From: Dickeya dadantii NCPPB 898
Lineage (GTDB): Bacteria; Pseudomonadota; Gammaproteobacteria; Enterobacterales; Enterobacteriaceae
Length of the DNA stretch: 32,000 bases
NCBI RefSeq assembly: GCF_000406145.1
Contig: NZ_CM001976.1
Coordinates: forward strand, 3,644,232 to 3,676,231
Direction of reading: 5' to 3'
Positions 1 through 32,000 of this stretch are shown here, one piece after another. Both the position numbers and the translations under genes were made by a program. Positions within the stretch are counted from its first letter, which is position 1, and each line of letters starts with the position of its first letter. The notes beneath the pieces are model-generated. The model was not told the origin of the DNA and did no database searches. It was given only the letters and a program-made list of their open reading frames with translations.

Positions 1-41
1 TGAGCGTTGATCCCGTCTTTATTCTGCGACAGGCATAAAAG

Positions 42-70
42 ACAGACGGCGGGAAAACCCCGCCGTCTGT
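42..70. terminator. Bidirectional rho-independent terminator candidate shared by cybB (-) and the + strand gene ending at the left window edge
   Basis: Perfect 12-bp stem acagacggcggg (42-53) / cccgccgtctgt (59-70) with a 5-nt loop. tttat follows on +. ataaaag precedes it, which reads cttttat after the hairpin on the - strand, about 20 nt past the cybB stop. Confidence 0.65.
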
Positions 71-90
71 TTTATCAACAACCATCGATA

Positions 91-624
91 TTATTTCTTG
101 TTAGGCATCATCCGCAGCAGCGTATCGTCGCGCACCACATAGTGATGATACAAGGCGGCTACCGCGTGAAGCCCTACCAGGAAATACCCGGCGTTGGCAA
201 TCAGCTCGTGGATGTTCAGCAATATCTGCTTGATATCTTCATTCGATTCGGCAGCGAACGGCATCGCAATACCGAATATCGACCAGTCGGCGCCGCGATA
301 GTACATGCCCAGCACACCCAGCACCGGCAACGCCAGGAACATCAGATAAAGAAAGCCATGCACGGCATGGGATGCGATCACCAGCAGTCGTCCCGGTGGT
401 GGCGTGATGGGCGGAGTAGGATGGCGAAAGCGCTGTACAACCCGCAGGATCATCAACACCCACACGGACACGCCGCAGCTGTAATGAATAGTCGACATCA
501 GCGCTCGCGCACTACTCCCGCGCGGAGCAAAACCACGTAGCTCCATAGCGGCATAAGTGACTATTACCAGCAGCAATACCAGCCAGTGCAACACAATCTG
601 AGATGAGTGATACTTGGTCTTCAT
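91..624 (-). CDS. cybB: Cytochrome b561 (CybB family), 177 aa
   Basis: ORF 91-648 trimmed to the ATG at 624, which is preceded by AGAAGGAA. MKTKYHSSQIVLHWLV...DDTLLRMMPNKK parallels E. coli CybB (MENKYSRLQISIHWLV...NTLLRMMPRK, from memory). It has four hydrophobic spans with conserved His residues. Paralogues exist, so the symbol is tentative. Confidence 0.85.
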   Translation of the reverse strand: MKTKYHSSQIVLHWLVLLLVIVTYAAMELRGFAPRGSSARALMSTIHYSCGVSVWVLMILRVVQRFRHPTPPITPPPGRLLVIASHAVHGFLYLMFLALPVLGVLGMYYRGADWSIFGIAMPFAAESNEDIKQILLNIHELIANAGYFLVGLHAVAALYHHYVVRDDTLLRMMPNKK

Positions 625-744
625 GGAATTCCTTCTCTGTATGAGCATACAATCAGTGTGTGAATATAAAACGCATACAGCCTAACTTCACTATCTTAAG
701 CTAGCATTAGTTTTTATCCGGCAGCAGCGAAACGTTCTTTTGGA

Positions 745-776
745 CAAAAAAATCCCGCCTTAATGGGAAGGCGGGA
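745..776 (-). terminator. Strong rho-independent terminator on the minus strand, about 235 nt downstream of the LysE-family gene
   Basis: Stem tcccgcctt (753-761) / aaggcggga (768-776) with a 6-nt loop. The A-run at 745-752 on + is a T-run immediately after the hairpin on the - strand. Confidence 0.8.
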
Positions 777-1010
777 AAAATGACTACTCTCTGACAGGGA
801 TAAATAACACAACATCAACAAGGGTTGAGACAAACATTACCAGCTTCAGTGTATAGAACTGTCATCTGTCGGTAAGGTTGGTTGGCGGGATGTAAGTCGA
901 ATTTGACAGGGATAACAGCGTCGAACAGGAGCCGTCGGCCAGGCAAAGAAACGGCAAAAGCGCCCAAGGCATAGAGGGAGGGCGGCCAACGCTGACCGCC
1001 TGCGCGCGCA

Positions 1011-1643
1011 TCAGCGCCGACTATCCACCAGCATCCTTACCGCCAGCCCGGCCAACACCGTTCCCATCAGCCAGCGCTGAACACGTTGCCACAACGGGCG
1101 CTCTGCCAGAAAGGCGGCGATGTACCCTGCCGCCATCACCAGCGACGCATTGACCGTCATGCTGATAGCGATTTGGGTGATGCCCAGCGTCAGCGACTGC
1201 GCCAGCACACTCCCCTGCTCCGGGCGAATAAATTGCGGCAGCAGAGAAAGGTAAAGTATCGCAGCTTTAGGATTCAGCAGGTTGGTGACAAGCCCCATGA
1301 CAAACAGGCGGCGATTGCTGTCCGGTTTCAGTTCGCGCAGTTGGAAAGGCGATGCGCCACCGCGCACAGCCTGCCAGGCCAGCCACAGCAAATAACACGC
1401 GCCGGCGATTCGCAGCACGTCGTAGGCTAGCGGCACGGCCATCATGATGGCGGTAATACCGAGCGCTGCAGCGCTCATATAGAACAGGAACCCCAGCGCG
1501 ACGCCGGATAACGACACCAGGCCGGCTCGCCGCCCCTGACAGACGGTACGCGAGAGCAGATAAATCATATTCGGACCGGGCGTCAACACCAGACCTAACG
1601 CAACTGCGGCAAACGGTAACAACTGGGATGAACTGACCATCAT
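1011..1643 (-). CDS. LysE/RhtB-family amino-acid exporter, 210 aa
   Basis: ORF 1011-1646. The codon at 1646 is TTG; the ATG at 1643 sits 4 nt after GAGG. About six hydrophobic segments. The N-terminal LLPFAAVALGLVLTPGPN and the later LLNPKA motif are typical of the LysE/RhtB family. Confidence 0.8.
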   Translation of the reverse strand: MMVSSSQLLPFAAVALGLVLTPGPNMIYLLSRTVCQGRRAGLVSLSGVALGFLFYMSAAALGITAIMMAVPLAYDVLRIAGACYLLWLAWQAVRGGASPFQLRELKPDSNRRLFVMGLVTNLLNPKAAILYLSLLPQFIRPEQGSVLAQSLTLGITQIAISMTVNASLVMAAGYIAAFLAERPLWQRVQRWLMGTVLAGLAVRMLVDSRR

Positions 1644-1747
1644 CAAACCTCGGCAAACAGCAGACAGCCCTCAGGTGTAACTGTTTTTGCAAACCGCCTC
1701 AATCTCATTTCGTACCTGCCGTCATCATGACATTGCGCCGCCGCCGA

Positions 1748-2401
1748 TTACTCTTCCGGCGGGTAGCGGTAATCCCAGCGGAAAAAACCGTGATCCTGAA
1801 ACGAGCCGGACAGCAACGACTGTTTGCGTGTTTTGACATAGTTCGGCGGCGGACAGGTGACGTTGCACATCCAATAACCGGGAAACCAGCCTCCCATGCC
1901 GGGCAGCCGCGCTATTTTCGCATCCAGCGGGTTAAGCTCCGGCAACGAGTAATAAACGAATTCACCGATAGAGTGCTCAATCCACTCTTCAGCGACCCCC
2001 AGATCCGATAACGGGTTGGGATGCAGCGGCGAACGCGCCAGATCGACAAACTCCTTCACATGGTTCATCGACCAGCCGCAAAACTCCAGCGAGCGCTGCC
2101 GCTCCGCCATTTCGTACAACCGATCTACCGAGATTGCCGGCAGCGGGTCAGGCTGTTCGGGAAAAAATTCATTGTGCTTTTGCAGGCACAACAACAGGTA
2201 AGATGCCACCAGCGCCCCTAACTGGTGGATAACCAGCGCAGGATGCTCGCCTGCGCCGCCACCAATAATCAGATTGTCCGGCGTACAGGAAAAATCATCC
2301 GCACCCCAGGGCGAATCCGTCACCTCTTCAAGCGGATGATAGATTGGCAATCCGTTAAGGAAACCAACCAGTTCGTGTTTGATGGTATCGATGTAGCTCA
2401 T
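1748..2401 (-). CDS. Hypothetical cytoplasmic protein, 217 aa; no family recognised
   Basis: Long ORF with a non-repetitive, acidic, Trp/Pro-rich composition, unlike the GC-shadow ORFs. It is tandem with the LysE-family gene. There is no obvious Shine-Dalgarno before the ATG at 2401. Confidence 0.6.
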   Translation of the reverse strand: MSYIDTIKHELVGFLNGLPIYHPLEEVTDSPWGADDFSCTPDNLIIGGGAGEHPALVIHQLGALVASYLLLCLQKHNEFFPEQPDPLPAISVDRLYEMAERQRSLEFCGWSMNHVKEFVDLARSPLHPNPLSDLGVAEEWIEHSIGEFVYYSLPELNPLDAKIARLPGMGGWFPGYWMCNVTCPPPNYVKTRKQSLLSGSFQDHGFFRWDYRYPPEE

Positions 2402-2654
2402 GGTTACCGGCTTTTAAACAGTCATCAAGACAGATATCGGCGGGGCATGGCCCGGATGGTGTTCTTCGCAGGGTACACTGTGTGCCGCGCCTTCTCCAGA
2501 CCAATCTTTCCAGATCAACCGTTTCCGGAGCACGCTTTACAGTGCGAGACGGATCGTTCCCTAGCCTCAGGTTCACTACTCAGAATAAAGCAGCACAAAA
2601 ACCAACAGTAAACAGTGGTAATAAACAGACTTATTTTCAAATAAAAAAAGTTAA

Positions 2655-3536
<882 letters not shown>

Positions 3537-3604
3537 TCTCCACAGTTGCTCTCTGCAATTGCGCGACCCGCGTCTATTGCCCGTCGCGCTATCTACATAT
3601 TCGC

Positions 3605-3641
3605 ATCCTCACCGCGTCTTACGGCGCGCTGAGGATTTTTC
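3605..3641 (+). terminator. Rho-independent terminator of budC
   Basis: atcctca (3605-3611) / tgaggat (3630-3636), extended by an inner 6-bp helix with a 4-nt loop and followed directly by ttttt (3636-3640). Confidence 0.85.
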
Positions 3642-3903
3642 CTACCTGAATCCTGTTGCGATACACAGAAGAAAAATTAACCAGATTTGTGGTATGGTGG
3701 CAGCCCGGTTGGCAGGCTATGACCAGAGCGTCGCCTCATGCTGGCAGCGCCATGCGCGACGCCGCATGTACCTATGTCCCTGAATATCCAAATCACTCCG
3801 AATAAGAACGCATGGCATCGTGCGCACAGGGACATCGATGTTGGCTGGCGGTCGCCGTCATACAGTCTCCAGCATACAGCCGCCGTCATACAAAGGAGTC
3901 AGG

Positions 3904-4401
3904 ATGATGCAAGACGATGAAATCAACACCGACGATTTGTGGGAACGCCCCGGTTTCCTGATTCGTCGCCTAAACCAGATTCACCATACGGTATTCTTTG
4001 AAGCGCTCAGGGGCGACATCACCCCGCTGCAATACGGTCTGCTGACGGTGGTCAACGCTCGCGGCGGCCTGGACCAGACCATGCTCGGCGCCGAGCTGGG
4101 CACCGACCGTACCACGCTGGCCGGCGCTATTGAACAACTGGAGCTCAAAGGCTATGTCCGGCGCGAAACCCACTATTCCGATCGCCGCCGCAAAACGGTG
4201 GAAATCACGCTTAGGGGCAAAAAGATCCTGAACAAAACCGCCGCCGACATGCATCAGGCGCAGATGAAATTACTGGCGCCGTTACCACCGGCGTCAAGAA
4301 AGGCCTTTATTCAGATGATGAAAACGCTGGTTGAAGGCAACAACCATCGTGGCAGCGTGCCGATCAAACGCTTCAGTTCGCAGACGGAATCGTTCGACTA
4401 A
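3904..4401 (+). CDS. MarR-family transcriptional regulator, 165 aa, contains no cysteine
   Basis: The ATG at 3904 is preceded by AAAGGAG; the ORF-track start at 3820 lacks an RBS. Winged-helix core PLQYGLLTVVNARGGLDQTMLGAELGTDRTTLAGAIEQLELKGYVRRETHYSDRRRKTVEITLRGK is typical MarR. Confidence 0.85.
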   Translation: MMQDDEINTDDLWERPGFLIRRLNQIHHTVFFEALRGDITPLQYGLLTVVNARGGLDQTMLGAELGTDRTTLAGAIEQLELKGYVRRETHYSDRRRKTVEITLRGKKILNKTAADMHQAQMKLLAPLPPASRKAFIQMMKTLVEGNNHRGSVPIKRFSSQTESFD

Positions 4402-4408
4402 ACCACCG

Positions 4409-4451
4409 TACCGGAAAGCCCGTTACCAGAAGCGCCGCGAGCTTTCCGGTA
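4409..4451 (+). terminator. Stem-loop just after the MarR gene stop (possible terminator)
   Basis: 11-bp perfect stem taccggaaagc (4409-4419) / gctttccggta (4441-4451) with a 21-nt loop. There is no clean T-run afterwards. Confidence 0.4.
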
Positions 4452-4860
4452 TGACGCTTTACATGCGCCCTTCACGCCCACCCACGCGTTATTCCCTTTT
4501 CCGATTATTGTCCGTGGTTGCCTTCACCGTTTTCCTTATTCCCTATTCAGGGCATGCCTATTAATTCGATAGAAACAACTGCCATTATCCGTTGTGTCAA
4601 AAACGGTAAAGTACCTGCAGTTGCTGTGAGTCTTTGCGACTCGCCAGTAACACCGGTGGTAGCCACACCTCCGACCATAAGCGAAAAAACCGTTGCCCGT
4701 CATGACGACAGGTAAAACGTATTCACCAGTTGGGCAGCGTTGTTATCAGCTTTCCCTGATGGTGAATTTTCTCTGCTTATAGCTTCGAGCAGTGCAATGG
4801 ACTCACAGCAATAACCAAACCCTATTGTTGATAATAATCATACGGAAGATGAGGAAAGTT

Positions 4861-6408
4861 ATGAGCAATCACACCGCTACACATCGTGTCCCCGGCTGGC
4901 AAAAGCCGCTGGTGATCGTGTCTTCACTGTTGATGGCCTATCCGGCGATGGCCGATGTTCTGACTCGCGACAACGGCGCGCCGGTGGGCGACAACCAGAA
5001 CTCGCAAACCGCCGGTCCCAACGGCCCGGTTCTGTTACAGGACGTTCAGTTGCTGCAAAAACTGCAACGTTTTGATCGTGAACGTATTCCGGAACGCGTG
5101 GTTCACGCCCGCGGCACCGGCGCACATGGGGAATTCACCGCCACCGAGGATATTTCGGACCTGACCATCGCCGAAGTGTTCAAAAAAGGCAGCGAAACAC
5201 CGGTATTCGTGCGTTTCTCCAGCGTAGTACACGGTAATCATTCCCCGGAAACCCTGCGCGACCCGCGCGGCTTCGCCACCAAGTTCTATACTACCCAAGG
5301 CAACTGGGATCTGGTCGGCAACAACTTCCCCACCTTTTTCATCCGCGACGCCATCAAGTTCCCGGACATGGTGCACGCGTTCAAGCCCGACCCGCGCACC
5401 AATCAGGATAATGACGGACGCCGGTTCGATTTCTTCTCTCACGTACCAGAATCCATCCGTACCCTGACCCTGCTCTACTCCAACGAAGGCACGCCGGCCA
5501 GCTATCGCAACATGGACGGCAACGGCGTCCATGCCTACAAGCTGGTCAACGCCAAAGGCGAAGTGCATTACGTCAAATTCCATTGGAAAACCCTGCAGGG
5601 CGTGAAGAATCTCGACCCGAAACAGGTGGAGGAAGTTCAGGGCAAGGATTACAGCCACCTGACCAACGATCTGGTGGCAGCCATCAACCGCGGCGATTAC
5701 CCGAAATGGGATCTCTACATTCAGGTGTTGACGCCGGACGATCTGGCTAAGTTCGATTTTAACCCGCTGGACGCCACCAAAATCTGGCCGGGTGTACCCG
5801 AGCGTAAAATCGGCCAGATGGTACTGAACAAGAACCCGGACAACTTCTTCCAGGAAACCGAGCAGGTCGCTATGGCGCCCGCGAATCTGGTGCCGGGGAT
5901 CGAAGCGTCTGAAGACCGGCTGCTGCAAGGCCGTCTGTTCTCTTACGCCGATACCCAAATGTACCGGCTGGGCGCTAACGGCCTGAGTCTGCCGATCAAT
6001 GCCCCGCTGAAACAAGCCAACAACATCAATCAGGATGGCAGCCTGAACAGCGGCCACACGCAAGACAAAGGGGTGAACTATCAGCCGAGCCGTCTGTATC
6101 CGCGTGAAGAGTTAACCTCCGCGCGCTACAGCCAGGCGCCGCTCAGCGGCACCACCCAGCAGCGCAAGATCCAGAAGGAGCAGAACTTCAGGCAGACTGG
6201 TGAACTGTATCGCTCCTACAGCAAAAAAGATCAGGACGACCTGGTGCAAAGCCTGGGCTCCGCGCTGGCGATGGCCGACACCGAAAGCAAGACCATCATG
6301 CTTTCTTATTTCTACAAGGCCGACGCGACCTACGGCACCCGTCTGACCGACGTCGCCAAAGGCGACCTGAGCAAAGTACAGTCGCTGGCCAGCAAACTGG
6401 CTGACTAA
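4861..6408 (+). CDS. Monofunctional haem catalase with an N-terminal Sec-type signal peptide (periplasmic), 515 aa
   Basis: The ATG at 4861 sits 6 nt after GAGG. Signal-like KPLVIVSSLLMAYPAMA|DVLTRDNG. Catalase core motifs: FDRERIPERVVHARG.GAHG, RFSSV, RDPRGFA.KFYT, GNWDLVGNN.P.FFIRD, RLFSY.DTQ.YRLG. Confidence 0.93.
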   Translation: MSNHTATHRVPGWQKPLVIVSSLLMAYPAMADVLTRDNGAPVGDNQNSQTAGPNGPVLLQDVQLLQKLQRFDRERIPERVVHARGTGAHGEFTATEDISDLTIAEVFKKGSETPVFVRFSSVVHGNHSPETLRDPRGFATKFYTTQGNWDLVGNNFPTFFIRDAIKFPDMVHAFKPDPRTNQDNDGRRFDFFSHVPESIRTLTLLYSNEGTPASYRNMDGNGVHAYKLVNAKGEVHYVKFHWKTLQGVKNLDPKQVEEVQGKDYSHLTNDLVAAINRGDYPKWDLYIQVLTPDDLAKFDFNPLDATKIWPGVPERKIGQMVLNKNPDNFFQETEQVAMAPANLVPGIEASEDRLLQGRLFSYADTQMYRLGANGLSLPINAPLKQANNINQDGSLNSGHTQDKGVNYQPSRLYPREELTSARYSQAPLSGTTQQRKIQKEQNFRQTGELYRSYSKKDQDDLVQSLGSALAMADTESKTIMLSYFYKADATYGTRLTDVAKGDLSKVQSLASKLAD

Positions 6409-6416
6409 CTGAACGT

Positions 6417-6445
6417 CGCCGCCCGGACATCTCATCCGGGCGGCG
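6417..6445 (+). other. Intercistronic GC-rich stem-loop between the catalase and ankyrin genes
   Basis: cgccgcccgga (6417-6427) / tccgggcggcg (6435-6445), an 11-bp stem with a 7-nt loop and no T-run. It more likely acts as an mRNA-stability or partial-attenuation element than as a full terminator. Confidence 0.5.
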
Positions 6446-6468
6446 CCAACGACCAGGGAACCGTCATC

Positions 6469-7062
6469 ATGAAACCATTTCGTCTCTTTCTCTGCCTGCT
6501 GGCGTTGACGCTGACAACCGCGCAGGCGCAGCAACCCACGGCGCCGGTCGCCCCACCGGCATCGGTCTCCAACGCCCCCGCCGCGCCAGCACTAAATGAA
6601 CGCCAGGTTCAGAGCCAGCTCAATCAGTATTTGTGGGATGCCGCCCGCACCGGCAACGACGCCGTGATCCAGGAATTCATCAACGCCGGTTATAACCTCA
6701 ATACGCGCGATGAAAAGGGCTACAGCGCGGTCATTCTGGCCGCTTACCACGGTCATTACGACACGGTTTCGCTGCTGCTCAACCACGGCGCAGACCCTTG
6801 CCAGCAGGATAATCGCGGCAACACCGCACTGATGGGCGCGGCGTTCAAAGGCGAGCTGAAAATTGCCCGCCTGCTGCTGGCGGCCAAATGCAATCCGGAT
6901 ACCCGCAACCACGCCGGGCAGACCGCCGCGATGTATGCATCATTATTTCAGCGTGCGGAAATTCTCAAGGCGTTACAGGAACAGGGCGCGGATATGAATG
7001 CCACCGACGCGATGGGCAACAGCGTGCAGGCGTTGGGAAAAGGGGAAGTAAAAGGGCAATAA
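6469..7062 (+). CDS. ankB: Secreted ankyrin-repeat protein, AnkB-like catalase partner, 197 aa
   Basis: Signal peptide MKPFRLFLCLLALTLTTAQA. About four ankyrin repeats (G.SA.ILAA..GH...V.LLL.HGADP; GNTALM.AA..G...A.LLL). It lies 60 bp downstream of the catalase, as in the Pseudomonas katB-ankB operon. Confidence 0.8.
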   Translation: MKPFRLFLCLLALTLTTAQAQQPTAPVAPPASVSNAPAAPALNERQVQSQLNQYLWDAARTGNDAVIQEFINAGYNLNTRDEKGYSAVILAAYHGHYDTVSLLLNHGADPCQQDNRGNTALMGAAFKGELKIARLLLAAKCNPDTRNHAGQTAAMYASLFQRAEILKALQEQGADMNATDAMGNSVQALGKGEVKGQ

Positions 7063-7085
7063 CCGAAGTGTGTCACCTAAAATAG

Positions 7086-7124
7086 CACGCCCCGCATGAA
7101 TCAATAACTTTCAGGCGGGGCGTG
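7086..7124. terminator. Shared hairpin between convergent ankB (+) and mgtS (-)
   Basis: cacgccccgc (7086-7095) / gcggggcgtg (7115-7124), a 10-bp stem with a 19-nt loop. On the - strand it is followed by ctatttta. Confidence 0.5.
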
Positions 7125-7149
7125 TGGTATCAGGCTGGGTTAGCATGAT

Positions 7150-7245
7150 TTAGTCATCCCATTTGGGGCTCAGAAAAGCGGCCAGAAATCCCGGAACAAC
7201 GATAACGGCCAATATCGCTAAATAAACAGTGACCTGTTCGATCAT
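7150..7245 (-). CDS. mgtS: MgtS (YneM) small inner-membrane protein, 31 aa; not in the supplied ORF track
   Basis: GGAGG then ttgtt then ATG (7245). Translation MIEQVTVYLAILAVIVVPGFLAAFLSPKWDD, compared with E. coli MgtS MLGNMNVFMAVLGIILFSGFLAAYFSHKWDD (from memory). Same length, a single TM segment, and the C-terminal GFLAA.(F/L)S.KWDD is conserved. Confidence 0.8.
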   Translation of the reverse strand: MIEQVTVYLAILAVIVVPGFLAAFLSPKWDD

Positions 7246-7857
7246 AACAACCTCCTACATCTGCATGTAACACGACCTCATGGTTTAACGACGCTTTCGC
7301 TCACTACACGATGATTTTATCGGCCGAAAGTTAAGCAAACATTAATATCTCGTTTATTGGTAAAAAATCAGAGCAGGACGAAAAACCTCAAATGACAGAT
7401 TCCCGTTCTCGTTTTCCAGCATCACGTTGGGTGCATCTACCGCCGATACATATAGTCACCCCCATCATAACCACTTGGTTAAAAAGCAGTTATTAGTAAA
7501 CAACGGTGCATTGCTCACGGAGAAAATTATACGCATGAATATATATTTAATTGTATATGCAGATTATTGATAATAATAAAAACCTATATTTATTGTCAGC
7601 AACACAAGAAAACAAAGAAAAAATGTAATGCTTTTTGATCACGCCGACCGCCAGCCTGTCATTACAAAAAATCGTATAAAAATACCGACCTTAAAAAAGC
7701 AGTTATAAGCCAGGCTGACAGACGACTAATACCCGCCACATCAGTATTTGTCGCGATTTTCCACATCGAAAGATTCCAGCGTCAAAGACTGATTACCCTG
7801 CCCGGCCTCTTCTTTCAGGGCAAAGGCGTCGAAGCTGTAGTCCATGGGGAGATAACA

Positions 7858-8205
7858 TCAACGGGCGACACTGACTTCCAGCGTCATACGAAACTGCTCG
7901 AACTCCACGTCAAAATCGTTATATTCAACCGTTTTATACGGTTTCAATACGGCCAGCGCCGTGCGTACCTGTTCACGCAAAGCGCGGGCCGCCGCCACGG
8001 TGTGGGCATAGCAATCAACGCTGACGGTAATGTACTGGTTCGCCAGTTGTTGTGTGCTGTTATAATTATTTTCCTGACTCAGAGAAAAAAGAATAAATGC
8101 GCATTGCTGATAAGACGAATGGTATAAACAACAAGGTACAGCATAGGAATAAACACGACCATCAGCCAGCTTACCCAGCAGCGGATAAATATCTTCTTCA
8201 GTCAT
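7858..8205 (-). CDS. Orphan phage tail-completion / head-tail joining-like protein (DUF3168-like), 115 aa
   Basis: IYPLLGKLADGRVYSYAVP ... ITVSVDCYAHTVAAARALREQVRTAL ... FDVEFEQFRMTLEVSV follows the DUF3168 / SPP1 gp17-like pattern as I remember it. The ATG at 8205 has a weak AAGG RBS. The ORF could extend to the ATG at 8343, which has no RBS. No other phage genes are nearby. Confidence 0.5.
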   Translation of the reverse strand: MTEEDIYPLLGKLADGRVYSYAVPCCLYHSSYQQCAFILFSLSQENNYNSTQQLANQYITVSVDCYAHTVAAARALREQVRTALAVLKPYKTVEYNDFDVEFEQFRMTLEVSVAR

Positions 8206-8422
8206 TTCTGTCAGCCTTATTTTTAAAGTACGTATATCGCAAACCTGTTTTACCAGCGCAAAGCCGTTAAAATGGTAAATCCCGAGTAAAACGTTGCGTT
8301 GCTTCGGTGGTGATAATAAAGAGAAATCACCTGATGCGCGCATGGTTCATGTTGTGCCATAGGCCGGCAATAAGCCAAAAGGCAAAACGCCACAAATATC
8401 CATATGTCGCCCACGGACACGG

Positions 8423-8460
8423 TAAAAAAGTCAGGTCGACGGAAAATACGCGGCCTGACT
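8423..8460 (-). terminator. Orphan minus-strand terminator-like hairpin upstream of the phage-like gene
   Basis: agtcagg (8429-8435) / cctgact (8454-8460) with an 18-nt loop. The adjacent A-run on + (8424-8429; a8429 also closes the stem) is the T-run that follows the hairpin on the - strand. No CDS ends here. Confidence 0.4.
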
Positions 8461-8565
8461 ACAGCACATCACCTTGTGTGATAAATACCGCAATTTAAAA
8501 AAACATGACGCCGCTTGCAGAATACGGCACGCATCCGCCCAATACCGAAAAATCACCTATACCCT

Positions 8566-8752
8566 AAATAATTCGAGTTTCAGGACAAAACGTGTTGCGT
8601 TTTGAACAACGCAACGCGTTGGCCCTTCAGGGCAAGGCTCATTGAGCCTTGTAACGCGGCAAGGGAGGGAATCCCGATGAGCTTACTCAGGTAAGTGATT
8701 CGGGTTACTGAGTGCAGCCAACGCACCTGCAACTTGAAGTATGACGGGTATA
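8566..8752 (+). repeat. ERIC (enterobacterial repetitive intergenic consensus) element, enlarged form with an internal insertion of about 70 bp
   Basis: The right half gaatcccgatgagcttactcaggtaagtgattcgggttactgagtgcagccaacgcacctgcaacttgaagtatgacgggtat matches the ERIC core (compare the ERIC primer regions GTGAATCCCCAGGAGCTTACAT / AAGTAAGTGACTGGGGTGAGCG). The left arm is aaataattcgagtttcagga. Extra DNA lies between the left arm and the core. Confidence 0.9.
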
Positions 8753-8994
8753 AAACAATATTTGCGTGGAGTCACAGATTCCCCGCTGACGGCCATTTTA
8801 TCCATAAGATCAGCGAATACGCCCTGACCCTCTCCCCGTGGCAAAAACTACTGTTTTGTCATGACGGTTTGACGGAGGAAAAATAACGCCGCCTGACACA
8901 TTCCAAATACGGGCGACAATTCTGAATACCGAATAATACCGCTATCCCCAAGAACGAAAACCGATAGCCAATGATTACCAGAGAGGACACTTTT

Positions 8995-9951
8995 ATGTGG
9001 AAACGCGTCATTTTAGCTTCAGCTGTGTGTGCGTCCCTGTCATCCGTCGCGCTGGCAGCGCCATTAACGGTGGGGTTTTCTCAAGTCGGTTCGGAATCAG
9101 GCTGGCGCGCGGCTGAAACCACCGTTGCGAAAGAACAGGCGAAAGCGCACGGCATTAACCTGAAAATTGCCGATGCCCAGCAAAAACAGGAAAACCAGAT
9201 CAAGGCGGTGCGCTCCTTCATCGCGCAAGGGGTGGACGCCATTTTCATTGCGCCGGTGGTGGCGACCGGCTGGGAACCGGTGCTGAAAGAAGCCAAAGAA
9301 GCCAAGATTCCGGTGATCCTGCTGGACCGCGGCATTGACGTCAAAGACGACTCGCTCTATCTCACCACCGTGCGCGCCGACAATATCAAAGAAGGGGCAT
9401 TGATTGGCGACTGGCTGATTAAAAACGAAAACGGCAAAGCCTGTAATGTGGTGCAACTGGAAGGCACCGTCGGCGCCAGCGTCGCCATTGACCGTAAAAA
9501 AGGGTTTGAAGAGGCCATCGCCAAAACGCCGAATATTAAAATCATCCGTTCCCAGTCCGGTGATTTCACCCGTAGCGGCGGCAAGCAGGTAATGGAAAGT
9601 TTTATCAAGTCGGAAAACAACGGCAAAAATATCTGCATGGTCTTCGCCCATAACGACGATATGGTGATTGGCGCCATTCAGGCTATTAAGGAAGCCGGCT
9701 TGAAACCGGGCAAAGATATTCTGACCGGCTCGATTGACGGCGTACCGGATATTTTCCGCGCCATGCTGGCGGGTGAAGCCAATGTCTCGGTCGAGCTGAC
9801 GCCGAATATGGCCGGGCCGGCGTTTGATGCACTGGAGAAATATAAAAAGGATGGCACGCTGCCGCCCAAATTGATTCTGACGCCGTCCACGCTGTTCAAA
9901 CCCGACAGCGCGCAGGCCGAGCTCGATAAGAAAAAGAACATGGGATATTGA
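8995..9951 (+). CDS. ytfQ: Galactofuranose ABC transporter periplasmic binding protein YtfQ, 318 aa
   Basis: The ATG at 8995 follows agagagga. MWKRVILASAVCASLSSVALAAPLTVGFSQVGSESGWRAAET...NMGY is nearly collinear with E. coli YtfQ (from memory). Confidence 0.95.
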   Translation: MWKRVILASAVCASLSSVALAAPLTVGFSQVGSESGWRAAETTVAKEQAKAHGINLKIADAQQKQENQIKAVRSFIAQGVDAIFIAPVVATGWEPVLKEAKEAKIPVILLDRGIDVKDDSLYLTTVRADNIKEGALIGDWLIKNENGKACNVVQLEGTVGASVAIDRKKGFEEAIAKTPNIKIIRSQSGDFTRSGGKQVMESFIKSENNGKNICMVFAHNDDMVIGAIQAIKEAGLKPGKDILTGSIDGVPDIFRAMLAGEANVSVELTPNMAGPAFDALEKYKKDGTLPPKLILTPSTLFKPDSAQAELDKKKNMGY

Positions 9952-9969
9952 TCGTTTATCGTCATCTCC

Positions 9970-9993
9970 GTCCTGCCACTGCCGTGGCAGGAC
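9970..9993 (+). other. Intercistronic stem-loop after ytfQ (attenuator or mRNA stabiliser typical after binding-protein genes)
   Basis: gtcctgccac (9970-9979) / gtggcaggac (9984-9993), a 10-bp stem with a 4-nt loop. gttttg follows 9 nt later. Confidence 0.6.
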
Positions 9994-10020
9994 ATCGCCG
10001 GTTTTGTGAGGGAGAATCGC

Positions 10021-11523
10021 ATGAACGGTTTCGACAACCAGGACATCCTGCGTACGGAAGGGCTGAGTAAACACTTTCCCGGGGTAAAAGCGCTGGATAA
10101 GGTGGACTTCAGCCTGCGGCGCGGGGAAATCATGGCGTTGCTGGGGGAAAACGGCGCGGGGAAATCCACGCTGATTAAAACCCTCACCGGGGTGTATCAG
10201 CGCGATGCGGGCGCTATCTACCTCGAAGGCCGGTCCATTTCGCCGAAAAACACCGCTCACGCCCAGCAATTGGGGATCGGCACGGTATATCAGGAGGTGA
10301 ACCTGCTGCCCAACCTGTCGGTGGCGGATAACCTGTTCATCGGCCGCGAACCCAGGCGCTTCGGATTGCTGCAACGCAAAGAGATGGAAAAACGCGCCGC
10401 CGCGCTGATGTCCTCCTACGGTTTCGAACTGGATGTCCGCGAACCGCTGAACCGCTTTTCGGTGGCGATGCAGCAAATCGTCGCCATCTGCCGCGCGATC
10501 GACCTCTCCGCCAAGGTCTTGATCCTCGACGAACCCACCGCCAGCCTAGACACCCAGGAAGTGGAAATGCTGTTCACCCTGATGCGTCAGCTGCGCGATC
10601 AGGGCGTCAGCCTGATCTTCGTCACGCATTTTCTCGACCAGGTTTATCAGGTGACCGACCGCATCACGGTGCTGCGCAACGGCGCGTTCGTCGGCACCCG
10701 CGACACCGCCTCGCTGCCGCAGATCGAGCTGGTAAAAATGATGCTGGGGCGCGAACTGGAGCAGAACGCGCTGCAACGCGCCGGCCGCACGCTGCTGAGC
10801 GACAAACCGGTGGTGGAATTCAAAGGCTACGGCAAAAAAGGCGTGATTGCGCCGTTCGAACTGGCGGTGCGGCCCGGCGAAATCGTCGGTCTTGCCGGGC
10901 TGCTAGGCTCCGGACGCACGGAAACCGCCGAAGTGATCTTTGGCATCAAACCAGCCGATTGCGGCGAAGCGGTGATCAAAGGCAAACCGCAGACGCTGCG
11001 CTCGCCGCATCAGGCTTCCTGCCTTGGCATCGGCTTTTGTCCGGAAGATCGCAAAACCGACGGCATCATCGCCGCCGCCTCGGTGCAGGAAAATATTATT
11101 CTGGCGCTGCAAGCCCAGCGTGGCTGGCTACGCCCGATCCCTCGCAAGGAACAGCAGGCCATCGCCGAACGGTTCATCCGCCAGCTTGGCATTCGCACGC
11201 CGAGCGCCGAACAGCCCATCGAATTGTTGTCCGGCGGTAATCAGCAGAAAGTGTTGCTGTCGCGCTGGCTGCTGACCAAGCCGCAATTCCTGATCCTCGA
11301 TGAACCGACGCGCGGCATCGACGTCGGCGCGCATGCCGAGATCATCCGGCTGATCGAAAGCCTGTGCGCCAACGGGCTGGCGCTGCTGGTGATCTCTTCC
11401 GAACTGGAGGAGTTGGTGGGGTACGCCGACCGGGTACTGATTATGCGCGACCGGCAGCAGGTGGCGGAAATCCCGCTCGACCAACTGTCCGTTTCCGCCA
11501 TCATGAATGCCATCGCGGCATAA
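10021..11523 (+). CDS. ytfR: Galactofuranose ABC transporter ATP-binding protein YtfR (duplicated ATPase), 500 aa
   Basis: The ATG at 10021 follows GAGGGAGAA. ILRTEGLSKHFPGVKALD.VDFSLRRGEIMALLGENGAGKSTLIK...LSGGNQQKVLLSRWLLT.PQFLILDEPTRGIDVGAHAEI matches E. coli YtfR. Confidence 0.95.
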   Translation: MNGFDNQDILRTEGLSKHFPGVKALDKVDFSLRRGEIMALLGENGAGKSTLIKTLTGVYQRDAGAIYLEGRSISPKNTAHAQQLGIGTVYQEVNLLPNLSVADNLFIGREPRRFGLLQRKEMEKRAAALMSSYGFELDVREPLNRFSVAMQQIVAICRAIDLSAKVLILDEPTASLDTQEVEMLFTLMRQLRDQGVSLIFVTHFLDQVYQVTDRITVLRNGAFVGTRDTASLPQIELVKMMLGRELEQNALQRAGRTLLSDKPVVEFKGYGKKGVIAPFELAVRPGEIVGLAGLLGSGRTETAEVIFGIKPADCGEAVIKGKPQTLRSPHQASCLGIGFCPEDRKTDGIIAAASVQENIILALQAQRGWLRPIPRKEQQAIAERFIRQLGIRTPSAEQPIELLSGGNQQKVLLSRWLLTKPQFLILDEPTRGIDVGAHAEIIRLIESLCANGLALLVISSELEELVGYADRVLIMRDRQQVAEIPLDQLSVSAIMNAIAA

Positions 11524-11536
11524 GGAGGACAGGGTG

Positions 11537-12574
11537 ATGCTTCGCTCACAGCTCAAACCGGGCTCCGACAAACGTCCGTTTCGCTGGCCGTCGTTACGGT
11601 TGCCGCAGGGGATGCCGCAGATCGTCGCGCTGGCGCTGGTACTGCTGGTGGACAGCCTGGTCGCCAGCCACTTTTTCCAGATCGTAGTGCAGGATGGTCG
11701 CCTGTTCGGCAGCCCTATCGATATCCTCAACCGGGCGGCGCCGGTGGCGCTGCTGGCTATCGGCATGACGCTGGTGATCGCCACCGGCGGCATCGACCTG
11801 TCGGTCGGCGCCATCATGGCGATCGCCGGCGCGGTGGCGGCATCGCTCACCGTGCAGGGCTACAGCCTGCCGGTGGTGTTGCTGGCGTCGCTCGGCGTCG
11901 GCATGCTGGCCGGGCTGTGGAACGGCATTCTGGTCGCGGTTCTGAAGATCCAGCCGTTCGTCGCCACCCTGATTCTAATGGTGGCCGGGCGCGGCATCGC
12001 CCAGTTGATCACCGCCGGGCAGATCGTCACCTTCAACTCGCCGCCGCTGGCGTGGCTCGGCAGCGGCGCGCTGTTGTGGTTCCCGACGCCGGTGATCATC
12101 GCGTTGGTCACCTTGCTTCTGTTCTGGCTGCTGGTGCGCCGAACCGCGCTGGGGCTGTTCATCGAATCGGTGGGGATCAACATCCGGGCGGCGAAAAACG
12201 CCGGGGTCAGCACCCGCGCCATGGTCACGATGACCTATATGCTGAGCGGGCTGTGCGCCGCCATCGCCGGGGTGATCGTCACCGCCGACATCCGCGGCGC
12301 CGACGCCAACAACGCCGGCCTGTGGCTGGAGCTGGACGCCATCCTCGCGGTGGTGATCGGCGGCGGCTCGCTGATGGGCGGGCGCTTCAATCTGGCGCTC
12401 TCGGTGGTGGGCGCGCTGATCATTCAGGGCATGAACACCGGTATTCTGCTGTCCGGCTTTCCGCCGGAACTCAATCAGGTGGTGAAAGCCATCGTGGTGT
12501 TGTGCGTGTTGATCGTTCAGTCACCGCGCTTTATGACCTTGCTACGAGGAGCTGGCCATCATGATAAAGCGTAA
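11537..12574 (+). CDS. ytfT: Galactofuranose ABC transporter permease YtfT, 345 aa
   Basis: The ATG at 11537 (or the GTG at 11534) follows AAGGAGGA. GMPQIVALALVLLVDSLVA.HF.Q.V.QDGRLFGSPIDILNRAAPVALLAIGMTLVIATGGIDLSVGA matches E. coli YtfT. Confidence 0.93.
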   Translation: MLRSQLKPGSDKRPFRWPSLRLPQGMPQIVALALVLLVDSLVASHFFQIVVQDGRLFGSPIDILNRAAPVALLAIGMTLVIATGGIDLSVGAIMAIAGAVAASLTVQGYSLPVVLLASLGVGMLAGLWNGILVAVLKIQPFVATLILMVAGRGIAQLITAGQIVTFNSPPLAWLGSGALLWFPTPVIIALVTLLLFWLLVRRTALGLFIESVGINIRAAKNAGVSTRAMVTMTYMLSGLCAAIAGVIVTADIRGADANNAGLWLELDAILAVVIGGGSLMGGRFNLALSVVGALIIQGMNTGILLSGFPPELNQVVKAIVVLCVLIVQSPRFMTLLRGAGHHDKA

Positions 12575-13553
12575 TCTGCCGCTGATGATTACCCTGGCGG
12601 TGTTCGTGCTGGGTTATCTGTACTGCCTGACGCAGTTTCCCGGCTTCGCCTCCACCCGGGTGATCTGCAACATTCTTACCGACAACGCCTTTCTTGGCAT
12701 CATCGCCGTCGGCATGACCTTTGTGATTCTCTCCGGCGGTATCGACTTGTCCGTCGGGTCGGTGATCGCTTTTACCGGCGTGTTTCTCGCCAAAGCCATC
12801 GGCGTCTGGGGGCTGTCGCCGCTGGCGGCATTCCCGCTGATTCTACTGATGGGCTGCGCCTTCGGCGCGTTCATGGGCTGGCTTATCGACGCGCTGAAGA
12901 TCCCGGCGTTCATTATCACCCTCGCCGGGATGTTCTTTCTGCGCGGCGCCAGCTATCTGGTGTCGAAAGAATCCCTGCCGATCAACCATCCGATCTACGA
13001 GACGCTCTCCAGTCTGGCGTGGGTCATTCCCGGCGGCGGACGACTCAGCGCGATGGGGTTGTTGATGCTGATGGTCGTCGCCGTCGGCATCGTGCTGGCC
13101 CGCCATACTCGCTTTGGTAACGAGGTCTACGCTATCGGCGGCAACAGCACCTCCGCTAACCTGATGGGCATCTCCACCCGCAGCACCACCATCCGCATTT
13201 ACATGCTGTCCACTGGGCTGGCGACCCTCGCCGGCATCGTATTCTCCATTTACACCTCGGCAGGCTATGCGCTGGCCGGGGTCGGGGTCGAACTGGACGC
13301 CATCGCGTCGGTGGTGATCGGCGGCACGCTGCTGAGCGGCGGCGTCGGCACCGTGCTCGGTACGTTATTCGGCGTGGCGATTCAGGGGCTGATTCAAACC
13401 TACATCAATTTCGACGGCACCCTAAGCTCCTGGTGGACCAAGATTGCCATCGGCGTACTGCTGTTTGTGTTCATCGCCCTGCAACGCGGGCTGACCGCGC
13501 TGTGGGAAAACCGCCAGAATGCGCCGGTGCGCCGTATCGCCCCGCACGGATAA
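12561..13553 (+). CDS. yjfF: Galactofuranose ABC transporter permease YjfF, 330 aa
   Basis: MIKRNLPLMIT..VFVLGYLYCLTQFPGFASTRVICNILTDNAFLGIIAVGMTFVILSGGIDLSVGSVIAFTGVFLAK is essentially identical to the E. coli YjfF N-terminus. It overlaps ytfT by 14 nt. Confidence 0.95.
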   Translation: MIKRNLPLMITLAVFVLGYLYCLTQFPGFASTRVICNILTDNAFLGIIAVGMTFVILSGGIDLSVGSVIAFTGVFLAKAIGVWGLSPLAAFPLILLMGCAFGAFMGWLIDALKIPAFIITLAGMFFLRGASYLVSKESLPINHPIYETLSSLAWVIPGGGRLSAMGLLMLMVVAVGIVLARHTRFGNEVYAIGGNSTSANLMGISTRSTTIRIYMLSTGLATLAGIVFSIYTSAGYALAGVGVELDAIASVVIGGTLLSGGVGTVLGTLFGVAIQGLIQTYINFDGTLSSWWTKIAIGVLLFVFIALQRGLTALWENRQNAPVRRIAPHG

Positions 13554-13576
13554 CGGCAGAACCGGTAACCCGCCCC

Positions 13577-13620
13577 AAACGTAGGTGTGAGACGCGCCCC
13601 CAAGGCCTCACCCTACGTTT
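13577..13620 (+). terminator. Terminator candidate after yjfF
   Basis: aaacgtaggtgtgag (13577-13591) pairs with ctcaccctacgttt (13607-13620) with one bulge. The stem ends in ttt and gtact follows. Confidence 0.5.
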
Positions 13621-13754
13621 GTACTCGCCTAACACTCCCTATCATGCCATTGAGTCAACTATCACCCGTCGGCGGCAAACTTGCCATCGGCCGGAATACG
13701 CCTATGTTTGATACAGGGACAGCGCATGTTGTCACCGGGCAACGACCCGGCATC

Positions 13755-13920
13755 ATACCCGTCATACGTCAAGTTGCAGAAGCGTTGGCTTTATTACTCG
13801 GCCCATCCTTGGGATTCGCTCTGTTGCCGCGTGACAAGGCTCTAATGAGCCTTGCCATAAAGGGCCAACGCGTTGCGTTGTTCAACACGCAAGCCGGTTG
13901 TCCTGCTACTTGAATTATTT
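13755..13920 (-). repeat. ERIC element in inverted orientation, carrying the same internal insertion as copy 1 but with a shortened central core
   Basis: atacccgtcatacgtcaagttgcagaagcgttggc... is the reverse complement of the ERIC right arm. gacaaggctctaatgagccttgccataaagggccaacgcgttgcgttgttcaacacgcaa...cttgaattattt is the reverse complement of the insertion and left arm seen at 8566-8660. Confidence 0.85.
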
Positions 13921-14069
13921 AAGGTATATACCCATAGCGCTTTCATCCTTGCCGCCCTTCGCTTTCCTTTCATCACACCACCAGGTCGTACGTTGTTCAA
14001 ACATAACGATATGAAGCTACCGTCAGCCCGGCAATTGCCCTGTGCAACGGTTTTTTCGGGTGGCTGCAC

Positions 14070-14139
14070 GTTCATTTTTCAACGCACATTTATTTTTCGA
14101 CCACGTCATTTTTCGACCACATTCATTTTTCGACATTGA
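14070..14139 (+). repeat. Four tandem direct repeats with a period of about 17 bp, consensus TCATTTTTCGACCAC, ending 25 bp before the decarboxylase start codon
   Basis: Units start at 14072, 14090, 14106 and 14123: tcatttttcaacgca / ttatttttcgaccac / tcatttttcgaccac / tcatttttcgacat. Confidence 0.85.
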
Positions 14140-14163
14140 CATGTTCTATCGAGAGGAAATGCC

Positions 14164-15573
14164 ATGACTCGCTCCAAAAACCACACCGCAAGCACACCGG
14201 AAGTAGATTACGAAAGCAGCGGGCACAGCCTGCTGACCCTGGATAACGCCGGGCCGATCCAGATGGGGTTTTGGGTGCCCAACCGGGTATGGGCTACCGC
14301 CAAATTTCTGATGCCGCTGCGCGAACATATCGCCAACAGAAAACAGACCAATACCCTGACGCCGATGCAGCCCGTGCTCCAGAACTTTAAAAACTGGGTG
14401 ACCAACCACAGCGTCTACCGCATGTGGCTCAATAGCATGATCGAACAATCCAACGCCTATGTTGCTTCTCTGCCCGAATCCACCCGTAAGGAGATCAGCG
14501 ACGATGGCGACGCCACCTGGATAGACAGCTACGACAGCTTCTTCGAGATCCTCAACGAAATCATCACTACCTCGCCGTCGTTCAACACCACCGCACAAGT
14601 CGGGACACCGATGAATGCGTTTCTGGCGGTGGCGATGGGGACAGAAGCAGGCGTGGCGCTGTTCCACGACGCGACGTTCAACCAGCAGTTTCGCCAGGTG
14701 CTGGACGCCTGGAACTGCTTCCTGAAAAGCAGCGCCTCACTCGACAAGCTCGATATCGCACAGCCGGAAAAAGCCGGTTCCTGGATCTCCAAAGCCGCGC
14801 ATCAGGCCGGCGTCTGGCACCAGATGCAGCACGATCCCAACCTGCCGGGCTACGGTTTCGCCAGCTGGAACGATTTCTTTATCCGTCAGTTCGTCCCCGG
14901 CGCGCGCCCATTCCAGGGTGATCCGAACACCCAGGTCGACATCGGCTGTGAAACCACGCCGTGGCGCTACGCCGACCAGTTGCAGCTGGAGAGCCGATTC
15001 TGGGTCAAAGACATACCTTATTCGCTGCTCGATCTGTTCGGCGGGCAGCGGCAATGGGCCAAACTGTTCGAGGGAGGGCAGCTCTATCAAGGGTTCCTCT
15101 CCGCCACCCACTATCATCGCTGGAACGCGCCGTTGGACGGTTTTCTGGTGCGTTCCTGGGTAGAGCCGGGCACTTACTTCGCTCAGCGTCCCGGACAGGG
15201 TGAAGATCAGGGCACCTGGGAAGGCACCGAGTCGCAACCTTACCTCGGTCACGTGGCCGCGCGCGCGGTGTTTATTTTCCGGCACAAGACCTGCGGCTAT
15301 GTGGCGCTAATCTGCATCGGCATGGTGGAAGTCTCCAGCTGCGTGATCGAACCCAGCACCTTTATCGTTGAAGAGAGCGCCGAGCCGGTCGGCATCACCC
15401 GCGGCGTCGAAATCGGTCACTTCGAATTCGGCGGATCGACCCACATGATGATCTTCCAGAAAGATCGGGTGGCGTTGGAAAAATGGGCCATCGACGCCGC
15501 CCGTCACCGTAACGATAAAAATCCCACCCCGCTGGGCAGCGTGATCGCCACCGCGCTTCACAAAAGCCAATAA
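14164..15573 (+). CDS. Phosphatidylserine-decarboxylase-family (pyruvoyl-dependent) decarboxylase of the long, soluble PsiD-like type, 469 aa
   Basis: RBS gagagga. Collinear by eye with fungal PsiD L-tryptophan decarboxylase (from memory): MQPV.QNFK, GTPMNAFLAVAMGTEAG, YGFASWNDFFIRQF, QGFLSATHYHRWNAPLDGFLV, PGTYFAQ, ICIGMVEVSSC, and the autocleavage motif FGGST (Ser425 codon at 15436-15438). Confidence 0.85.
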   Translation: MTRSKNHTASTPEVDYESSGHSLLTLDNAGPIQMGFWVPNRVWATAKFLMPLREHIANRKQTNTLTPMQPVLQNFKNWVTNHSVYRMWLNSMIEQSNAYVASLPESTRKEISDDGDATWIDSYDSFFEILNEIITTSPSFNTTAQVGTPMNAFLAVAMGTEAGVALFHDATFNQQFRQVLDAWNCFLKSSASLDKLDIAQPEKAGSWISKAAHQAGVWHQMQHDPNLPGYGFASWNDFFIRQFVPGARPFQGDPNTQVDIGCETTPWRYADQLQLESRFWVKDIPYSLLDLFGGQRQWAKLFEGGQLYQGFLSATHYHRWNAPLDGFLVRSWVEPGTYFAQRPGQGEDQGTWEGTESQPYLGHVAARAVFIFRHKTCGYVALICIGMVEVSSCVIEPSTFIVEESAEPVGITRGVEIGHFEFGGSTHMMIFQKDRVALEKWAIDAARHRNDKNPTPLGSVIATALHKSQ

Positions 15574-15671
15574 GCGCCCGCCCCGGGTTCCGGCTGTGGC
15601 CGGGGCCCGTTTATCAACCCGGGCCGGAGCCCGCTCTCGCGCACCCCGGCTTCATCAAGGTCAGGTAAACC

Positions 15672-17360
15672 ATGTGTACCACAATGATTATCACCCGCGG
15701 CGCCACCGCCGACGGTTCCACGATGGTGACCCATTCGGACGATGACGAATTGTCGGATCAGCGTTTTATCCATGTACCGGCACAGCATCATGCGCCGGGC
15801 AGCCTGCGCGGGGTCATCGACGGCACCAACGTCAGCTATCCGCGCATCGTCAGCCAGGACCGGGGTGCCGGCTACCAGACGCCCGGCTGGCCGGAAACGC
15901 CGTTGATCGGCGCCATTCCCCAGGTTGAGCACACCTACGCCTACTTCGACGGCAACTACGGCATCATGAATGAACACCATCTGATGTTCGGCGAATGCAC
16001 CAACGGAGCCAGGTACGAGCCGACGCACGTCACCGTGGAACAAGCGGCCGAAAACGACACCCATTGCCGCCTGTTCTACAGCGCCGAGCTGTCGCGCATT
16101 GCGCTGGAACGCTGCAAAACCGCCCGGGAGGCGGTGGACCTGATGGGATCGCTGATTGACACCTACGGTTATTTCTCTACCGGCGAAACCCTGCTGGTCG
16201 CGGATGAAAACGAAGGCTGGGTGTTTGAAATGTGCGCGCTGCCGGATGAAGTCTACCACTCGGCCTGGGTGGCCCAGCGTGTCCCGGACGGCACCGTCTT
16301 CGTGGCGGCGAACGAATTCCGTATCCGGGAAATCCGGGAGAACGACCCAGCGCAGCGGTTTTCCCGCCACCTGCTGCCTGGGCTGAAAAAAGTCGGCTGG
16401 GCGACGCCGGAACAAGGCCCGGTCGACTGGCTGAAATCGGTCAGTTGGGGGGAATACAACCACCCCTACTATTCGCTGCGCCGCGTCTGGCGCATCTTCG
16501 ATCGCATCAACCCGGATCTCGGCCTTAGCCCGTGGGTGAACGGCGGCAGCTACACTACCGACTACCCTTTCTCGGTCACGCCCAAAACTCCGCTCGTCGC
16601 TCGCGACCTGTTCGCGCTGTACCGCGACCACTACGAAGGCACCCCGTTCGACCTGACCAAAGGCGTCGCGGCCGGCCCCTATGGCGATCCCAACCGCTAC
16701 GTCGGCCCCTACGACGGCAACCAGAACAATGTCTCCGCCGACCACACGCTGCTCGGTGCCTGGGAACGCGCCATCTCGGTGTTCTACCAGGGCTATACCT
16801 ACGTGGCGCAAACCCGTCCCGCCGCGCCGGAGCTGACTCGCGGCATCGTCTGGTTTGGCCCGGACGTGGCTTACACTACCTGTTTTGCCCCCTTCCCGGC
16901 CAAACTCCCCGACCTGCCCGCCGCCTACCAGAGCGGCGATCCCCAGCAGTTTGATCGCCGGGCGGCATGGTGGGCGTTCGATTTCGTTGCCAACTGGGCA
17001 CGACTCAATTATCAGCGGATGTACCACGTGGATATCCGGCCGTTGCAGCAAATTCTGGAAGCACAACAGGACGCGCGCGTGGCGGAGTGGGACAACGCCA
17101 TGGCGCAGCAGCCGGATCCGGCGCAACTGGCCCGGCTGTGCGAGCACAACGCCGACGAGGTGCTCGCCCGTTGGTGGGGGCTGGCGGATATGCTGATCGC
17201 CAAATACTCCGACGGCTACATCAATCCGCCGCCGCTCCGCCCGCAGAACCTACCCGCCATTCCCATCGGTTACCCGGCCGACTGGTTGAGCATCACCAAT
17301 TATCGCGACGGGCCGATAAGCTACGACATGCCGGTCGCCCCGGCGGCAACCCGCCGATGA
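15672..17360 (+). CDS. Peptidase family C69 dipeptidase (Ntn-hydrolase), cytoplasmic, 562 aa
   Basis: It starts M-C-T-T-M-I-I, so Cys2 becomes the N-terminal nucleophile after Met removal. There is no signal peptide. GATADGSTMVTHSDD, NEHHLMFGE and GWVFE... are typical of C69. RBS aaggtcagg. Confidence 0.85.
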   Translation: MCTTMIITRGATADGSTMVTHSDDDELSDQRFIHVPAQHHAPGSLRGVIDGTNVSYPRIVSQDRGAGYQTPGWPETPLIGAIPQVEHTYAYFDGNYGIMNEHHLMFGECTNGARYEPTHVTVEQAAENDTHCRLFYSAELSRIALERCKTAREAVDLMGSLIDTYGYFSTGETLLVADENEGWVFEMCALPDEVYHSAWVAQRVPDGTVFVAANEFRIREIRENDPAQRFSRHLLPGLKKVGWATPEQGPVDWLKSVSWGEYNHPYYSLRRVWRIFDRINPDLGLSPWVNGGSYTTDYPFSVTPKTPLVARDLFALYRDHYEGTPFDLTKGVAAGPYGDPNRYVGPYDGNQNNVSADHTLLGAWERAISVFYQGYTYVAQTRPAAPELTRGIVWFGPDVAYTTCFAPFPAKLPDLPAAYQSGDPQQFDRRAAWWAFDFVANWARLNYQRMYHVDIRPLQQILEAQQDARVAEWDNAMAQQPDPAQLARLCEHNADEVLARWWGLADMLIAKYSDGYINPPPLRPQNLPAIPIGYPADWLSITNYRDGPISYDMPVAPAATRR

Positions 17361-17394
17361 CGGCGCTACGGGGGTGCCGCGCCGCCCCCGCCTC

Positions 17395-17420
17395 ATCGCC
17401 CGGCGATTTCTTTTCTGTTC
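17395..17420 (+). terminator. Weak terminator after the C69 gene, preceded by a GC hairpin at about 17369-17390
   Basis: atcgc (17395-17399) / gcgat (17403-17407) with a 3-nt loop, followed by ttcttttctgttc. Another T6 run lies 15 nt further on. Confidence 0.45.
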
Positions 17421-17534
17421 ATCAGGCGGTTCTTTTTTCGTGATCCCTTTCAACCTTTACGCCGACTTGCCGAATTTTGTTATTCGCTTTGGCGCGCCGT
17501 TGCCACAATAACCACAAGTCAACACAGGAGACAT

Positions 17535-17690
17535 CAGACCGGGTCCGTCAGGCGGCGAGGTCTGAATAATGGAAGGGTTCTCTCAGGGATGAGATTCCCC
17601 CGTTGCGGCACAGTCATCCCATCTTCTAGCCATGCGGGAATGACAACCTCCGCACATGCCGAGCCACACTCGGCCCGACCTGCATAAGAC
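17535..17690 (+). promoter_or_regulatory. Candidate (divergent or degenerate) cobalamin riboswitch-like leader upstream of eutE
   Basis: Five ordered motif resemblances to the Cobalamin family (RF00174):
- GGUCUGAAUAAUGGAAGGG (17559-17577)
- hairpin GGGAUGAGAUUCCC (17586-17599)
- GCGGCACAGUCA (17605-17616)
- AGCCAUGCGGGAAUGAC (17628-17644)
- B12-box-like GGCCCGACCUGCAUAAG (17672-17688)
AGGUC (17558-17562) can pair with GACCU (17677-17681). It deviates from the consensus in several conserved positions. Confidence 0.4.
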
Positions 17691-17795
17691 ACCGAATTCG
17701 CATCCGTACTTTTGACCACTGCACGTTTGATCAACCTGCTCCAGGCCGATGATCAACGACGCGTAAACAGGTGACATAACAAGAGGATAAGCCCT

Positions 17796-19175
17796 ATGGA
17801 ACACCCCGTGATCGAACCGACAGTACCGATGCCCGCCCCGGTGATGTTTGATGCGCCGAGCGGTATTTTCGACTCGCTTGACGATGCGGTTCAGGCCGCG
17901 GCGCAGGCTCAGCAGCAGTTGACCAGCGTTGAACTGCGCCAGCAGGTGATTAAAGCCATTCGCGTGGCCGGCGAACGCTACGCGCAGGTGCTGGCGGAAA
18001 TGGCGGTGGCCGAAACCGGTATGGGCCGCGTAGTCGATAAATACGTCAAAAACGTGTCTCAGGCGCGCCATACACCAGGAATCGAATGCCTGTCGGCGGA
18101 AGTGCTGACCGGCGATAACGGCCTGACGCTGATCGAAAACGCGCCCTGGGGCGTCGTCGCCTCGGTCACGCCGTCCACCAACCCGGCGGCCACGGTGATC
18201 AACAACGCCATCAGCATGATCGCGGCGGGCAACAGCGTGGTGTTCGCGCCCCATCCGTCGGCGAAAAAGGTGTCGTTGCGCACCATCAGCCTGCTCAACA
18301 AAGCGATTGTCGCGACAGGCGGCCCGGAGAACCTGCTGGTCAGCGTCGCCGACCCGAATATCGAAACCGCGCAGCGTCTGTTCCGCTACCCCGGCATCGG
18401 CCTGCTGGTGGTCACCGGCGGCGAAGCGGTGGTGGAAGCGGCGCGCAAGCATACCGACAAACGGTTGATCGCCGCCGGAGCGGGCAACCCGCCGGTGGTG
18501 GTGGATGAAACCGCCGACCTTCCGAAAGCCGCCCGCGCCATCGTCAAAGGCGCCTCGTTCGACAACAACATCATCTGCGCCGACGAGAAGGTGCTGATCG
18601 TGGTGGACAGCGTGGCCGACGCGCTGCTGGCGGAGATGCAGCGCAACCATGCGGTGCTGCTCACGCCGGAACAGACCGAGCGGTTGCTGCCCGCGCTGCT
18701 GAGCGATATCGACGCGCAGGGTAAAGGCCGCGTCAACCGTGACTATGTCGGCCGCGACGCCGCCAAACTCGCCGCCGCCATCGGGCTGGAGGTCAACGAG
18801 CACACTCGCTTGCTGTTGGCGGAAACCGATGCCGGCCACCCGTTCGCCGTCACCGAACTGATGATGCCGGTGCTGCCGGTGGTACGGGTGAAAAATGTGG
18901 ATGACGCCATCGCACTGGCGGTCAAACTGGAAAACGGCTGTCGCCACACCGCGGCGATGCACTCCACCAACATCCGCAACCTGAACCGGATGGCCAACGC
19001 CATCAACACCAGTATTTTCGTGAAAAACGGCCCCTGTATCGCCGGGCTGGGGCTGGGCGGCGAAGGCTGGACCTCGATGACTATCTCGACCCCGACCGGC
19101 GAAGGCGTCACCTCGGCCCGCACCTTCGTCCGTCTGCGCCGCTGCGTACTGGTGGACATGTTCCGTATCGCCTGA
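17796..19175 (+). CDS. eutE: CoA-acylating acetaldehyde dehydrogenase EutE, 459 aa
   Basis: RBS aagagga. From about residue 23 onward it is collinear with E. coli EutE (from memory): GIFDSLDDAV...LTGDNGLTLIENAPWGVVASVTPSTNPAATVINNAISMIAAGNSVVFAPHP...GAGNPPVVVDETADL...FDNNIICADEKVLIVVDSVAD...TSARTFVRLRRCVLVDMFRIA. Confidence 0.93.
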   Translation: MEHPVIEPTVPMPAPVMFDAPSGIFDSLDDAVQAAAQAQQQLTSVELRQQVIKAIRVAGERYAQVLAEMAVAETGMGRVVDKYVKNVSQARHTPGIECLSAEVLTGDNGLTLIENAPWGVVASVTPSTNPAATVINNAISMIAAGNSVVFAPHPSAKKVSLRTISLLNKAIVATGGPENLLVSVADPNIETAQRLFRYPGIGLLVVTGGEAVVEAARKHTDKRLIAAGAGNPPVVVDETADLPKAARAIVKGASFDNNIICADEKVLIVVDSVADALLAEMQRNHAVLLTPEQTERLLPALLSDIDAQGKGRVNRDYVGRDAAKLAAAIGLEVNEHTRLLLAETDAGHPFAVTELMMPVLPVVRVKNVDDAIALAVKLENGCRHTAAMHSTNIRNLNRMANAINTSIFVKNGPCIAGLGLGGEGWTSMTISTPTGEGVTSARTFVRLRRCVLVDMFRIA

Positions 19176-19191
19176 TCGCACGTTCGCCACG

Positions 19192-19223
19192 GTGTCGCCG
19201 CCGACAACAACCGGCGGCGACAC
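19192..19223 (+). other. 12-bp perfect GC-rich stem-loop 17 nt after the eutE stop
   Basis: gtgtcgccgccg (19192-19203) / cggcggcgacac (19212-19223) with an 8-nt loop. There is no T-run on either strand. Confidence 0.6.
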
Positions 19224-19248
19224 GGCAACGCCACAGGGAGCAGGGAGA

Positions 19249-19297
19249 AATCAGGGGCTGGAATAATCAGGGGGCTGGAATAATCGGGGAATGGAAC
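19249..19297 (+). repeat. Three tandem 16-17-bp repeats in the eutE-eutR spacer
   Basis: aatcaggggctggaat / aatcagggggctggaat / aatcggggaatggaac. Confidence 0.8.
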
Positions 19298-19441
19298 AAA
19301 GTGTGCCGCAGCGCCTGTTCCTCCCCAACCGAATGCCGTATAACGGGTCATGCGCAGGTCTGCATCAGCCCTGTCGCCGGCAACGACCGGCCACCATGCC
19401 TTGCGGACCTCGCCCGCTATTGTCACGGAGGGGAGCTGACG

Positions 19442-20485
19442 ATGAAACATAACCCGGTCAACCTGCATCATCTGGATGCGGTGCGCCGTCTTTCGGCAAC
19501 AACAGCAATGTCGCCGGGCGATAACGTGCATCAGCGCCAGACTCAGGACGTCTACGCCCAGTCCCGCACCATTACCGCCTGGCAGCAAATTTACGATCAG
19601 GTTTCGCCGGGGCATTTCAACGGCGAGCTACAGGAAATCCTGCTCGACGGCATCCAGCTTTGTCACGAATACACCAGTCTGGCGCTACGCCAGTCTTGCA
19701 TGGTATGGCCGGACTCCTTCTGGTTCGGCATCCCGGCCCGTCATGTCGGGACCGGCTTCATCGGCTCCCACCCCATCAGCGACAGCGCGATTGCCGTCAG
19801 CCCCGGCGGTAAAGAGTTCGAACTGAACACGCCGGACGACTACGCCATTCTGGGGGTGGTGGTTTCCCACGACGAACTGCTGCAATACACCGACGCACTG
19901 GAAGAACCGGAACAGCTGACCCGTCTGCTGGCGCAAAGCGCCACGCTGCTGGTGGAGCCGCGCAGGCGTGAAATCTTCTGGTCGTTTCTGCGTGAAGCGC
20001 TGTGGTATGGCGGCCATGAACCGCAACGCCTGCGGCATAGCAATGCGGTCAAGGTATTGAAACACAACCTGCTGACCACGGTGATCTCGTTTCTGGAAAG
20101 CGCCCAGCCGGCCGTCGCCGGCACCGCGCACACCGACAAACGCATCGGCTACCGCAGCCTGATCGGCCGCGCCAGAGAATATGTACTCAGCCAGCAGTCG
20201 GAACCGGTCACCGTGCTCGACCTGTGCCGCCGCCTGCACGTCAGCCGCCGCACGTTGCAAAACGCGTTCTGCGATGTGCTGGGGTGCGGCCCCAACGCCT
20301 GGCTGAAGATGATCCGCCTCAACGCGGTACGCCGCGAACTGATCAGTCCTTATTCCTGCCACCGTACCGTGCAGGATGCCGCCATGCAGTGGGGGTTCTG
20401 GCACCTGAGCCAGTTCGCCTGCGACTACCAGCGGCTGTTTGATGAAAAACCATCGGTAACGCTCAAAGCGCGATTAGCTGGATGA
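19442..20485 (+). CDS. eutR: AraC-family ethanolamine operon regulator EutR, 347 aa
   Basis: The ATG at 19442 follows GGAGGGGAG. NLHHL...DNVHQRQTQDVY...TITAWQQIYDQ..PG.F.GE..EILLD.IQ...EYT.LALRQSC.VWP.SFWFGIPA...VTVLDLC..LHVSRRTLQNAF...G.GPNAWLK.IRLNAVRRELISP...V.DAAMQWGFWHL.QFA.DYQ.LF.EKPS.TL is collinear with E. coli EutR (from memory). Confidence 0.92.
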   Translation: MKHNPVNLHHLDAVRRLSATTAMSPGDNVHQRQTQDVYAQSRTITAWQQIYDQVSPGHFNGELQEILLDGIQLCHEYTSLALRQSCMVWPDSFWFGIPARHVGTGFIGSHPISDSAIAVSPGGKEFELNTPDDYAILGVVVSHDELLQYTDALEEPEQLTRLLAQSATLLVEPRRREIFWSFLREALWYGGHEPQRLRHSNAVKVLKHNLLTTVISFLESAQPAVAGTAHTDKRIGYRSLIGRAREYVLSQQSEPVTVLDLCRRLHVSRRTLQNAFCDVLGCGPNAWLKMIRLNAVRRELISPYSCHRTVQDAAMQWGFWHLSQFACDYQRLFDEKPSVTLKARLAG

Positions 20486-20533
20486 AAGGGGGAAAATCGG
20501 GCACGCGGAGGTCATGGATATCAGGCGGTATAT

Positions 20534-20559
20534 GACGAGCCGACGGGCATCGGCTCGTC
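20534..20559. terminator. Hairpin between convergent eutR (+) and the secreted-protein gene (-)
   Basis: gacgagccga (20534-20543) / tcggctcgtc (20550-20559), a 10-bp stem with a 6-nt loop. The flanks are only weakly T-rich. Confidence 0.5.
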
Positions 20560-20570
20560 GCTTCAGGCGA

Positions 20571-21017
20571 TCAATCCTGCCATTTTTCAATAATGACTTT
20601 CACCGTGCCAGAATTGTCCACACGCTGCCAGTCCTGGAGGTACAAGTCGAAGCCCCCGGTTTGCGGGAACGCATGAATGATGGCGGCGGCATGCATCCCA
20701 TCGTCATTCAGGCCGTAATAGCTGACGGCAGCGGTCTTATCCGAGGTGCTGGTGCGGTCATACACCATCAACGCCGCCGATTTTGAACGCGTATTACCGG
20801 CCTGCCCTGTTGCATAGTCAACCCCCGCCGAAGTCGGATCGATGCGAAAACGATAAACCCCCGACGCGATCGTGGTTTCATTGTAAGCGCTTCCGCCAGG
20901 GACAGTATTGTTATATCCATCCAGCGTCACGGTTTTATACGGCTGCCAGCCGGCCATCGCCGAGTAAGACGCCAATAACGACGCCGTAGCCACTAAAATT
21001 TTGGTAACGTTTTTCAT
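20571..21017 (-). CDS. Small secreted protein of unknown function, 148 aa (about 126 aa mature)
   Basis: RBS aagga. Sec signal MKNVTKILVATASLLASYSAMA|GWQPY. The mature part is Ser/Thr/Gly/Tyr-rich and looks beta-rich. No family recognised. Confidence 0.75.
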   Translation of the reverse strand: MKNVTKILVATASLLASYSAMAGWQPYKTVTLDGYNNTVPGGSAYNETTIASGVYRFRIDPTSAGVDYATGQAGNTRSKSAALMVYDRTSTSDKTAAVSYYGLNDDGMHAAAIIHAFPQTGGFDLYLQDWQRVDNSGTVKVIIEKWQD

Positions 21018-21258
21018 GATTCAATATCCTTCTGAATAAAGTAAAGAGCCGTAATATAGTTATCTATAAATTGTTTCCACCAAAGGTAATAAATATAACA
21101 CTAATTTTCAAAATAGATTAATAGCGTAATAAAAATCACCTGTCATATCTCGGTAAAAGACAAAATAAGATTCTTGTTGATGACACATGTTGATTGTTGA
21201 TGCTCTGCGTCACATGGCGACCGACGAATAAACAGAGAAAAGCGATGCTGTAATATAT

Positions 21259-21951
21259 TCAACAACGTTTCTTTTTTCCGGCTCCGCCGGTGTATTTATC
21301 CCATGAAGACGGTGTTTTTATCGCACATGCTTTTCCACACGGTGATGATGTCTCATCATCTTTCCACCACGTCGGCCAGCTGTGCCTTCCCGGCGAGTAA
21401 TGGTGTCGGATATAGTCGATAAATTTGACAACCTGCTCGTCTGTCGTCAGCCGACCATGCGCCGACTGACCTCTGGGAATAGCAGGGCGCAGTTCTGCAG
21501 GAATCACCAACGCGTTTTTACCGAAGTAATAAAACTCATCGGCAATTAAAACATACCTTCCTGATATATCGATCTTTTTATCACTTTCATCGTGGTGAGG
21601 ATTGGCTATCAGCTCAAAATGCTCATCATCGGTAGCCGTTGGTATCACCGGGCAATAAATATTGTCTCCGCATCGCCCTTCTGTTGTTTCACCAGGGCGT
21701 TTGTTTAAAAAGCGTGGATCGTAATAGTAATCACGAATAGTTATTTTTTCGCCAATCCGCATCAGATAAACCAGACGCTCTTCGCCCACAGGCTCCCCAG
21801 TCAAGGCAGCGGATGTAAACCCCGCAATCCACTGCCCCACCCGCTTTCTCAACCGAAAATGAGGCTTACAGGTTGCCAGTGTTAACGTCTCGCCAAATGG
21901 ATTTGGCGCGAATCCAGTATCGTGGGTCATTTTATAACTGAATAGCTGCAT
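21259..21951 (-). CDS. Nmad2-like (putative nucleotide-modification-associated domain 2) protein, 230 aa
   Basis: The ATG at 21951 sits 4 nt after GGAGG. MQLFSYKMTHDTGFAPNPFGETLTLATCKP.R..K.VG.WI.G, then GDNIY and FYYFG.NA..IP..LR, match my memory of this family. Family assignment needs HMM confirmation. It is flanked by AT-rich ORF-free DNA. Confidence 0.7.
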   Translation of the reverse strand: MQLFSYKMTHDTGFAPNPFGETLTLATCKPHFRLRKRVGQWIAGFTSAALTGEPVGEERLVYLMRIGEKITIRDYYYDPRFLNKRPGETTEGRCGDNIYCPVIPTATDDEHFELIANPHHDESDKKIDISGRYVLIADEFYYFGKNALVIPAELRPAIPRGQSAHGRLTTDEQVVKFIDYIRHHYSPGRHSWPTWWKDDETSSPCGKACAIKTPSSWDKYTGGAGKKKRC

Positions 21952-22224
21952 AAAACCTCCTATCGGATAAACGACAACCACGCCATGCGCGATAATAAAA
22001 ACAACGACAAAAACACTGAACGTTATTCATGGTCAGTTATTCTGACGAAGACCAATCAGAGGATATGAATAAAAAGGTCAACTATTCGGACCGACCAACG
22101 AAGTCCGTTGGACTTTTATTCCACACCGGAAATCAACACCAAAATAGAATATCCAGCAACTTCCTAAACGGAAAATGGATCATTGCCAGATGAAGTATTC
22201 CCACGTTTCATCCGGCAAGCGTGG

Positions 22225-23202
22225 TCACGCACTCAGCGCATCAAACGCGCGGCGTATGTCGTCTTCCGGCAACCGGATGCCGATAAACACCATCACGCTT
22301 TCGCGCGGTTCATCGGCGTGCCATTCCCGGTCCCAGTCGGCGCTGTAGAGCCGCTGCACCCCCTGAAACAGCAGGCGACGGTCATCACCGTCGATCGCCA
22401 GCACGCCTTTATAACGCAGCAGGTTGTCGGCGCAGTTGACCAACAATTGCTCCATCACCGCCGATACCGCCGCCATGTCCACTGGGCGCGTCAGCCGCAC
22501 CACCAGCGAAGTGATGGCGTTATCCTGTTCGATCAACGGCCGAAAACGCGGCAGAGAAACCGACAGGCGATCGTTGAGCATGAAACCGTCGACACCGAAG
22601 ATCTGGCGATGGTCGATCTGGCCGTTAATCACCCGATGCAGACTGGCGCGCGCGTTGATCCGTGCCAGCCTTGACTCCAGCGCCGAGGTATCGCCCGCCA
22701 GGTCGGTCTTGGTCAGCAATAAACGGTCGGCGTAGCCCACCTGCGCCTGCGCTACGGTATGCCGGTTCAACTGGTCATCGGCGTGCACCGCATCCACCAA
22801 CGCAATCACGCCGTCCAGCAGAAAACGCTGGCTCAGGCGCTCGTCGGAAAAAAAGGTCTGAATCACCGGCCCCGGATCGGCCATACCGGTGCATTCGATC
22901 ACCAGTCGGTCGAAGACCAGTTCGCCGCGATCAATCCCGTCCAGCAGGTCATGCAGCGCGTCGGACAGCTCGTTGGCGCTGCTACAGCAGATGCAGCCGT
23001 TGCTCAGTGTGGTAATGCGGGTCGCCCGGTCGCCCAGCAAGGCGTCATCAATCGCCACCGCGCCGAATTCATTTTCAATCACCGCGATCTTTTCACCGTG
23101 ATCGGCGTACAACAGGTGCCGGAGCAGCGTGGTTTTACCGGCGCCGAGAAAGCCGGTGAGAATGGTCGCGGGTAATACGTCTGCGGGTACTGAATGGGTC
23201 AT
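22225..23202 (-). CDS. yjiA: COG0523 GTPase / zinc metallochaperone-like YjiA, 325 aa
   Basis: LTGFLGAGKTTLLRH.L....G.KIAVIENEFG...DD.L.GDRAT.I.TL.NGCICCS..NEL.DAL.DLLD...G...FDRLVIECTGMADPGP.IQTFFS and ...LLRYKG.L.IDG...RLLFQGVQRLYSADWDR.W are collinear with E. coli YjiA. Confidence 0.93.
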   Translation of the reverse strand: MTHSVPADVLPATILTGFLGAGKTTLLRHLLYADHGEKIAVIENEFGAVAIDDALLGDRATRITTLSNGCICCSSANELSDALHDLLDGIDRGELVFDRLVIECTGMADPGPVIQTFFSDERLSQRFLLDGVIALVDAVHADDQLNRHTVAQAQVGYADRLLLTKTDLAGDTSALESRLARINARASLHRVINGQIDHRQIFGVDGFMLNDRLSVSLPRFRPLIEQDNAITSLVVRLTRPVDMAAVSAVMEQLLVNCADNLLRYKGVLAIDGDDRRLLFQGVQRLYSADWDREWHADEPRESVMVFIGIRLPEDDIRRAFDALSA

Positions 23203-23235
23203 AATCGAAAAAAACTCCTTGTCGCGTTCTGACGT

Positions 23236-23439
23236 TCAACAGCACCGAAAACCGCCTTTGCCGCTGCCGCCGTAGCGTGCCTGCTGGCGCTCGCGGAAAA
23301 ACTCCTCGTAGCTCATGACGTCCTGGTCCGGGTGGTTGGTCTGCATGTGCTGCACATAATTATCGTAATCCGGGATGCCCACCAGCATTCTGGCGGCCTG
23401 TCCCAGGTATTTTCCCGCTTTCCCAAGGTTTCCGAACAT
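23236..23439 (-). CDS. yjiX: YbdD/YjiX-family small protein, 67 aa
   Basis: The ATG at 23439 follows agagaggg. [38 protein letters not shown]...[25 protein letters not shown] compares with E. coli Yji[39 protein letters not shown]... Confidence 0.92.
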
Positions 23440-23538
23440 ATCGCCCTCTCTTTGTCTCCGCTGGTCTGCGCGCCGACAGGACATGAACGCCGGCAGGCCC
23501 GTACAGGCGCCCGCCGGCGGTATCCTCCTCGCCCTCGG

Positions 23539-25686
23539 TTAGTGGTGGGAGGAGATCTTCACGCCGCCTTCCGGCACCGGCACATACGGCGTCTCCCGGT
23601 CGGAACGTTCCGACGAGTTTCGCTCACTCATCGCGGTGCGGATACCATAGAAAATTATGCTATACACCACCACCAGGAACAAAATACTCAGCCCGGCATT
23701 AGTATAGTTGTTGACGACAATGTGATGCATGTTGCTGATCTGCTGCGCGCTCAGGTCGGTGCCTTCGGCAATGCGCTGTTTGTAAACGCGCGCCAGATAC
23801 AGAAAACCTTCCATCTGCGGATTATTGCTAAACAGCTTCAGCCCCAGCGCCCAGGTGGTGCAGATCAGCAGCCAGACCGCCGGCAGCATTGTCACCCAAA
23901 TATAGCGGGTACGTTTCATCTTGATCAGCACCACGGTGCCCAGCACCAGCGCCACCGCGGCCAACATCTGGTTAGAGATGCCGAACAGCGGCCACAGGCT
24001 CTTGACGCCGCCCAGCGGATCCACCACGCCCTGATACAGCAGGTAGCCCCACAGTCCGACGCAACCGGCGGTGCCGACGATACCCGCGACCAGTGAATCG
24101 GTCTTTTTCAGGAACGGGACGAAGTTGCCCAGCAGGTCCTGCAGCATAAAGCGGCCGGAACGGGTGCCCGCATCCAGCGCGGTCAGAATAAACAGCGCTT
24201 CGAACAGAATACCGAAGTGATACCAGAAGCCCATGTTGGCACTGGGGATGATCTGATGGAACACATAAGCGATCCCTACCGCCAGCGTCGGCGCGCCGCC
24301 GGCGCGGTTGAGCACGGACGGCTCGCCGATGTCCTTCGCGGTTTGCAGGATCTGCTCCGGCGAAATCACAAAGCCCCAGGAACTGACGGTGGCCGCCGCC
24401 TGCACGGTGACGTCGTGCAGTTGCGCCATGATCGCCGGCGCATTGGCGCCGCCCAGCTCGTGCAGGTTAGGCATGGTGATGCCCAGCCCCACCGGCGGGG
24501 TGTTCATGGCGAAGTACAGGCCCGGCTCGATGATCGACGCGGCGACCAGCGCCATGATGGCGACAAAGGACTCCATCAGCATCGCGCCGTAACCGATGAA
24601 GCGAGCATCGGTTTCGTTGGCCAGCAGCTTCGGCGTGGTGCCGGATGCGATCAACGCATGGAACCCCGATACCGCGCCGCAGGCGATGGTAATAAACAGG
24701 AACGGGAACAGAGCGCCCTTCCACACCGGACCGGTGCCGTCGATAAACTGGGTCATGGACGGCATTTTCAGTTCGGGGTTGATGATCACAATACCGATCG
24801 CCAGACCGACGATTACCCCGATTTTCAGGAAGGTCGCCAGGTAGTCACGCGGCGCCAGGATCAACCACACCGGCAGCAGCGCGGAGATAAAGGCATAGCC
24901 GATCAGCGCGAAGGTGATGGTGGTGTCCTTGAAGGTCAGCGCCGGGCCCCAGTACGGGTCGTGGGCGATGACGCCGCCGAACCAGATCGCCAGCAGCAGC
25001 AGTACGATGCCGATCACCGACACTTCCCCCACCCGACCGGGGCGCAGGAAGCGCATATAAATGCCCATAAACAGCGCGATAGGCACGGTGGAGCAGACGG
25101 TGAACACGCCCCACGGGCTTTCCGCCAGCGCTTTCACCACGATCAACGCCAGTACCGCCAGGATGATGATCATTATCAGGAAGCAGCCGAACAGCGCGAT
25201 GGTGCCGGGCACCGGCCCCATTTCCTCTTTGATCATTTCCCCCAGCGAGACGCCATTGCGGCGGGTCGACATGAACAGCACCATGAAGTCCTGCACCGCG
25301 CCCGCCAGCACCACCCCGGCCAGCAGCCACAGCGTGCCTGGCAGGTAGCCCATCTGGGCCGCCAACACCGGGCCTACCAGCGGACCGGCGCCGGCGATGG
25401 CCGCGAAGTGGTGGCCGAACAACACATTGCGGTTGGTCGGCACATAGTTAAGCCCGTCGTTGTTGACCACCGCGGGCGTGGCGCGGTTGGCGTCGAGCTG
25501 CATCACCTTGCGGGCGATGTACAGACTGTAGTAACGGTAGGCCACCAGGTAGACCGCTACCGAAGCCACCACAATCCACATGGCGCTGACGTGTTCGCCG
25601 CGACGCAGCGCGACCACGCCGAGACAGCTGGCCCCGATGAACCCCAGTAACGCCCAGGGAAGATGCCTGAGAAGTTTATCTTTCAT
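23539..25686 (-). CDS. btsT: CstA-family pyruvate/H+ symporter BtsT (YjiY), 715 aa
   Basis: Near full-length collinearity with E. coli YjiY/BtsT (...GEHVSAMWIVVASV.VYLVAYRYYSLYIA.KVM.LD..RATPAV.NNDGLNYVPTN...ETPYVP.PEGGVKISSHH). Confidence 0.95.
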   Translation of the reverse strand: MKDKLLRHLPWALLGFIGASCLGVVALRRGEHVSAMWIVVASVAVYLVAYRYYSLYIARKVMQLDANRATPAVVNNDGLNYVPTNRNVLFGHHFAAIAGAGPLVGPVLAAQMGYLPGTLWLLAGVVLAGAVQDFMVLFMSTRRNGVSLGEMIKEEMGPVPGTIALFGCFLIMIIILAVLALIVVKALAESPWGVFTVCSTVPIALFMGIYMRFLRPGRVGEVSVIGIVLLLLAIWFGGVIAHDPYWGPALTFKDTTITFALIGYAFISALLPVWLILAPRDYLATFLKIGVIVGLAIGIVIINPELKMPSMTQFIDGTGPVWKGALFPFLFITIACGAVSGFHALIASGTTPKLLANETDARFIGYGAMLMESFVAIMALVAASIIEPGLYFAMNTPPVGLGITMPNLHELGGANAPAIMAQLHDVTVQAAATVSSWGFVISPEQILQTAKDIGEPSVLNRAGGAPTLAVGIAYVFHQIIPSANMGFWYHFGILFEALFILTALDAGTRSGRFMLQDLLGNFVPFLKKTDSLVAGIVGTAGCVGLWGYLLYQGVVDPLGGVKSLWPLFGISNQMLAAVALVLGTVVLIKMKRTRYIWVTMLPAVWLLICTTWALGLKLFSNNPQMEGFLYLARVYKQRIAEGTDLSAQQISNMHHIVVNNYTNAGLSILFLVVVYSIIFYGIRTAMSERNSSERSDRETPYVPVPEGGVKISSHH

Positions 25687-25780
25687 AGCGTTTACTCTTC
25701 TTATTGATGTAATTACTTATGATGTAGTCACCTGTCGTGACTGTAATCGGGCCACAAGTCGGGCAATAGCTGAATTTGCG

Positions 25781-25828
25781 TCAGCGGTCGGATAAGCCGA
25801 TGACCGGTCGCATACCGGGATAAGCGGT
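25781..25828 (-). promoter_or_regulatory. Three phased LytTR/BtsR-type boxes upstream of btsT
   Basis: Minus strand reads ACCGCTTA-N12-ACCGGTCA-N12-ACCGCTGA, at plus coordinates 25821-25828, 25801-25808 and 25781-25788, with an exact 20-bp period. The E. coli YehT/BtsR site in the yjiY promoter is, as I recall, a direct repeat of ACC[G/T]CT[C/T]A with a 13-bp spacer. The nearest box is about 95 bp from the btsT ATG. Confidence 0.6.
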
Positions 25829-25927
25829 GACGGATTTTTACCTGGATTGACGAAAGTTCACCCTTCGGCGGGCAACAGAAAAGCAGCACAAGATGCGATG
25901 CCGACACGGGTCAACGCACCGGCGACG

Positions 25928-25967
25928 AAGACAACCACAGGAAAAAGAAGACAACCACAGGAAAAAA
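25928..25967. repeat. Perfect 20-bp tandem duplication in the btsR-btsT spacer
   Basis: gaagacaaccacaggaaaaa occurs at 25928-25947 and again at 25948-25967. Confidence 0.95.
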
Positions 25968-26014
25968 CAGCGGCAGAAAGCAAAAGTCGGCCCGCGCAAA
26001 CACGGACCGGACGT

Positions 26015-26740
26015 TCACCCCTTAAGGCCGAGCAGTTGCTTGAGGGTTTTCAGGTAGCGGCGGCTGACCGGCAGCGGCTGGCCGCTTTTCAGCACAATTT
26101 CCGCCTGACCGCTCTCCTCCAGCCGGATTTCGCGCAGATGCTCCATGTTGACCAGATACTGCCGATGACAGCGCACCAGCGGGGTGCGGCTTTCCAGCGT
26201 TTTCAGGGTCAACTCGGTAAAGCACTCCTCCCCCTGCGGGCCGGTCACATACACCCCGCTCTGCCGCGAGCTGGCAAACTGCACTTCGCTGCTTTTCATC
26301 AGGTAAATACGGCTGTGCCCGGTACAAGGGATGTAGTCGAGGCCGGCCTGCGGGTCGGACAGCTTGTCGATATTCTGCGCCGGTCGCTCACGGTGCAGAT
26401 TGCGCAAGGTTTTCGCCAGCCGCGGCGGGTCAATCGGCTTGAGCAAATAATCGAACGCCTGTTCCTCGAACGCCTTGATGGCGTATTCGTCGTAGGCGGT
26501 AATGAACACGATGTAGGGCATATTGTCCGGGTCGATCATGCCGATCATCTCCAGCCCGCTGATGCGCGGCATCTGAATATCCAGAAATACCACGTCGGGA
26601 TGCAACCGGTGGATGGCGCTGATCGCCTCCACCGCATTCGCGCATTCGCCCACCAGCTCAAGGCCGTCATCCGATTCCAACAGGCAACGCAAATTGTCCC
26701 GCGCCAGCGGTTCATCATCAACAATCAGCACGGTCAGCAT
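26015..26740 (-). CDS. btsR: LytTR-family response regulator BtsR (YehT), 241 aa
   Basis: [15 protein letters not shown]........[33 protein letters not shown]...[27 protein letters not shown] and [19 protein letters not shown] are collinear with E. coli YehT. Confidence 0.93.
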
Positions 26741-28425
26741 AGCTGGCTTTCCTCACAAGGCAGGGTCAGATGGATATGGGTGTAACGGTCAGGCTCGCAT
26801 TCCACGCTCAGGCCATAGTCGTTGCCGTAACGGCTGCGGATGCGTTTATCCACCAGATTCATCCCCAGCCCGGTGCAGTTGGTGCGAGGCTGGTACAGGC
26901 CGGCATTATCCTCGATGCTCAGCAACAGGCGGTCGCCCTGCCGGCTGGCGCTGATGGTGATGATGCCGGTACCCAGCAGATGCGCCGTACCGTGCTTGAT
27001 GGCGTTTTCCACCAGCGGTTGTAACGAGAACGCCGGCAACCGCATCGACATCAGCGCCGGCGGCAGATTGAAACGGATCTGTAGCCGCTCCTGAAAACGG
27101 GCTTTCTCGATTTGCAGATAGGCGTTCACATGTTCGATCTCATCGGCCAGTGTAACAACTTCTTCAGAGCGTTTGAGGTTCTTGCGAAAGAACGTCGACA
27201 GCGACTGCACCAGCCGGCCGGCCTGTTCGCTGTCGCGGCGGATCACCGCCAGCAGGGTATTGAGCGCGTTAAACAGGAAATGCGGGTTGACCTGGGCATG
27301 CAGCAGCTTGATTTCCGACTGCGTCAGCAACTGCTTGCTGCGCTCATACTGACCGGCCAGGATCTGCGCGGCCAGCAGGCTGGCGATACCTTCGCCGAAG
27401 GTGCGATTGATCGAACTGAACAGGCGGTTTTTGGCCTCATACAGTTTGATGGTGCCGATCACCTGCTGATTTTCACCGCACAGCGGGATCACCAGCGTCG
27501 ATCCTAAACGACAGGTGGACTGCAACGAGCACTGGTAAGGCGTTTCGTTGCCGTCGGCGTACACCACCTCGTTGTGTTCGATGGCGCGCCGGGTATGACC
27601 CGATGCGATAGGCGTTCCCGGCAAATGGTGGTCGTCGCCGATGCCGATAAAGGCCAGCAGCTTTTCGCGATCGGTGATCGCCACCGCGCCGATGTCCATC
27701 TCCTGATAGATCACCTGCGCCACCCGCATGCTGTTTTCTTCGTTAAACCCTTGGTGCAGGATACCTTCGGTGCACGCGGCGATTTTCAACGCCCGCGCTG
27801 AAAACGCCGAAGTGTACTTTTCGAACATCGCGCGCCGGTCCAGCAGGATGCGCATAAACATCGCCGCGCCAATGCTGTTGGTGACGATCATCGGCGCCGC
27901 AATGTCCTTAACCAGCTTCAGCGCGTCGTCAAACGGCCGTGCCAGCGACAAAATAATCGCCATTTGCAGCAATTCGGCGATAAACGTCACCCCCGCCACG
28001 GTAAAGGGATTGAACAGCCGGTCGACCCGGCCGCGACGCATCAGCAAACGGTGCGCCATGCCGCCCAGCAGCCCCTCGACGATGGTCGATACCATACAAC
28101 TGAACGCGGTCATACCGCCGAGTGAATAACGGTGCAGCCCGCCGGTCATCCCCACCAGCATCCCCACGCCCGGCCCGCCGAGCAGGCCGCCCAGCACCGC
28201 GCCGATCGCGCGGGTATTGGCGATGGAGTCCTGCACATGCAGCCCGAAATAGGTGCCCATGATGCAGAACATGGAAAACATGGCGTAGCACAACAGCTTA
28301 TGCGGCAACCGAACCGTCACCTGCATCAGGGGGATAAACAGCGGCGTTTTACTGAGCAGATAGGCGATCACCAGGTAGACGCACATCTGCTGGAGCAACA
28401 GTAAAACCAGTTTGAACTCATACAT
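26734..28425 (-). CDS. btsS: LytS-family sensor histidine kinase BtsS (YehU), 563 aa
   Basis: The ATG at 28425 ([42 protein letters not shown]) compares with E. coli Yeh[24 protein letters not shown]... The 5TM-Lyt, GAF and HK regions are collinear. Its stop overlaps the btsR start (ATGCTGA). Confidence 0.93.
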
Positions 28426-28531
28426 GATAAAAACTCGGACGGGGCAAAAAAACCGGGAATCGGACGATTCCCTGAGGAGCATACCCTAACACAAACTCGC
28501 GACGTTACCTTGACGCGTTTCACTTATTTGG

Positions 28532-28658
28532 ACACCCGTCATATTCCACTGCCACGTTGCAGATGTTTGCCATTGTCGCTCACCCCGTCACTGACTTGAG
28601 TCAGCGACGGGGATGTGCTGCATTGCCGTCTTTCTGCATCCCGAATTATTTCGGGTAT
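28532..28658 (-). repeat. ERIC element, canonical length of about 127 bp, inverted orientation
   Basis: acacccgtcatattccactgccacgttgcag...cgctcaccccgtcactgacttgagtcagcgacggggatg...ctgcatcccgaattatttcgggtat shows both ERIC arms and the central inverted repeat. Confidence 0.85.
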
Positions 28659-28888
28659 GCGCTTTATTAAACTAAAACGTTATACCTGGCTACAAGATTA
28701 TATTTAACTAAAACCCCTGCATTGCATTAAACACGCCGCATTGAATAAAAAACTAACCGCACGCCAGATATGCACTAAAAACACATCACCTATAAAAATA
28801 TCTTGCGCTAAATATCAATACAGGATTGATACCGAATTAACGTACCGTTTCATCAATGCATGAATAACGTGTTGAAGGATTCAGCGTA

Positions 28889-29197
28889 TTACAACGCTTT
28901 GGCGCTCCCGGCCCATTCGGAGTAAAAGTGACCCGAGCAAATTGCCGGTTCAATCGTTTTAATATCTACCCGGACCAACCCCAGATTGACGAAAGGATCG
29001 TCTGACAGCGCGGCGGTCACTGCCGCACTATCCGTGGTATAAGCCAGAATAAACCCACCGGTGCCGTCTTCTAACGGGCCGGCAAAAACCACTCGCCCTT
29101 GTTTAATATTATCGGCAAGCCACTTTTTGTGTGCATCAATATGCTTTTCAAGTTCATGTTTCGTGCTGGAATATTCAAGCGTAATAGCATGTAACAT
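28889..29197 (-). CDS. YciI-like (YCII-related) small protein, 102 aa
   Basis: The ATG at 29197 sits 5 nt after AAGGTGG; the track start at 29206 is a GTG inside the RBS. H...H..WL......G.V.FAGP..DG.GGF.L........A......DPF........V.I is the YciI-family pattern. Confidence 0.75.
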   Translation of the reverse strand: MLHAITLEYSSTKHELEKHIDAHKKWLADNIKQGRVVFAGPLEDGTGGFILAYTTDSAAVTAALSDDPFVNLGLVRVDIKTIEPAICSGHFYSEWAGSAKAL

Positions 29198-29220
29198 CGT
29201 GACCACCTTAATTAAGTGAG

Positions 29221-29844
29221 TTAGGCAGCAAGAGAGTCAATAATTGACTGAATTGATGATTTGGCGTTTTGGATTTCACGATTTCTTATTTCATCGCCTT
29301 TTGACGCCCCTTCCGCACGAACGAAATAAATATCGGTAATACCGAGGAACCGAAAAAAAGCCTGAAGATAGCGCTCCTGAAAATCCATACCGGCAAAAGG
29401 CTGTTCGGCATAAAAACCGCCGCGCGCGGAAACCACAATCACGGTTCTGCCGCCGGACAGACCTACCGGCCCGGTTTCGGTATATTTAAATGTCTTTCCT
29501 GCCTGCGCAATTCTATCCAGCCAGGCTTTCAGTTGGCTGGATACGGAAAAGTTGTACATCGGCGCGCCGATCACAATCACGTCATTAGCCAGAAACTCTG
29601 CCACCAATTGTTCGGAGATCACGTGCTCCTGCAACGTTGAACTGTCCGCCGACACTGACGCTATCTGGCGGAAACCAGCGGCAATGGCGCCGGTCAAATG
29701 ACGGATTTCATGTTTCACGACATCACGGTAAGACACGGAGGCCTGCGGATGGTGTTTGACTAACCGCGCAATAACATCAGCGGAAATCTGCCGTGTCACT
29801 GAGCCGTCTTCAAGAATACTGGAGTCTATATGTAAAACTTTCAC
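29221..29844 (-). CDS. azoR: FMN-dependent NADH-azoreductase / quinone reductase (AzoR family), 207 aa
   Basis: GTG start at 29844, 5 nt after GGAGAGG. MKVLHIDSSIL...VIVIGAPMYNFSVSSQLKAWLDRIAQAGKTFKYTETGPVGL..GRTVIVVSARGG...FL.F.GITD..FV.AEG parallels E. coli AzoR. It may be a paralogue rather than the orthologue. Confidence 0.8.
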   Translation of the reverse strand: MKVLHIDSSILEDGSVTRQISADVIARLVKHHPQASVSYRDVVKHEIRHLTGAIAAGFRQIASVSADSSTLQEHVISEQLVAEFLANDVIVIGAPMYNFSVSSQLKAWLDRIAQAGKTFKYTETGPVGLSGGRTVIVVSARGGFYAEQPFAGMDFQERYLQAFFRFLGITDIYFVRAEGASKGDEIRNREIQNAKSSIQSIIDSLAA

Positions 29845-29877
29845 AATAACCTCTCCTTTATTTTCAAGCTTGTTTGC

Positions 29878-30651
29878 TCATTTAATCGCTTTGGCTGCAC
29901 TATCAATAAAATTCGCGACAGCATCAGGGTGTGACACAAGAGACATGTGACTGGATGAAATCGACATGACTTTTGCGCCGATGTGGTCAGATATTTTTTT
30001 CTGAATCGATGAATTTAATGCGTTGTCATTTTCCGTCAGCAAATACCACGTGGGTTTGTCTTTCCACGCCGCATGCTGAACCTTATCGCCAAACGCTTTT
30101 GCGGCGATCGGCTGTTGTACCGCGGTCAATGCCCGTACTTTTTTTAGCGGCACATCCCCCGCCATAACCGCCCGGAACTGTTCCGGGTTATCCAGCCAGA
30201 TTAAACCATTTGAATCCGGCGCCATCCCTTCCATCGGTGCTTGCAGGCGCTGCAATAAATCAGCAACGGATTCTCCGCTGTCCGGCACCAGCGCCGATAA
30301 ATAGACGATTCCACGAACGTTCGACGCATTACCGGCCTGGGTGACCACGGCGCCCGCCCATGAATGCCCCACCAGCAACACATCCCCCTGCTGCCTTTGC
30401 AACACGTTCTCTGTCGCTTTGACGTCGTCGGCCAACGAGGTGAGCGGGTTTTGAACCGCGGTGACATGGTATCCCATGCCTTGCAACCGAGTCGTCACCG
30501 CCGACCAACTGGAACCATCGGCAAAGGCGCCATGAACTAATACGATATTCTTAATTTTCGCGGCCTCCGCAATAGGTTGAACACTGGCAAAGAGAAGCAA
30601 CCCCAGGCTGATAGCCAGTTTGCGCAGCCAGGCAGAACGGGAATACGTCAT
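29878..30651 (-). CDS. Secreted alpha/beta-fold hydrolase, 257 aa
   Basis: RBS AAGGAGAG. Signal-like MTYSRSAWLRKLAISLGLLLFASVQPIAEA. NIVLVHGAFADGSSW and the nucleophile-elbow VGHSWAG. SSSHMSL near the C-terminus supplies the catalytic His. Confidence 0.8.
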   Translation of the reverse strand: MTYSRSAWLRKLAISLGLLLFASVQPIAEAAKIKNIVLVHGAFADGSSWSAVTTRLQGMGYHVTAVQNPLTSLADDVKATENVLQRQQGDVLLVGHSWAGAVVTQAGNASNVRGIVYLSALVPDSGESVADLLQRLQAPMEGMAPDSNGLIWLDNPEQFRAVMAGDVPLKKVRALTAVQQPIAAKAFGDKVQHAAWKDKPTWYLLTENDNALNSSIQKKISDHIGAKVMSISSSHMSLVSHPDAVANFIDSAAKAIK

Positions 30652-30822
30652 AGACTCTCCTTGGGCAGATTAATGACGATCGCCGGGTTTTCCCTGATGT
30701 TTCATTACCCTTGCGATACGGAATGGTTGAAGTTTAGTCGGAAAAAACGCTTGAGGTAAGGTGGCAAATTTGACATGGTTCATGCAAAATCAGCCAATAT
30801 TCACTGACAGAGAGACATCGCG

Positions 30823-31863
30823 ATGCGTATCTCCATTCTGGCTCTGCCCGGCAGCATGTCGTCGGCCATTGCGGGGCTGGCCGACATATTCTGGATGGTC
30901 AATCAGGCGCTGATGACAAGACCGGAAGGGAAAGCGCCGCCCGCGCCCGCCGGCCTGTGTTTTGAAACCGCGATTATCAGTGCCGATGGCAAGCCGGTAC
31001 GCGACGCGCAGGGACGGCTTATCTACGTCGACAGTTCGTTTGACGCTAGCGAGAAATCAGACATGGTGCTGGCCACCGGCATGATGCTCGGCCCCGATAA
31101 ATTACCGGCGTCGGCCACCTCCGTTGGTGAATCGGCGTGCTGGTTGAAACAGCAATACCAGCGAGGCGCACTGATAGGCGGCGCCTGTGCCGGAAGTTTC
31201 ATTTTGGGTGAAGCCGGGCTGCTGGATGGGCGGTTTTGCAGTACCACCTGGTGGCTCTACCACACCTTTAAACAGCGTTATCCCAAGGCGAAACCGGTAT
31301 GGGGAAAAGCGCTGGAAGAGCAGGACGGCATCATCACTACCGGCGGCCCGCTATCCTGGGTTGAGCTTGCGCTGCATATTATTCGGCAGCAGGCAGGCCC
31401 CGACATCGCCAAGCTGGCGGCGGATATTGCCGTTGCCGATAGCCAACCGTTGTCGCAGCGCATTTATGCTCCGCAAGGGTTCATGAATACGGTGAATCCG
31501 TTACTGCTACGCGCAGAACACCTGATCCGATACGAGAACCCATCAATAACGGCGGAAGAGCTGGCTCGCGCCCTGAATTTTAGCGATCGGACACTGCACA
31601 GAAAAATCAAAGAGCTTACCAACGAGAGCCCGAAAAATTTTATTACGCGCGTCAGAATCGAAACGGCCTGTCTGCTGCTCGAAAACCCGATAGCCAACAT
31701 CAAGCGGGTGGCGCAAGAGTGTGGTTACAGTGAAGATACGGCGTTCAGACGCGCGTTTTCACAGCTGATGGGGATGACGCCTGTTCAGTATAGAAAATGG
31801 GCGATGCGAAGAAACGATAAGGCCGCGACGTCGGCGCCGTCTGAAATAAAAAACCCCGGATGA
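30823..31863 (+). CDS. GlxA-type transcriptional regulator (DJ-1/PfpI-like domain + AraC HTH), 346 aa
   Basis: N-terminal MRISILALPGSMSSAIAGLADIF...GGACAGSFILGEAGLLDGR..STTWW is a class-I glutamine-amidotransferase-like fold. C-terminal LARALNFSDRTLHRKIKE....SPK.FIT..RIE.A..LL......I..VA..CGY.....FRRAF....G..P..YR is an AraC HTH. It is divergent from the hydrolase-azoR-yciI-like operon. Confidence 0.85.
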   Translation: MRISILALPGSMSSAIAGLADIFWMVNQALMTRPEGKAPPAPAGLCFETAIISADGKPVRDAQGRLIYVDSSFDASEKSDMVLATGMMLGPDKLPASATSVGESACWLKQQYQRGALIGGACAGSFILGEAGLLDGRFCSTTWWLYHTFKQRYPKAKPVWGKALEEQDGIITTGGPLSWVELALHIIRQQAGPDIAKLAADIAVADSQPLSQRIYAPQGFMNTVNPLLLRAEHLIRYENPSITAEELARALNFSDRTLHRKIKELTNESPKNFITRVRIETACLLLENPIANIKRVAQECGYSEDTAFRRAFSQLMGMTPVQYRKWAMRRNDKAATSAPSEIKNPG

Positions 31864-31875
31864 ACATATCCGGGG
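31854..31875 (-). terminator. Rho-independent terminator oriented for a minus-strand gene entering from the right edge; it overlaps the stop codon of the + strand regulator
   Basis: ccccggat (31854-31861) / atccgggg (31868-31875), an 8-bp stem with a 6-nt loop. The A-run at 31844-31853 on + is a T-run after the hairpin on the - strand. Confidence 0.65.
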
Positions 31876-31934
31876 TCATAAAAAGACAAAAAACAGTCGC
31901 CGTTTCAGGCTTAGAGCCTATCCCAATAGGCTCT

Positions 31935-31988
31935 TAACCGCGATGTTCTTTCTAACTGCGATGTTCTTCCTAACCGCGATGCTCTTCA
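31935..31988. repeat. Three tandem 18-bp repeats at the right window edge
   Basis: taaccgcgatgttctttc / taactgcgatgttcttcc / taaccgcgatgctcttca. Confidence 0.85.
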
Positions 31989-32000
31989 ATGTAGCGAGCT

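Follow-up and report, generated by a model that had tools for sequence, protein, structure and literature searches.

We lean towards reading the decarboxylase gene and the adjoining C69 peptidase gene of Dickeya dadantii as a two-gene amine-forming module, in which the C69 peptidase feeds a pyruvoyl decarboxylase. The comparative evidence for this reading goes beyond the first-pass annotation: the subfamily to which the peptidase belongs is linked to amino-acid decarboxylases of four folds. The pair and its flanking elements lie as follows in the window, which is the whole 32,000-nucleotide stretch of D. dadantii NCPPB 898 analysed here:

13729–13930 (no strand assigned), ERIC-like repeated element in the intergenic region that separates the ABC-transporter operon from the decarboxylase gene
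14067–14145 (+), four 17-nt direct repeats (CACRTTCATTTTTCGAC), just 5′ of the decarboxylase ribosome-binding site
14164–15573 (+), decarboxylase proenzyme gene, 469 aa, soluble, pyruvoyl-type, placed in the 'type A' bacterial clade within the PsiD/Ao-ADC1 branch of the PSD superfamily
15580–15606 (+), GC-rich hairpin GCCCCGG...CCGGGGC, then CCGTTTATC, read from the sequence, inside the spacer between the genes
15672–17360 (+), C69 peptidase gene, 562 aa, predicted cytoplasmic Ntn enzyme with a Cys2 nucleophile, Pfam PF03577
17395–17417 (+), weak terminator-like hairpin and T-rich tail, 3′ of the peptidase gene

Both open reading frames are confirmed, on the plus strand and 98 bp apart, and their products match WP_038911754.1 (Dickeya dadantii, decarboxylase) and WP_038911756.1 (peptidase) exactly. 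The first-pass annotation had placed the pair, as an inserted accessory unit, between an ERIC copy with a repeat array and a terminator. The array is real (4 matches to the 17-nt unit, against 0.87 expected), with 3 copies in Musicola, 2 in D. undicola and about 1 in D. oryzae, and is possibly a regulator-binding or promoter array. The element to its left, with an internal inverted repeat (13729–13743 and 13823–13837), is a genuine repeated intergenic element, having a 56-nt inverted partial copy in the window (8588–8643 versus 13844–13899) and copies at D. oryzae locus L001 as well. Its name is less secure: the core resembles the ERIC consensus, but the ERIC1R primer finds no match at up to 3 mismatches. 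On the right, a weak terminator-consensus match is present at 17395–17407, but such matches are no more numerous in the region than in shuffled sequence; the hairpin also marks the right edge of a segment absent from D. oryzae and D. undicola. The spacer hairpin is not a canonical intrinsic terminator and was not called by the terminator scan, and the fold z-score of the 98-bp spacer (−0.64) is no better than that of shuffles. A patchy cross-phylum distribution supports an inserted unit; base composition lends it no support, a GC content of 0.56–0.64 being that of the flanks. No transporter or amine-handling gene lies beside the pair in the window, and the aldehyde dehydrogenase and AraC regulator downstream are Dickeya-specific neighbours.

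The peptidase contains a Peptidase_C69 domain at residues 2–452 (Pfam, E = 2.9e-48). It was described at first as leaderless and starting Met-Cys; it indeed has no N-terminal hydrophobic segment, and all 82 homologues keep Cys2. The protein matches PDB 5IAU, named 'Dipeptidase', and shares with C69 dipeptidases, among them the Lactobacillus PepD type, the domain, a Cys straight after Met and the absence of a signal peptide. It differs from known C69 dipeptidases in length (562 aa with a C-terminal extension, against ~470 aa) and scores 144 bits where the NCBIfam C69_fam_dipept model has a cut-off of 250 bits. Its subfamily, unlike those enzymes, is decarboxylase-linked and retains 50–80% identity across phyla; a literature search found no report of linkage between C69 peptidases and decarboxylase genes.

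That linkage is seen in 31 of 80 metagenome loci of the C69 subfamily, which carry an amino-acid decarboxylase gene, directly adjacent and on the same strand in 30 cases; clustered at 90% identity, the decarboxylase-bearing loci make up 15 of 45 clusters. The partners fall into four unrelated families: PSD-like proteins of three types (15), PvlArgDC (10), PLP-dependent Orn/Lys/Arg decarboxylases (OKR_DC, 8) and pyruvoyl HDC (5), some loci having more than one. As a control, PvlArgDC, HDC and OKR_DC together give 1 match in 1.04 Mb around type A decarboxylase genes, against 23 in 0.64 Mb around C69 genes. C69 homologues 67–74% identical to that of the window adjoin a 'type B' PsiD-like decarboxylase (27–31% identical), with spacers as short as 12–16 bp, and homologues of ~53% identity adjoin the third PSD-like type. 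C69 genes also stand beside a GadC-like antiporter (631 bits, cut-off 640) and beside a putative antiporter for basic amino acids that is YfcC-like. The presence of four non-homologous decarboxylase families beside one peptidase subfamily therefore supports a module leading from peptide to amino acid to amine, and the dipeptide route proposed from the sequence gains comparative backing, although the coupling is facultative, as described below.

Type A decarboxylases form a tight, uncharacterised bacterial clade, 60–80% identical across phyla and sporadically distributed by horizontal transfer. They usually stand alone: a C69 neighbour is found at 1 of 72 species-representative type A loci, and the clade as a whole has no neighbour in common at these loci. 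As the arrangement of a minority, the pair does recur in Musicola (L074, L077), Prodigiosinella-like Pectobacteriaceae (L075, L076), a metagenome contig (L078) and a Dactylosporangium MAG (L045). These pairs keep the gene order, strand and ~100-bp spacer, and those of the Prodigiosinella-like genomes lie in an unrelated genomic context; the two genes move as a unit. The reference genomes of D. oryzae and D. undicola show a clean loss of the C69 gene beside an intact decarboxylase, and because these two species retain the enzyme after the loss, the coupling is facultative. An S10 carboxypeptidase, not homologous to C69, flanks the type A genes of L050 and L065, the order in the latter being decarboxylase, S10, HDC-like. 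No characterised bacterial member of the pairing was known to the first-pass annotation, and our literature search likewise found none.

Two other accounts of the relationship between the genes deserve comparison with the module. The genes may simply be neighbours, a stand-alone decarboxylase drawing on the free amino-acid pool and a housekeeping dipeptidase that lies downstream by chance in Pectobacteriaceae. The rarity of a peptidase near type A genes, the clean loss of C69 in two Dickeya species, the hairpin in the spacer and the 49 of 80 C69-subfamily loci with no decarboxylase in the available flank all speak for independence. We nonetheless consider it rather unlikely, since the pair is also found in an unrelated context and in an actinomycete MAG, S10 peptidases too flank type A genes, and decarboxylases of four folds stand beside C69 in about one-third of non-redundant loci, compared with a control rate of ~1 match per Mb. 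It is markedly less probable that the C69 protein acts on the decarboxylase or its product, either as a maturation factor for the pyruvoyl enzyme (like HdcB or PanZ) or as an amide hydrolase following decarboxylation of a side-chain-linked amino acid (a gamma-glutamyl or beta-aspartyl conjugate; compare the serine head group of phosphatidylserine). In its favour, the partners of C69 are mostly pyruvoyl enzymes (PSD-like, PvlArgDC and HDC), PSD in nature acts on a side-chain-linked amino acid, and Ntn hydrolases cut many kinds of amide. Yet the subfamily is also linked to the PLP-dependent OKR_DC, which needs no cleavage, most type A decarboxylases and the C69-less Dickeya species do without the peptidase, the 5IAU match is named as a dipeptidase, and the C69 enzymes characterised so far are, to our knowledge, dipeptidases. 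PsiD and Ao-ADC1, moreover, process themselves when produced without a partner (PMC11929908, PMC12904898).

The decarboxylase itself has the following parts:

14368–14805 (+), PSDC helical N-terminal domain, residues 69–214 (Pfam PF12588, E = 5e-34)
14866–15465 (+), PS_Dcarbxylase catalytic domain, residues 235–434 (Pfam PF02666, E = 1.6e-25)
15115–15117 (+), His318 codon (YHR motif), matching His144 of E. coli PSD, His296 of PsiD and His332 of Ao-ADC1
15433–15438 (+), predicted self-cleavage site Gly424/Ser425, with the Ser425 codon at 15436–15438

The Pfam search thus finds PSDC and PS_Dcarbxylase here, as it finds Peptidase_C69 in the neighbouring protein. His318 and GGS425T are invariant in the bacterial clade, and the role of the catalytic His is known from characterised PSD-family enzymes (PMC7952604, PMC11929908, PMC12904898). 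The FGGS(T/S) processing site is present as first annotated: all 72 members of the clade carry FEFGGSTH unchanged, and the site aligns with GGS/S of PsiD and GGS/T of Ao-ADC1 (PMC12904898). Self-cleavage here would yield a beta chain of residues 1–424 and an alpha chain of residues 425–469. The protein has no N-terminal hydrophobic segment, its sole hydrophobic peak (residues 377–395) being a conserved core strand. The AlphaFold model (pLDDT 55) is too poor for the pocket to be read.

The closest solved relatives are fungal, PsiD and Aspergillus oryzae Ao-ADC1, at ~31% identity each. Among solved structures, a single-sequence search gives E = 1e-34 for PsiD and 1.6e-33 for Ao-ADC1 (9JER), whereas a family-profile search puts Ao-ADC1 first (1.3e-41); neither is clearly nearer in identity (32% for PsiD, 31% for Ao-ADC1), and the protein falls in a clade of its own in a neighbor-joining tree. 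PsiD, the L-tryptophan decarboxylase of the Psilocybe cubensis psilocybin pathway (PDB 8X4Q/8X4S/8ZIA), has the same two-domain architecture and a GGS/S site (PMC11929908), and is 32% identical over 316 aligned positions. The blocks said to be shared with PsiD all appear in the HMMER alignment to 8X4Q (MQPV..NFK, YGFASWNDFFIRQF, QGFLSATHYHRWNAPLDG, PGTYFAQ, IGMVEVSSC and FGGST). By comparison with PsiD, the bacterial clade shows much stronger conservation and a range that crosses phyla. Ao-ADC1 (AO090102000327; PDB 9JER/9JF5/9JFN), of the PSD family, uses a pyruvoyl group to decarboxylate arginine. It is a fungal rather than a bacterial protein, has 30.7% identity and falls in another clade of the tree; like the window protein it is soluble and PLP-independent, with an N-terminal helical (PSDC) region before the PSD catalytic domain, a GGS/T cleavage motif and a YH(R/C)W motif that holds the catalytic His (PMC12904898). 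An N-terminal G-(F/H)-W-x-P motif is conserved in both, and GxPxN, FLSA..WNAP, SQxY(L/I)xH(V/I)AAR and GGST are found in type A proteins and Ao-ADC1 but not in PsiD. Type A proteins differ from Ao-ADC1 in having an extra invariant acidic loop (QGEDQGTWEGTESQ) and an 'EPSTFIVEE' insertion, and the Asp of the Ao-ADC1 'SAD' motif, a candidate guanidinium ligand, is Thr315/His316 in the window protein, a point against arginine as substrate.

Gene context bears on the substrate. At two loci (L035 and L052), aguB, aguA, the decarboxylase and an antiporter of the basic amino acid/polyamine type follow one another on one strand, with AguA and AguB above NCBIfam equivalog cut-offs; the two AguA proteins are 82% identical, and possibly reflect one evolutionary event. 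On plasmid pUPC1, an antiporter gene of the basic amino acid/polyamine type precedes a PsiD-like gene of 33% identity. The PSD-family fold is capable of arginine decarboxylation, as Ao-ADC1 demonstrates (PMC12904898). Because of the gene order at L035 and L052, agmatine from arginine is likelier than tryptamine; arginine or another basic amino acid, rather than tryptophan, is the most likely, if unproven, substrate, as suggested by two related loci, one distant paralogue and one fungal enzyme.

It is improbable that the enzyme, like PsiD, decarboxylates L-tryptophan or another aromatic amino acid and so yields tryptamine or a similar amine, the product that the first-pass annotation had ventured. 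PsiD is the top single-sequence match, Dickeya is plant-associated and a plausible user of indole amines, and many pocket positions are kept, several of them hydrophobic (F311, L312, H318, M387, Y360, L361 and F420, for PsiD F289, L290, H296, M373, Y338, L339 and F398). The indole contacts, however, differ (Y117 to N151, P114 to T148, V292 to A314, T374 to V388, I376 to V390 and L112 to V146), the invariant acidic loop takes the place of PsiD's loop, the family profile ranks an arginine decarboxylase first, tryptamine-modifying genes, including any like psiK, psiM or psiH, are absent nearby, and homologous loci point to agmatine and basic amino acids. It is very improbable that the protein serves as an additional, divergent phosphatidylserine decarboxylase for membrane lipid, despite the name carried by the Pfam and NCBI annotation and the features in common with E. 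coli Psd (PDB 7CNW/6L06): the PS_Dcarbxylase fold, a pyruvoyl group from the G-S-T serine and the catalytic His of YHR (PMC7952604). The match to E. coli PSD is weak (E = 1e-6 to 5e-10) and covers part of the domain, and the protein scores 33–70 bits against NCBIfam PSD equivalog cut-offs of 112–371 (70 bits where the cut-offs are 285–371), failing all of them, which bears out the initial view that it is not the housekeeping Psd. In place of membrane-binding helices or an N-terminal amphipathic segment it has the PSDC domain, its motif is GGST rather than the LGST of bacterial Psd (PMC7952604), and the second His of the canonical YHRxH is Asn321, a position variable within type A. The sporadic, horizontally transferred distribution also argues against a lipid enzyme, as do the characterised relatives closest to it, which act on free amino acids; Ao-ADC1 lacks PSD activity (PMC12904898).

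In the module that we favour, the proenzyme would cut itself at Gly424/Ser425, Ser425 becoming the pyruvoyl group, and the mature enzyme would form a Schiff base with a free alpha-amino acid and decarboxylate it, in the manner of PsiD and Ao-ADC1. Removal of Met1 would expose Cys2 of the dipeptidase as N-terminal nucleophile, and the peptidase would supply the decarboxylase with its amino acid by cleaving di- or oligopeptides taken up by the cell; the step order and co-transcription of the genes are likewise part of the proposal. AdiA-AdiC, CadA-CadB, GadB-GadC, HdcA-HdcP and AaxB-AaxC similarly use up a proton by cytoplasmic decarboxylation, and Ao-ADC1 works best at acidic pH (PMC12904898). 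These systems have an antiporter, whereas the window pair has none adjacent; C69-subfamily loci elsewhere hold AdiA-like, PvlArgDC or HdcA-like decarboxylases and, in other cases, GadC-like or YfcC-like carriers. A dipeptidase is not known as a component of decarboxylase/antiporter modules, and the literature search turned up no such case. Overall, peptide would be converted to amino acid and then to amine and CO2 with consumption of one cytoplasmic proton, and the pair in D. dadantii would follow the logic of decarboxylase/antiporter acid-resistance and amine-producing systems.

The pair comprises two ORFs on the plus strand, and both the ORFs and the domains assigned to them in the first-pass annotation are confirmed, the domains by Pfam. 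Exact-sequence look-up identifies the decarboxylase as WP_038911754.1 and the C69 peptidase as WP_038911756.1, both from Dickeya dadantii. Their counterparts in D. dadantii 3937 are proteins ADM99690 and ADM99691. In this strain, as in D. chrysanthemi Ech1591 and Musicola paradisiaca Ech703, the accession numbers of the two genes follow directly on one another. The features of the locus are listed below.

Features of the gene pair and its immediate surroundings in the window
13729–13930: ERIC-like repeated element, upstream of the decarboxylase gene
14067–14145: four 17-nt direct repeats (CACRTTCATTTTTCGAC), directly upstream of the decarboxylase start
14152–14157: good ribosome-binding site, AGAGGA, before the decarboxylase ATG
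14164–15573, plus strand: decarboxylase ORF, 469 aa, with PSDC at residues 69–214 and PS_Dcarbxylase at residues 235–434 (Pfam)
15580–15606: GC-rich hairpin without a T-tract, within the 98-bp spacer that separates the two ORFs on the same strand
15672–17360, plus strand: C69 peptidase ORF, 562 aa, with Peptidase_C69 at residues 2–452 (Pfam)
17395–17407: weak terminator-like site, downstream of the C69 gene

The PS_Dcarbxylase domain (PF02666) of the decarboxylase is matched with a Pfam E-value of 1.6e-25 (90 bits, against a cut-off of 22). In the PSD superfamily, the serine of a Gly-Ser-(Ser/Thr) self-cleavage motif near the C-terminus gives rise to the pyruvoyl group. The predicted cleavage site of the window enzyme lies between Gly424 and Ser425 (15433–15438), within the motif G424-S425-T426. 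The surrounding FEFGGSTH is identical in 72 of 72 members of the bacterial clade to which the enzyme belongs, and aligns with the cleavage sites of two fungal enzymes, PsiD and Ao-ADC1. His318, in the YHR motif, is also invariant and is aligned with E. coli His144, PsiD His296 and Ao-ADC1 His332, the histidine most important for processing and catalysis in those enzymes (PMC7952604, PMC11929908, PMC12904898). The second histidine of YHRxH is Asn321 in the window enzyme; at this position, which is variable in the clade, Ao-ADC1 likewise has Asn.

The view that this is not the housekeeping Psd is upheld. Against the NCBIfam equivalogs for lipid PSDs the enzyme reaches at most 70.3 bits (NF001941, cut-off 371), and the remaining models fail as well. 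N-terminal features of membrane association are missing, residues 1–30 being hydrophilic (mean Kyte-Doolittle −0.84). Canonical Psd has membrane-binding helices and an LGST motif, whereas the window enzyme has the PSDC helical domain in place of the helices and the motif GGST (PMC7952604). The sub-cut-off scores, the hydrophilic N-terminus and GGST instead of LGST make a canonical lipid Psd very unlikely. The peptidase is similarly distant from its named relatives: Peptidase_C69 is matched at a Pfam E-value of 2.9e-48 (165 bits, cut-off 23), but the C69_fam_dipept equivalog reaches 143.9 bits against a cut-off of 250, and the protein therefore represents a divergent subfamily. Because both proteins score well under the NCBIfam equivalog cut-offs, we regard both as divergent members of their superfamilies. 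The peptidase begins M-C-T-T, with the cysteine kept in 82 of 82 homologues and aligned with the first cysteine of the 5IAU chain; as neither protein of the pair has a signal peptide or transmembrane segment, the description of a leaderless Cys2 enzyme holds. This C69 subfamily is well conserved, at 50–80% identity across phyla, and is absent from the PLSDB plasmids.

A structure model of the decarboxylase built from a 12-sequence alignment had too low a confidence (mean pLDDT 54.8) to support a fold search or a look at the pocket, and relatives were therefore judged by sequence matches to solved structures. With HMMER, the window enzyme matches PsiD (8X4Q/8ZIA) at an E-value of 1e-34, 9JER at 1.6e-33 and E. 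coli PSD at 1e-6. The PsiD match spans residues 93–424, and all of the sequence blocks that the first-pass annotation listed as shared with PsiD are present in it. In a family-profile search 9JER ranks top (E-value 1.3e-41), with an alignment that takes in an N-terminal motif reading G-F-W-V-P in the window enzyme and G-H-W-M-P in 9JER. This motif (MGFWVPNRVW, residues 34–43, window 14263–14292) is invariant in the clade and appears as SGWLP in type B, a second group of PSD-like decarboxylases found beside C69 genes. Because the N-terminal tryptophan W27 of PsiD plugs the active site as a self-inhibitor, G-F-W-V-P may, by analogy, have a role as a lid or in autoinhibition.

According to a 2026 review, 9JER is Ao-ADC1 from Aspergillus oryzae; this pyruvoyl-dependent arginine decarboxylase of the PSD family has a GGST cleavage motif and an acidic pH optimum, does not need PLP and lacks PSD activity (PMC12904898). 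PsiD, also a pyruvoyl enzyme, decarboxylates tryptophan in psilocybin synthesis (PMC11929908). These two fungal enzymes are the only characterized members of the PsiD-like branch, which therefore has two characterized substrates. In the literature searched we found no characterized bacterial PsiD-like enzyme, and nothing on PF12588 or the Dickeya gene. In a neighbor-joining tree the window decarboxylase falls in a separate tight clade, which we call type A. It is about equally distant from PsiD (32.0% identity) and Ao-ADC1 (30.7%), and the window pair would represent a new bacterial variant of the PsiD/Ao-ADC1 kind of enzyme.

Type A is compact and widely dispersed. Identity is 93–94% within Dickeya and Musicola, 70–80% to members from Pseudomonas, Longimicrobium, Acidobacteriota/Thermoanaerobaculia, Xanthobacteraceae, Bacteroidota, Desulfobacter and Trinickia, and 66% to an archaeal MAG, for an overall cross-phylum range of 60–80%. 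Carriers include model plant pathogens, biocontrol Pseudomonas and many soil MAGs. In a library clustered at 50% identity, type A has four or five representatives and the wider PsiD-like family 188 (E ≤ 1e-30); the bacterial PsiD-like clusters are annotated merely as 'phosphatidylserine decarboxylase family'. The PLSDB plasmids contain paralogues of 30–35% identity and no type A gene.

Among 72 type A loci from species-representative genomes, collected by a pattern-based, non-exhaustive scan that missed D. dadantii and Musicola, a C69 gene lies within 8 kb of the decarboxylase in one (L045, a Dactylosporangium MAG), where it is directly downstream and its product is 61% identical to the window peptidase. 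All-against-all ORF clustering, and Pfam on first and second neighbors, revealed no neighbor conserved across these loci; synteny was confined to particular lineages, the themes that emerged were weak (peptidases S9/S15, S10 and M15, methyltransferases, GNAT), and Pfam annotation of the large neighbors gave nothing relevant. Targeted look-ups found the pair, with its order and a spacer of ~100 bp, in Musicola paradisiaca (L074, L077), on a metagenome contig (L078) and, in an unrelated context (DUF4336, decarboxylase, C69, radical SAM ... hutH), in two Prodigiosinella-like genomes (L075, L076). The pair thus recurs, but in a minority of type A loci. Between the window and Musicola, a block of ABC transporter, decarboxylase and C69 is 88% identical in nucleotide sequence and diverges immediately 3′ of C69. 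In D. oryzae ZYY5 and D. undicola 2B12 both flanks are syntenic and the decarboxylase genes are intact (94% identity), with window positions 15616–17398, exactly the C69 gene, missing (the corresponding positions are 9467–9487 of the ZYY5 locus and 9475–9498 of the 2B12 locus). The C69 protein is present in other D. oryzae strains, one entry being truncated to 407 aa (P0178). Because the pair recurs in an unrelated context and C69 has been cleanly lost in two Dickeya, the pair behaves as a mobile unit and the decarboxylase as independent of the peptidase.

The locus had been described as an inserted accessory unit between an ERIC copy and a terminator. Mobility fits the unrelated contexts, but GC content does not set the pair apart as foreign. 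To the left there is indeed a repeated ERIC-like element, although the ERIC1R primer sequence has no match at ≤3 mismatches; 56-nt inverted partial copies of it (8588–8643 and 13844–13899) flank a sugar-type ABC transporter operon (8971–13553). On the right the terminator reduces to the weak terminator-like site. The hairpin in the spacer is not a canonical terminator, with a fold energy no better than that of shuffled sequence, and co-transcription of the two genes is plausible. An Rfam search of 13400–17900 gave no matches, and hence no riboswitch or known RNA in leader or spacer. Copies of the 17-nt repeat number four in the window, three in Musicola, two in D. undicola and about one in D. 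oryzae; this variable-number array could modulate promoter activity or serve as a regulator-binding site.

Elsewhere in the window, patches of low GC (0.43–0.49 against ~0.6) at 20500–22000, 7000–9000 and 28500–30000 may be small islands, and the first holds a minus-strand gene (21259–21981) for nucleotide modification associated domain 2 (Nmad2). The minus strand at 22225–28482 encodes a YjiA-like CobW GTPase, a CstA/BtsT-family transporter (23539–25686) and a LytS-type 5TMR histidine kinase (26734–28482). The CstA family has links to peptide or pyruvate uptake; this transporter gene shows no conservation with the pair, from which it is 6 kb distant. A link to ethanolamine (serine to ethanolamine) through a downstream EutE-like aldehyde dehydrogenase was considered and rejected, because the window lacks eutBC and the neighborhood is Dickeya-specific.

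The main result of the analysis came from the peptidase side. A metagenome scan with an alignment of the C69 subfamily yielded 80 loci. Homologues 67–74% identical to the window peptidase adjoin type B decarboxylases, which are PsiD-like, 27–31% identical to the window decarboxylase, have PSDC and PSD domains with a GGSS motif, and are separated from C69 by as little as 12–16 bp. The neighbors of type B pairs (MFS transporters, regulators, CoA-transferase) offer no substrate clue. Homologues of ~53% identity have a third PSD-like decarboxylase, type C, adjacent or nearby. In other clades of the subfamily the direct partners are PvlArgDC (10 loci), pyruvoyl HDC (5) and a PLP-dependent Orn/Lys/Arg decarboxylase with AdiA as best model (8). 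Other genes of the subfamily adjoin a GadC-like antiporter (631 bits, cut-off 640) or a YfcC-like putative basic-amino-acid antiporter. Altogether a decarboxylase is present in 31 of the 80 loci, adjacent and on the same strand in 30 of these 31, and a decarboxylase or one of the listed transporters in 42; of the 45 clusters that the C69 sequences form at 90% identity, 15 have a linked decarboxylase. As a rough control, matches to PvlArgDC, HDC or OKR_DC number 1 in 1.04 Mb around type A genes versus 23 in 0.64 Mb around C69 genes. An unrelated peptidase, S10 carboxypeptidase, flanks the type A gene in L050 and L065, in the latter between type A and an HDC-like gene. Because unrelated decarboxylase families and unrelated peptidases show this adjacency, the peptidase–decarboxylase linkage is recurrent and independent of the decarboxylase fold, as would be expected of a peptidase that provides the substrate. 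No report of a C69–decarboxylase operon was found in the literature searched; the association, previously unreported there, reaches well beyond the window locus.

Some of these loci have unusual arrangements. L079 has its type B decarboxylase (6792–8564) downstream of C69, unlike other pairs, with a C-terminal extension of ~140 aa rich in Gly, Asn and Gln. The operons of L132 (1936–6665) and L145 (1982–6665) line up three pyruvoyl decarboxylases, type C, HDC and PvlArgDC, before C69. In L138 (2216–2974) and L140 (4129–4887), a type C gene cut to 252 aa and without the GGS motif immediately precedes an intact C69 gene; it is probably a partner in the course of decay.

Homology alone cannot decide the substrate of the window decarboxylase. 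The first-pass annotation favored a tryptamine-like product, and PsiD does share the PSDC plus PSD architecture and significant similarity (32%), with its pyruvoyl-contacting residues L290, H296 and F398 kept in the window enzyme. The indole contacts, however, differ: four of the ten pocket positions are kept (F289, Y338, L339 and M373) and the others are replaced (L112 to V146, P114 to T148, Y117 to N151, V292 to A314, T374 to V388 and I376 to V390; PMC11929908). Type A also has an invariant acidic loop, Q345-GEDQGTWEGTESQ, instead of PsiD's loop. A tryptamine-modifying cluster (kinase, methyltransferase, hydroxylase) is neither found in the window nor recurrent in the 72 homologous loci. An aromatic substrate would appear improbable on these grounds.

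Ao-ADC1 has in common with type A the motifs GxPxN, FLSA..WNAP, SQxY(L/I)xH(V/I)AAR and GGST, which are absent from PsiD, but type A does not conserve the Asp of the Ao-ADC1 'SAD' motif, and the clades are separate. Gene context points toward arginine at two loci, L035 (an alphaproteobacterial MAG, 5614–10928) and L052 (1531–6957), where aguB, aguA, the type A decarboxylase and an antiporter lie on one strand. AguA (551 bits, cut-off 382) and AguB (422, cut-off 410) both pass their NCBIfam equivalogs, and the permease belongs with the basic amino acid/polyamine antiporters. The type A gene would here occupy the arginine decarboxylase position of the agmatine-deiminase route to putrescine, and if its substrate is arginine the cluster would cover the whole path from arginine to putrescine. 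The two loci may reflect a single evolutionary event; arginine/agmatine context extends to 2 of the 72 homologous loci plus a distant paralogue on pUPC1, and the Dickeya window has no agmatine-related genes beside the pair. On pUPC1, a conjugative plasmid of Enterobacter cancerogenus, a PsiD-like gene whose product is 33% identical directly follows a basic amino acid/polyamine antiporter gene and is next to YfdX/EmrK-type genes, a set that resembles a mobile cassette for acid resistance based on the PsiD-like family. The locus taken from this IncF plasmid (L158, 1–6242) also carries EmrA/EmrK-type efflux and a DHA2 MFS transporter. Finally, the decarboxylases linked to C69 are mostly of arginine, histidine or lysine type. 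We give a basic amino acid an even chance of being the substrate, and arginine specifically a somewhat lower one. The proposal of an amine-forming, PLP-independent decarboxylase with a helper dipeptidase seems largely right in kind, given the C69–decarboxylase linkage, but its tryptamine-like product is probably wrong, given the replaced indole contacts and the agu context.

Taken together, type A may tentatively be read as an unrecognized bacterial class of arginine or basic-amino-acid decarboxylase on the PSD fold, with the C69 subfamily as a dedicated feeder dipeptidase. The feeder would permit peptide-driven decarboxylation for pH homeostasis or amine production, and would in the course of evolution have been joined time and again to no fewer than four unrelated decarboxylase folds, as well as to amino-acid/amine antiporters. 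The hypothesis is directly testable, because both genes are small, their products are soluble and D. dadantii 3937 is genetically tractable. Assigning a substrate to type A would correct a widespread mis-annotation and, if that substrate is arginine, would define a new bacterial route to agmatine and putrescine. The C69–decarboxylase link suggests that dipeptides, as well as free amino acids, power proton consumption by decarboxylation and the formation of biogenic amines, which bears on acid tolerance, plant and gut colonization and amine formation in foods.

Follow-up and report, generated by a model that had tools for sequence, protein, structure and literature searches.

The interval between eutR and yjiA in Dickeya dadantii NCPPB 898 holds a single Nmad2 gene in AT-rich DNA. 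The question raised by this locus is where the gene came from, whether it still encodes a working protein, and what such a protein could do without the genes that accompany its relatives. The window referred to below is the whole stretch of DNA that was analysed, 32 kb in length.

The Nmad2 gene

The features of the locus are as follows, in window coordinates.

19439..20485 (+), eutR, AraC-family regulator (NCBIfam PRK10130, E 1.2e-178); core gene and one border
20571..21017 (-), orf148, small signal-peptide protein of 148 aa, GC 0.54
21018..21258, downstream AT-rich spacer, 241 bp, GC 0.315
21259..21951 (-), Nmad2 coding sequence, 230 aa (ORF list, Pfam PF18753)
21952..22224, upstream AT-rich spacer, 273 bp, GC 0.421
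21992..22020 (-), candidate sigma-70 promoter, TTCAGT, 17-nt spacer, TATTAT, read by eye
22225..23202 (-), yjiA, CobW-family GTPase (NCBIfam PRK11537, E 3.4e-171); core gene and the other border
about 20461..22182, variable segment of 1.72 kb, present here and absent in D. undicola (blastn)

The first-pass annotation described an ORF of 230 aa with a GGAGG ribosome binding site, and this was confirmed. It named no strand for the ORF, which is the minus strand. The start codon ATG is at 21951-21949 and the GGAGG, read from the sequence, at 21960-21956 on the minus strand, 4 nt ahead of it. The GGAGG is kept in D. oryzae, while D. dianthicola has GAAGG. An alternative GTG start at 21981 gives a protein of 240 aa, as long as that in the D. 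dadantii 3937 record Dda3937_03176. This longer start is unlikely because the homologues begin at the MxLFSYKM position.

Membership in the Nmad2 family, first suggested from remembered motifs, was borne out by the profile. Pfam Nmad2 (PF18753) matched the 230-aa protein with E 5.8e-48 and 163.5 bits (cut-off 26.1), and residues 2-199 aligned with profile positions 3-199 of 200, a full-length match. No second domain was found in the protein by Pfam scan. Residues 1-200 make up the domain core. Residues 201-230 are a tail rich in Cys and Lys, Dickeya-specific and, from the very low model confidence, likely disordered. The PADLOC, PHROG and NCBIfam profiles gave 0 matches for the Dickeya Nmad2 and likewise 0 for Nmad3. 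The protein is already labelled as Nmad2 family in public records. The gene is an orphan member of a known family that is biochemically uncharacterised.

Composition and signals of the islet

The GC content of the Nmad2 ORF is 0.478, compared with about 0.61 in yjiA and eutR and a window mean of 0.566. AT-rich flanks of about 240 and 270 bp had been noted before, and the two spacers listed above agree with this in length and composition. The codon-adaptation index, with 12 neighbouring genes as reference, is 0.36 for Nmad2 versus 0.62-0.75 for the neighbours, and GC3 is 0.45 in every species versus 0.62-0.83 in the flanking genes. The islet is horizontally acquired and its DNA is foreign in composition, as the earlier reading of its base content had proposed. 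The same reading placed GC-rich core genes on both sides; this holds for yjiA but not for the left neighbour, orf148, which belongs to the variable segment. A second AT-rich islet is found in the window at about 7100-8970, and low GC is not unique to the Nmad2 islet.

A hairpin at 22218 to 22183 in the upstream spacer, beside yjiA, is also present in D. undicola. Within the same spacer the minus strand has another hairpin with a T-run, 22096 to 22076, which would halt read-through out of yjiA. The candidate promoter is weak (8/12 matches, under the threshold of the scanner), and a consensus promoter scan of the islet gave no site. Five Dickeya loci show no variation in the region of this candidate save one A/T change inside the -35 hexamer, and about 170 bp upstream of the Nmad2 ATG are nearly identical across Dickeya species. 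A sigma-70 promoter at this position is put forward as a possible reading of these letters. The Rfam scan of the spacers gave nothing credible and no RNA genes.

The slot between yjiA and eutR

The empty site of D. undicola has about 95 bp between the parts that align at the yjiA and eutR ends. Comparison of the eutR-yjiA interval across relatives, a check proposed at the outset, shows that the gene is absent from D. undicola. It is not a strain-level cargo: Nmad2 sits between yjiA and eutR in at least D. dadantii, D. dianthicola and D. oryzae, and the D. solani Nmad2 proteins fall in the same 90% cluster. Three states of the slot were seen in Dickeya: empty, Nmad2 beside an orf148, and Nmad2 beside a broken orf148.

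The orf148 protein has no Pfam or NCBIfam match and only 25 homologues, the named ones being from Dickeya, Pectobacterium, Pantoea, Burkholderia gladioli/glumae and Cronobacter. The gene lies within the same variable segment as Nmad2 but is unlike it in composition, and in D. oryzae and D. dianthicola it is internally deleted or a remnant while Nmad2 is intact. Judged from these sequences, a functional partnership of orf148 with Nmad2 is improbable.

Comparison of D. oryzae with D. dianthicola showed an identity of 92-100% in the islet and of 77-89% in the flanking genes, and the islet was therefore recently exchanged as a unit. The rise in identity to 0.92-1.00 coincides exactly with the islet, and dS between the two species is 0.046 for Nmad2 versus 0.53-1.08 for the flanks. 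The islet has been exchanged like a cassette from one Dickeya species to another, always at the same chromosomal slot; exchange aside, it is an ordinary small accessory gene.

A search around the islet gave no integrase, transposase, terminal repeat or defence gene, and neither a target-site duplication nor terminal inverted repeats were found at it. In the subset of window ORFs that was scanned, no further gene for defence or mobility was recognised. A 19-nt inverted pair at the borders was considered as an insertion signature and rejected; it is apparently a chance similarity that involves the hairpin sequence next to yjiA, which is shared with D. undicola. A search for a phage origin of Nmad2 by tblastn gave 0 matches in 50,697 phage records. 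Only two loci with an Nmad2 match were found in IMG/VR, both distant, and the 16 plasmid matches were also distant, none above about 37% identity.

The first-pass annotation had further likened the slot to the immigration control region of Escherichia coli, as a hotspot for such genes. The gene order in E. coli K-12 is btsT-yjiX-yjiA-mrr-hsdRMS-symE-mcrBC and that of the window cstA/btsT-like-yjiX-yjiA-Nmad2, and the slot is indeed the same. Homologues of mrr, hsd or mcr are found downstream of yjiA in four of 81 yjiA loci, all of them in Escherichia, and a general hotspot at yjiA is therefore not shown. The three Dickeya slot states contain 0 recognised defence genes.

Partners of Nmad2 in other genomes

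The Nmad2 family comprises about 2,900 clusters at 50% identity. Nmad2 is a single domain of about 200-230 aa, and most of the best 150 representatives have 190-260 aa. Among related loci with enough flanking sequence, Nmad3 follows directly after Nmad2 in 67 of 78 (86%), and at the loci examined the stop and start codons of the two genes usually overlap. The closest relatives outside Dickeya with readable flanks (54-62% identity; Pseudomonas, Metapseudomonas, Microbulbifer and metagenomes) are all paired with Nmad3. Two Nmad2-Nmad3 fusion proteins were found, and because these are true fusions the two families merge in BLAST clustering. The idea that Nmad2 and Nmad3 are paralogues was rejected (hhalign probability 1%, with resemblance restricted to an 18-column motif). 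The surroundings of the pair include a relaxase, TniB with TniQ, Wadjet JetB, ParE, and Mrr with HsdR. The cassette is carried on plasmids or ICEs and on Tn7-like elements, and adjoins restriction, Wadjet and toxin-antitoxin genes.

A minority branch has a ThsB-type TIR protein as the partner of Nmad2, in nucleotide-modification gene clusters; one locus (L171) has the order TIR-Nmad2-MazG_C-UDG. DS-4, a five-gene E. coli system with validated phage protection, includes Nmad2 together with a thymidylate-synthase-like protein, a dNMP kinase, a 5-hmdU DNA kinase-like protein and a ThsB-type TIR (DeWeirdt, Mahoney and Laub 2026, DefensePredictor; PMC13092281). The protection was shown for the five-gene system as a whole (PMC13092281). 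The earlier statement that the family is known only from comparative-genomic prediction is dated since this work (PMC13092281), while its other half, that there is no biochemistry, stands.

The absence of Nmad partners, noted in the first pass, was upheld for the whole window: Nmad3, ThsB-type TIR, thymidylate-synthase-like protein, dNMP kinase, 5-hmdU DNA kinase, MazG_C and UDG are all absent from the 32 kb. No Nmad3 was found in the window or in the 241-bp spacer by tblastn or by the Nmad3 HMM, for which the three coding-strand (minus-strand) frames were translated and searched with all filters off. The tblastn search of the window with the four other DS-4 proteins and the TIR, MazG_C and UDG of L171 gave chance-level matches only (E >= 0.02). 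The usual partner is missing from the window, and the canonical system is therefore incomplete. The 241-bp spacer occupies the place of Nmad3 in the canonical cassette, and the tail IKTPSSWDKYTGG looked by eye like the Nmad3 start ILSRKGFDSTAGG. A remnant of Nmad3 in either was rejected, as the HMM on the window and on two D. oryzae loci, and tblastn, gave nothing.

The partner, be it Nmad3, a ThsB-type TIR or another protein, could also be encoded elsewhere in the Dickeya genome, a split arrangement that is considered very unlikely. The tight linkage of Nmad2 and Nmad3 in other genomes, even as fusions, makes a physical complex of the two likely, and the inspection here covers 32 kb of the genome. 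However, the partner adjoins Nmad2 in all other loci examined, the islet crosses species without any partner, and no named Dickeya protein occurs in the best 120 of more than 7,470 Nmad3 matches, which is a weak test.

Selection on Nmad2

The Nmad2 of the window differs from that of D. oryzae by 31 synonymous and 22 non-synonymous substitutions, with purifying selection at p = 1.8e-8; the comparison with D. dianthicola gives p = 3e-5. The pN/pS of the domain core is 0.16-0.25 while tail residues 201-230 evolve about neutrally. The dN/dS of Nmad2, 0.18-0.49, is several-fold higher than the 0.02-0.13 of neighbouring genes, and constraint on Nmad2 is therefore relaxed. The Dickeya cluster members that were aligned (n=13) are all full-length, with 229-230 aa, and keep the family-invariant residues. 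All 36 family-invariant columns, as judged over 48-49 sequences with the window protein included, are kept in the window Nmad2. The invariant set includes D11, G13, F14, P16, P18, T24, C28, K29, R33 and W41 in the first part of the domain, and G95, D96, I98, Y99, D128, Y142, F143, G144 and P193 further on. A nearly invariant Arg is lost in the D. oryzae/D. dianthicola allele (R155C).

These data bear on whether the gene is a genomic fossil, that is, the leftover of a Nmad2-Nmad3 cassette after loss of Nmad3, with the surviving Nmad2 having no present function. Such a fossil agrees with the absence of a partner that 86% of related loci have, with the raised dN/dS, the nearly neutral tail and R155C in one allele, and with the visible decay of the neighbouring orf148 in several species. 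It is nevertheless unlikely, in view of the strong purifying selection on the core in both comparisons and the full-length ORF in the 13 aligned members from several Dickeya species. Every family-invariant residue is kept, conservation extends to the ribosome binding site and to about 170 bp upstream, and the islet has spread recently between species, a movement that is unexpected for dead DNA. Nmad2 thus appears to be a working protein still, because selection has kept the domain core and all family-invariant residues.

Predicted fold

The AlphaFold2 model of Nmad2 has a pLDDT of 86.3, with the tail below 50. The Foldseek matches in the PDB (best E 0.06, probability 0.69; TM 0.36-0.50) are not significant. 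The top-ranked PDB matches are mostly PUA-like: the McrB N-terminal domain with m5C DNA, THYN1 EVE, ASCH and YTH. The BFVD search gave only DUF3850 matches, which were weak. The Nmad3 model was confident (pLDDT 90) and Foldseek gave nothing significant for it.

A link between Nmad2 and the PUA/EVE/ASCH domains at the sequence level was not found. The PDB sequence search with Nmad2 gave no match, a relaxed Pfam scan of 48 Nmad2 members found Nmad2 alone and no PUA-like family, and hhalign of Nmad2 with a THYN1 EVE sequence entered by hand gave a probability of 0.5%. The fold searches give weak hints that Nmad2 may resemble PUA-like readers of modified bases. The invariant Asp/Cys-Lys/Asp set of Nmad2 is not known from PUA-like readers. 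A precedent from defence is the Metis system, where MisA carries a PUA-like m6dAMP sensor (bioRxiv 10.1101/2025.11.05.686725).

Proposed role

The preferred reading, to which a probability of roughly 0.45 is given, is that the gene encodes a horizontally acquired solo Nmad2, a protein of PUA-like type that binds modified nucleotides or nucleic acid or hydrolyses them, most probably against phages. A defence-related role in nucleotide sensing or processing is the best guess for this solo protein. Nmad2 would be a small barrel of the PUA/EVE/ASCH type, with a pocket of the invariant aromatics W41, Y99, Y142 and F143 that binds a non-standard base or nucleotide, and the invariant Asp11, Cys28-Lys29 and Asp96 could do chemistry. 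The protein would hand over to Nmad3 or TIR in the full system. The Dickeya lineage would have acquired or retained the Nmad2 half alone, and there the protein may work on its own, binding or hydrolysing modified nucleotides or nucleic acid, with phage conflict as the most probable setting.

The evidence from position and selection can also be read as a domesticated role outside defence, such as clearing or salvage of modified nucleotides, reading of RNA or DNA modification, or a function in plant life. Nmad2 is found at one fixed place in several Dickeya species and selection acts on it, recognised defence and mobility genes are not nearby, and the named members of the orf148 family are mostly from plant-associated bacteria. 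PUA-like domains occur in housekeeping enzymes as well, one of these being the ASCH-domain N4-acetylcytidine amidohydrolase YqfB. This role is regarded as unlikely, since mobile or defence-related contexts vastly predominate in the family and a machine-learning study scores other Nmad2 genes as defensive, by prediction (PMC13092281). The absence from D. undicola and the exchange between species are also typical of accessory and not of housekeeping genes, and the composition of Nmad2 shows no drift toward that of the host.

A bolder form of the defence reading gives solo Nmad2 a self-sufficient part in immunity or nucleotide surveillance, carried out by this one protein. As a divergent barrel of PUA-like type it would recognise a hypermodified base or nucleotide and act on it through an Asp-Cys-Lys centre with neither Nmad3 nor TIR. 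This is quite unlikely. Possible targets include the 5-hmdU-derived thymidines of phages, which are carried by Ackermannviridae phages infecting Dickeya. If true, phage-driven selection would lie behind the exchange of the islet among Dickeya species, and the protein would be the first biochemical handle on the entire Nmad2 family.

The family recurs in mobile and defence contexts without a known activity. A solo Nmad2 under selection, in a plant pathogen that is genetically tractable, offers a simple way to study the Nmad2 half alone, which would aid the reading of the Nmad2-Nmad3 pair and of TIR-linked systems of the DS-4 type.

Comparison with known systems

The likeness to the immigration control region of E. 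coli K-12 consists of the same slot, at the 3' end of yjiA, with foreign DNA in both. The content is unrelated, and the other border in Dickeya is eutR.

The Nmad2-Nmad3 cassette (PF18753 + PF18754), a module predicted to act in nucleotide modification or conflict, and the Dickeya locus have in common a full-length Nmad2 with the invariant residues kept, in DNA of foreign composition. The Dickeya locus differs in having no Nmad3 nearby or anywhere in the 32 kb, and its Nmad2 has an extra tail of 30 residues rich in Cys and Lys. The Dickeya copy is also found in a fixed chromosomal slot of one genus, whereas the cassette is part of mobile elements or defence islands.

DS-4 is the only experimentally supported setting of the family, and its Nmad2 is 35% identical to that of Dickeya over 160 residues (E 4e-28). 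The Nmad2 gene of DS-4 overlaps the TIR gene, whereas the Dickeya window is without the other four genes.

Several of the PUA-like readers (EVE, ASCH, YTH and McrB N-terminal domains) act as modification sensors in defence. Their likeness to Nmad2 would lie in a possible mode of working rather than in family membership.

Composition and features of the islet

Next to yjiA lies a foreign islet whose Nmad2 gene is an orphan. The first-pass annotation had described an AT-rich islet with a 230 aa open reading frame behind a GGAGG ribosome binding site, and coordinates, spacer GC content and codon-adaptation index all agree with that description. The proposed membership of the Nmad2 family was borne out by an end-to-end match of the window protein to the Pfam Nmad2 profile (PF18753; E 5.8e-48, 163.5 bits, cut-off 26.1), and public records already name the protein 'Nmad2 family'. 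Searches of NCBIfam, PADLOC and PHROGs with the protein gave no match. The islet and its left neighbour comprise the following features.

20571-21017, minus: orf148, 148 aa, signal peptide, without family assignment
21018-21258: spacer on the orf148 side, 241 bp, GC 0.315
21259-21951, minus: Nmad2 coding sequence, 230 aa, ATG at 21951-21949
21952-22224: spacer on the yjiA side, 273 bp, GC 0.421
21960-21956, minus: GGAGG, 4 bases ahead of the ATG
22020 to 21992, minus: weak promoter candidate, read by hand
22096 to 22076, minus: hairpin and T-run

The deviating composition is confirmed by calculation: GC content is 0.478 in the Nmad2 reading frame, 0.61 in yjiA and eutR and 0.566 on average in the window, and the codon-adaptation index is 0.36 compared with 0.62-0.75 in a reference set of 12 neighbouring genes. 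GC-rich core genes had been placed on both sides of the islet; this holds for the yjiA side, while the left neighbour is orf148, which is not a core gene. If translation began at a GTG at 21981, the protein would be 240 aa long, as it is in record Dda3937_03176 of D. dadantii 3937. Because homologues start at the MxLFSYKM position, the true start is probably the ATG. Some 170 bp ahead of the start (21952-22125, minus), with the hairpin and the promoter candidate among them, hardly differ between D. dadantii, D. dianthicola and D. oryzae and are more conserved than the synonymous sites of the flanking core genes. A search around the islet for an integrase, transposase, target duplication or terminal repeat gave none.

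Two further low-GC stretches were seen in the window, a second AT-rich islet at 7100-8970 (GC 0.39-0.48, mean 0.57) and a third stretch at 28200-29400 (GC 0.45-0.48).

6469-7062, plus: secreted ankyrin-repeat protein, at one edge of the second islet
7858-8343, minus: sole sizeable reading frame in the second islet, 161 aa, no Pfam match
8971-9951, plus: 326 aa, putative periplasmic sugar-binding protein as read from sequence, at the other edge
29221-29844, minus: flavodoxin-like/FMN-reductase gene overlapping the third stretch

Distribution in Dickeya and exchange between species

Over the 11 kb around the Nmad2 gene, a D. dadantii assembly shows 98.5% identity and an unchanged gene order. The 90% identity cluster of the window protein has 18 members, of which all named ones are Dickeya: D. 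dadantii (including strain 3937), D. dianthicola (58 contigs), D. solani, D. oryzae and 'multispecies Dickeya'. The order cstA/btsT-like, yjiX, yjiA, Nmad2, orf148 or its remnant, eutR is also found in D. oryzae, D. dianthicola and further Dickeya loci. In D. undicola the yjiA-eutR slot is empty, with only about 95 bp between the stretches aligned to the yjiA and eutR ends of the window, and the window therefore carries 1.72 kb extra (about 20461-22182), with both orf148 and Nmad2 inside. Only three states of the slot were seen in Dickeya. The gene is thus accessory across much of the genus, neither strain cargo nor universal.

The orf148 gene is intact only in D. dadantii; the D. oryzae copy has a 224 bp internal deletion and the D. 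dianthicola copy is a remnant. Its homologues number only 25, those with names coming from Dickeya, Pectobacterium, Pantoea stewartii/ananatis, Burkholderia gladioli/glumae and Cronobacter. The protein is a candidate small secreted factor in plant interaction. A paralogue adjoins mukB in D. zeae.

The Nmad2 gene has recently been exchanged between species. In a sliding comparison of D. oryzae and D. dianthicola (loci L001 and L180) identity was 0.92-1.00 in the islet and 0.77-0.89 in cstA, yjiA and eutR, a difference indicating cassette-like interspecies exchange without a visible mobility gene. The high-identity tract corresponds to window positions of about 22200 to 20710, beyond which identity drops with sharp edges. 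One islet allele, with the broken orf148, appears to have crossed recently between these two species, with crossovers probably no more than about 150 bp from the edges of the islet. That Nmad2 has the same GC3 in all species indicates no drift towards the composition of the host.

Table. Composition and divergence of Nmad2 and flanking genes
GC3, all species: Nmad2 0.45; flanking genes 0.62-0.83
dS, D. oryzae and D. dianthicola: Nmad2 0.046; flanking genes 0.53-1.08
dS, window and D. oryzae: Nmad2 0.23; flanking genes 0.6-1.1
dS, window and D. dianthicola: Nmad2 0.17; flanking genes 0.20-0.27
dN/dS: Nmad2 0.18-0.49; flanking genes 0.02-0.13

An immigration-control-type hotspot had also been proposed. 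The positional analogy holds, because mrr-hsdRMS-symE-mcrBC lie at the yjiA 3' end in E. coli K-12, but homologues of these genes were found downstream of yjiA in only 4 of 81 Enterobacterales loci, all four Escherichia. This screen for mrr, hsd, symE and mcr homologues did not establish a general defence hotspot at the yjiA position.

Selection on the solo gene

The solo Nmad2 gene is kept by purifying selection. Differences from D. oryzae are 31 synonymous and 22 non-synonymous, where neutrality would make 77% non-synonymous (p = 1.8e-8), and from D. dianthicola 24 of each (p = 3e-5). The domain core (residues 1-200) has a pN/pS of 0.16-0.25, and the tail (201-230), with very few changes, looks neutral. 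Constraint is weaker than in the neighbouring genes, as seen in dN/dS. All 36 family-invariant alignment columns are kept in the window protein, the 13 aligned Dickeya members are 229-230 aa long, and the D. oryzae/D. dianthicola allele has R155C at a nearly invariant position. The solo arrangement is common to all Dickeya alleles and loci examined; divergence is thus most parsimoniously later than any loss of Nmad3, the usual partner gene, and selection acted on the solo gene. That the gene is a functionless remnant is unlikely, given the selection on the core and the spread of the islet between species.

The Nmad2 family outside Dickeya

The profile search gave 2,864 clusters at 50% identity, and the best matches outside Dickeya are about 60% identical. 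GenBank phages gave no match, and plasmids gave 16, all distant. The family is normally a two-gene cassette, sometimes fused, in mobile or defence settings. Among 90 loci sampled from metagenomes, viral contigs and one Pseudomonas protein, 78 had at least 600 bp downstream; Nmad3 (PF18754) follows directly on the same strand in 65 of these, often so closely that the stop and start codons overlap, and a divergent Nmad3 in two more (67/78). Counting nine near-identical Pseudomonas copies as one, the pairing is 59/70. Three further close relatives, looked up separately, were all paired, and two true fusion proteins (485 and 522 aa) were found. Clustering of neighbouring reading frames revealed no recurrent neighbour other than Nmad3.

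The surroundings of the pair include a relaxase plasmid or ICE, Tn7-like TniB, TniQ and Mu-type transposase genes, Wadjet JetB, ParE and RelB/ParE toxin-antitoxin genes and an AEP primase-helicase. Since mobile or defence-related settings predominate in the family, a domesticated, non-defence role seems fairly unlikely. In Microbulbifer bruguierae (L176, 9570-13772) an Mrr-type restriction gene and a type I HsdR lie directly beside the pair, the same kinds of genes as fill the E. coli yjiA slot. In the Pseudomonas-type element (L082-L089) a 137 aa reading frame without Pfam match (L082, 5574-5987), also seen at two other loci, lies directly upstream of the pair, and a 401 aa reading frame and an NYN/OST-HTH protein lie downstream; these three may be lineage-specific accessories of the cassette.

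Nmad3 is missing beside a minority of the more distant Nmad2 genes; some of these look solo and others follow a ThsB-type TIR gene within nucleotide-metabolism clusters, for example TIR-Nmad2-MazG/MazG_C-UDG (L171). The window has no Nmad3 homologue. A partner encoded elsewhere in the genome is improbable; weakly against it speaks the lack of any named Dickeya protein among the best 120 of more than 7,470 Nmad3 matches.

Predicted structure

AlphaFold2 gives a confident model of the window protein (pLDDT 86.3, pTM 0.82), in which residues 201-230 have very low confidence. Foldseek gave no significant match in the PDB (best E 0.06). The best-ranked non-significant matches are mostly PUA-like readers of modified bases: the N-terminal domain of Thermococcus McrB with m5C DNA, the THYN1 EVE domain with 5mC DNA, ASCH, bacterial EVE and YTH; BFVD gave weak DUF3850 matches. 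None of the sequence-level tests supported this link, and the PUA-like relation is therefore treated as a lead. The Nmad3 model, confident as well (pLDDT 90.3), had no significant structural neighbour.

Possible role and relation to known systems

In the preferred reading, given a probability of about 0.45, Nmad2 would bind, and perhaps process, a non-standard base or nucleotide, and its role would lie in conflict with phages or with foreign DNA of another kind. The literature search found no paper on Nmad2 biochemistry. In Metis the PUA-like domain of MisA senses m6dAMP freed from degraded host DNA (bioRxiv 10.1101/2025.11.05.686725), which serves as a working analogy only.

DS-4, an E. coli defence system, was validated by DeWeirdt, Mahoney and Laub (Science 2026, PMC13092281). 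Its five genes encode a thymidylate-synthase-like protein, a dNMP kinase, a 5-hmdU DNA kinase-like protein, a ThsB-type TIR and Nmad2 (WP_047174762.1), the last overlapping the TIR gene by 7 bp. One plaque assay row gives a reduction of lambda of roughly 0.9 log with a plaque-size flag, for the whole five-gene system, which the main text of the paper does not take up. The authors also give a further E. coli Nmad2 a score as a predicted defence gene and depict predicted systems that contain an Nmad2 domain (PMC13092281).

The earlier remark that the gene stands without partner genes holds in the window, where neither Nmad3 nor the partner proteins of DS-4 and L171 have a homologue; this sets it apart from the Nmad2-Nmad3 cassette and from DS-4. 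With the DS-4 Nmad2 the window protein shares 35% identity (E 4e-28). It adds a solo member to a known family rather than representing a new kind of system, and offers a simple, tractable way into that family.
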